A stretch of DNA of 64,000 nucleotides from Eledone cirrhosa. Its lineage: Eukaryota. The stretch is taken from assembly GCA_964016885.1 (NCBI GenBank), contig OZ024740.1:92070001-92134000 (forward strand). Direction: 5' to 3'. The notes under the pieces are model-generated. The model was given only the letters and a program-made list of their open reading frames with translations, was not told the DNA's origin and did not search any database. Below, in pieces: positions 1 through 64,000 of the stretch; within the stretch, counting starts at the first letter, position 1, and every line of letters begins with the position of its first letter. The translations under genes and the position numbers were made by a program.

Positions 1-68
1 TTAAAACAGTTATAGGGATGATACATAGGATGTGATCCATGGATTGATTCTAATAGCAGAAAAAAAGA
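1..68. mobile_element. Terminus of a TA-anchored element running in from the left edge; inverted homolog of 2457-2524
   Basis: Reverse complement of 1-68 aligns with few mismatches to tttttctgctattggaattaatccatggattacatcc...taactgttttaa at 2457-2524; both abut (TA)n. Confidence 0.55.
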
Positions 69-310
69 TATATATATATAGAGAGAGAGAGATACATACG
101 CATACATATACACATATATATATATACAAATACGTACATACACATACATACACATATATATACAAGCACACACACATACACATACTATATACACACACAC
201 ACATATACATTTACACACACACATGTATATATGTAGGCACACAATTATGCATACACATACATATATACACGCACACATACATATTCACACATACATATAC
301 TCACACATGT
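69..310. repeat. Mixed (TA)n/(GA)n/(CA)n/(TACA)n microsatellite
   Basis: Direct reading. Confidence 0.9.
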
Positions 311-369
311 TTTCTCCTATATCATTTTCTATATTTGTTTAGTTGTATTCATAATATTTGAATGTCCTT

Positions 370-2398
370 CTAATGTTATGGTTATATACTATAATTAATT
401 ATTTTCTTTTATTTAATAGAGTGTCCTTCGATTTAGTAATTTCAAAAATGTCTTGGGAACATGGTCCACACTCCCTTCTATTGCCCTGATAAGAAATCGC
501 TCTCTTAAGAATCTTCCAAGTTAGGTTATATTTAATTTTCCTCTTTTTACAATTATTAACTGCTTCTGCTAAAGAAGTGGTATTAGCTAATTTTGTGTTT
601 CGAAAACTGTGGGTGTGTGCATAAAATCTCGATTAAACGGATTAGAACTACATCCATTATAGGATTGATTAGAGTCCTTAGTGGTGGTTACACATTTATA
701 TACTATATTATTAATTAAGCAATTTCCATTTAAAGGGCAATTATCTTTATTCTACAATTACAACCGTTTGCATATACGGTTTCAGATGTGCTATCCATAT
801 TCCCAACAATAGTGCTAGTATTTGTGTTTACCTTTTTATTTAGGAGAGACGAGTTTACGGTTGGGTGGTCACGGGTCGAAGGGTTGTTAGTTGATGAAAT
901 TATACTGCATATAGCGTTTATAGAATCATGGTTGTTTTGGAAGCTATTGGTTAGATTGGGTATGTAATTCTTAGTCCCTATTAAGGATGAGGAAGATTGT
1001 AGTTGGTTGTAGGCTGCTGTATTGTGCTGGTGAGGTGAGTGAATGGAGGTAGCAGGTGGGTATGTAGGAATATTCTGGTTATGCGTTGTAGTATTACCAT
1101 AGTTATCTTGTGTGTGGTTTACTATTGTGTGTGGTATACATGGAGCTTTTTTACATTTATAGATGTTATATGCACTTATTTTTTTGTTGTATATTGCTCG
1201 ATGTGGAGTAAGAAAATGTTACTGTATTTCTGTTTAAGATTTGATGGTATTTGGGGTTAGGTGGGAAATGCTTATCGAGAATTGAAAAAAAAGTTTTAGG
1301 GATTTGGCCAATAGTTTGCAATTTGAATGGAGCGTTATACCATGTTACATTTCTTTTATGGTCTCTAAAAGATTTCCTCTTATTATATTGGGTATGTATA
1401 GAAGTTTGAGGGTAGATATTGTTATCAGATGAACTTATAATATTGTGATTGTTATTATGGGTGTGAACTAATTGTTTAGTAGATTTTTGAATTGTATTAG
1501 TTTTTGATGTATTGCTTTTTGTTTGATTTATAGAGGATATTGTGAGTTTTATTAATGGAGCATTACTGATAGGACCAAGAATGTTGGTATCATTCTTGTT
1601 ATCTACGGTAGTTCGGATATATTTCTCTGGTTTTGGGGATTGTAAGGATGTAGTTTGGTTAGGTTGAATGTTCAATGAAATATGTAATATATCATTAGGT
1701 TTATTGCGAGAATTAAGATATAAGATGTTATTTTTAACTGCTTTTTTAAGAGTAGTAGAATTAGGTGTTTTCGTATGGCCAGTAGTAATTTTATTAGGTA
1801 AGTTATAGAAATATTCGGAATCGTTATGATTCATGATTTTTAGAGAATTTGTGTCATTCGTGTTAATGTGGATATTGGGGGTAATGGTAGGATCTAGGTT
1901 TTTCGGTGTTTCATTGCTGGCACTAACTGTTTGGTATTTTCTACGGTGTTTGTTGCTTATGCTCTGCTGTATATTATGGGTATTCATGGTGTTAGTTATG
2001 TAAAATATTTTATCCTTGTAACCACTTCTAGTTAAATCCTCATTATAATAATGTGCATTTTATAGAATATTTCTTCATTAGATGATAATTTAGATAGTCT
2101 GAGTGATATATTGTGCACTAGAGTTCTTAGTATGGAACTAGGGTGGTTGGATAGGGAGTGTATATAATGAAGGTTTTGGTTTGGTTTTTGGTAGGGTTGG
2201 TAAGTGCCTGTTGATAAGTCTAAAGTGATGTCGAGGACATTGACTATTTTAGTGCTATTTTCAAATGTAACGGTAAGATTATAGTATTTTTTTAGGAATT
2301 TCCTAATATGCTTTTCATTTCTCTCAAGTGCTGAGAGACTAAGATTGCTAGATAGACAAGACAGTCATCGCGATATAGACCACACTTGAGGTGGGGAA
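370..2398 (-). pseudogene. Decayed, 5'-truncated Naiad-like Penelope element (RT C-terminal half, long N/T-rich linker, GIY-YIG)
   Basis: Minus translation gives GLYRDDCL (~2365), NVTWYNAPF...ILDKHFPP.PKYHQILNRNTVTFSYS (ORF 1166-1987) and WKILKRA.SY...CGPCS...LLNKRK (~400-520); several stops and frameshifts. Confidence 0.85.
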
Positions 2399-2433
2399 AA
2401 GAGAAAATATATATGTGTATATGTATACGTATG

Positions 2434-2455
<22 letters not shown>

Positions 2456-2464
<9 letters not shown>

Positions 2465-3359
2465 TCTGCTATTGGAATTAATCCATGGATTACATCCTAT
2501 ATCTCATCCCTATAACTGTTTTAAGTAATTAACTATAATTTAACACTATATATTACATTATTTTCTATAATCTAACAGAAATGTTTAACTGATTTCCATT
2601 TAAACCTCCTTTTTTGAAAAAAAACAACACATTATTAATGTAGATTCTTATTCGAAAATATAATTCCCTACAGGGAAAACTTCATTCTAACCACTCTAAG
2701 ACAATATAATACTTACACGGACTTTAGTATTTTCTTATCTATATAATATTTTATATATATTTTATCTAAATTGTACATCAATTCGATTCCATTTTTATTC
2801 ATCCACTTATTATTATATATTTTTAGAACAAATTATTCCTCTCAACGAAGAAATAACAAACATTTTAATATTGTTCTATACCATTCTACTTGGTGTAACA
2901 CACTAATCTCAGTACCCCTTTTCCTCCAACCGTAATCTTCTTTGACCGTCAACACTTTTATATACAATATGTCTAAATTCATTTACACTAGCACATTCAT
3001 TTCTTTTCTTAAAATACATTTGATACCTCATCCCCTGACGGCTTATTTATTCATCTACTACTACCAACTTAAGGATCTATACTGCCTCTTCCTATTCTTA
3101 ATATTGGTCAACCTCAACCTGGTTATAAAACGTTATTTATTAATATATATATTTTTTTATATTCTTCAATAAACAAAACTCATTATTTCTGAAGAGGGCG
3201 GGTAGTGAAGACGTATGTATATTTTCTTACTATAATATTTTGTAATATATTTTACAAAGATCAATAATAGAATGGACTTACGGGGAACTACGCCCCCCCC
3301 CCCCCGAAACTATTGTAATTTAATGAATTAAAATATGAATTAACCGTGTTTTTGTTTAA

Positions 3360-3366
<7 letters not shown>
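2456..3366. mobile_element. Non-coding microsatellite-flanked insertion carrying an HHR (probable PLE terminal-repeat DNA)
   Basis: Bounded by (TA)n and (CT)n/(TA)n; left end repeats position 1-68 inverted; HHR near right end. Confidence 0.5.
3181..3325 (+). ncRNA. Type I hammerhead ribozyme with ~110-nt extended stem II
   Basis: cattattt-CTGAAGA-GGGCGGGTAGT...ACTACGCCC(C)n-GAAA-Ctatt-GTA-atttaatg; stem I catta/taatg; inner pairings cgtatgt/acttacg and tttgtaa/ttacaaa. Confidence 0.7.
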
Positions 3367-3444
<78 letters not shown>

Positions 3445-3448
<4 letters not shown>

Positions 3449-4605
3449 AATGGCGTGCAGCGTGGTTGCACATGTGTTATATATGAATAAAATTAGTCCT
3501 TCATCAGTGATCTTCCAACCTTCATTGGTATTTCATCGCTTTAAAGATCATATACCTCTGGTTTATGCGAGCAATAACTAAAACAGTATTGGGACACGTA
3601 AATAGGGTAAAGCGAGCGAGACATAGATAGTAATGTAACGGAAAGAGAGGAGGAGGAGAGACAAGTCCGTGATATCTATAAACTTAAGCTCGGTGAATCA
3701 TAGACGAGAGGTAAAACCATCCGACCTGAGCGAGATGTGAGCGAGAAAATGATTTCACACAGGTCAAGCGGGAGGGAGTGAGAGATGGGGAGAAGCATAG
3801 AGTGAGTGAGTGAAAGGGTGAGGAAGAGGCCAGCTGAGAGAGAGTGACTGGCTATACCTCTGGTGGGTGCGAGCAATAACTGAAAAAAAAGGTATTGGGA
3901 CACGTACATTAGGGTGAAGCGAGCGAGACATGTAAACAAACGGAGATGGTATTGCAACGGACTGATAGGAAGAGAAGAGACAAGTCCGCGATATCTATGA
4001 ACTTAAGCTGGGTGAAATCATAGACAAGAGGTAAAACCATCCGACCTGGGTGAGATGTGAGCGAAAAAGGATTTCACACAGGTCAAACGGGAGGATGTGA
4101 GAGAGGGAGAAAACCAGAGAGTGAGTGAGTCAAAGTGTGCGGAAGAGGCCAGCTGGGAGAGAGTGATTCGCAGAGGGGGAAAAAGAAGATGAGAGATACA
4201 AAGAAATGGGAATCAGTATGAAAGAAACAGACAGGTTTCAGCGGAGGAAAAAAAATATAAATATATGAAAAATGGCGTGCTGCGTTGTTGCACATAGGTT
4301 ACATATGAATACAATTAGTCCTTCCTCAGTGATCTTCCAACCTTCATTGTTATATTCATCGTTTAAAGATCTTATACCTCTGGTTGGTGCGAGCAATAAC
4401 TAAAGAAAGTTATTGGCACACGTAAAATAGGGTGAAGCGAGCGAGACATGTAAACAAACATAGATGGTAATGCAACGGAAAGAGAGGAAGAGAAGAGACA
4501 AGTCAGTGATATCTATGAACTTCAGCTCGGTGAAACCAACCAGGGGTATATGATATTTAAAGCGATGAAATACCAATGAAGGTTGGAAGATCACCGATGA
4601 AGGAC

Positions 4606-4610
<5 letters not shown>
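3445..4610. mobile_element. Non-coding TA-flanked element: tandem left arm (period 822, with a 302-bp internal duplication) plus short inverted right arm
   Basis: gaaaaatggcgtgc at 3445 and 4267; tatacctctgg at 3551 and 3853; 4539-4610 is the reverse complement of ~3491-3562; weak HHR-like motif on minus at ~4223-4336. Confidence 0.7.
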
Positions 4611-4674
<64 letters not shown>

Positions 4675-5042
4675 ATATACATATATCAAAATAGAGATCC
4701 GAAGACATGGTATACATTTCCAATCGTTTTAATCACGACACATGTTCCAATAAGAGATAGATCGATCGAGTAGCCATGATCGATTATCACTGATCTCGTC
4801 ATGTACAAATGAATTGTCTTCAAATCCTTGATATGAGGGAGAAAATTATCGATGTTCACTCACAGAGTTTAGTCCCTTCGGATCTTTATTTTGATACAAA
4901 TACTCCGTTTTCATCATCTAGCTGTACCCATAAATGGAATTGGAGATATACAAAAGCGTTGAGAGCTTAATATTGTTAACAAAATTTATTTTTATTGGAC
5001 CGTTTGACACAACCAATAATACACCTTACTATATCTATACCT

Positions 5043-5127
<85 letters not shown>

Positions 5128-5414
5128 CAAATAACGAAACGAAATTAAATTTCGTTTCGCTTCTAACTCACTTTTGTATGACTGACGCTTAAACAATTAA
5201 GTTGAAGTGTACATCTACATATGTATACGGAAGTACTAGTATGCATATAAATACACACATGTATACATATGTACATGTACCGAGTTTTTCACTAGACACT
5301 TTACAATGAGTGTCCAGCTAGTCTGTATGTAAACAAACAGACGAACCGGGTTTTAAAGTCATACGAGTTTTCAAGGAAACACACTTCCTCTATTCTCCAG
5401 AGAGCCAAACAGGA

Positions 5415-5457
5415 ATATTGGACTAGTTTCGATGTTATTAGATCTCATCAGCAATAT
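5415..5457 (-). ncRNA. Minimal type I hammerhead ribozyme (one stem II mismatch)
   Basis: Minus: atattg-CTGATGA-gatctaataacatc-GAAA-cta-GTC-caatat. Confidence 0.85.
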
Positions 5458-5883
5458 ATACCTATCTTCCGGCTTCTCTGGAGAATTGTAAAAGCACATA
5501 TCGTTATATGCTTTTTCTATGAAAATCAGTAGTGGGCAGACTAATTTACATAGAACGTGAGTCATTGTACGCGCCGGTTCAGCGGTAACGATAAAAACAA
5601 ATAACGAAACGAAATTAAATTTCGTTTCGCTTCTAACTCACTTTTGTATGACTGACGCTTAAACAATTAAGTTAAAGTGTCGTCTACATATGTATACGGA
5701 AGTACTAGTATGCATATAAATACACACATGTATACATATGTACATGTACCGAGTTTTTCACTAGACACTTTACAGTGAGTGTCCAGCTAGTCTGTATGTA
5801 AACAAACAGACGAACTGGGTTTTAAAGTCATACGAGTTTTCAAGGAAACACACTTCCTCTATTCTCCAGAGAGCCAGACAGGA

Positions 5884-5926
5884 ATATTGGACTAGTTTCG
5901 ATGTTATTACATCTCATCAGCAATAT
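5884..5926 (-). ncRNA. Minimal type I hammerhead ribozyme, intact
   Basis: Minus: atattg-CTGATGA-GATGTaataACATC-GAAA-cta-GTC-caatat; palindromic stem III ACTAGT. Confidence 0.92.
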
Positions 5927-6577
5927 ATACCTATCTTCCGGCTTCTCTGGAGAATTGTAAAAGCACATATCGTTATATGCTTTTTCTATGAAAATCAGTA
6001 GTGGGCAGACTAATTTGCATAGAACGTGAGTCATTGTCCGCGCCGGTTCAGGGGAAACGATAAAAACAAATAACGAAACGAAATTAAATTTCGTTTCGCT
6101 TCTAACTCACTTTTGTATGACTGACGCTTCAACAATTAAGTTAAAGTGTTACCTGTTTGGCTCTCTGGAGAATAGAGGAAGTGTGTTTCCTTGAAAACTC
6201 GTATGACTTTAAAACCCGGTTCGTCTGTTTGTTTACATACAGACTAGCTGGACACTCACTATAAAGTGTGTAGTGAAAAACTCGGTACATGTACATATGT
6301 ATACATGTGTGTATTTATATGCATACTAGTACTTCCGTATACATATGTAGATGTACACTTTAACTTAATTGTTTAAGCGTCAGTCATACAAAAGTGAGTT
6401 AGAAGCGAAACGAAATTTAATTTCGTTTCGTTATTTGTTTTTATCGTTTCCGCTGAACCGGCGCGTACAATGACTCACGTTCTATGCAAATTAGTCTGCC
6501 CACTACTGATTTTCATAGAAAAAGCATATAACGATATGTGCTTTTACAATTCTCCAGAGAAGCCGGAAGATAGGTAT

Positions 6578-6620
6578 ATATTGCTGATGAGATGTAATAA
6601 CATCGAAACTAGTTCAATAT
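6578..6620 (+). ncRNA. Minimal type I hammerhead ribozyme (GUU cleavage triplet)
   Basis: atattg-CTGATGA-GATGTaataACATC-GAAA-cta-GTT-caatat. Confidence 0.9.
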
Positions 6621-7047
6621 TCCTGTCTGGCTCTCTGGAGAATAGAGGAAGTGTGTTTCCTTGAAAACTCGTATGACTTTAAAATCCGGTTCGTCTGTTT
6701 GTTTACATACAGACTAACTTGACACTCACTGTAAAGTGTCTAGTGAAAAACTCGGTACATGTACATATGTATACATGTGTGTATTTATATGCATACTAGT
6801 ACTTCCGTATACATATGTAGATGTACACTTTAACTTAATTGTTTAAGCGTCAGTCATATAAAAGTGAGTTAGAAGCGAAACGAAATTTAATTTCGTTTCG
6901 TTATTTGTTTTTATCTTTTCCGCTGAACCGGCGCGTACAATGACTCACGTTCTATGCAAATTAGTCTGCCCACTACTGAATTTCATAGACAAAGCATATA
7001 ACGATATGTGCTTTTACAATTCTCCAGAGAAGCCGGAAGATAGGTAT

Positions 7048-7090
7048 ATATTGCTGATGAGATGTAATAACATCGAAACTAGTCCAATAT
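7048..7090 (+). ncRNA. Minimal type I hammerhead ribozyme, intact
   Basis: atattg-CTGATGA-GATGTaataACATC-GAAA-cta-GTC-caatat. Confidence 0.92.
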
Positions 7091-7324
7091 CCCTGTCTGG
7101 CTCTCTGGAGAATAGAGGAAGTGTGTTTCCTTGAAAACTCGTATGACTTTAAAACCCGGTTCGTCTGTTTGTTTACATACAGACTAACTTGACACTCACT
7201 GTAAAGTGTCTAGTGAAAAACTCGGTACATGTACATATGTATACATGTGTGTATTTATATGCATACTAGTACTTCCGTATACATATGTAGATGTACACTT
7301 TAACTTAATTGTATATATATATAT

Positions 7325-7446
<122 letters not shown>

Positions 7447-7559
7447 TATCTGGCCCGTCTAGTTGGCGCTCGGCTAGGTATACCTGCCCCCACAACTCCA
7501 CTGCAAAGATACCCCACACCCTACTGTGTCACATTGTCCTTCCGACTCTATCTCTCTCT

Positions 7560-8225
7560 CCCTCTTTCTCTCTATGTGTATATATTGAAGGGAGATACGG
7601 AAACTAATACAGTGTTATCATATAGAGAGTGAAGTGCGACAGAGAGAGTAAAGCAATTAAATTATAGACAGGGCGAATGATCTCACATACATACATGCAT
7701 ATAATGTATAGTTAGATGTGTGTGTGTCTGTGTATGTGTGTTTGTGTGTGTGTATGTGCATGTGTGTGTATGTGTGTTTTGTTTTGATGTTATATTATGT
7801 GTGTATGTGTGTGTGTGTGTTACTTATGCGAGAGACGACAGTAAGTATGTGTATTTGTGTGTGTGTATGTAGGTGTGTGTATGTGTGTGCCTGTGTGTGT
7901 ACCTGTCTGTGTGTGTTAATTTTGAGGAGCGACGATAAAAAAACAGAGGGAGGGAAAATAGAGAGATATGCCGTTAGACAGAGAGAGATGCAATTAAAAC
8001 GGAAAGTAAAAGAGGGTTGTCATATAGAGAGTGAAGATAGACACAGAGTAAAGCAGTTAAATTACAGACAGGGTGAAAGCGGGAGAGAGACGACACTCAA
8101 CTTTATATTATTTGAGAGTGAAGAGCGACAGAGAGAATAAATCAGTTAAATTATAAAGAGGTGGAATGATCTATTATAGAGTGAGGGAAGAGCGATGGAG
8201 AGAGTAAAGCTAACAAACTATAGGG
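7560..8225. repeat. Degenerate purine-rich minisatellite interrupted by a (TG)n tract
   Basis: Motif agagtgaag..cgacagagagtaaagca.ttaaattata recurs near 7625, 8027, 8115 and 8178. Confidence 0.6.
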
Positions 8226-8399
8226 AGGTGTGTAGGATACATAGATACATACATACATACATAATACACACGACACTCAGCTTTATAATATTATAGATGT
8301 ATATATCCAATTACAAAAGGAATTAATAAACAAAAGTACCTATAATATCCTCTAATTCCAGAATACTGTGTCGCCGCTCCATGCGCAACCCATTTGCAC

Positions 8400-10710
8400 T
8401 ACACAAATGCATCATCCTTGTGAGTTTGATACGGCATACATGTATGTGTGTGGCGATGGCTACAAGAATTGAATAATTATTTCTATTTCTTAATAGTGTT
8501 TTGGCAGGTAAGTATATGAAATATTTCTTCAATACACAAATGACAAATTCTTGAGAGAGGCATAATTCAGCGTTGGGGACGCTTTCGAAATCGTATCCCA
8601 AGAGATTGAATAGCCAATATTATTGTCTTTTAACTACCACATTAGATGTGAAAGTGATGTAAAGCATTTTTTATCGGATCTAATAAAATTATGTCTGTGA
8701 TTATACTAGCGTTCTTTAAATTTTGTAGAAGTGGTTCCTATATAGTTATGTATTTTATCTGTATTGTGTACTCTGCATTTGTATACTAAGTTTTATCTAG
8801 GCAATTATTATGTAAAGGGCGATTTGATTCGTCTTTACAGTTACATTTGCCAGAGTTATTGTCACTATGAACGGTACTATTATTATTAGTATTAATACTG
8901 TTATTAGTAATATTAATATTGTTATCTTGGTTTATTTGGTTTGGGTTTAAAGTTAGGTTTCTATTATTAATTATATGTATATTTTGTGCTATGTTCATCG
9001 TAGTAGAGTAAGATAGTTTAATAGTATGTCTGTTAAATATAGAATGGTATATATGGGATTTAGGAAAACACTTATCTAATGCTTTGAAAAATAGGTTTGC
9101 TACAGGTGTTTTAACGCCTAACGAGAATGGGGGAAAGTACCAAATAATATTTGTAGTTCTACTTCTTTTGTTTGATTTACTATTTATGTTAAATTGCTTA
9201 TCATTATCATTATAGTGAATTTTAGGATGGTTTTGCATGTTATTATTAAATCCCGCCGAGGTTAACTTTGCCTTTCATCCTTCCGGGGTCGATAAAATAA
9301 AGTACCAGTAATGCACTGAGTAATTGTTGGCCTTGTGCCAAAAGTAGAAACAATTATTAACTAAATATTTATTTTTACTCATGCAGCCAGCTCTATATAA
9401 AGCATCATTGTAATATTCTGCCTTATCAAAAATATATTTATTAACTGAAATGCGTGAAATTATTTGCTGGATACTATTGAAAATAAGATTTTTTACATTT
9501 CTCGGACGGTTAGAATGGAAGCTTACGTATTTTAGGTTTTCATTAATATTATTGAAAGGGTGATATAGAACTGAGCTAAGGTTTAAAATTACATGGAAGG
9601 AGTTAACAGTTTTATTATTATTCTCAATTTCTATTTAAGGTTGTAATTATTGAAAAATTATATAATATATTTCTTTTTCCTATTTAGTTCGCTATTGTTA
9701 TGGTTTTCGACTATGAGTAACATGTCGTCGCGATATAAACCTCCGGCCATCTCTGGCATTTTTCTATGTAGTACATTAAGAATAAATATTCCAACGAGGT
9801 CTGGTACTTGAGCTGAGTCAAATGAACCCGTTGTGATGTCGAAATTGTTCTGTCTGTCAGCACTTGCCTAGAGATGGTTATTAAATTCAATTAGTGTTTT
9901 TCGTCCGGTTAAAATGATATTTATGTCTTCACTAGATAAGTCAGTATATTTTGAAGCATAAATAAGTACCTTATTAAGTAAGTTAGGGGTAATTGAGGAG
10001 TAGTAATTAGCAATATCCATTTGTATACATTTGTTCTTATGTTTTTATTTAATGTCCACAAACCAATCTACTATTTCATTTCTACCGTTCCATAGTTTAA
10101 GGTGTGATTTTTGCTTTAGTACTGCCATAATACTATCTAGTATATGTTTGCTAATTATGCCTAATTCACATTTACATTGTGCGATGAGTCTAACTGGTAG
10201 TTCAACTTCGAAGTTTCTTTTGTGGTCCTTCATATTAATATTCGGTTTCCTAGGTATAAAAGGTTCAGTCTTATTTTGAATGGCTAACTTATAAATCATT
10301 TCCGAAGCTTCTTTATTTAGTGTTGATAGATCTTCATTTCAGGTTATTTTAAATAGTTTTTCCTAAGTTCGTTCAATATCAAATTATTATATGCCTCATT
10401 TTCTATACCGTATAAGTTATTGGTTTTGTCCGATTTTACAAGGATCTTCTTTGTTTTTTCCAGATTGTCTATTTTGTTTTTGAGGCTTTTGTGGTATACC
10501 TGGCCAATAAATTGGTTCTTTTTAAATTTAACGTTCTGTATTATGGAGATTATTTCATTTTCAAATTCGGCTAATAGTTTGTTAAAAGGTGGATTTTTCT
10601 TTGATTTGAAAATAAGATAAAAATTATATTTGGATTTATTTTTTTCCTTTTCTGATTTCTTATTAAAATGGAAAGCGCACCATCTTAGTCTCCTTACAAA
10701 ACAACTTTTG
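8400..10710 (-). pseudogene. Decayed near-full-length Naiad-like Penelope ORF
   Basis: FVRRLRWCAFHF...FKSKKNPP...FENEI, SDKTNNLY, MKDHK..F....PVRLI, GLYRDD (~9730), NIIWYFPPFS...IKLSYSTT, CNC, YIGTTS; many disruptions; SINE inserted at ~9250. Confidence 0.88.
9248..9359 (+). mobile_element. 5'-truncated tRNA-derived SINE (octopus OR/OK-like)
   Basis: aaatcccgccgaggttaactttgcctttcatccttccggggtcgataaaataaagtaccag...ggccttgtgccaaaagtagaaacaattatta, shared with four other copies in the window. Confidence 0.85.
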
Positions 10711-10770
10711 TATTTTATCTGATGAGAGCGTACCACAATGTTGGTACCATTGAAATATATATAATAAATA
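10711..10770 (+). ncRNA. Type I hammerhead ribozyme in the inverted terminal arm (~10711-10905) of the 8.4-10.7 kb Naiad
   Basis: tttat-CTGATGA-gagcGTACCAcaatgtTGGTACcatt-GAAA-tatat-ATA-ataaa; downstream sequence resembles the terminal repeat of the 39.5-43.6 kb Naiad and ends in (TA)n. Confidence 0.75.
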
Positions 10771-11214
10771 TGGGTTTATAAATATAGTTTCCATTTATTA
10801 ATATCATTGATATTATACTCCAGAGAACCTGTAGAGTGTATCGAATCTGTTATAAATAAATTTCGTGAATAACCAACAAATTAAATGTTTCTTTGCTTAT
10901 ATATATATGACGATTTAAATTATTTATTGTTCAAAAGCATTAGCGCAGATGGAGCATACGAAATAATGAATCATTAATATATATCTACACTTCGCAAACG
11001 ATTGAAGGTTTAACTTCATATTTTTCTTACTCCAAACGACTTTTAAAATACGAATCCACGATTCACAATTCTATGATGCATAAATATGGTTTTTATTTTC
11101 CAACCATACCTCGACACAAATCATATCCTTTGAAAATTTATACTATACTGAATTTATACTATACTGAATCATATTTCCTTGTTATACAACACAGTAATTC
11201 TTATTTTTTTACTT

Positions 11215-11373
11215 TAATAATTGTTTCTAAAATGGTACTTTATTTTATCGAACCTGTAAGGATGTAAGGCAAAGTTAACCTCGGCGGGATTTGAATCTAG
11301 ACCATAAAGGGCCGTAACTCTTTGTTGCAAAGCATAGCGTCCGACCCTCTATCGATACTGCGAATATGCAACC
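11215..11373 (-). mobile_element. tRNA-derived SINE copy
   Basis: Reverse complement of the SINE consensus (aaggcaaagttaacctcggcgggatttgaa...gtccgaccctctatcgatactgc). Confidence 0.85.
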
Positions 11374-11829
11374 TATTACTTGATCTGGGTTCGTTATATA
11401 TAACATATTTATTTATTTTCTGAACTCATATCTAACTCATTGAATATGTTCGACTAAAGTAAATAATTATTTCCGATACACCTTCAGTATTCGTTTATAG
11501 AAACATCTCATTCACATAAAAATAAATTCCAGATACAGTACATTGTTTGTCTAATTTTTCAATAATTATATATAACATTTATTGAAAGCTCATATCCAAC
11601 AAAACACACATTTACTTATTTTATATCCATAAACATTCAGATAATTACTCGTCAAGAAGACCAAGTTCTCCACTAAATACAATATTTACTGTTTGTATAA
11701 AAAGGGGTTAATATATATAGTTGTATAAACAGACTTATAAAATAGCACGTACATTCATAAATAAAAAAACAAAATTCACACATGCCTACATACGCACGCA
11801 TGCACACACACACACATACACACACACAT

Positions 11830-11877
<48 letters not shown>

Positions 11878-11878
<1 letters not shown>

Positions 11879-12085
11879 TTTCATTTCTGAATTTGTTTAG
11901 CAAGATTCTTTATCTGAAATCGTGTGTTGAAACCGATATTGTTATACTTTGGGAGGGTCATGTTGCCAATAAGAAACACACGCACCAGTTCCTTTCACTT
12001 CAATTTATTATAATAAATTGAAGTGAAAGCTACTGGTGCGTGTGTTTCTTATTGGCAACATGACCCTCCCAAAGTATAACAATAT
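11878..12085. mobile_element. 208-bp palindromic mini-insertion made of the two 3' termini of the 20-27 kb PLE family
   Basis: Left arm matches 20359-20490, right arm matches ~26886-26959; centre aatttattataataaatt; (TA)n on both sides. Confidence 0.9.
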
Positions 12086-14540
12086 ATATATATATATAAA
12101 CATATATACATACACTTACACATACATTCATATACATACATACATATACACGCACATTCATCTACACACATTCATAAATGCAAACCTTCATACACATACG
12201 TAACAACATCATATACATTTCATGTTGATTATATTTAGTTTAAAATATAAAAGATGTTACAGGAGATATATATTAATACAATAATAATTATTATATTTGC
12301 ATTGGTATTTTTTTTCTATTTTGTATGTCTTGATTTTTGTCTAATGAAGATTAGGTTATATTAGTTTCAATACATCAATTTAACATCCATTGGTTTATAT
12401 TAATATCTTCTTCATCTTGATCAATCTCCGATAGGCATATATACTCAAGTCACTATATTTTAGGTTTACGTTAATTATCTTTTATCACATTCTCCTTCAT
12501 TACGAGACGGTTCTTAGTCTTGGTTTCCTGAATTATTATGAAATAATTAGAAGCTTGATATTTATATGTGATATATTTCCATAATTAGGGAGTGTTTTAA
12601 TGAACATTAAACATATTGATATATCGTTGAAAAATCTCTAATAAAATTAGGAAATGATGCTCATGTGACAGTTAACAAACTGTTTTAATGTTCATGATAA
12701 CATAGATTTTAAGAAGGTGTCACGAAGCACTGATCAGAAATATATTAAATAGTTTATCAAACGTTGTATGAATGTACATCGTTGAAGGCATCACCGAATA
12801 ACATTAACAAATATGTGATCTAAGTAATTTTGTCATGAGATTAGTTAGACCATTGACCAAACGATAATTTGCACCAAAGAATTATTGACATCCTCAGATA
12901 AAATACACTCACAAAAAGAACCCAATATTTCGCACCCCGACTTGTGTGGATTATGAAGGTTTCTATACATTTGCACGAATGAAATTGTCTTAGCAAAATT
13001 CACTACGCCCCACATTTTTCTATAGGTGAATATTAAATGTGTGCCAACCTTCTTGTGTGTTTAGGACTTAAATCTACGAAGAACCAATAACTATTCCAGA
13101 TATAATCTCAATTATGTTTATTCTACAGGGTTACCAGTTGTTCATATTTGGCACTGTTTTGTTTCCTTTTTGTCATGCAAAATACATTTTGCACATATGA
13201 TCAATGTAGCAGATGCCCATGATGTTATGTAGTATTTCATTTGTAATGCGAGTATTGTCTTCAGAAAGTCCACTTTCATCATCCAGGTGTCACAAATAGG
13301 TCAACAGATCGGAAATCAAGGCCATGCATGGCCCTAGTTTTACATTCGGAACTAATGTTGCTTTTCAGGTCATATTATTTTAAACCTGCTAATGCTGCAG
13401 ATGTTTGACAATATTTTCAGCTGTTTTTCTGCGATGACTTTGCAGTAGCGATGATCGCACCTGGGTATTTCAAGTGGTTACAAAATGTACAGCTCTTGGC
13501 CATTCTTTTGCCGATCTTTTTTAGTTGTTATAGATGTTTTCTTTTCACAATGCGGATTTTAAATCTAATTCTGGTGACTGTCGTATCTACGTATTTACTA
13601 AAGTGGCGAGATCTCTTTATTACGGTGATTATGATATTGCTGACAGGTTGTCTTCTAATAATGTCGGTGCCAATTCTTTTTCAAATCCTCAGTTAAAATT
13701 CGCCCCCCAGATATGCCGAAGTGTTTATAACAGGATACAACACTACTGACATGATTTCGGTAGTCATACCGTTATAAACAGTATTTCTTCTGCCGCGTTA
13801 TGATATCTTACTACTCCATGATGAGATTCATCTCTCTGCTATCAGAAGTTATATATTATTGTTGTCTATACCAATTTGTTTGATTTCAGCTTTCCAACTG
13901 TTAATCGTGTTACTTAGCGTCTTACCAAATTGTTTATATACGTTCTCACCCTCCTCGGTGAGAGTTATTTTATTCAGCTCTCTTATTCTGTCACACAGTA
14001 CCAGGATATCCTATGATAGCAAACTTTATTTCATATAACATCGTATCCTCAGTGTATCACTTGATGATTCAACCATCTCTGCGTTGAAAAGTGTCTAGCA
14101 ATAAAAGGGTTGCAAATATTCATGATAGAATGTTACATAGATTATGATGTTTCTTATAAGTTCAAAGGCAATCTGCCAACGGCTATTTCAAGGAGAAGAA
14201 GGCAAAGACTAGGATATAATTTTGTTTCTCGTAAAGGTAAAAAAATATTCCATGAATAATATTTTATTTAAATAATTAAGTACTTCGTAAACTTATTTCC
14301 CATGCATATTTACATAACATTTATCATCTTCGTCTCCAAACAACGTTAATGTCAAGCTTTATTATATTTCTCATTGTATCTGCTTTAACCTGCACAAAGC
14401 TATGTACATAATGACATTCAAAAGATTATCGAATAGAGAAAAAATTCTATTAAGCTTACAGCAAAAAGTTTCGAGCACAATCACGACATAACCACATGCA
14501 CATAGACACACCCGCATCATACGCACACATACACACACAG

Positions 14541-14593
<53 letters not shown>

Positions 14594-14599
14594 CATATA

Positions 14600-14693
14600 T
14601 AGGAAAATGTTCAAGACCCCGACGCAGGGCTCAGTATTGAGGACTCTGTTGCCTTATGTTCCATCTGGTTCCTTACCACACTTCCTTCGTTAT
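14600..14693. mobile_element. Diverged 94-bp mini-insertion made of the two 3' termini of the 33-38 kb Naiad family
   Basis: Left taggaaaatgttcaagaccccgacg resembles taggaacgagtaggaccccgacg; right gtattgaggactctgttgccttatgttccatctggttccttaccacacttccttcgttat resembles the reverse complement of 33462-33521. Confidence 0.75.
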
Positions 14694-16379
14694 ACATATA
14701 TTTATCTATATGCATATGTGTGAGTGTGTGTGTGGTTTCTTGTTTTCTGAATAAGGAGCTTCGAGGGCCTGAGTTTGCCTAGAATTCCGAGATCGATATT
14801 TGCTTTCGAATAAATCAAATATTTGCGCCAAGCAAATGACAGAAATCCTATGTATAGTCTATCCGCTTTCAATCACAATGACAGGGTTCACCCAAGCTTA
14901 AGCTGCATTTCTTTTGTACAATATGCTACGCACCTGGATCGAACGAAATAATCATTATCCGTGAAACGAAATTCCCGCCGTTTACCCAAACACTCATACA
15001 CAAACATGCACAGAAATCCATACATATAAACACATACATATAATTATGTGTGACTGCGTTTCACTATATGAAGGGGTACATTGAGAACACGCATTTAACG
15101 CTGTCTTATCTATACAATAAAGGTATTTTAATATTTTAGTCTGATTTCCCTGCAGAATGCTTGAACAATAGCTCATCCAAACTAATATTTAAATCCCCTA
15201 GACGTTTTAATTTACATCGACATGTCAGGTCATTAATGCCCTACAAAAACTACAATAATCGGATACATAAATCTTGAAAAAATATTTATGGAGAAGATTG
15301 CATAGGAACACCATCGTCTTTCGATACTAATCATCTTAATGGCAATATATTTCCTGTATATAAGACGCACACATAATTACACGTACACATCCAATATCAC
15401 TATGTCAAATTAAATCGAAATATATTAAAAAATACTCGCCTGGTATCTAGGAAGATGTTCATTATATATAGTTTCATTTTCTAGCACCGTTAGCAAAGTT
15501 CAACCTATATGTCTACAGAATTTGAAATAAATAATTTAATACGAGATAGTATGCGCTATTATATAATATAAATGTATCTATAACTGAAACCATTAGATGT
15601 TTTTGAGTGTGTATTTTCTTGTCTTGTTGTTTTTGATTTTCAATGTTATGGTGTCATATGAAATTGTTTATTAGATTGCTTTATACGAGATCTATGTTTT
15701 CGTATTTCAATTCGTTCAAGTTCATAACAAGCCATTATTTCATGGTGGGCGGAAATAGTTCCATGTTGAACTATAATGTGACACTAATTACCACTTTCTA
15801 GTGTAAATGTATTAACAATAAAACATGTGGAGCAGGTGCAAATGGTGTTTCTTGTTATTCCATAAGGAGTTGCTATTCACTTTTATTTCGGCTATGAATT
15901 GCATTCACATATACGTCTGTCATATCCATGCTTAAATTTTCCATTATGTTCTATGCAAATCACGAATCACAGATTTTGTGTCATACCTAGGGCTAAAGCA
16001 GTAGAGTAGTGAGACATGTTTTTTATACAATTGAGACATACATTTTTCTAAATAGTAGATTCACCATAAGAACACGGTATATATCTCTTTTTCGAATAAA
16101 ATTTGGTGGTATATTATTTAAACAATGTGTCTGTTCCTGATAAAAATTGCATAAATGTGGGTGTACTCTGTTGTATTGACAATCACTGAAGATCAATGCA
16201 ATTATTACCGCAAGCATTGTTTGCAAGAGATTAATTCAATGCAGGAATAAGATAATAGGATGCTCACTGTCCTTTAAATCGAAATCAATTATGTTTAAAG
16301 GCATAGCAATAGCACTTTCTTGTGTTGCTTTAAATACTCTATTTGGTATCAAGATTACTATGACTGAATCCCTCTCCAC

Positions 16380-16548
16380 CATGTGGATTGGCAGTATCGG
16401 TAGAGCGTTAGACACCATGCTTTGCAGCATAGAGTTAGCGCCATCTATTTCTGAGTTAACTTTGCCTTTCATCCTTACGAGGTCCATAAATTAAAGCACC
16501 AGTAATGCACTGAGTTATTGCTGAATTTGTGCCAAAGGTAAAAACATA
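16380..16548 (+). mobile_element. tRNA-derived SINE copy with internal deletion
   Basis: tggcagtatcggtagag head, then gttaactttgcctttcatccttac...ccagtaatgcactgag. Confidence 0.8.
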
Positions 16549-16936
16549 TATTTCATGTCATTCAAATATCCTTAATGCTTCTGATTTTCATTTTCGTCGA
16601 ACCTTTTAACGTTTAGCTTATTCTTCTTCAGATGGAAGATAGGTGTCACACGTGTATTGGTTATTTTGGAAGTATGTAGAATTTTTCCCCAGCCTGGATG
16701 AATGCATGTATATTGTATTTTACAATTTCGACAAGGCTACCTAGATAATTTCATTCCCTGAATAGATTTGGCAGGAATGATGGTTTATAAAGTATTATAT
16801 TTGTTTAAAAGATTATTTTCCCATACAGCTCACATAAAATTACAATTATAATTATATATATCTATATAGATTCACAGACATATATTCATATATATATATA
16901 TTTATATAAATATTTATATATATATACACATATATG

Positions 16937-17051
<115 letters not shown>

Positions 17052-17071
17052 ATATATTTATATATACACAG

Positions 17072-17177
<106 letters not shown>

Positions 17178-17200
17178 GGTAACCCAACCGTTAGTTCACC

Positions 17201-17245
17201 ATACCTAGAACAATTGTTTCCCCTTACGGATCTTCAGCTGAATAT
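17201..17245 (-). ncRNA. Minimal type I hammerhead-like motif in a short microsatellite-flanked segment
   Basis: Minus: atattcag-CTGAAGA-tCCgtaaGGg-GAAA-caatt-GTT-ctaggtat; palindromic stem III ACAATTGT; stem I imperfect. Confidence 0.65.
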
Positions 17246-17404
17246 CCGCTAAGATGAAACAATTTTTCTCAGTATGCTGAACTAACTGTTGTATTGACAC
17301 TTCTTCTTAACTCGTCCCATGGACTGAGTGCTCTACCACTACGGATATTACATTACATTGTTCTACCTCTCTCTCTCTTTCTCTCTCTCTATATATATAT
17401 AATG

Positions 17405-20265
17405 ATATTATAATGAAATGACAGGAGGCTGGATTTGTGTAAATCCTTGAAAGGTTTATTATACTATGATCATTTCAATGACCGGTTTCCGTATGATCCG
17501 GTGATATCATCAGGTATTCGAAATATAATACGTGAATGTAATAGGTAAAATCCATGGGGCTGAAAATCGAGACCCGAGGGCGACCGCTATTCTGTTCCTT
17601 CAACCTCAGCTGGTCGCCCTGGAGTGACGTGGCTAAATTTTATAGTATGCTACTACCGGTCAGATAAACGAAAACAGAAAGGGATGGGAGCATAAGTTAA
17701 CGTCGATCTCATGACACAAGGTAAAAGAAAGAAAGAAAGGAAGGAGAGAGAAAAAGGGGGAAGAAAGAAGAAGAGAAGCCAGGGTTAATGTCAGCTAAAA
17801 GAAGAAAGGCAACTACTACTGGTCAGATATAGAGGGGGAAGGAAGATAAGTCGGCGGGAGGAAGACAGGAGGAGGGGAGAAGAGAAGGAAGGGAAGAGAG
17901 AAGTAGAAAAGTAAGGGTTGATGTCTACAAGAAGGAAGATAGAAAGAAAGAGGAAGAAAGGTCGATATTAATGTCAGACCACAGTCAAGCCAGGAGTGAC
18001 GCGAGAAAGTGTTCACAGGGACCCGCATCTTAGCAGAGATGAATATATTGGGAGTCAGTGTGTTACAGTGTTTAGACTTCTAGGATGAAGTTAAAAAAAT
18101 TAATAATCAATATTCAATATTAAAGAGGTTAGAAAATTTAAAGTTCAACAGTTTAAAATTTAATTATAAAATAGTTCCGAATTGTTCTGTAATTTAAAGG
18201 TACTATGTGGCGGTTAAAACACCGGCCGCGCCCCGGGCCCCATGGCGAATTAAGCTACGCCGAGTATTTTCATTTACTGAAAGAAGGGGAAATTTATTTT
18301 TCCAAGCACTCCAGGTGAGCTCGTTCGCCAGGGAGCTGGTCGCGCCGCCATTAAAACCCACCCAACAGTCCGACAGAAAGTTGGAACTTTAGGATTTTGC
18401 TTAGAGAAGTAAAAGAGAAATGGTTGATAGCTACAAGAAGGAAGATAGAAGGAGAGAGGAAGGAAGGTCGATATTAATGTCACACCACAGTCGGGCCAGG
18501 AGTGGCGCGACAAAATTTTCACAGGGACTCGCATCTTAGCAGAGGTGAATATATTGGGGGTCAGTGTGTTACAATGTTTAGACTTATAGGATGAAGTTAA
18601 AAAATTAATAATCAATATTCCATATTAAAGAGGTTAGAAAATGTAAAGCTGAACAGTTTCAGGTTGATATATCTAATAGTTCCGATTTGTTCTGTAATTT
18701 AAAGGTACTATTTGGCGGTCAAAACACCGGCCGCGCCCCGGGCCCCATGGCGAATTAAGCCACGCCGAGTATTTTCATTTACCGAAAGAAGGCGAAATTT
18801 ATTTTTCCAAGCAATCCAGGTGAGCCCGTTCGCCAGGGAGCTGGTGGCGCCGCCGCTAAAAGCCACCCAACGGTCCGACAGAAAGTTGGAACTTTAGAAT
18901 TTTGCTTAACTCTATCGGATGAAGTTGAAAGAATTCAGAATAACATTATAAAACTAATGAGTAAGAAGATTGAGAATTGAACAAACAGAAAATTGAAGAT
19001 TAAACATTCAAATAACTTCTATGAGGTTTTGGGTTGCGGGGTTTAATTAAATAGTCTTTTATGAAGAAACGTTAATTGTATTATGTAGATCTGTAATTTA
19101 TCCTAGTGGGATGTAGAGTACGGGATATAGTCGTGTAATGTTTAATTTTTGTTCTCAGGAGGAGACATTCTAGTGTCGTGTGCTAATGGGTACAGGTCCC
19201 AATGTGAGGAGTAGAAATACATGGATACATAGAAGTGGAATACGTGGAAGAGCACATTGGTACAGCAGAGGTATAAATATATAAACCTACCAATATATAG
19301 GTATAAACATGTAAATAAACCAACAAGAGTGGTGTTGGAGTAAGATGGAGAAATCAGGACATAGGAGAATTACAATATAGTTCAGGTTGCAGTAATTGTT
19401 CCCGGGGGTGGGGGGCAATCCTGTGTCGTGTGCTAAGGGTGCACGCGAGTAAAAGTCCGAATAAGGGGAGTAAAAAGTACATGGATGTATAGAGGTAGAG
19501 TACGTGGAAAGACATTAATACACCAAACAAAGATGTGAAGATATAGATAAACAAACAATAGTCGTTGTCTAGTAAATGTAGAGTTCAAGACACAGGAGAA
19601 ATACAATATAGTTCAGGTTGCGGTATTTATGTTCCCAGGGGGAGATATTCCAGTGACGTGTGCTAAGGGTACACGCGAGTAAAAGTCCGAATAAGGGAAG
19701 TAGAAAGTACATGGATGTATAGAGGGAGAATACGTGGAGGAGCATTAATACAGCAAATAAAGATGTAAAGATATAAATAAACAAACAAGAGTCGTTGTCT
19801 ATTAAATGGAGAGTTCAAGACACAGGAGAAAAACAATATAGTTCAAGTTGCAGTCAGATAATGCATATAGATGTGGAAACAGTGTGTGTTCGAGTCTGGG
19901 AGTTCAGTGTGAGTTATACATGCCCAGAAGTATAGGGTAGCCATTTAGTTAATACAGTGCAGTACAATACATGTTATGGTCCAGTCCGTGGAGTTTCGTC
20001 AAGTTCGGATATTCTGTGAGGGGAGTAGCAATGGGCCAGGCGAAAGCACCGGGTAGCCAAAGTTCGAATTGTGGTTAGATATATTCAGTCCCATGCCGCT
20101 GTTGATTATTACATTTTGAAGTGCTCAACATTTCAGGAGCGTTATTTCAAGGATTTACACAAATCCAGCCTCCTGTCATTTCATTATAATATTTAACTCC
20201 GTAATAGCACCACCAACTACAAAAACAAAGACGGTTGAACTGCCTTACGTTGAGTACTCTCTATA
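17405..20265. mobile_element. 2.9-kb non-coding element with 48-bp inverted termini, an HHR-like motif and internal tandem repeats (~505 bp x2; ~215-250 bp x3)
   Basis: 17405-17452 is the reverse complement of 20145-20192; GC-rich block repeated at 18208 and 18713; gtgtcgtgtgctaa-like motif at ~19173, 19423 and 19653. Confidence 0.7.
17472..17524 (-). ncRNA. Degenerate minimal hammerhead-like motif
   Basis: Minus: atttcgaatac-CTGATGA-tatcaccggatcatacg-GAAA-ccg-GTC-attgaaat; palindromic ACCGGT; stem II pairs poorly. Confidence 0.5.
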
Positions 20266-20327
20266 TTATTGCATTACAATTGACCATACGGAATAGACCA
20301 GCTCTATACAGTGGTGAACCTCAAACC

Positions 20328-20362
<35 letters not shown>

Positions 20363-20575
20363 CGTTTCTGAATTTGTTTAGCAAGATTCTTTATCTGAAA
20401 TCGTGTGTTGAAACCGATATTGTTATACTTTGGGAGGGTCATGTTGCCAATAAGAAACACACGCACCAGTTGCTTTCACTTCAATTTAATTTAATATATA
20501 TTTATAAATTTACAAATTTATAAATTTCTGGTTGGTTGGTTGGTTCCACAACCAGATAGTTGTTTATATATATAT

Positions 20576-20620
20576 AGTCATAGTTCTTTCGTCACACACT
20601 CTGTGACCTCTTCAGTGACT
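20576..20620 (-). ncRNA. Minimal type I hammerhead ribozyme in PLE 3' region
   Basis: Minus: agtca-CTGAAGA-g-GTCACAgagtgTGTGAC-GAAA-gaa-CTA-tgact. Confidence 0.8.
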
Positions 20621-20917
20621 GGGGATTTCTTTCTTCGTTTCTGTGCCTTTCCTTTCTTCTATCCTACGCCATTTTGTTTGTGTGTGGGTTGCGTGTTCAG
20701 TTTGCGCATGCGCCACATCCAGGTGTCTGTGTGTGTTTGTGTTCATTTTTCTATTTTTCTATTTATATTTGTTTGTTTATTTATTTATTTGTTGTTGGTT
20801 GGTTGTTTGTTCTATGTGTGTGTGTGTTTTCATTTTGTCTTGTGTGTGTTTTCATTTTGTGTGTGTTTTCAATTGTAAGTTGTTTGTTCTATGTGTGTGT
20901 GTGTTTTCATTTTGTCC

Positions 20918-23614
20918 TTAATTGTAAGTTGTGATGTTGCTGTTCCACTCATATTTTCTATTTAATTTTGGTTTTAATTCTTTTATGCTTACTGCCTCTG
21001 TAATTTGCCTAAACATTGCGTCTTTCTTGTGTGTGGATTCTATTTTTATTTCTATGCTCTCTAATTTACCCCTGTGTTCTATCTTAGCATGTTGGTAGAG
21101 CACAGATGATTCTTTACTATCTTGGAGGTCTCGCCAGTGTTCATTTATTCGTTCCCCTATACTACGAGCTGTCTCACCTATGTACACTATATTTTTGTTT
21201 CTACATTGTCCTTCAGTACATCTTATGCTATATACTACATTTCTAGTTTTACAGTTAATATGGGGGCTTATTTTACAGGTTATACATTTCTTATCTATAC
21301 ATGAGGGTCTTTGGAACGGGTATGTCTTGCTAATAAGTGTTTTTACGGAGGTACCAGGTCTTTCTACTATCTTAATATTGAGATTATGTTTCTTTAGGGC
21401 TCTTCTAAATGTGTAGGCTAGTTCGCCTCTAGGGGTTGTATTGATGAACATTACACTCTGGTATTTATTGCTATCATACCATGAGTTTATTCTATTGACC
21501 TTGTTCTTAGTTCTTTCTATTCTATTCCAAAATTTGCTCCTATACAAGGGGCAGGTCCAATTTATATCATTATTTACCATTTTTTCCCATTTGGTTCTGG
21601 CTCCTTTATACACTCTGATTCTATCTCTCTGATTGTAGCCAGAGAACTGCATACGGTGGATGAAGTGTTGTATGTGTCTCTCTAGTTCTTCGGGGTTGCA
21701 CATGCGGGACACATTTCTCATCACCCGTACCAAATCCGCAATCAGTATGTTGATTTTGGTATGGTCCGAAATGGCCGAGTTTCGGTGGATCAGATGTTTG
21801 GAAGTCATGGGTTTGGCATAATGGGAATGGAGGATTTGTTTTTGGTTGTTAATAGTATCTAACCAGAGCTCTGTGTCTAGTACAGGTAATCGATGGTTGG
21901 GGTGTCTACTTGGGTAGTCTATAGTAACTCTAATGCTCTGGTGGATGGAGTTTGCTATTTGCTGGATGCTTTCCATTGTGTTTTTCTCTGGTTCCTGACT
22001 GTTCTTTAGTGGGGGTGTCTTAACTACGATGTTTATATCATCTACGTAGCGGGAGTACATTATCAGGGTTAAGCTGTCTTCTAATTGTTCATTAAGTTTT
22101 TGTTTAAGTCTACTGTCCCACCATACCATGAACAAGTTAGCTATGTCGCCTGCAATGCTAACACCAATGGCTGCTCCTTCCTCTTGGGCATATGTTTTAC
22201 CATTAAATTTGAACATATGTTCCTTAAGGGTTAATTTTATGCTGGCCCCTACCGCATGTGCAATCATTTTCTTCAGTTCATCGTGGTTTTCGGGTGTCCG
22301 TATGGCTCTGGTCCACCCGTTCCATCTATCTGTGTGGGTTTTCTTGGCCATTGAGGTAATGGTAGGTGGTCTGCCTCTTGCTGGTCTTGTAGGGCACAGG
22401 TTGCTAAGGTCATAAGTGTCTAGGTAACTATTACTATGGGCAAGCTTAAGTAGAAGTCCCAGCTCACTGGTATCAATCCCACGGAACTCAACCTTGCTCT
22501 CGCTGATCATTTCGACGCATTTCTCCACAGCAAAATCCACGTCAATAGATGGATACAGGGACACAACATCCATACTGCCTATTATGCAGTTTGTTAGGTC
22601 CCCAGATCGGTTACCCGCGCCGATTCTGCTGAGGAGGTCCTCCGTGCTGTCACACACATCTGGGGACATCTCAATGATGGTGCGTATGATCAGGGAGAGG
22701 AAGTAGGACAGTCTGTAGTTACTAGCAATGTTAGCCCCACAGACTGGCCGTGTTGGTGGTCCCGCGACAGAGTCCCAGCCCGTTTTATGGTCTTTTCGAA
22801 GCCCATACAACGCCGGCACGTCATTGTTCCAGGCCTGGAAGTTGTTGGCAGTCCTTTTGTTGGGCTGCATTATATTTGTCCACATCACCATATGGGCATT
22901 GAGGGTTTTTTCTCTATCCTCATGCTCCTGTGGTGTTACCTCTCTTGTGTTAGTGATGTGGGGTTGCATTGCCTGGATGTAGTTTGGCAGGCTGTCAACC
23001 GACATTCTGCCAGACTTGTCTGTTGGAAAGCATGCTATCTCTCCATTACGCGAGCGCTGCATGAGCTTACGCAAGCCATTTGCAGATTCTTCTCCCAGTT
23101 GCTGGGCCTCTATTCTATTATGCTTCTTGCTATACTGTTCTATAATATTTCTAAGTTCGGATTTAGCTATACTAAATTGTGCTTCTGTTTGTTCATCGAC
23201 CTGCGACGGCAACTGCGTGCGTTTGTTAAATGGCAAAGTCGTGGCGTGGACTCGTCGTAGGTCGAATGATTTATCGGAGGGGTTATAAAACGGAGAGTTC
23301 CAGGCTGCTGCTTTATGTGTACTAGTGCTATTGTTAGTTGTGTTGTTTCTATTTCCACCAACAGCAGCAGCCTCAGCTTCATGGTTGTTTCTATGTCTCT
23401 CATAATTACTCCTGTCTATTTCCACTGGCTCAATGTTGTTATCTACCCTAATGTGTGTGTCTGTGTGTTCGTCTTGGTTATTCTCTTTGTCCTTAGTCTC
23501 CCTTCTCCTTTTAATCCTATTACTTTCTCTTATTTCTCTGATTTCTGTGCTACTGTCATTACTTGTTTTCTGTGTCTGTGTGTTTGTTAAGATTGTAGTG
23601 GTGGTGAGAGGCAT
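20918..23614 (-). CDS. PLE reverse transcriptase + GIY-YIG endonuclease polyprotein, 898 aa, uninterrupted (possibly Nematis clade; N-terminus probably truncated)
   Basis: Motifs PTDKSGR, LYGLRKDHK, RPVCG, GSMDVVSLYPSID, QEEGAAIG..IAGDIANLFM, YSRYVDD, LPVLD, Cys-rich linker, NVVYSIRC...VYIGETARSIGERINEH, ITEA, PKLN. Confidence 0.93.
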   Translation of the reverse strand: MPLTTTTILTNTQTQKTSNDSSTEIREIRESNRIKRRRETKDKENNQDEHTDTHIRVDNNIEPVEIDRSNYERHRNNHEAEAAAVGGNRNNTTNNSTSTHKAAAWNSPFYNPSDKSFDLRRVHATTLPFNKRTQLPSQVDEQTEAQFSIAKSELRNIIEQYSKKHNRIEAQQLGEESANGLRKLMQRSRNGEIACFPTDKSGRMSVDSLPNYIQAMQPHITNTREVTPQEHEDREKTLNAHMVMWTNIMQPNKRTANNFQAWNNDVPALYGLRKDHKTGWDSVAGPPTRPVCGANIASNYRLSYFLSLIIRTIIEMSPDVCDSTEDLLSRIGAGNRSGDLTNCIIGSMDVVSLYPSIDVDFAVEKCVEMISESKVEFRGIDTSELGLLLKLAHSNSYLDTYDLSNLCPTRPARGRPPTITSMAKKTHTDRWNGWTRAIRTPENHDELKKMIAHAVGASIKLTLKEHMFKFNGKTYAQEEGAAIGVSIAGDIANLFMVWWDSRLKQKLNEQLEDSLTLIMYSRYVDDINIVVKTPPLKNSQEPEKNTMESIQQIANSIHQSIRVTIDYPSRHPNHRLPVLDTELWLDTINNQKQILHSHYAKPMTSKHLIHRNSAISDHTKINILIADLVRVMRNVSRMCNPEELERHIQHFIHRMQFSGYNQRDRIRVYKGARTKWEKMVNNDINWTCPLYRSKFWNRIERTKNKVNRINSWYDSNKYQSVMFINTTPRGELAYTFRRALKKHNLNIKIVERPGTSVKTLISKTYPFQRPSCIDKKCITCKISPHINCKTRNVVYSIRCTEGQCRNKNIVYIGETARSIGERINEHWRDLQDSKESSVLYQHAKIEHRGKLESIEIKIESTHKKDAMFRQITEAVSIKELKPKLNRKYEWNSNITTYN

Positions 23615-23807
23615 TGAATGTGTGTGTGTTGTTGTTGTTGATTGTGTTGTTGTTGATGTGTGTTGTTGTCTCCGTGTGTGTGTGTGTTATCGTTGTTGTG
23701 TGTGTTGTTATTGTTGTTTGTGTTTGCGTGTCTGTTGTTGTTGTATCTGGGTATGTTGCTGTTGTTGTTGTTGTTGATGTGTGTGTTGTTGTTATTGTTG
23801 TCTCCGT

Positions 23808-26458
23808 AAACAAGTAATGACAGTAGAACAGAAATCAGAGAAATAAGAGAAAGTAATAGGATTAAAAGGAGAAGGGAGACTAAGGACAAAGAGAATAACC
23901 AAGACGAACACACAGACACACAAAATAGGGTAGATAACAACATTGAGCCAGTGGAAAGAGACAGGAGTAATTATGAGAGACATAGAAACAACCATGAAGC
24001 TGAGGCTGCTGCTGTTGGTGGAAATAGAAACAACACAACTAACAATAGCACTAGTACACATAAAGCAGCAGCCTGGAACTTTCCGTTTTATAACCCCTCC
24101 GATAAATCATTCGACCTACGACGAGTCCACGCCACGACTTTGCCATTTAACAAACGCACGCAGTTGCCGTCGCAGGTCGATGAACAAACAGAAGCACAAT
24201 TTAGTATAGCTAAATCCGAACTTAGAAATATTATAGAACAGTATAGCAAGAAGCATAATAGAATAGAGGCCCAGCAACTGGGAGAAGAATCTGCAAATGG
24301 CTTGCGTAAGCTCATGCAGCGCTCGCGTAATGGAGAGATAGCATGCTTTCCAACAGACAAGTCTGGCAGAATGTCGGTTGACAGCCTGCCAAACTACATC
24401 CAGGCAATGCAACCCCACATCACTAACACAAGAGAGGTAACACCACAGGAGCATGAGGATAGAGAAAAAACCCTCAATGCCCATATGGTGATGTGGACAA
24501 ATATAATGCAGCCCAACAAAAGGACTGCCAACAACTTCCAGGCCTGGAACAATGACGTGCCGGCGTTGTATGGGCTTCGAAAAGACCATAAAACGGGCTG
24601 GGACTCTGTCGCGGGACCACCAACACGGCCAGTCTGTGGGGCTAACATTGCTAGTAACTACAGACTGTCCTACTTCCTCTCCCTGATCATACGCACCATC
24701 ATTGAGATGTCCCCAGATGTGTGTGACAGCACGGAGGACCTCCTCAGCAGAATCGGCGCGGGTAACCGATCTGGGGACCTAACAAACTGCATAATAGGCA
24801 GTATGGATGTTGTGTCTCTGTATCCATCTATTGACGTGGATTTTGCTGTGGAGAAATGCGTCGAAATGATCAGCGAGAGCAAGGTTGAGTTCCGTGGGAT
24901 TGATACCAGTGAGCTGGGACTTCTACTTAAGCTTGCCCATAGTAATAGTTACCTAGACACTTATGACCTTAGCAACCTGTGCCCTACAAGACCAGCAAGA
25001 GGCAGACCACCTACCATTACCTCAATGGCCAAGAAAACCCACACAGATAGATGGAACGGGTGGACCAGAGCCATACGGACACCCGAAAACCACGATGAAC
25101 TGAAGAAAATGATTGCACATGCGGTAGGGGCCAGCATAAAATTAACCCTTAAGGAACATATGTTCAAATTTAATGGTAAAACATATGCCCAAGAGGAAGG
25201 AGCAGACATTGGTGTTAGCATTGCAGGCGACATAGCTAACTTGTTCATGGTATGGTGGGACAGTAGACTTAAACAAAAACTTAATGAACAATTAGAAGAC
25301 AGCTTAACCCTGATAATGTACTCCCGCTACGTAGATGATATAAACATCGTAGTTAAGACACCCCCACTAAAGAACAGTCAGGAACCAGAGAAAAACAGAA
25401 TGGAAAGCATCCAGCAAATAGCAAACTCCATCCACCAGAGCATTAGAGTTACTATAGACTACCCAAGTAGACACCCCAACCATCGATTACCTGTACTAGA
25501 CACAGAGCTCTGGTTAGATACTATTAACAACCAAAAACAAATCCTCCATTCCCATTATGCCAAACCCATGACTTCCAAACATCTGATCCACCGAAACTCG
25601 GCCATTTCGGACCATACCAAAATCAACATACTGATTGCGGATTTGGTACGGGTGATGAGAAATGTGTCCCGCATGTGCAACCCCGAAGAACTAGAGAGAC
25701 ACATACAACACTTCATCCACCGTATGCAGTTCTCTGGCTACAATCAGAGAGATAGAATCAGAGTGTATAAAGGAGCCAGAACCAAATGGTAAAAAATGGT
25801 AAATAATGATATAAATGGGACCTGCCCCTTGTATAGGAGCAAATTTTGGAATAGAATAGAAAGAACTAAGAACAAGGCCAATAGAATAAACTCATGGTAT
25901 GATAGCAATAAATACCAGAGTGTAATGTTCATCAATACAACTCCTAGAGGCGAACTAGCCTACAAATTTAGAAGAGCCCTAAAGAAACATAATCTCAATA
26001 TTAAGATAGTAGAAAGACCTGGTACCTCCGTAAAAACACTTATTAGCAAGACATACCCGTTCCAAAGACCCTCATGTATAGATAAGAAATGTATAACCTG
26101 TAAAATAAGCCCCCATATTAACTGTAAAACTAGAAATGTAGTATATAGCATAAGATGTACTGAAGGACAATGTAGAAACAAAAATATAGTGTACATAGGT
26201 GAGACAGCTCGTAGTATAGGGGAACGAATAAATGAACACTGGCGAGACCTCCAAGATAGTAAAGAATCTTCTGTGCTCTACCAACATGCTAAGATAGAAC
26301 ACAGGGGTAAATTAGAGAGCATAGAAATAAAAATAGAATCCACACACAAGAAAGACGCAATGTTTAGGCAAATTACAGAGGCAGTAAGCATAAAAGAATT
26401 AAAACCAAAATTAAATAGAAAATACGAGTGGAACAGCAACATCACAATTTACAATTAA
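23808..26458 (+). pseudogene. Second copy of the same RT/GIY-YIG ORF, with a nonsense mutation
   Basis: ORFs 23951-25792 and 25796-26458 are in frame; GAA became TAA at 25790-25792; GAAIG became GADIG. Confidence 0.92.
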
Positions 26459-26755
26459 GGACAAAATGAAAACACACACACACATAGAACAAACAACTTA
26501 CAATTGAAAACACACACAAAATGAAAACACACACAAGACAAAATGAAAACACACACACACATAGAACAAACAACCAACCAACAACAAATAAATAAATAAA
26601 CAAACAAATATAAATAGAAAAATAGAAAAATGAACACAAACACACACAGACACCCGGATGTGGCGCATGCGCAAACTGAACACGCAACCCACACACAAAC
26701 AAAATGGCGTAGGATAGAAGAAAGGAAAGGCACAGAAACGAAGAAAGAAATCCCC

Positions 26756-26800
26756 AGTCACTGAAGAGGTCACAGAGTGTGTGACGAAAGAACTATGACT
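26756..26800 (+). ncRNA. Minimal type I hammerhead ribozyme in PLE 3' region
   Basis: agtca-CTGAAGA-g-GTCACAgagtgTGTGAC-GAAA-gaa-CTA-tgact. Confidence 0.8.
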
Positions 26801-26951
26801 ATATATATATAAACAACTATCTGGTTGTGGAACCAACCAACCAACCAGAAATTTATAAATTTGTAAATTTATAAATATATATTAAATTAAATTGAAGTGA
26901 AAGCAACTGGTGCGTGTGTTTCTTATTGGCAACATGACCCTCCCAAAGTAT

Positions 26952-27094
<143 letters not shown>

Positions 27095-27201
27095 ATCAGT
27101 ACATCTACCAACATATGTGCACAGATGTACACTCATGCTAGCAAATATATAAGTTATGTCTTAGTACCTATGTGGTTCTATGCAGGTGAATGCAGAACAA
27201 T

Positions 27202-27317
27202 TATATGATAGACGTAAATAAGAAAATTTAAAAAATAAAAAATCAACTTACTTACTAAAAAGTAAGTAAGTTGATTTTTAATTTTTAAAATTTTCTTATT
27301 TTACGTCTTTCATATAT
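27202..27317. repeat. Near-perfect AT-rich palindrome with TA-like flanks
   Basis: agacgtaaataagaaaatttaaaaaataaaaaatcaacttacttact-aaaa-agtaagtaagttgatttttaatttttaaaattttcttattttacgtct. Confidence 0.85.
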
Positions 27318-28415
27318 ATATAAATATTTATATATATGTGTGTTGCTGTGTGTGTGTCTGTGTGCATGGGATACGCAATGTTTTCCGTTGTTGAAGTTTT
27401 GTAGAAATTCACTTCGTCCTGCTCCGTGTCGTCTTTTATCCTAATACTACTATTAAATCTAAAGAATATATCACGACCATAAACTATATATTATCGTAAA
27501 ACCAACCGTATTACTGATTTAGCGATTCATTTCTCTGCTGTGATGTATCTAAGAAATTTCCTTCACAATCATGTTGTTTCTGATTCACCCTTGAATACTC
27601 GAATTCCGTCTAGGGTGAGTGACTGACGAACAAAACATATCTAATTCGTTTTTTATAGGTAATTTTCTTTACGTATTTTGCTGACTGAATCGAAATCTAT
27701 ACGTCTAGGAGAGTTGTCACGGAGCACGAGAAGAATTCAACATAATTATGTAATATAGTAACGTGTATAAATGCAAAGTACTTACATCATGGTAGATTGA
27801 AAAAATGATGAGTACATAATCACTTTTCAAATGTATATATTAATTTAAATTGACTTATAGATGCATGATTTTTTTTAAGGTTGAAAGAAATATGGACCGA
27901 CGAATATCCGAAAAGGATGTGTGAGTCAGCAATTATACATCTTAAAGGAATTAGTTATTGGTTTCACTACATTTCACTGATCATGTGCCCACTTGAATGG
28001 ATTTATTGTACGATTAGCATATTGAAACGCACAACAATAACGATACTAACTCACTTACCAAATACCATGCAAATATTAGCTGCAATTCCTCCTAGGAATA
28101 TAAAAGAATGAATTTTCGTGCGAGTGGAATAGTTTTGCTACAATGTAAGCAGAATTAACACCATGCAAATGTGTGGTATCAATATGTTCGTATTAAATGA
28201 ATATATATATATATATTTTTTAAATCTGTAAATATTTAAATATTTAAATACAGTTTAATATATTATTTAGATATTTACTGTACAATGTGATATCCAAATG
28301 TTATATTTCTGTTACATAATACTATTGACAAGATATTCCTTTGTGAACATGAAACATATCAATTAGTTTCTCTTGATAAATTGATTATAGATTCAATAAT
28401 ATTCCGAAATCAAGG

Positions 28416-28476
<61 letters not shown>

Positions 28477-28727
28477 CTTAATATATTTTAATATACTATT
28501 ATAATTTATTTCATCGTACCCCGTATTATTACGAACAATATGCCAATGCATCATTGAGAAATATATTCACGTGGAAATCAAGCCGTATCAAATGGAAGCA
28601 GTTGCTTTGGCCAGGGCCCACATCAAGATGTGCTTGTACATGCCGGTACAGCTAACGCAGTGCTATTGCAATGATATGGATGATAATATCAGGATCGTTT
28701 CCTTTGTGTATAACTCAGCTTCATATA

Positions 28728-28833
28728 GAAGAAAAAGAAGAAGAAGAAGAAGAAGAAGAAGAAGAAGAAGAAGAAGAAGAAGAAGAAGAAGAAGAAGAAG
28801 AAGAAGAAGAAGAAGAAGAAGAAGAAGAAGAAA
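28728..28833. repeat. (GAA)n microsatellite
   Basis: Direct reading. Confidence 0.95.
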
Positions 28834-30137
28834 ATGAAAATGAGGAGGAGGAGACGGGATTAAGAAAATATAATGATAGTTAGAATTAATTATTTTCTTT
28901 ATCACATTTGGTTGTATAAAATCTCATTTCTCCATGTTAAGAAAATATAATTCATTTGACTTACATTGGCTTTGATTTAATTAAATCATTACAATTTGTC
29001 CTTTCGAAAATTGATTTGGGTGCCATATTGTTAGAAATACTATTATTGCTACGTAATATGAATAGGCATACACATTTGTATTTTCATTATTTTGTTTTTC
29101 AAATATATTTTCTGAACATACAATGAAGGCAATTTCTAACAAAAGACTAGCAGAGTTAAATTCTTAATAGAAAATTGATTTTTGTAGAAGTTATCCTGGA
29201 TTCCTTTTAGATACATGATTTCTATTTTTAATTCCATATTAATAATTGAGTCACACGATTGTTCCGTTTAATTAGTGACGTAAAAATGAATCTTTCAAAA
29301 ACAGGTCACCATAATTTATCAGGGACAATAGCCTAATCCCATGATATATGATAAATATACACCCTTGGAACTGTAACTTTTGGTTTCTTATAACAAATAG
29401 CAAATATTGTCAATAAACACACAAACACACACACAGACACGCACACACACACGCACACACACGCACACACACGCACACACACGGTCACACACGAACAAAC
29501 ACACGGTCACACACACACATATATATATATTTGAAAAAAGGAAAATAATTACTTCAGTTGTAGTTCTAATAAATTAATTTAATTTTATATGATCATATTG
29601 AGTTGGTAGATCTAGTAAGTTATTTGTTAACTTTGGTGGGAAGATTTTTAAAGATTCCGGTTAACTTTCCAGGTGAACTTTCTCGCATTAGTCTGTGGCG
29701 ATTGTCAAACAGAGATCAGGTTCTGTTGTGATGTGTGACTCTATATATAAGAGAGATTTAGATACCTCTGGGGGTGGGGTGCGGTGTTAATGAGTGTGGG
29801 AGTGAAGGCGTGTTGATGAAGATTTAAAGGAATTAAAACATACCCACACACAAATAAACACACACATATACATATATACACAGAAAATAGTGACTGTTGT
29901 CAGCAATATAATCGGAGGCGAGTGTTTATGAAAGGCGCTGTAAAAGTTCCCTGCTGCTGGTTCCATTTCAATAAATGAGTTTTGATGAATATAATGGCAG
30001 GATTTTTCTTATATTATACAAACGTATGTATGTATATGTATATATATCATTTCTGATTTTTGCGTTTCGCTTCGCTTTTCCTGCCCGCCGAAAATGCGAT
30101 TCTCCCTGAAGCTATATTTGTATATATATATATATAT

Positions 30138-30182
30138 ATTTCGTTTCTGAATTTGTTTGGCAACATGACCCTCCCAAAGTAT

Positions 30183-30190
<8 letters not shown>
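30138..30190. mobile_element. 53-bp micro-insertion: the two 3' termini of the 20-27 kb PLE family fused head-to-head
   Basis: atttcgtttctgaatttgttt + ggcaacatgaccctcccaaagtataacaatat between (TA)n tracts. Confidence 0.88.
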
Positions 30191-30238
<48 letters not shown>

Positions 30239-30593
30239 CATACGGAGTAAAATATTTATTACATGATATACGCACAAAAAAGGTTAAACTACGCTGATCT
30301 ATCGACATATAGAATGAGCGCAAACTGAATTTACGTTAAAGTTATAAATATAGATATATAATTGCTTGACTTGCCTTCGTTAATGTTTCTAAGTATTTTA
30401 TTATTTATCTGTGACACACATGTTTTCTCTTCTCCCCCAATAATCGCAATGTTCGTTAGACCATGAGACAATACTCCCTCTCAAAAATTACATTCGTAGA
30501 GGGCAGTTCGGAATATTGTCATTTCGATGAGTGTCTCGTGACTCGCCGATTACCTCACTGCGATTTAGTTGCTCTTTGACTGAATATATACGT

Positions 30594-30675
<82 letters not shown>

Positions 30676-31045
30676 CACACACACACACACACACATGTTT
30701 ACGCACGTGCTCAAATGTAGCTAATTATACAAAACGTTTTTTTTTTTCATTTCAGGTTGACGCATTCCATCATCCACTTTTCTAAAAAAACAAATCAAAC
30801 ACAAAACGCCAGCACCAACAGTTTTGTAAGATATGTCAACATGAATGGGCCTCTAATTTTTATCTGAAGACATTTTTTTCCAATTTCATCCCACTCGTCC
30901 CCCAAATCTATTTTATTTCTCATTCTTTCTTCTTTTTAAGGACTAGCGACTAGCGTCCGAAACGTTAAAAACCATCTTCCTGCTATATTAAGCGTTAACC
31001 TAATATATACCTTCCATATACCTTTTACATACAGACATATATATA

Positions 31046-31140
<95 letters not shown>

Positions 31141-31425
31141 ATAATAATATATATATATATATTATTATTACTATAATAATATATATATATATATAATAAT
31201 ACATATATATTTCGTTTCTGAATTTGTTTAGCAAGATTCTTTATCTGAAATCGTGTGTTGAAACCGATATTGTTATACTTTGGGAGGGTCATGTTGCCAA
31301 TAAGAAACACACGCACCAGTTGCTTTCACTTCAATTTAATTTATTATATATTTATAAATTTACAAATTTATAAATTTCTGGTTGGTTGGTTGGTTCCACA
31401 ACCAGATAGTTGTTTATATATATAT

Positions 31426-31470
31426 AGTCATAGTTCTTTCGTCACACACTCTGTGACCTCTTCAGTGACT
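31426..31470 (-). ncRNA. Minimal type I hammerhead ribozyme
   Basis: Same sequence as 20576-20620. Confidence 0.8.
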
Positions 31471-33085
31471 GGGGATTTCTTTCTTCGTTTCTGTGCCTTT
31501 CCTTTCTTCTATCCTACGCCATTTTGTTTGTGTGTGGGTTGCGTGCTCAGTATGCGCATGCGCCACATCCGGGTGTCTGTGTGTGTTTGTGTTCATTTTT
31601 CTACTTTTCTATTTATATTTTTCTATTTGTTTATTTATTTATTTATTTATTGTTGGTTGGTTGTTTGTTCTATGTGTGTGTGTGTTTTCATTTTGTCCTT
31701 AATTGTAAGTTGTGATGTTGCTGTTCCACTCATATTTTCTATTTAATTTTGGTTTTAATTCTTTTATGCTTACTGCCTCTGTAATTTGCCTAAACATTGC
31801 GTCTTTCTTGTGTGTGGATTCTATTTTTATTTCTATGCTCTCTAATTTACCCCTGTGTTCTATCTTAGCATGTTGGTAGAGCACAGATGATTCTTTATTA
31901 TCTTGGAGGTCTCGCCAGTGTTCATTTATTCGTTCCCCTATACTACGAGCTGTCTCACCTATGGACACTATATTTTTGTTTCTACATTGTCCTTCAGTAC
32001 ATCTTATGCTATATACTACATTTCTAGTTTTACAGTTAATATGGGGGCTTATTTTACAGGTTATACATTTCTTATCTATACATGAGCGTCTTTGGAACGG
32101 GTATGTCTTGCTAATAAGTGTGTTTACGGAGGTACCAGGTCTTTCTACTATCTTAATATTGAGATTATGTTTCTTTTGGAATAGAATAGAAAGAACTAGG
32201 AACAAGGCCAATAGAAAAAACTCATGGTATGATAGCAATAAATACCAGAGTGTAATGTTCATCAATACAACCCCTAGAGGCGAACTAGCCTACAAATTTA
32301 GAAGGGCCCTAAAGAAACATAATCTCAATATTAAGATAGTAGAAAGACCTGGTACCTCCTTAAAAACACTTATTAGCAAGACATACCCGTTCCAAAGACC
32401 CTCGTGTATAGATAAGAAATGTATAATCTGTAAAATAAGCCCCCATATTAACTGTAAAACTAGAAATGTAGTATATAGCATAAGATATACTGAAGGACAA
32501 TGTAGAAACAAAAATATAGTGTACATAGGTGAGACAGCTCGTAGTATAGGGGAACGAATAAATGAACACTGGCGAGACCTCCAAGATAATAAAGAATCAT
32601 CTGTGCTCTACCAACATGCTAAGATAGAACACAGGGGTAAATTAGAGAGCATAGAAATAAAAATAGAATCCACACACAAGAAAGACGCAATGTTTAGGCA
32701 AATTACAGAGGCAGTAAGCATAAAAGAATTAAAACCAAAATTAAATAGAAAATATGAGTGGAACAGCAACATCACAACTTACAATTAAGGACAAAATGAA
32801 AACACACACACACATAGAACAAACAACTTACAATTGAAAACACACACAACATGAAAACACACACAAGACAAAATGAAAACACACACACACATAGAACAAA
32901 CAACCAACCAACAATAAATAAATAAATAAATAAACAAATAGAAAAGTATAAATAGAAAAATGAACACAAACACACACAGACACCTGGATGTGGCGCATGC
33001 GCAAACTGAGCACACAACCCACACACAAACAAAATGGCGTAGGATAGAAGAAAGGAAAGGCACAGAAACGAAGAAAGAAATCCCC

Positions 33086-33130
33086 AGTCACTGAAGGGGT
33101 CACATAGTGTGTGACGAAAGAACTATGACT
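33086..33130 (+). ncRNA. Hammerhead copy with a core mutation (CTGAAGG)
   Basis: agtca-CTGAAGG-g-GTCACAtagtgTGTGAC-GAAA-gaa-CTA-tgact. Confidence 0.65.
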
Positions 33131-33348
33131 ATATATATATAAACAACTATCTGGTTGTGGAACCAACCAACCAACCAGAAATTTATAAATTTGTAAATTT
33201 ATAAATATATAATAAATTAAATTGAAGTGAAAGCAACTGGTGCGTGTGTTTCTTATTGGCAACATGACCCTCCCAAAGTATAACAATATATATATATATA
33301 TAATAATAATATACATATATATATAGTAATAATAGAAATAATAAGGTT

Positions 33349-33399
33349 AGTTTCAGAAGATCCCGTTAAGGGTGAAAGCAACGATTCTTTGCTTAAACT
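33349..33399 (+). ncRNA. Stand-alone type I hammerhead with full stem III and a U4A core change
   Basis: agttt-CAGAAGA-tCCCgttaaGGGt-GAAA-GCAAcgattctTTGC-TT-aaact in a ~90-bp island between (TA)n tracts. Confidence 0.65.
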
Positions 33400-33415
33400 T
33401 TAATCTGTTATGTTA

Positions 33416-33465
<50 letters not shown>

Positions 33466-33556
33466 CGGAGGAAATGTAGTAAGGAACCAGGTGGACCATA
33501 ACGCACCAAAGTACTCAATACTTAGGGTAGTAGAGTGGGTAATAGGAACGAGTAGG

Positions 33557-33652
33557 ACACCGACGGCTGAGCTCAAGCCGTTTCGACGGCTAATTCTGGA
33601 CTAAATGAAAATGTTTATCCTGGTATTTGACTAGCCAAGCTTTTCAAGGGGT
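33557..33652 (-). ncRNA. Hammerhead, U3-A8 variant, long stem II (stem I mismatch)
   Basis: Minus: acccc-TTGAAAA-gcttGGCTA...TAGCCgtc-GAAA-CGGCTtgagctcAGCCG-TC-ggtgt. Confidence 0.7.
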
Positions 33653-34759
33653 AATTCCATATATGGTAAAAGTGATTGTCACAAGGATTGGTCAAAAGTT
33701 TGTTGTTGAGACATAATAATTCTATCATGGCAATTTGTGGGGGGCGGGTAGCTGAACCTGCCAGTAGGATAAAGAGGGAGAGGGGGTGGATGAGACCAGT
33801 CATGCGTTGATAGTGCCGACTACAGTTTGGCATGAGGTCAAAGAAGATAATAGGGAGAGAGAAGAGGGGGAGTCGAGACAATAAATAAAACAATATGGGG
33901 TAAATATATAGAAAAAATACCGAGAATGTTAAAAAGCAATTAAATGTGAAAAAAAACAAAACAATTTATGGTTACTACGACCTAAATCTCTCACTGGTAC
34001 TGCTAGGCTAATGAAACGTTTACTAGGTGGGACGGAATTATAATGAGACCCTTTTAAGAGGTATAAGTAATAAACCGAGTATCTCTTACGGTGACGGGTC
34101 AACAAGTGAAGGTCCAAAATACTAAAGAAACTTCCACGAAATAATAAATAAGTAAATAAAGGCTTCTACCCCAGGCACAAGGACAGCAACCACCCAGTGC
34201 AAAAAAATAAACTAATACGAAATAATAATTCAGAATCCCGAAAAAGAATACTAATACTATCTCTAAGGGTGCCGCCACGATACAAAAATTCTAGTGCAAA
34301 CTACATAAATGCTCCTACGAAGTATATGCAAAATTTCATACGGAAAATTAATTCAGAATCCCCCCCCCCCCCAAGTACTGATATACGAGAAATTAAAGCA
34401 AATATACCACTAAGAAATATAGAAAGCAAGGAAAAGGGGCAGCGATCGGATAAAAAGGCTAGTATCTGGGGTCTAACACATCTGCTATATAAAGCGGAGT
34501 CGGCCAAATCTATCATAGAATAGGGGAAGGAGTGGGGGTACTGAGGCTACAAAGGACCGAGGGCTGCCTCGGGTGGGCGAGAAAATGAAAAGGACGACGA
34601 CAAAGAAAGAGGACTGGGGTTGATGGACTAGGGAGGCATGGGGGGAAGAAGGAAATATAGATGAAGCGATAAAAAAATGTAAAAGAAGATCTTACGTCTA
34701 CCTTTACAAGCAGGGGTTACCCATTACAAAATCGGCAAGTGGGGTGTTATAGACCTAGT

Positions 34760-37040
34760 CTATGGGTCATTACGGGGCTTGAGGGCGAGGGAACTCTTAC
34801 GCAATCTGTGTTTACATGCAGTAACCAGTTCTTCTTTCTTGTTTAGGAGTTGGTCCGTCGAAAACAACATTTGTAAAGTATCCTCCGAGCATAAATTGCA
34901 CGGACGGCGTCCTCCCGTGTAAGAGTTGGCTCTGGACAGTAAGTTCCAAGTGACATCATAGGTAATGCTGTTATCCTTGAGGTCCCATATGTGGCCCGAA
35001 AGTGTAGTGGCGTGACGCCGGCCCGGGTTTCGGAAGGTATGTCTGTGTTGGTATAGCCGTGTATTGAAGTCACATGCGGTTAATCCTATATAAGCTTTGT
35101 TGGAGGTGTCCGTCCTCACGTTGCACTGGTAGATCACATTACGATATCTGCATCTGTTGTCGAGAGGGCAAATGGATCCATCAGGACAGTTGCACCTCCT
35201 CGTCGGCTCTCCACTGCTATTTAGGTTATTTCTTCCATAGGGGTTGAGTTTTTTGTTGTTAGAGGAGACGATGTTTTGTGCAAAGTTTGGTGTGGTGCTG
35301 TAAGAGAGTTTGATGGTATTTTTGTTAATTATGTTGTGGTAGCGGTGTTGTAGTGGGAAGTGATTTTCAATGAGCCTAAAGAAGATTTTCCCGATAGGTG
35401 TTGTCACCACGGCGTTGTGGGGAGGATTGAACCATGTTACATTGCGTGAGCGGCGGTGTCGCCTGCTGGTTCCGCGAATGGAAGCTGGACAGTAGGATAT
35501 TTCCTCCCGGAAACTACTCCGCTTGAGGGCCTGGTTGTAATAAGGCGCATATTCCTCGAATATCTGCTCATTAGCTGACAAACGGGATATGCAGAGGCAG
35601 ATTTTTTTAACCAGGTTATTGGTGATATTCCTAGGATGGTTTGACCGGCGGTGGATGTAGTGCAGGTTGTCGTTAGGTTTCCTGTATGGGTAGTACAGAT
35701 CAAATCGAGGTCAAGGGTAAGGTCCAGGAAGTTTACTCGGGTCAGGGACGTTTGTAGGATTATTTTAAATCCCCAGTAGCGGAAGAAGCTGATTAATTGT
35801 TTACGGAACCGATCTGTACTACTGGGGTTGTACCCTTTAAGGGTAATGAGCCCATCATCACGGTACAATCCACCGCCGAATGCAGAAAACATATCGGTGA
35901 GTTTGGCTATAAGGAATAATCCTATAAGATCTGTGACCTCAGCCGAATCCGTCGCGCCCATGCTGACGTCGAAGGGTGAGTCGGGAGCTCTCTTTATCCA
36001 TTTGGAGTTGTCGAAGAGTAAGACGGTCTTCCTGGCGTGGAGGATGATGTTTCCTTCCTGGTCGGTGATGGGCACAAGTACTTCGGCGAAGTCCAAGGCA
36101 GCCGTAAGTAGCGGTAAGGTGATTGAAGCATAGTAACGCTCTATGTCAAACTTGATGAATTTAGTGTCTCGTTTTTCCTCCATATTGCTGAACCATGAGA
36201 TTACTTCCTCGGTGTTGACCCATAGGATAAGTCTGGCGTGTTGCTTAACTTTTGGTATAACGCGGTCTAGGATTTTTTGGCTGATTCTCCCTATGTCGGA
36301 CTTCGTTGGGTTTATAAGTTTACGGTCGAAATCGGATTTGTGGTCCTTCAGTGTGATGTAAGGTGTCCGTGGGTCTAGGGGTTCCGTGCGGTCGGCGACC
36401 CCGAGGCTGGAGGTAATGTGTTGTCCATCTCGAATTATGTCCTTGATGCATGAGGGTTAGCCTTTTTATAGGTGGAGTTTAGGCTTCTCCTGATCAGTAC
36501 GTGGCATCTGTCGGGGTTGACAAAGTAGAGGTTACCAGTTTTATCCGAGTGCACCATGATGTCATTGGTGTTATCATATTCTGTTAAGTTGCTACGGAGT
36601 TTTTGTAGGAATCGGTTGTGTCTGGGATTGAATTTAATGTTCTTGACCAGTTGGAAAAGGTCATTCTCGAAGAGTGAGAGCATAGGGTTCGGAGGGGGAG
36701 ATTTGTAGGTAATAAATCCGAATCTCTCCTTGGCACCGAAGTCCTGATTGTCGCAATATCTGTCGTAGAAAAAAGTTCTCCATCTAAGTCTTTTCGCAAA
36801 TAGATCAATTTTTTGCGTGAGCATCCGAAGGTAAAGTTTTTTCGGTGCGACTGGGATGTTCTTGGTAGAGAAGTCGATGTTGTGTTTTCGAATGGTGCGG
36901 GTGAAAGAACTTGCGCTTAGCGGAAAAGTCGGGATACGGCGTGGTAGGTGCGGAAAGTGCTCTACTACGGGAATCGGATCTAGATAACGGAGGAAATGTA
37001 GTAAGGAACCAGGTGGACCATAACGCACCAAAGTACTCAC
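34760..37040 (-). pseudogene. Naiad-like RT + GIY-YIG ORF broken by two frameshifts (~36435 and ~35700) and probably a third near 35610
   Basis: DFSTKNIP...KRLRWRTFFY...FENDL, SDKTGNLY, ITLKDHK, FIKFDIERYYASI, FDVSMGATDSAE, GLYRDDGL, VNFLDLTLDL, NVTWFNPP, CNC...CPL...C, VIYQC...YIGLT, CNLC, LLNKK.ELV..CKH. Confidence 0.92.
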
Positions 37041-37078
37041 TACTTAGGGTAGTAGAGTGGGTAATAGGAACGAGTAGG

Positions 37079-37174
37079 ACCCCGACGGCTGAGCTCAAGC
37101 CGTTTCGACGGCTAATTCTGGACTAAATGAACATTTTTATACTGGTATTTGAATAGCCGAGCTTCTCAAGGGGT
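37079..37174 (-). ncRNA. Hammerhead, U3-A8 variant, long stem II, intact copy in the 5' pseudo-LTR
   Basis: Minus: acccc-TTGAGAA-gctCGGCTAttc...gaatTAGCCGtc-GAAA-CGGCTtgagctcAGCCG-TC-ggggt. Confidence 0.78.
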
Positions 37175-37675
37175 AATTCCATATATGGTAAAAGTGATTG
37201 TCACAAGGATTGGTCAAAAGTTTGTTGTTGAGACATAATAATTCTATCATGGCAATTTGTGTAGGGAAGGGGTAGCTGAACCTGCCAGTAGGAGAAAGAT
37301 GGAGAAGGGTCCCACCTAGTAAACATTTCTTTAGCCTAGCAGTACCAGTGAGAGACTTAGGTCGTAGTAACCAGAACTTGTTTATTTTTTTTACATTTAA
37401 TTGCTTTTTAACACTCTCGGTATTTTTCTATATATTTACCCCATATTGTTTACTTATTGTCTCGACTTCCCTCCCTAGTATCTTCTTTGACCTCATGTCC
37501 AGCTGTAGTCGGCACTATCAACGCATGACTGGGTCTCCTCCACCCTCTCTCCCTATTTCTCCTACTGGCAGGTTCAGTTACCCCCCCCCACAAATTGCCA
37601 TGATAGAAATATTATGTCTCAACAACAAACTTTTGACCAATCCTTGTGACAATCACTTTTACCAAATATGGAATT

Positions 37676-37771
37676 ACCCCTTGAGAAGCTCGGCTATTCA
37701 AATACCAGGATATACATTTTCATTTAGTCCAGAATTAGCCGTCGAATCCGCTTGAGCTCAGCCGTCGGGGT
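37676..37771 (+). ncRNA. Damaged copy of the same hammerhead (GAAAC changed to GAATC)
   Basis: acccc-TTGAGAA-gctcggcta...tagccgtc-GAAT-ccgcttgagctcagccg-TC-ggggt. Confidence 0.6.
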
Positions 37772-37783
37772 CCTACTCGTTCC

Positions 37784-37807
<24 letters not shown>

Positions 37808-37816
<9 letters not shown>

Positions 37817-38814
37817 ATATGTATGTGATGAAACACAGATACCAACACATCTGTATATATATTGCAAAAGAAAATTTAACCAGATTGAAGTATACTAATT
37901 ATTATACTACAGTTTGTCCATATCGATTTAAAATAATAAATCAACAAAGACGAACTGCATTGCCAAAAGGCTATGGTGTTTAGACACATTTAAATATCAA
38001 GATCAAACCTGTTCCGTAGATAAGTTTAAACTTTAAAATCCAAATATGTTTCGAGATAAATAAGTATAGGAATATCATGTCCTGCTCTCCTCAGTAAACA
38101 TCCAGGGACAAATTGATATGCTTCACTTCTAAATAATTTAAAAGACTGCGTGACGCACATGGTTTAACAGTATCTAGCTAGTCTCATAACCGTACTGCTA
38201 GAAATAACAGTCGTATATATGAGGCGGCTTTCAGCTCAGACTAGGAGCAATTATATTAATAAGGTAATGAATTCTTTTACAATGGAATTAGCTCGAAGGA
38301 GGAAAATACCCACTGAGCCGTGTATAAACTAATATGTATGTGATGAAACACAGATACCAACACATCTGTATATATATTGCAAAAGAAAATTTAGCCAGAT
38401 TGAAGTATACTAATTATTATACTACAGTTTGTCCATATCGATTTAAAATAATAAATCAACAAAGACGAACAGCATTGCCAATGATATTCCTACACTTATT
38501 TATCTCGAAACATATTTGGATTTTAAAGTTTAAACTTATCTACGGAACAGGTTTGATTTTGAAATTTAAATGTGTCTAAACATCATAGCCTTTTGGCAAT
38601 GCAGTTCGTCTTTGTTGATTTATTATTTTAAATCGATATGGACAAACTGTAGTATAATAATTAGTATACTTCAATCGGGCTAAATTTCCTTTTGCAATAT
38701 ATATACAGATGTGTTGGTATCTGTGTTTCATCACATACATATTAGTTTATACACGGCTCAGTGGGTATTTTCCTCCTTCGAGCTAATTCCATTGTAAAAG
38801 AATTCATTACCTTA

Positions 38815-38821
<7 letters not shown>
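37808..38821. mobile_element. Second retrozyme-like family: 515-bp non-coding unit, 1.3 copies on minus plus an inverted partial copy
   Basis: tataaactaatatg at 37808 and 38323; 38481-38821 is inverted; (TA)n on both sides; HHR-like motif inside. Confidence 0.82.
38024..38099 (-). ncRNA. Type I hammerhead-like motif with enlarged stem II and stem III loops
   Basis: Minus: gttta-CTGAGGA-GAGcagga...tcct...CTC-GAAA-C(16 nt)-GTT-taaac. Confidence 0.6.
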
Positions 38822-38896
<75 letters not shown>

Positions 38897-38900
<4 letters not shown>

Positions 38901-39121
38901 AACGAGTAGGACCCCGACGGCTGAGCTCAAGCCGTTTCGACGGCTAATTCTGGACTAAATAAAAATGTATATCCTGGTATTTGAATAGCCGTCGGGGTCT
39001 TACTCGTTCCTATATATATATATATATATATATAGGAACGTGTAGGACCCCGACGGCTAATTCTGGACTAAATGGAAATGTATATCCTGGTATTTGAATA
39101 GCCGTCGGGGTCCTACTCGTT

Positions 39122-39125
<4 letters not shown>
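38897..39125. mobile_element. Two adjacent MITE-like mini-palindromes (116 and 93 bp) derived from the Naiad terminus
   Basis: Each runs taggaacg..taggaccccgacggct ... agccgtcggggtc..actcgttccta; they are separated and flanked by (TA)n. Confidence 0.88.
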
Positions 39126-39165
<40 letters not shown>

Positions 39166-39170
<5 letters not shown>

Positions 39171-39484
39171 ACGTGTAGGACCCCGACGGCTGAGCTCAAG
39201 CGGTTTCGACGGCTAATTCTGGACTCATTATTCGAAACATATTTGGATGTTAACGTTTAAACCTCCCTACGGAACAGGTGGTTTGATTTTGAAATTTAAA
39301 TTTGTCCAAGCACTATGGCCATTGCCAATATGATTTGTTTTTATTGATTTATTATCTTAAATCGAGACAGGCAAAATGTATTATTATTATTAGTATATTT
39401 CAATCTAGCTAACTTGGTCATTTACAATACAAACATGAATATGTTGGTATTTGTGTTTATCAAATATATTAATTTATATTAACT

Positions 39485-39487
<3 letters not shown>
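39166..39487. mobile_element. Chimeric insertion: Naiad terminus (minus) fused to a diverged 515-family arm (plus)
   Basis: 39166-39225 matches 37065-37124; 39228-39487 aligns with 38500-38750 at lower identity. Confidence 0.78.
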
Positions 39488-39541
<54 letters not shown>

Positions 39542-39684
39542 CCAAATGTTAAACAAGGTTCATTGATTATTCAATGAATACAGTTTTACAATAGATAAAA
39601 GCACTCAAGAGTGGCGTTTTTTGGGTTTGTTAATATTATTCAAAATATTAATAAATGGTTACATTCACATAAACAATATATATG

Positions 39685-39746
39685 TTTTATTATATATATT
39701 TAGGAGGTACAGTGTTGTTTTTATTAGTACGTCCTCATCAGATAAC
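39685..39746 (-). ncRNA. Hammerhead-like motif with GAAA replaced by TAAA
   Basis: Minus: ttat-CTGATGA-GGAcGTAC...GTACcTCC-TAAA-tatat-ATA-ataa. Confidence 0.55.
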
Positions 39747-42700
39747 ATACATAAATTGATGCATGAATACCTCAACTGTGCTGATGGTTCAATTCCAGTC
39801 TTGGCAGTGATGTATTACAAGAAAACTTAATATTTATATACCACAAGTGAAAGTGAGACAAATTAAATATGATAAGTAGCGAGATATAAGTATTAGCAGT
39901 GGGCGAGTAGGAGAAAGTATAGAATAAATAAATAAATGAATAAATAATCACATAAGTACATAAATGTTAAATATTTAAATATGTAAATATCTGTGTTAGA
40001 GAAAAAGATAAGAGAGAGAGAGATAAAGAGAGCGATAGAGATAGAGAGAGAGAGAGTGTGTGTGTGTTAAATAGAAAGGGAAAATGATGAAAAGATGAAA
40101 ATAAAAAGAAAGGAGAGGGAGATATAGATGATAGAATATATAACTGTATAAGGAAAAGAGATACAGAAGAGAGAAAGAAGAAAGGGACATGATGTGTGAC
40201 CGTATTTTTTCAAATATTAAGTCAGGTAAAAGCGATCAATTAAATACCTTGAAATGTTCATCTATTGTATTTGGTTACATTTAAGCAAATTATACTATTA
40301 TATTATATCAACATTCAACAATATAAAATATGTTTCAATGATCATCAGGAGCATAGTTAAATTAATAAATATATTCAATATTTAGTTATAAAATTCAAAG
40401 TCTGAAATATTATTAAGTATCAATGATGTTTATAAATATTTATAAATATAGTAAATAAGTATGAGAGTATTTATCATAACTTAATTGCATATCAGCATCT
40501 GTATATGCATTTTATATAATGTTTAGAATTATAAATATTATAAACAATACTATTTAAATCAATAGTTGTCAATTACATATAGGATTAATTATTAGTTATA
40601 TTTACTCTTGAAAGTATTATTATTTCGATTTAACCAAATCTTATTGTATTCAATACTATAGGTCAAGTTAAATACAGATTATTAATCAATTTGGATAAAA
40701 TGAAAGATTATACACGATAAATGTAAACAAAAGATCCGTGCAACATATCTAAACGTTTAAACGAACTAAAGGGTTTGAAAATCTGAAGGTATTTCAGATT
40801 TCAAGTATAGAAAATTTAAGACATAAGAAATGAGGATTTAAATGCCACACTAAAGTTATTTAGTCAATCAAGAGATTAAAGAACCGATATGCATTTCCTA
40901 AGGTGAGGTAAAACATTTTACATAATGCTAATAAAAACAAGAATTATTAATAAAATTCAATATCTTTTCTCACTCAGTCAATGTTTTTTCTTAAATTTAT
41001 ATGATGCTTGAAATGTTTTTGTAGATTTATGGAGGCAATTTGAAAACAATTCCTTTTTTTTATTAATTAAATTACCGTAATTAGCAATTATTAATAGAAT
41101 CTCAAAATTGCAAAGATTGCAGTTAGGTGAAACGGAATGTTTCCGATAGGATTCTGGGTTTCAAAGCTTAACCCAAGAAATTAAGTATTTCATATTTTTC
41201 TCTTTTAAAGACCATATTAATTGTGATAATGAAGTAGAACATTTTTTATCTGGATTAGAAAAAGTATGTTTATGATTGGAAAATCTAAGTTTAAAGTTAG
41301 ATGAAGTTGCACCTATGTAATAAGTAATATTATTATTTGTTTTAATGGTACTTTTATATACTAAATACTTATCAAGGCAGTTTTTTTGTATTCAGATGTC
41401 CTTCTACAGTTACAGTTCAATTTCAACCTATTTCTATAATCTAAACTGTTCATATTATCATTGATAATATTTGTAGTTGTTCTACAATATGTGTTTAAAT
41501 TATTGTTATTCTCAATAACTATTGTATTATTATTATTACTATTGTTATTATCGCTAATTATATGTTGGTTTGAATTAAGAATTCTGCTAAAAATGTTTAC
41601 AATATTTTGAGCCATATTCATAGTTGTTGAGTACGAAAGTTTAACAGTGTGTCTATTGAATGTAGAATAATTCTTATGTGTTCTAGAAAAACATATATCC
41701 CAGGTGTTGAAATATAAATGTGCTAAAGGGGTTTTAATAGCTAAAGATGCTGGTGGGGCAAACCAAATAATAGATCTAGTTCTAATTCTTTTCACCGATT
41801 TATTCTCCAAATTGTTATTTTTATTTATATTTATATGTTCATTTTTACAGTCAGTTTTATTTATATTATTCCTATTATTATGAATATTTTGTTTATAATT
41901 ACTATTACTATTTTCTACATATTCAATATTATATCTATATCCTGTTTTATGTAACGCTTCATTATAATATCATGCTTTACTATCAGACATGGATTTGTTA
42001 GCAGATAATCTGGTTATACGTTGTTGCACACTATTGACTATTGCATTGTTAACACATATAGGGTGATTAGATAAGAACTAACGTAATTTAGGTTTTCATT
42101 GGGATTATGGAATGGGTAATGTAGGCCTGAGTTTAAATTAAGGGTTACGTCTAAAAAGTTAACTATTTTACTATTATTTTCCACTTTTAATTTTAGGTCT
42201 TAATTTTTAAAGAATTCTATAATTACTTTCTTTACTCTATTTAATTCTCTATTGCTATGTTTAACTACAGTAAATAATATGTCATTTCTAAATAAACCAC
42301 CGCTAATCTCCGGCAGTTATTTTTTTATCATATTAAGGTTGAACATTCCCAGAAGATCGGTAGCTTGCGCGGATCGGACGATCCCATCATAATTTCGAAA
42401 TTGTTCTGTCTATCCGAACGAGTCCAAAAATCATTATTAAAGCCAATCAAGGTTCGCCTAACCGTTAAAATAATCTTAATCTCCTCACTAGATAGATCAG
42501 TGTGTTTATATGCGTATGAAAGTGGCTTATTCAAAAGGTTAGGAGTTATTGACGTGTAGTAACTCGCTATGTCCATTTGAATGAAATTATAATGTTTCTT
42601 ATTTTCAATGTTCTTAAACAAATCTATTACTTCACTAGTGCCCTTCCATAAGTTAAGCCTTCACCTCAATTTTATTGTCGGCAAAATCCGATCTATTATG

Positions 42701-43533
42701 TTTTTACTAATTATTCCAATGTCTGACTTCGAAGGTGCGATAAGTCAAACAGGCAAGTCCTCTTCGAAATGGCCTTAATGGTCTTTAAAATTTATCCGCG
42801 GTTACCTTGGTATGTAAGGTTCAGTTCTCCTTTCAACTCCGAGATTGGTGATTATTTGAAAAGTATCATTATTTATAACCACTAGACCTTCAGCCGGCGA
42901 CTTTCTATAATTCTCTCTCAATTCCTTTAAAATTAAGTCCTTATATTATGTTTTTTATTTCCCATATAATTTGTGGTTTTGTCTGATTACACTCATATTT
43001 TATTTACTTTTTTTATATCAATAATTTTTTCTCTCAGACTTCTAAGGTATTCCTGGTCTTTATATGGATTTTTCTTAAATGTTATCCTCCTTAATATATT
43101 ACAAATTTCATTTTCAAAATTTTCCAGGAGTTTGTTGTACGGAGAATTTTTCCTGGATTTAAAGATATTTTCGAAATTGTTCTTGTTTTTCCTATTTGTT
43201 TCTTTTTTCTCAAAATGAAAAGCACGCAAACTCAGTCTTCTTATGAAGGGGTTTGTTTGTCCAATAAGATTTCTCATGTATTCCTCTTTAGATGGTAGAG
43301 ATGTAGAAAACCTAAATAATTCCATCATTTATTAATTAATTGATAATCTATTGCAACATAAGCGCTCTATCACCAGGGAGCTAAATATGACCAAATATTA
43401 AACAAGGTTCATTGATTATTCAATGAATACAGTTTTACAATATATTAAAATCACTCAACTGGGACGTTCTCTGGAGTTATTAATATTATTCAAAATATTA
43501 ATAAATGGATACATTCACGTAATCAAAATATAT

Positions 43534-43597
43534 ATTTTATTACATATATTTAGGAGGTACTGTGTTGTTTTTTCAGTAAGCTCTCATCAGATAAAAT
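43534..43597 (-). ncRNA. Hammerhead-like motif with GAAA replaced by TAAA (second pseudo-LTR)
   Basis: Minus: attttat-CTGATGA-gagctTACTG...CAGTAcctcc-TAAA-tatat-GTA-ataaaat. Confidence 0.55.
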
Positions 43598-45495
43598 GCA
43601 TACGTTGATGCATGACATACCTCAACTGTGCTGATGGTTCAATTCCAGTCTTGGCAGTGATTTATATCAGAAAAATTCTGTTAGACAGAAAAATTCGGAT
43701 AGAGAGACACATTTCGACATTACTATGGGATCGTCCGATTCCGCCCAAGTTACCGATCTTCTGAGAATTTTCATCCTTAATATTATAAATAGAAAACTGC
43801 CGGAGATTACCGGTGGTTTATATATAGATGACATATTATGTACTGTAGTTAAACATAGCAATAGTGAATTAAATAGAGTAAAGAAAGTAATTATAGAATT
43901 CTTTTAAAATTACGACCTAAAATTAGAAGTAGAAAATAATAGGAAAATAGTTAACTTTTTAGACGTAACCCTTAATTTAAACTCAGGCCTATATTACCCA
44001 TTCCATAAGCTCAATGAAAACCTAAATTACGTTAGTCCTTATTCTAATCATCCTATACGTATTAAATATGCAATAGTCAATAGTGTTCAACAACGTATAA
44101 CCAGATTATCTGCTAACAAATCCATGGTTGATAGTAAAGCAGGATATTATAATGAAGCGTTACGTAAAGAAGGATATAAAAATAATATTGAATATGTAGA
44201 AAATAATAATAGTAATTATAAACAAAATATGCATAATAATAGGAATAATATAAATAAAACTGACTGTAAAAATAAAAATATAAATAAAAATAAAAATAAC
44301 GATTTGGAGAATAAATGGGTGAAAAGAATTAGAACTAGATCTATTATTTAGTATGCCCCACCAGCATCTTTAGCTATTAAAACCCCTTTAGAACATTTAT
44401 TTTTCAAAGCCTGGGATAATTGTTTCCCTAGAGCACATAAGTATTATTCTATCTTCAATAGACACACGTTTAAACATTCGTACTCAACAACTATGAATAT
44501 GGCTCAAAATATTGCAACAATTATTAGCATAATTCTAAATTCAAACCAACATATTATTAGAGATAATAACTATAGTAATATATAATTACTAATAATAATA
44601 CAATAGTGATTGAGAATAACAATAATTTAAACACATATTGTAGAACAACTACAAATATTATCAATGATAATATGAACAGTTTAGATCATAGAAATAGCAT
44701 GAAATTGAACTGTAACTGTAGAAGGAAATCTAAATGCCCTGTACAAAATAACTGCCTTGATAAGAATTTAGTATATAAATGTACCATTAAAACAAATAAT
44801 AATATTACTTATAACTAGATAGGTTCAACTTCATCGAACTTTAAACTTAGAGAATTGTGTGTGTGTGTGTCTGTGTATGTATGGATGTATGTCACTGTAC
44901 GCGTGTGCATGTGTGTGTGTGTGTGTATATGTATGTATGTGTGTGTGTATGTGTGTGTGTGTATGTCCGTGTATGTGTGTGTGTATGTGTGTGTGTGAGA
45001 GAGAGTCTGTGGATGGACCAGTATTATTGTGGTACTGGTAAAAATGGCGTACCTTATTCGATATTTTCAGTCATTTGCAAAAACTATTCTCTCAAAAGAT
45101 CATCAATAACAACATCAATAATAAAAGAGGTGATATGATGTATAATATTGTCATAACACCAAGGCGTGTGTGAGTCCAGATTGTACGTATTACAATGGGG
45201 AATCCATTACGCCCTGCCGTATGGGATAATCGTGTACAAATATGTATGTGTCCATCAATGTGCAATACATGTGTGCGTATGTGTATGTGTGCGTGTCGGC
45301 ACGTGTATATCTATAAACATCATAAGGTATGCGAATTTGTGTATATTTGTGTTGCACCATAGACCATGTGTGTCATTGTGTTTATATGTGGATAGAAATG
45401 TATGCCTACATACATGTCCATCCACATATAAACACATATAAACATGTATGCTGATGTAGGTATGTATGTCAACGTGTGTATGGTGAGGGTTCGTC

Positions 45496-48120
45496 TTAGG
45501 GAGAAGTGTTTAGACGGGGTCCGTATTTGTTAATAAAGTTAAATTGCTTGCTGATGCGCTTGTTGTGAGTGGCATTATCTTTGAATTTGTAGAGGGGAAA
45601 GATTCTAAATTTGGGATGATTTTCGGCGGCACAGGTATCAATGTGTTCCCTCAGTGTAATTTTTCTGTATTCCCGTATTTTGATTTGGGATCTATGGACA
45701 GTCATGCGTTGGCGGAGGCTGTTTTTAGTCTGGCCTATGTATAGTTGTCGACAACCTGGGCAAGTTAATACATATATTAGGATTTCTGATGCGCATGTGA
45801 AATTGTGTTTTACTATAAAACGTTGTCCGTGTATGAAATACAATTCCGAGCCCTCTATTAGGTTGATGCATATACCACAGTTGGGTCTAACGCATTTTTT
45901 TACTGTGGGTTTCACTGTTGTAGCTGGCAGTACATTGGCATGTGTTAGGATGATTTACATTGATTTAGAACGTATTTTGCTCTTTAGAATATCGTGTGTT
46001 CGAAGGATTTGGTTCATTCTATGGTCCTTTTTTTTAATACAGGGATGTTCTGGAGGATGGTGTCAAAGGCTTCATTGGTGAGGGAGTTGTGTGTGGAGAT
46101 GTATGGAAGAGATTTTAGTTTCGGTTGATTATCTTTAGGGTGTCTAAGACCCTGGGTACTAAGTTTTAGAGCACGTTGGATTCCATTGTCAATTAGTGAT
46201 GCAGGGTTTTCCCTGCTTATGAGTGTGTCCTTTAGTTTAGTAAAAGGAGTTTTTATTGGAAATTATAGTACAGATTATCTTGGCTAAGTTGTAGGGAATA
46301 TTAATTTTAACGTGTCTAGGGTGGCATGAATTGAAAGGAAGATAATGCTTGGAGTTTGTGGACTTGTAGTATATATATGTTTCTATTTTTTTGTTACGAA
46401 TCTTAAAGAGGATGTCGAGGAAGGGGAGTTGTTGATGGCGGTATTCCATTGTAACATTAATATTCGTATTGAGCACATTTATAAGGGAGTTAAACTCTTT
46501 ACGTTTCTCGAAGTATTCGTGCCAAAGGATGAAGCAGTCATCTAGATATCTCTTTCAGTTATTTTCTATGTGTAAGTGGAGAGTGTTTCCAAATTTGTTT
46601 AGTACTTTAGTGTAGACGGTGATTCCAGGTATCCCATAACTAGGTTGGCATAAGTGGGGGCCGTTTTCGTTCACATTGCCGTCCCAGATTTCTGCCTGTA
46701 GAATTTGTTATTGAAAACGAAGTAATTATTCTCCAAGATAAATTTCAGTCCTTCTATCACGAATTCTTTTTTTATGCGTTGTGGGAGTTCATTGGGGGTA
46801 ATTATCCAGCCAGAATTGGATAGCTTCTATTCCTAGGTTGTGGGGTATGTTGGAATATAGGATGACAACATCGAACGTCACTAGTAGGGTTTGTTCAGTA
46901 AGGGTTATATTATGGAGGTGGTTGAGCATACCTATGTCGTCCCTTATATAGCTTTTAATGTGTTTGAGAAAAGGCTTGAGAAGTGCATCAATGCAGTTGC
47001 TAGGGCGGTGCGTTGCGCAAGCGGGGCCTGCTAATATAGGTCTTAATTTGAGATCATTTGGTGAGGGGACATTGATGACTAAGTTTGTGGCTTCCTCGCA
47101 TGCCTTACTTATTATTTCGATATTATGTACTTTAGGGATAACGTAGAAAAAGATGGATTTACTTGTGATGTATGTGATGAAGCTGAATTCCTTGTTAGTG
47201 TGTCCTTCTTTGTATGGATTGATCAGAGTTTTTAGGTTTCTCATAATTTTCTGTTGATTGTAGTGTTCAGCCTTTTCGTAGTATGTTTCGTTTTCCAAAC
47301 TGGAGAGCGCTAGGTTGATATAGAAGTATGTCTCCATTAGGACTACTGCACTCCCTTTATCAGCCTCTTTAATTGTAATAGTTCTGTCGGTTGTTAATCT
47401 ATTTGATTCTTCCCATTCTTTATTGTTGAGGTTTGGCTTGTGTTTTTGTCTGTGCAAGTGTTGGTAAGGGAAGTTTGTGATGTGTTCACAGAATTCGTCC
47501 ATGATTTTATTTCTACCTTTTGATGGGGTGTAGTTGCTTCTATTTCTGGCTAATGATTCTTCCTCATTGACCTGGTCGAATAGTTCTTCACTGAGTCGTA
47601 ACATTCTACAGAATTATGTGATGGCTTCCTTCATTTCATAGTAGTATGGACGTAGAGGGTGTCGGTGTGAATTTAAGACCTTTGGAGAGTAAGTTGATAA
47701 GGTTGGGAGTTGTTTCTTCTCTAGTTAGATTAATCATTTTTATTACTCTCGGTTTCTCCTCGCTGTTTGTGTTATTTCGTTTACCTGTATCTGTGTGCTG
47801 TGTCTGAAAATGGTTGGGGTAGAGGGGTTGGCTGCTGATGTTAATTGGTCTCCTGTGTTTATTATATTCCTTGTTGTTGTAAAATGTGGTTCGGGTTCGT
47901 GGTTGTTGATTTAATGGGGTGTTCCTGTATTGCGAGTATGGATGTGTGTTTCTATGTACCATGTTAGATTGTGGTGTTATAGGTGATCTACGTTGTTGGT
48001 TGTATCGTGTGGTTGGAGTTTTTTTGTGTATTGTGGAAGTGAGAGTTGAGAAAATTAAAATTACTTCTGGCGGAGAAGTTGTTCGTTTTTCACATAAAAC
48101 AGGAAGAATTTTCAACACTG
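45496..48120 (-). pseudogene. Decayed Neptune-like Penelope element (RT, CxxC linker, GIY-YIG)
   Basis: LLSKGLKFTPTP, IKEADKGSAVVLM, PKVH...LRPILAGP, VTFDVV.LYSNIPH, RYLDD (~46540), LPFLDI, YLPFNSCHP, C.RPNCGIC, FTCASE.LIYVLTCPGC.QLYIGQT...LRQRM..H. Confidence 0.88.
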
Positions 48121-48351
48121 ATCAGATTATGGCAAAAATCACGAGCGCTCTATCTCAACATTATTTTTGAAAAGCATTAGAAATACGCAACCGGTAAACA
48201 TTTAAAACTAAACCTGAATACTAACTAATACATATTACTAATTTATACTTATTCCTAATTAAACTATTTTTCACTGGGAACTATTTGTCAGCATTTTCTT
48301 TTCCTTTTTACTAATATATCACAATTCGTGTGTCACACCTCTATTTTTTAA

Positions 48352-49239
<888 letters not shown>

Positions 49240-50044
49240 TATATATTATGTCCATAGCATAATTTGATGAGATATATACACTATTTCCTCTCCCAATTAG
49301 CATAATCAACCACACAAAAAAACAATTAAACCAGGCTGTCAGATTAAAATGCATCTATGAAGAAATAATAGATAAATAAACGACAGCCAACTGTTCGGGA
49401 TCAACAGCTATATGATATTAACCCAACATTTCAATAGGACGTGGAAATCGACTAAATATATCGTGAACCATACACAATTCGGTACAAAATTAAAGTTAGA
49501 AGAAAAATACATATAAACATACCAGGATTACGTTTCTAACCTTTAGGGTTTCATTCGCTTTTGTAAATATCCGATCAGGGATAAATTTCCGAGCTTCGAA
49601 ATCATCAGGAAACAAACTCACATGGACGAAGATTTTTCTTAAATGATCCCCGCCAGAAACGAATTCAAAATGGCTAAGAACTGTGACGTGGCAGTGGTCA
49701 AGTTAGAAATAATGTGATTGGTGTCTTACGGCGAGTGGGCTGGTTGCTAGAAAGCGCAGCCTAATATCGCCTAAATTGCATCTCAACCTTATGGGAGATT
49801 ATCAAATATAAAGATTTACATATACACAAACTAGACAAAGTCATAGATATATATGTTTTTGGCAACCATTCACGATGTAGCTCAATGATGAATTAATATA
49901 TTAAATAATCAGAGCTATTATATATATAACATGTGTAAGTCAAACATGTTAAAGTTGGCTTCATTTATTCTAATTCTCTTCTATATATATATTTCAGTGA
50001 GGGCTATTATTGGCTGTGACCTCATTAGGCCCCAATAGAAAGCT

Positions 50045-51060
50045 AGGTAGCTTCCTAGACACCAGCCTAAACCTAAAGACAGAGCAATACTACCCCTATC
50101 ACAAACCCAACGAGAATCTGGTATATGTTAAAGCTAAGTGAAACCACCCAAGATTCATCATTAAGGCCGTAGTCAAGGGTGTCTCGTACAGGTTCTCCAA
50201 CCTGTCTGCAAATGTCGAGATCGTCGATAACAACGCAGAGTATTATATTGCAGCTCTAGATAAGGCTGCCCATGTCAAAACTATATTTACAACCCGAGGT
50301 GCCATGATAGAGATGGTTCATCGGGCTTCCCGACTCGCGGTATCCGGGAGGGGAAGACCTAACAGTACAGGCAGGGCGCAAACCAAAAAAAACCCTGAAC
50401 GCGACACCACCACATTAGCGAAAAGGATGCATACGCCTAGCCATGGGAGGAAACACAGTAATCGAGGCGGCCTCAGGGGTGATACTAATAACCCCAGAAC
50501 CAACGCTCCAAACCGAATGAGACGAACCAAGATGTATGGAGGAATATCCCAGTGTAGAACTCCCGGCGTGGGCACACACCACAACGCCGGTACGACCCGA
50601 GTAGCTAATAAAAGCCATAGCGCCCAAAGCGACAGCAACAATGCGGGAATCACTAGCACCCCAACAACTCGCCAACGGCCCACAGTACGCTCATCCCACC
50701 CGCATAGGATTAGACTAAGAAAAATCACGTTTTACACCCCATCCTACTCAACGGGCCACATCAACGGTTATATAGGACCCAAATCAACGAGCGTCAAAGA
50801 GAGATGGCATAACCATTGCCATTCCTTCAATAGGGACGACAAGATAAAAAGTACGGTTCTATCCGAACCGATCTGGAAGCTGAAGCTGGACAGGAACCCT
50901 TAGTCTCTGACCTGATCCAATATCAGGGATCTGGCATCTGCAACTTCTGTCTGAGACCCTCAAGATATTTAGTGTTGGGAGTAGCCTAATCAACCTCAGG
51001 ACCGATTTCTTTGGTACCTGCTGACACGTGAGCGCCGGCATTTTCATCAAGCTCTATGGA
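50045..51060 (+). pseudogene. Internally deleted Naiad-like PLE remnant
   Basis: FLDTSLNLKT..YYPYHKPN...YV...*NHP...RFSNLSAN; RKITFYTPSYS fused to YIG...VKERWHNHCHSF...STVLS..IWKLK. Confidence 0.8.
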
Positions 51061-52225
51061 TAGAAATCTCTTAGGATGGGAGATTCCTTCAAGCTATAGG
51101 GATAGCAACCCCTTCACACCGAGCCCAAGGTACACCAAACCCCTTACACCCGCCTCTAAACACCCTCCATTGCCGCCTCAAATAGCACACATAACATCAC
51201 ACCTACCTAGCAGCTAGAACCATGTCTCACACTGCTATGGTAAATCCCTCCCTCTCACTTCCTTAACCAGAACTCACGTTCGCTGACACTAGATGATATT
51301 ACGAGACAAAGTACGTCGGCAGAGTCCTATACTGTGTACAAAGAAGCACCCCACGTTTCCGCACGACGGGTTTCAACACCCAACCCCGGCTTGTGATCTG
51401 AATACCCGGAGGATATCCTGCCTCGAACCCGACCTCCTTCGCACGCAGGAGTCAGTGCTAAATATTGCAAGTAAATAGGATGCCCCTCTAACTACTACTT
51501 ACCCATCTCCCCATACCAAGAGGAACTTTTGTTCCTGTCTGCGTGTGTGGGCCTCCACATATAGACGTATATGGATTTGTGTGTATGCGTGCATGCATGT
51601 GTTCCGATGTGTTTGACTGTGTGGATGCGAATAGATGAATGCACCCGAAGATGTGTTTATACGTATGTACGAGCATTGCTGGGCATTGGCTGACAGATAC
51701 ACGTACGTACTTTATGCAGAAATAAGAATTGTAATTATTTATAATCCTGGATCCTGACACACATGTATTTTAGTTTTGTTTTTGTTGGTTTTAAAATAAA
51801 CGCATTTTTTTGTTTGGCATCCCCCACTATAAGATATAGTGGCAATGGAGATGCCAGTCTACAGGCATACATTCTTCCTATCATAGCAGCAGCCCACCCT
51901 GATTGACCTACTGGCTGACCCTGCTAACACCACTACCACTACCACCACAGTAAAGTAGGTCAGCTGGACTTGAACATTCTGATAAAAGCAACTATAACAG
52001 GCTGACCTGTTTCTGAAGAATCTCTATAGTCTTCGGCTGGGATGTGGTCTGGTAGCTAACCAATGAGGTCGGAGCGTGTCCTCTGACGCTAAAATATGTT
52101 TGTTCTTGCACATATGATTCCAATTCTTCTGAGGAATAACAACACACCCAGGAGCTGGAGATATCGATGTTGTAACATAGTAGAACACATTACAACACCA
52201 TTTTTACCTGTTAATTCTACATTCA

Positions 52226-52288
52226 TTCTTACTGTCTGATGAGGCCACAGCCAATATTGGCTGTCACTGAAATATATATAGCAGAGAT
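52226..52288 (+). ncRNA. Type I hammerhead ribozyme in an orphan terminal-repeat-like segment that ends at (TA)n 52440
   Basis: ctgt-CTGATGA-ggccACAGCCAAtaTTGGCTGTcact-GAAA-tatat-ATA-gcag. Confidence 0.75.
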
Positions 52289-52436
52289 TCAGAATAAACG
52301 AAACAAATTGTAACATGTTTGACTTACACATATTATTTTACATTACTCCGAAATAAACAAACCAAACTACGTACCACGTTGAGTGTTCCACATGCATAAC
52401 GAGGTATTGGTAAATAACCAACACATACTCAAAATG

Positions 52437-52479
<43 letters not shown>

Positions 52480-52484
52480 CTAAT

Positions 52485-52672
52485 AATAATTGTTTCTATT
52501 TTAGGCACAAGGCCAGCAATAACCCAGTGCATTACTGGTACTTGATTTTATCGACCCCGTAAGGATGAAAGGCAAAGTCAACCTCGGCGGGATTTGAACT
52601 CAGATCGTAAAGGGACGTAACTATGCTGGAAAGCATGGCGTCCGACCCTCTACCGATACTGCCAATCGACCG
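52485..52672 (-). mobile_element. Full-length tRNA-derived SINE
   Basis: Minus: A-box-like TGGCAGTATCGG, B-box GAGTTCAAATCCC, body gccgaggttgactttgcctttcatcc, (ATT)n tail. Confidence 0.88.
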
Positions 52673-52860
52673 TATATAGTTATGTATAGTTATGTATATA
52701 GTTATGTATATAATATAAACAACTATAAACAGGGAGGTCAGTAATTTTTTATTACCTTATTACCAGTAAGAGAGATAGCTCAATGTATGAACGTCAGTTG
52801 TTTTACAGTGCAGTTAAATAAATAAATTATACAATTATGAAAGTTGTGTTCAAATCATTT

Positions 52861-52912
52861 AATAGCTGACAATCGTGTCTTCCAAACTCTCGTTTGGAAT
52901 CATCGGAACATT
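52861..52912 (-). ncRNA. Damaged hammerhead copy (CCGATGA / GACA)
   Basis: Inverted partner of 56493-56544. Confidence 0.55.
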
Positions 52913-55900
52913 ATCAATGTTTGCACATATAATTAACCTCCTATTAAACTGAACAATAATATAGATACATATAAATTAATGTTGTGAGCAACAGTTTCGT
53001 ATTTACAGGGTGGATTGGATGTGACATATATTTTACGAGAATTGTATTCAAGATCAAATTCAAATCAAAATTCAAATTAAAATCAAAAACACGGAGTGGA
53101 ATACATGCAACAGTTAAAACAAGGGAATAGTCCATATATTAAAGAATCATTGAGGAAGCAGTTTTGAGAAAGGAAGAGTGCGATAACAATTCATATGCAG
53201 GCGTGTAGATAGTGTGGGCTGCGTAAGTCATATACATGAGAAGGAGACAACCAAAGCTATTATGCATATATAGATGAATAAATACTGCAGCTGAAGCAAA
53301 TATGTTAATGTATTAGAGTCTATGGTGGGTGTTGAATGTTGATGGTGTTCAAATTAATATGTGTTCAGAAACATACAGTTTTTGCAGACTTTTCCATGAC
53401 ATATGTTGAATTAAATTTTAGTTAATGTTTATATTGAGTGTTTTAAGTTAGTTAGAGCAATTCATTGTAAATTAGTCTTAATGAATTCATATTCATAGAC
53501 AATATTTGATCATTCGTTAAATTTTCAATCGTTAATTTCCGGAAGTGAATAAGGGGAGTTAATGCGTAAGGGGAGGTAACTAGCTAATTAAGTTCAATCC
53601 AGTTATTATACTTTGTTCTAATACACAATATATTGTGATACCATTGGATCTCTGTTACATAACCCTGTATATTTATGCCTGGTTTGAAATACAGTGTATT
53701 CTACTATCATACATTAAAGGTTTCTTTAGATTGTTATCTATTCATTATTGGACAAGGTATATGTTATGAAGGATTATTTAGCTGTAAATATGTCATAATA
53801 GATATACTATTTGTGTAATAATATAATCCCTAATATAGAATGATATTACATTTTATATTTAATTATAAGTGTATATATACTTTATTATTATTATGTTGTG
53901 TAATTTAAGCATTTAATTATACAATTACAAATGCGCACATAGTTTATCATCACACCTTACATTAAATGTCTCTAGATACCAAGTGCTAAATATCCATTGC
54001 TGTATAAGATATAATTAATCTATTGAAGTTATATCAATGTGGTAAAACTATGTCTAATTCTAACTGTTATTGCAGAGCATAAGGTTATAGATGAATAGGA
54101 GTTGTGTAGCGGAAAGAGTTGGTCGAGGGGTTTGTGGTTGCTGCTAAGTCCTAGATGTGTAGTGTTAATGGTGGTGGGGAATTCAAATCTGACATTGTTG
54201 TATACTAACAGCTAGGTTTACAGTTATGGAACGAGTGTCGGTACCAGTGTTGGCACGAGGAAAATGTTTCTGACTTTCTATTAAGGAGGTCTAGTTTCGA
54301 AAATATTATAGTATGTGTCTCCAGAAGGCAGAGATTACACAATTTATTCGGTGGTTTATACGATGAGGCCCTACCTACTACTTTCCATTGCAGTTTAATT
54401 TGTATATTCCTAAAAGAAAATAGAAGGAGAACTAATGCATTCTTCCATCCCCCTTTCAATCTAAACGTCTATACCAACTTGCCTAAGGCTTTTTTCTCAA
54501 TCTTAGAAAGAAACTTCCCGACCGGCCACAAGTACCATAGCCTTATCAATAAAAATACAATTAAAACATCGTACTCCGCCACATCTAAGATAGCATACCA
54601 TATAGCTAGTAGTATTAAATGGAAGATTAATAACTATTTACAACTAATTAAAACACAACAGGAGGTAAACTTAGTACCTGTAAACAATAGTAGTAATAAT
54701 AGTAATAATGATAATAGCACTAATGAAATCAATAATAATACAAATGATAGGCATCATTACCCTAGGGCTACCCCTAGCAACCTGAAATCTTCACAACATA
54801 GGAACCTGCATGCTAACACCCAGAATAAATGTAACTGTAGAACTAATAGAACATGCACCCTCAACGCAAACAACTCTTCTAAAACATATATAGGTTCTAC
54901 TTCGAACAACTTCAAGACGAGATACAACTCGCCCCTCCACTATTTCAAAACACGCGATCTAGCCAGCTCCACGTCTTTATCTAGCTACATACACTCTCTG
55001 AAAACTAGGAATAGACCATTTACACTACAATGTGAAGTAGTAGGTAGGGCCTCATCGTATAAACCACCGAATAAATTTGGTAATCGTTGCCTTCTGGAGA
55101 CCCATACTACAATCCTTTCGAAACTAGACATCCTTAATAGAAAGTCAGAAACATTTTCCTCGTGCCAACACCGGTACCGACACTCGTTCCATAACTTTAA
55201 ACCTAGCTGTTAGTATACAACAATGTCAGATTTGAATTCCCCACCACCATTAACACTACACATCTCGGACTTAGCAGCACTCACAACCATACACCCCTCT
55301 ATCAACTCTTTCCGCTACACAACTCCTATTCATCTATACCGTATGCACTGCAATAACAGTCAGCATTAGACATCGAGTTACCATCTTGTAACTACAATAG
55401 ATTAATCATAAGTTATACAGTAATGGATATTTGGCACTTGGTATGTAGAGACATTTAATGTAATGTGTGATGATAAACTATGTGTGCACTTGTAATTGTA
55501 TAATTAAATGCTTAAATTACACAACATAATAATAATAAAGTATATATACACATATAATTAAATATAAAATGTCATAGCATTTTATATTAGGGATTATATT
55601 ATTACACAAATAGCATATCTATTATGACATATTAACAGCTGTATAATCCTTCAAAACATATACCTTGTACAGTAATGAATAGATAACAATCTAAAGAAAC
55701 CTTTAATGTATGATAGTAGAATGCACTGTATTTCAAACCAGGCATAAATATACAGGGTTATGTAACAGAGATCCAATGGTATCACAATATATTGTGTATT
55801 GGAACAAAGAATAATAACTGAATTGAACTTAATTAGCTAGTTACATCCCCTTACGCATTAGCTCCCCTTATTCACTTCGGAAAATTAACGATTGAAAACT

Positions 55901-56492
55901 TAACAGTTGATCAAATATTGTCTATGAATATGAATTCATTAAGACTAATTTACAATCCATTGTTCTAACTAACTTAAAACATTCAATATAAACATTATCT
56001 AAAATTTATTACAACGTATATCATGGAAAAGTCTGCAAAATCTGTATGTTTCTGAACACACATTAATTCGAAAACCATCAACATTCAACACCCACCATAG
56101 ACTCTTATACATTAACATATTTGCTTCAACTGCAATATTTATTCATGTATATATGTATAATAGCTTTGCTTTTTTCCTTCTCATGTATATGACTTATGCA
56201 GTAACACTATCCACACGCCTGCATGTCAATTGTTATCGCACTCTCCCTTTCTCAAAACTGCTTCCTCAATGCCTCTTTAATATTTGGACTATTCCCTTGC
56301 TTTAACTGTTGCATGTATTCCACTCCGTGTTTTTGATTTTAATTTTAATTTTGATTTGAATACAATTCTCGTGAAATATATGTCACATCCATTCCAACCT
56401 GTAAATACGAAACTTGCTCACAACATCAATTTATATGTATCTATATTAGTGTTCAGTTGAATAGGAGGTTAATTATATGTGCAAGTATTGAT

Positions 56493-56544
56493 AATGCTCT
56501 GATGAATCCAAACGAGAGTTTGGAAGAAACGATTGTCAGATATT
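56493..56544 (+). ncRNA. Minimal type I hammerhead ribozyme
   Basis: aatgct-CTGATGA-aTCCAAACgagaGTTTGGAa-GAAA-cgatt-GTC-agatatt; GNRA-capped stem II; stem I imperfect in this copy. Confidence 0.78.
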
Positions 56545-56577
56545 AAATGATTTGAACACAAGTTTCATAATTGTATA

Positions 56578-56628
<51 letters not shown>

Positions 56629-59147
56629 TAGGTTCGTGCGTCTCCCTGCATTGGAAGTTCAAAGATGATAACTTTGATTTGTTACACCATTTTCTTACTC
56701 AAGTATAATTAGGTGTATAACGGATTAGATGGATTGTTATACCTGCATTTAATTACAATAACAAGAATAGAATTGTTTTACTGCATACATGGTCAAATGT
56801 AGTTTAAGAACTTTCCTTCCAATCGCTCTTCCAGAGATTGTGGTACATCAAACTAAAACCTTATAATCCTATACCTCAGTGTCATTTCATAATCTTGTAG
56901 TTAACGCCAGAGATCTCTTGAGCAATCGATGAATATTTCGATGAATGAAATGTATTCAAGCACGCACAAATCATTACTGTCATTGTATTAATAAACATTT
57001 CAATCTCCTGTTTGCCATTGAGTATCCAGGAAATTAAAATTGCATGATCTAACGGGTGGGTCTTGTAAATATGATTATTGTTTATAATATTTCATTTCCT
57101 TTTGACTGCCTAATTTACATGTTAAACTATAACCATCTTATCGGTTGATCCGCTATTTTTACACTATCTAGTAATTTGTCCCTTGCAATACATACTTCCT
57201 TCTACAATATTCTGTCTATCCCTATTGTAACAAATATATATTCCACTGAGTGGATATTTATGAAATGTTATTAAATATTCGATATGGGTTAAGCGTGAGA
57301 TTTTAGTCATATATCAGATCGAAATGGCTATTATTTCAGTGGCACAATATTAATTCTAACACAGAGTCGGTTATATGCTTCTCATCATTAAACATCCCTA
57401 TGTATTTCTGCCAATTTAATATATTCGAAAATCAGGTGCTTAATATATAATTAAAAATACGTGGCAACAATACTAACAAAAGCTCTGAATATTATAAATA
57501 TGTTAAACATTATTAAAATCATAGGGTTCATGAGCAAATAAGTATATATTTAGTAATATTATTTCCAACTTATAAGCACAAGATGTGCGATTCTGCTTTT
57601 TGTACGTATGGGTTTGAATGTGTGTGTAGTTGGATGTAGTTTCATATGTGTATTGTTTTCAGGACAGTTTGTTATCCCATTATTATAATACTTTGTCAAT
57701 CCATGCACGCCTTAAGCCTTTAACATGAGACAGAATGCCAAAGTGATGAGAAGTAAACTTATATTACTATACTCAGTAATGGAGAGAAGAACAAAGAAAT
57801 ATGTTTGTATGTATACGGTGTAGATTGACATTAACACATGCTGGTTTTAATATGATTTGAATACGGTTTGAATATGATTTGAATACGGTTTAAATATGAA
57901 TAAAATCAGTTATGAAGGGAATATATATTTAGCCTACGGGTAGAACACAATTTGCAACTAAATTATCATTAGACGATTACGTTTTAAATGAGATTATTTC
58001 TAGTATTTAGTAGATTCAATACAAAAATGAATGAGAAGAAATTCTCAATGGTGCCTACGGTTCAGTGAGTATAATATATAATATGCAGTTTTAGAAATTC
58101 AACCAACGCTCAAAGTATTTAAAATTCTCGAAGCAATTTTTGATAAAGCAGCAATAGTTATTATCTACCACTGCTCAACAGTATGTAGAAACTGCGTATA
58201 TACTGGAAATTATATTATGTTAAGCGGAAACAAATTCATTCGAGCTGGACTCGTAACAGTACGGCAACTTTGTGCTGAGATATTTTACATTGGATGGGTA
58301 ATCTCTTTTATTATTGGCAGTATTTATTGGAAGTTGAAAATATGTGGCTACATTAATATGATTTCTGTTTTGAAATATTGCCTTAAATTGCTAAGGTTGT
58401 GAAATATCTCTACTTATATTCAAAGAACCTTATTCAATATTGTACAATACCTGTAATAATTTAGTAAATAACTTTTCACAAGGAAAAGAAAAATGTCTGG
58501 TATAACGTTTCAACACTCAATCTGAACTGTAAGGTATGCAAAATTATATCAGGTTTATGTAAATTTGTATGGCAGAAAAGGCATTTATTCCTATAAAAAC
58601 ATGCTTTTAAGAATCTGTTCTGTTGGTGTCATTCATGATATTACTTTTTATATTTCAGTATATGAAATATTTACTATATTGTGACGAAATACATCAAGAA
58701 TATAGTATAGGCGACTTTAATATCAAGCGACTTTAATATCAATTCATATTATTTTAACTTGACGATTTATATGGATTAAATCATGAGTGTTACAAATTTA
58801 GGTATATTATTAAAGAGTTTCTATTTACAGGAAGGCAGGCAATTATGAATCATTAATCTCTTTAGATATTAAAATGAAATATGTAGCGGAAACCAGCCCG
58901 AATTGAATATAAATATAGAATCGTAAAACGCAAAATTTGCCGCTCGATTTGACATCCAACAACCAAAATTCAAATTGGACATTTTATAACAGCTGCAAAT
59001 GATATAACAAAATGTTGTAATTATATAATGAATCCATTCGGATATGCGTTATATCATTACGTTTAAATATACACCTCTACGGATTAAAATATACAAATTA
59101 AGGAAATCTTTTTATTTTTATATCCGAGTATTACCCCCGAAATAAAA

Positions 59148-59340
59148 TAATAATTGTTTCTACTTTTGGCACAAAGCCAGCAATAACCAGTACATTACTG
59201 GTACTTTATTTTATCGACCCCGTAAAGGATGAAAGGCAAAGTTAACCTCGGCGGGATTTTAACTCAGATCGTAAAGGGACGTAACTACGCTGGAAACCAT
59301 GTCTCACCCTCTACCAATACTAATACTGCCAATTCACCGA
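59148..59340 (-). mobile_element. Full-length tRNA-derived SINE copy
   Basis: Colinear with 52485-52672. Confidence 0.86.
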
Positions 59341-60345
59341 AACAAAATAATAATAAAATTAATTATCTAATTACACTTTGTACCCATATTGGAATTATGC
59401 CGACGAATGTCGTTCACCCAGTCAGGACACGGGATACGTATGGATATAAAGGAAACAAAGAAACTTTCTCTCCTATTCTATATTTTATGTGCAATCGCAC
59501 GCAAAATAACTAAATCTTTCACATAAGCTTTGCTCTTTCAGCTAAGCAAACGAAATCTTACTATCATTGATTTCCCTTCGGATGTATTTTGGTGTTCACC
59601 CTGCATGCCACTTGTCTATTTTCTGTTGAATGTCATAACAGTGCGTGACAGCTGTATTGGTAGAATAAGGGAGCTGCTGATAGTTTGCTTTATGCGTGCA
59701 TATTACAGAGATCAATGTGTTGCCTCCAGCAGGCTGTTGTGTCGAGTAGTCAGCTACTTGTCTTTGTCGCAAGTTCATGTATAGCTTCATTCATTAATGC
59801 CAATAGAATGTTAATTATTTCATTTCGATCCTATTCCTAACATTGGTAACAGATAACTATAACTGTAATATATAAAGGCATATATGATAAGTATAATGTA
59901 TATACATGGGTCACGCTATGAGTAACATAAGTTTGGATCATGTCATATCAATGTAAACACCAGAGTGCGAGTAGTTGATACCTGTTTCTTTAGTTTTATC
60001 TGTCAGTGAACATGTTTTGCTTTTTTGTATGTACTGAATATTGGTTTAAGTTATAGATTGTATAGTGTTAAATCAACAAAAAATGATCATATGCATATAG
60101 TATTGACCGAATATCTATGGCATATGCTAAGGTTGGTGGTGTAGACATCAATAAATTGTGCTATAATGATCAGTGTTTAAGCCAGAAAACATGACAGAAA
60201 ACTGTTCGAAAGTTTTATCATAACGAGCAAAATGGTATTTGAGGAATGTCTCTCTCATATATATATGTATACATACACACGCACGCACACATACACACAC
60301 ACACACATATATACACATGCACAAACACACACGCGCACACACGCG

Positions 60346-60422
<77 letters not shown>

Positions 60423-60599
60423 TCACACACACAAATATATATATACACACACAAACACACACAGATATATATTATAAGGCCCTGTTCGGAAAGTATATTG
60501 CAGTTCTCATCTCATGATCTAAAATCTGGCGATATGCCTGCTTGATGCTCTGGGTAGCGTAGGATGGACCTAGAAATATGGTGTATTCCGGGAGTCCAC

Positions 60600-62650
60600 C
60601 TATTTTAAAAGGGGAGAAAACCTTTCATATTGGTACCTGGAACATCGCAACTCGTGAGGTTTAGGATCAGAAACTAGTAGAGGAGACTAGACGCTGGCAA
60701 CTAGATATAAACGGGGTTTCTTCAATATTTCTTTGTCGCGGTTACTTTGAATTTGGATGAATGATGGAAACTCCAATACTCAGGTATGGCACAAATGACA
60801 ATGACTTTACAGGTGGGCATGGTTGCTCACAAACATGTGGCTGTCAGAATATATTATTGACTGGATTGCCTGGTGAGAGGATTTGCATCTTGAGACATAG
60901 GATGAAATTTATGTTTCTGTGATTGGTGCAATTTTATTTTTAAAAAGAGTTATCTGAGTACGGACCCTTAGTTAATGAAGTCACTGCATTGCTAGATGTT
61001 CTTAAGAACGACTAATTTAACTGTATACTTGATTTCAATGTAGATGTTAACAGTTACCGTCTAACATTGAAAGGACTAATAGACAGGAAGGAAGATCCCA
61101 ATCTAAACATGAATGGCAATGATCTATTGACGTATGTTCTAGTAATGGGATCTGGATTATGAACAACTTTCATCACAATCCGATTCATAAATATACATGG
61201 TATATAAAGCATCAAGGACTGAGTTCAATTATTGATTTTCCGATCTGCTCTACTCAGCTACTACTTGCGAATAATAAAGACAGGAAGGCCTAAAATAGCA
61301 GGTCATGCAGAATTAAATGAGAAGCTTTGGTGGATAAGAATATCAGTTCTAATGATACGGATTCTTTTGCAAACACATTCTGATGACACCTTAGCAAACA
61401 TAAGACGCTGAAAGATATAGGGGTCCGATGAAATCTGCAGTAATTGCTTTAGCTGTTGAATGCTGGGGGTGAAAGCAGTCTGGTGTGGCGCTGGATGAGA
61501 TGAGAACCCTTGCTGCAAACAAAATTTCAAACATGGCCTCCGAGCAAAGATGAAGTGCTAAAAAGTTTGTCAGAGAAATAAATCCTCCATATTGCCCTTG
61601 CGGTGTATGCAGACACGAAATGAACAAAAATCTGTTCGTGCAGAGCACGCACCTACTTTGTAATAAGATTCCTCCGCATCAGCTATCAGGAAAAAGAGGT
61701 TGACCTTCACGATATCTGAAAGGTTTCTTCTTGGGTAGATATGGTGCATCCGGTAGTGATGGATAATCTCTTAGGAAACTAGGACACAAATGCAAGTAAA
61801 ACCTGAAATATTAATGTGATTTAGACCACCTCAGAGGATGATCTACGATCAGAGATTTTAATAGCCTTAAATATTCAAGGTAATCTCTTGTTGACGCAGG
61901 TATTCCGGCTAATCTAGATCTCTGGAAAGGTACCTAATCAATTTTCAAAGAGGAGACAAAGATTGCTGCAATTATAGAGGGATATCATTCTTAAGTCTCT
62001 CCGATAAAGTCTTTGCTACATGGCTATGAAAAAATATGTACGAAGCCTGTAGAGTACACGATTGCAGAGTGCAGCTGATCTAATATTCACACTTCTTTGA
62101 GAACATTTCTAAGTATCTCTAAGAGTCGTATGCTTGCTTCGCAGGTTCTCGAAAATGCATATTACTACGTTCCAATAGACAGATTCTTATTTCCCTAATG
62201 TTTCTAGTGGAATGCTGCAATATATATCTGTGCATAAATGTTACTAAATTGGAACCAGTCAATGTGGGAGTTTATTTCCTCTTCTTCCTGAACTTAATTA
62301 ACATGTGCTGTTGGAAGATGTATCAGAAGTGGTGGGTGTAAGATTAGTCAGCAAGGATTTACAAATGACAAGGACTTACTTAATTCACCAGAGGTTAATC
62401 TGAAATATGCACTTCAAATGTTGATCCCCAATTCTGCTCGACTAGAACAGAAATCAGTACTGCAAATACTGAGACACTCTTCCTTTCAAGGATGGCTTCA
62501 CAATGCAACCTACATTAGATTAGAATTTCACTGAAAGAGGTGGAGTTATTCACGTATCTCATGGCAATTTTCAAGGCTGATGGAATTCAGGACGCTGATT
62601 TCAGAAGTTGGTACAATAATTCACCAGCTTCAACATTCGGCATTCAATTA
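60600..62650 (+). pseudogene. Heavily decayed non-LTR retrotransposon (APE endonuclease + RT), probably RTE clade
   Basis: Fragments HIGTWNI (~60626), DFNVDV, NMNGNDLL, HKYTWY, SIIDF and CNYRGISFLSLSDKVFA (~61970). Confidence 0.7.
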
Positions 62651-62818
62651 GGTTTCTTGGATAATGACCGATAGAATACGATACCGAATACAAGCACCCG
62701 AAATAGGATTCGACAGAAACATGTTAATTGCATAACGTGAAGATGAATGAATCTCTCCTGACAGTGACTTTACATTTGAAGTGACAGATCACTGCTTCAA
62801 TATTATGGAGTCGTGGCA

Positions 62819-63047
62819 GGAAAGTTTGAGTAAGAAATCGCTAGACATATTTTACGGGAAAAAATGACCAAGGAGAGACCCCTCCAATTCTAAAGATTAG
62901 CGGCCGTCATATAGATGCAAGTACATCTTTAAAGGAAAGTTTGAGTACGAACTCGCTAGACATTTTTTTTACGGGAAAAAACCAGTAAGGAAAAACCACT
63001 CAAATTCTAAAGAGTAGTGGCCGTCATATAGATGTAAGTACATATTT
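62819..63047. repeat. Diverged ~115-bp tandem duplication
   Basis: ggaaagtttgagta...gccgtcatatagatg.aagtacat at 62819 and 62934. Confidence 0.8.
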
Positions 63048-63223
63048 ATGTAATTATTTTTGTATTATCGATCACAATACCTGAAAGGCTACGTGGCGGA
63101 AAAAGGCAAAACCCACACGTACCCACACATAAACACACGCGGGCGAACACGGAATATAATTGTGTTTCAAACTGAATCTTCTTTTTCCACGATGGCCATC
63201 GGTTACTATTACTACTGTATAAA

Positions 63224-63276
<53 letters not shown>

Positions 63277-63329
63277 ATTTAAAAGTTCACTATTCACAAG
63301 TGTTTTTTAAGCTTCATATCATGTATCCC

Positions 63330-63400
63330 TATTTTATCTGATGAGAACGCAGATATCATCCCATGATGATATTTGTTTTTGAAATGCGCATAATAAAATA
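63330..63400 (+). ncRNA. Type I hammerhead ribozyme in a ~520-bp TA-flanked non-coding insertion (63273-63790)
   Basis: tattttat-CTGATGA-gaacGCAGATATCATCccatGATGATATTTGTtttt-GAAA-tgcgc-ATA-ataaaata; 8-bp stem I; palindromic stem III ATGCGCAT. Confidence 0.85.
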
Positions 63401-63784
63401 CTTGGAACTCTTTTAACCATCTTTTGATCTTATGTTGTATATATAGAGAAAAAAAAAACCACCACACCACAGACATGTTTAATCCCTATATATAGAACAA
63501 CACACCATATACACATCATTTTGACAAGCGCACCTCAGCGTTAAAGGTCTTTCTAAAAACGAAACAATACCTCCTACATTAACCAAGAACTCCTAAGACC
63601 TAACCAACAACCAACAACTTAATTTACCAAACAAATTTTTTTAAGATGAATTTTTTCTAATCCGGAAAAATATTATTGTTGGATTTTGTGAAGAAAATAA
63701 ATTTGTTGAAAGCACAGAGTGAAGCCATTTTTTTCTTGCTCCCTGTCTTAATATACCTAACTGTACCAAGGATTACACACATTT

Positions 63785-63855
<71 letters not shown>

Positions 63856-63907
63856 TATATACACATACACACGCACACACATATATATATATATACATAT
63901 ATGTGTG

Positions 63908-63998
<91 letters not shown>

Positions 63999-64000
63999 AT

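What the first reader, a model, noticed from the sequence alone, without database searches (positions are those of the whole stretch)
39166..39487. Two-family chimeric insertion: Naiad terminus joined head-to-head to a retrozyme-like arm
Seen: between two (TA)n tracts, 60 bp of the Naiad 3' end (minus) is fused without intervening TA to ~260 bp of a diverged 515-family sequence (plus), both with 3' ends outward. Inference: the two arms of an insertion can come from two different RNA molecules. This argues against single-template fold-back and suggests the non-coding family uses the same machinery as the Naiad.
Basis: partly seen in the sequence, partly recalled or inferred. Interest (0 to 1): 0.72.

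Follow-up and report, generated by a model that had tools for sequence, protein, structure and literature searches.

The report
Two-family fused Penelope insertion arms
The ends of two unrelated ribozyme-bearing jumping elements are joined back to back inside a crowded TA-repeat nest; this is slightly more likely a later fusion of two neighbouring insertions than one insertion copied from two different RNAs, which would reveal how Penelope-type elements build their mirror-image ends.

Summary
The junction is in the sequence: 39168-39225 (minus) is the 3' end of a Penelope-like element, joined with a 1-nt overlap to 39226-39486 (plus), an arm of a hammerhead family 78% like the neighbouring 515-nt unit. 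Two corrections: the element is Hydra-clade, not Naiad, and the right arm is not old (relatives match it exactly over 86 nt). No read or contig bridged the junction. Both arms begin at the edge of their hammerhead's loop II, and same-family fold-backs occur near the left arm's end, as expected of primary cDNA ends; this favours two RNAs in one event. Against: both arms end at their family's 'short' site, whereas 9 of 9 ordinary two-armed units here are same-family and long+short; the site is a nest of at least six palindromic or TA-bounded inserts; a 3-nt microhomology fits loss of an inner arm. My odds: later fusion 0.50, one event from two RNAs 0.38, artefact 0.07. Two-RNA insertions are known for LINE-1; my searches found none for Penelope elements. 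The scan noted two-armed retrozymes many times on other DNA of this genome; no listed note described a cross-family pair.

The parts
39124..39167 (.). (TA)n tract left of the left arm
39168..39225 (-). Arm F: short-site 3' end of the Hydra-clade PLE; holds only the 3' half of its hammerhead (stem II 3' strand, GAAA at 39207-39204, stem III, GUC at 39187-39185, stem I 3' strand). Three differences from the majority of neighbours (39169, 39174, 39202); 5' end at the edge of loop II
39225..39227 (.). Head-to-head junction; 1-nt overlap (T39225) between the two family sequences; TCA (39225-39227) would be a 3-nt microhomology if F once had the partner arm seen in 7 contigs
39226..39486 (+). Arm R: member of a high-copy sister family of the 515-nt retrozyme-like unit; holds the 3' half of its hammerhead (GAAA 39234-39237, long stem III, GUC 39305-39307); starts 2-3 nt before the 3' strand of stem II; ends at the position homologous to the 515 family's short site
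39487..39540 (.). (TA)n tract right of arm R
33465..37783 (-). Context: Hydra-clade PLE, frameshifted ORF (37043-34760, RT then GIY-YIG), pLTR copies 33465-33785 and 36978-37309, inverted plus-strand arm 37309-37783; long end left, short end right (80 nt apart); hammerhead with a U3-A8 core at 37174-37079
37812..38817 (.). Context: two-armed insertion of the 515-nt non-coding unit (minus 38481-37812, 1.3 units; plus 38481-38817); complete type I hammerhead at 38100-37977 (minus); short end left, long end right (70 nt apart)
38899..39010 (.). Context: unit D|D2, same-family Hydra fold-back with two short ends, joined at a 5-nt microhomology
39035..39123 (.). Context: unit E|E2, inferred product of one local tandem duplication (unit 38938-39050, period 113, bounded by an 8-nt direct repeat) of the second half of D|D2 plus the start of F
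39541..39828 (-). Context: 3' end of an older PLE (88% like 43390-43677; decayed hammerhead core) that closes the nest on the right

Best explanation
The junction joins the 3' end of a Hydra-clade Penelope-like retrotransposon to a hammerhead-bearing arm of a different, likely non-coding family, and it most likely arose by fusion of two neighbouring insertions in one TA nest rather than as one insertion. Shown: both outer ends are family-specific 3' ends in (TA)n; the arms overlap by 1 nt; at least six inserts crowd 33.4-39.8 kb. Inferred steps: (1) F first landed as an ordinary same-family palindrome, short arm F plus a long inner arm, centred at 39225. (2) The TA tract on its right was cut again by a Penelope endonuclease; the far end was extended from an R-family RNA at its short site, and the cDNA stopped at hammerhead loop II. 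(3) The near end was resected, the F palindrome folded into a hairpin, and end joining at the hairpin tip (TCA microhomology) removed the inner arm. A variant with the same outcome is a centre-to-centre deletion between two palindromic neighbours.
For: Ends: 9 of 9 ordinary TA-bounded two-armed units in the window are same-family with one long and one short end (offsets 47-80 nt measured in 7; 2 too short to measure, matched to relatives' ends). F|R is short+short, as expected if the lost inner arms were the long ones. R's end lies 3-5 nt before the sequence that follows the 515 short end (loose end in X1). Only 1 of 14 head-to-head junctions in the window is cross-family (1 of 13 if E is a copy of D). 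In run X4, 7 contigs follow the window through 39227 and then continue as an inverted same-family arm (agreement 0.62), so TCA would be a 3-nt microhomology with R. The nest has been rearranged at DNA level at least once (period-113 duplication) and is full of hairpins (DNA fold z = -14). R has, if anything, fewer private changes than F (3-4 of about 226 well-covered sites against 3 of 58; not tested for significance). Microhomology-mediated deletion of Penelope copies is reported (PMC3846280 passages).
Against: The model needs a break within 2 nt of the old palindrome's centre. Both 5' ends lie at the same structural place (edge of loop II), which one event from two stalled cDNAs explains in one step. 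The TCA match is only 2 nt beyond the overlap, and the 39227 class is visible only because those 2 nt match (ascertainment). A 1-nt overlap is also seen at ordinary primary junctions here (U8, U9). The ages are compatible with one event. The adjacent D|D2 is also short+short, so the long+short rule has a same-family exception in this nest. One apparent sign that F is a DNA copy of its neighbours fell away: T39174, shared with E, is explained by the duplication, and G39202, shared with the 37783 arm (family share 0.45-0.83%), is then a single coincidence.
Confidence: 0.5

Rival explanations
1. One repair event, two RNAs. A Penelope endonuclease cut both strands of a TA tract; one end was primed on a Hydra RNA and the other on an R-family RNA, each at its short site; both cDNAs stopped at hammerhead loop II and were end-joined. 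A variant: the left end was primed, snapped back (D|D2, which regenerates a TA end), was primed again (F), and was then joined to R.
For: Both 5' ends lie at the 3' edge of loop II (R-family stem II inferred from loose ends). Inverted same-family arms appear as loose ends at 39221 (10 contigs) and 39227 (7 contigs) in X4, and in the consensus behind 39219 in 2 of 3 RAD runs, so F ends near a recurrent arm terminus. Of the 4 retrozyme arms at U2 and U9, 3 start in or within 18 nt of the hammerhead. Blunt 1-nt junction; similar ages. A purified Poseidon protein cuts and extends both strands, starts at two internal RNA sites and is predicted to be a dimer (PMC11167929). LINE-1 gave nine two-RNA insertions, with opposite-orientation ones attributed to two ends extended on different templates (PMC11702581 section 7).
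Against: Short+short against 9 of 9 long+short ordinary units. One case in a nest where fusion is easy. The loose-end table is cut (82 rows not shown), only stops between about 39206 and 39227 can be seen, agreements are 0.41-0.62, and most RAD reads behind 39219 are probably library ligation products; the 'hot spot' is therefore not normalised. A recurrent stop at R's 5' end was not seen for the R family. No evidence of cross-mobilisation between PLE types was found in a rotifer (PMC3846280 conclusions passage; this concerns EN+ versus EN- types).
Confidence: 0.38
2. Assembly or read chimera: the join was made by the assembler or by a chimeric long read in a tract of palindromes and TA repeats.
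For: No contig or read bridged the junction in 7 runs. Palindromic TA nests are hard to assemble (PMC8557442 passage).
Against: The runs are not the source individual (share of words 0.35 or less) and contigs show presence only. Each copy in the nest has its own variants and TA lengths. The join falls at structured positions in both arms.
Confidence: 0.07
3. Template switch or RNA-level chimera: one reverse transcriptase moved from the Hydra RNA to an antisense R-family transcript, or copied a read-through RNA that already held both.
For: Self-priming or antisense templates were proposed for head-to-head Penelope structures (PMC3846280 discussion passage).
Against: It needs the second template to end exactly at R's own family 3' site followed by TA; the overlap is only 1 nt; no second copy of the chimera was seen in the window or among listed contigs.
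Confidence: 0.05

Closest known systems
Hydra-clade Penelope-like elements, e.g. Hydra-1_Obim (Craig et al. 2021, PMC8557442; section 11, passages and supplement excerpts read)
   Same: C-terminal GIY-YIG, RW[KR], DKT, CxCx5C, no CCHH, hammerhead in the pLTR, (TA)n target, inverted 5'-truncated arm with a tail. By eye the window's RT follows the printed Hydra alignment blocks.
   Different: Hammerhead core reads UUGANAA rather than CUGANGA; tail 80 nt rather than 30-40; here the inverted partner arm is from another family.
Naiad PLEs (PMC8557442)
   Same: (TA)n target, tandem and inverted structures.
   Different: Naiads have an N-terminal endonuclease and lack canonical hammerheads; this element has a C-terminal one and a hammerhead. 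Not a Naiad.
Animal non-LTR retrozymes (Cervera and de la Pena 2020, PMC7229834, passages; Li, Clavereau and Pollet 2026, bioRxiv 10.64898/2026.07.22.740005, parts 1-3 of 5 read)
   Same: Non-coding unit of about 500 nt with a type I hammerhead, in head-to-tail repeat (shown for the 515 unit); proposed to be mobilised by PLE enzymes.
   Different: In the text searched or read, neither paper describes head-to-head arms or cross-family junctions ('inverted' and 'chimeric': 0 hits in PMC7229834). Arm R holds half a ribozyme and its full unit was not recovered.
LINE-1 two-transcript insertions and twin priming (PMC11702581, sections 6-7 and passages read)
   Same: Two reverse-transcribed sequences from different RNAs, in opposite orientation, joined with little microhomology.
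   Different: Seen de novo in cells with induced LINE-1, so a single event is certain there; different enzyme, poly(A) priming and target-site duplications; here the TA target hides any duplication.
Poseidon PAc in vitro mechanism (Frangieh et al. 2024, PMC11167929, parts 1-2 of 4 read)
   Same: Two internal start sites on the RNA define the tail; both DNA strands are cut and extended in AT-rich DNA.
   Different: One RNA species was used; whether the two strands can use different RNAs was not addressed in the parts read.

Membership tests
Naiad PLE | GIY-YIG endonuclease N-terminal to RT | tested here: not met
   RT in 36456-35437, GIY-YIG downstream in 35710-34760 on the minus strand
Naiad PLE | No canonical hammerhead; DKA motif | tested here: not met
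   Hammerhead at 37174-37079; motif is DKT
Hydra PLE | C-terminal GIY-YIG without CCHH | tested here: met
   VIY..YIG present, CCHH pattern not matched
Hydra PLE | RWK-type motif, DKT, CxCx5C linker, CxxC and CxH | tested here: met
   RWR, DKT, CNCPDGSIC, CNLC, CKH; definition
Hydra PLE | Hammerhead in pLTR and (TA)n target | tested here: met
   the core is a U3-A8 variant (that this pair is a working compensatory variant is recalled, not from a call)
Hydra PLE | Placement in the Hydra clade by RT phylogeny | not tested
   Reference sequences were seen only in a supplement; 438 homologues found carry no clade names
Non-LTR retrozyme (515 unit) | Non-coding tandem unit with a type I hammerhead | tested here: met
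   1.3 head-to-tail units, complete hammerhead 38100-37977; the Li et al. criterion of two complete ribozymes is not met at this locus
Non-LTR retrozyme (arm R family) | Complete unit, tandem, no ORF | tested here: inconclusive
   Only 261 nt plus about 30 nt of loose ends on each side were seen; homologous to the 515 unit
Non-LTR retrozyme | Self-cleavage and circular RNA | not testable with these tools
   No RNA run was laid
Two-RNA single-event insertion | Both arms absent together from the pre-insertion allele | not testable with these tools
   No genome or orthologous locus held; collection scans empty
Two-RNA single-event insertion | Arms of equal age | tested here: inconclusive
   3/58 against 3-4/about 226 private sites; compatible with equal age and with R being younger
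Ordinary two-armed PLE insertion | One long and one short 3' end | tested here: not met
   F and R both end at short sites; 9 of 9 ordinary units are long+short

The most novel reading that the evidence does not exclude
Penelope-type insertion can prime the two ends of one break on two different RNAs, here an autonomous Hydra element and a non-coding retrozyme, both cDNAs stalling at hammerhead loop II. Head-to-head arms would then be two independent cDNAs, not a self-primed fold-back; short+short ends would mark events with two independent RNA-protein complexes; and cross-family pairs would map which enzyme carries which retrozyme.
Probability: 0.38. Interest if true: 0.65.

Novelty: new variant of a known kind. 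Interest (0 to 1): 0.4.

Why it matters
How Penelope-like elements form their inverted arms is an open question (named as such in PMC8557442; self-priming proposed in PMC3846280; two-strand extension shown in vitro in PMC11167929). A cross-family pair made in one event cannot be self-primed and would tie a retrozyme directly to Penelope machinery, which so far rests on co-occurrence and sequence similarity (bioRxiv 10.64898/2026.07.22.740005). One junction in a nest cannot settle this, but it defines a cheap genome-wide test. If it is a later fusion, it shows an ordinary way in which palindromic insertions decay in TA nests.

Tried and rejected
No whole genome was held, so the census of cross-family junctions could be done only in the window. 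Rfam: no match at gathering score in the window; E-value hits in 33000-40000 were TA-hairpin look-alikes. Junction in reads: none of 4 contig runs and 3 RAD runs bridged it; five fully laid reads and six reads with the locus letter at 39249 in X6 can be explained by chance read ends and family variation, so I did not count them. Summed contig depth was not used as a copy number. Exact-motif scans of metagenome (2), viral (1) and prokaryote genome (1) collections found nothing. Sequence look-ups in earlier findings found no look-alike for R or for the Hydra 3' end. Pfam gave nothing useful for the Hydra pieces. 'R is an old 515 copy' was rejected. 'F is a DNA copy of its neighbours' was first favoured (P about 0.005-0.07 for two shared variants), then dropped when the period-113 duplication explained one of them. 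Minimum-energy folds of the ribozyme regions were not better than shuffles, except weakly for the 515 hammerhead (z -1.97); the ribozyme calls rest on the motif and stem scan. Eight literature searches were answered; none listed a paper on cross-family head-to-head Penelope insertions; subscription papers are outside the library, and bioRxiv supplements were not seen.

Full report
Observation. The stretch 39168-39486 lies between (TA)n tracts at 39124-39167 and 39487-39540. Its first 58 bases (arm F) match, on the minus strand, the 3' end of the large element at 33465-37783 and four nearby fragments at 93-95%. The rest (arm R) matches the 515-nt unit at 37812-38822 on the plus strand at 78% over about 256 nt, far above shuffles (225 against at most 39 in 500). 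Both 3' ends point outward and no TA separates the arms. The physical description is right.

The left family is Hydra, not Naiad. The element's frameshifted ORF runs RT then GIY-YIG, with RWR, DKT, CxCx5C, CxxC and CxH motifs and no CCHH match. Its pLTR carries a type I hammerhead with a UUGANAA core (that U3-A8 is a working swap of C3-G8 is recalled). These are the Hydra features in PMC8557442 section 11; Naiads have an N-terminal endonuclease and no canonical hammerhead. No tree was built. F is the 3' half of that hammerhead plus 17 nt. Earlier notes call the genome octopus-like; I did not test that.

The right arm is not an aged 515 copy. In public contigs, 39326-39411 is matched with no difference at depth 226-265 in three runs of one sample, and 39394-39487 with one difference in a run of another organism. 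Sites where nearly all relatives differ from R are 39249 (53 of 54, 49 of 58, 34 of 36 RAD reads), 39254 (45 of 54, 41 of 58, 27 of 36) and 39316; 39262-39300 is poorly covered. The R-family sequence upstream of the arm, seen as loose ends, shows a one-base overlap at T39225 and suggests a stem II whose 3' strand begins 2-3 nt after R's first base. R is therefore also the 3' half of a hammerhead, starting at the edge of loop II, as F does.

The junction was not verified. No contig or read in seven runs bridged it. The contig runs hold at most 35% of the local words, and the RAD reads end at AATT 39215-39218. This is no evidence either way.

Context. From 33.4 to 39.8 kb one TA region holds a Hydra element, a two-armed 515 insertion, D|D2, E|E2, F|R and the 3' end of an older PLE. 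E|E2 is explained by one tandem duplication of 38938-39050 between 8-nt direct repeats (period 113); this accounts at once for E's 24-nt gap, its junction identical to D's, and the variant T39174 that it shares with F. So [D|D2](TA)[F|R] was the earlier state (inference). The other shared variant, G39202 (family share 0.45-0.83%), is then a lone coincidence or a gene conversion.

Census in the window. I picked 14 TA-bounded segments by eye from 37 TA tracts. Nine are ordinary two-armed units from five families; all nine are same-family with one long and one short 3' end (offsets 47-80 nt measured in seven, two matched to relatives' ends). Two of the 14 did not qualify (48386-49138 is not two-armed; 52477-56580 lacks TA at its left arm). 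D|D2, E|E2 and F|R are short+short. Counting two older same-family inversions, 1 of 14 head-to-head junctions is cross-family. Overlaps at ordinary junctions run from about 0 to 6 nt, with one of about 16, so F|R's 1 nt does not discriminate. The long+short rule agrees with earlier notes on this genome (unchecked AI notes) and with two internal start sites shown in vitro (PMC11167929).

Evidence on the inner ends. In run X4, 10 contigs leave the window after 39221 and 7 after 39227 into an inverted copy of the same Hydra sequence; the consensus behind 39219 in two of three RAD runs does the same. So same-family fold-backs occur within a few bases of F's 5' end. The table is cut, agreements are 0.41-0.62, and stops elsewhere are largely invisible, so this is a hint of a recurrent stop, not a measured peak. 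It makes a random deletion breakpoint in F unlikely. It fits two stalled cDNAs joined in one event. It fits equally an older F palindrome opened at its centre, in which case TCA at 39225-39227 is a 3-nt microhomology with R.

Weighing. Fusion of neighbours (0.50) explains short+short, the nest, the possible microhomology and R being, if anything, younger; it needs a break at a hairpin tip. One event from two RNAs (0.38) explains both loop II ends in one step and, in its iterative form, the adjacent D|D2; it has a LINE-1 precedent (nine two-transcript insertions in a set of 99 L1 and 235 pseudogene insertions; PMC11702581) but breaks the long+short rule. Artefact 0.07, template switch 0.05. These odds are judgement, not computation.

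Novelty. All parts are known kinds, and PLE mobilisation of retrozymes is already proposed. A cross-family head-to-head pair was not listed in eight literature searches nor in the earlier-finding listings I saw (each shows at most 8 of up to 382 matches). As a single unverified junction in a nest it is a lead; its worth is the census that it suggests, which would bear on self-priming (PMC3846280) against two-end priming.

Noticed in passing
window 37174-37079 (-), 33647-33550 (-): The Hydra element's hammerhead has a UUGANAA core (N = G or A in the two copies) and a stem II with a long loop; repeated AGCCG/CGGCT motifs in its stems seed the local fold-back and duplication.
   Followed up: partly
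window 38899-39010: D|D2 is a same-family short+short fold-back at a 5-nt microhomology; it looks like a cDNA snap-back that would regenerate a TA end.
   Followed up: partly
window 6152, 38481, 39225: 5' ends of retrozyme and Hydra arms often fall in or just after the hammerhead (8 and 18 nt after the cleavage site, or in loop II), hinting at RNA breaks or RT stalls there.
   Followed up: partly
window 20361-26955, 31210-33285, 11873-12081, 30140-30186: Four two-armed insertions of one Neptune-like PLE, from 47 bp to 6.6 kb, all with the long end left and the short end right; one arm has a 922-codon open frame and a hammerhead at 20615 (-).
   Followed up: partly
window 5124-7311: Two-armed array of a 470-nt hammerhead unit (2.2 and 2.5 copies, ends 70 nt apart).
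   Followed up: partly
window 14602-14692: 91-bp two-armed mini-insertion of a diverged Hydra subfamily (short end left, long tail right).
   Followed up: partly
window 3445-4609: Two-armed array of a diverged unit of about 300 nt with a hammerhead-like core at 4329 (-); ends 47 nt apart.
   Followed up: no
window 48386-49138: One-orientation tandem (about 460 nt, 78% between copies) with a decayed hammerhead; the first copy starts right after a TA tract just before GAAAC.
   Followed up: no
window 9248-9359, 11233-11365, 16383-16552, 52482-52670, 59146-59321: Dispersed repeat of about 190 nt, 74-94% identical, SINE-like; one copy interrupts an old PLE.
   Followed up: no
window 39541-44851: Old Hydra-like PLE with pLTR copies at 39541-39828 and 43390-43677 (88%) and an inverted arm 43694-44851.
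   Followed up: partly
window 27202-27316: 115-bp palindrome (90%) right of the Neptune-like element, not assigned to a family.
   Followed up: no
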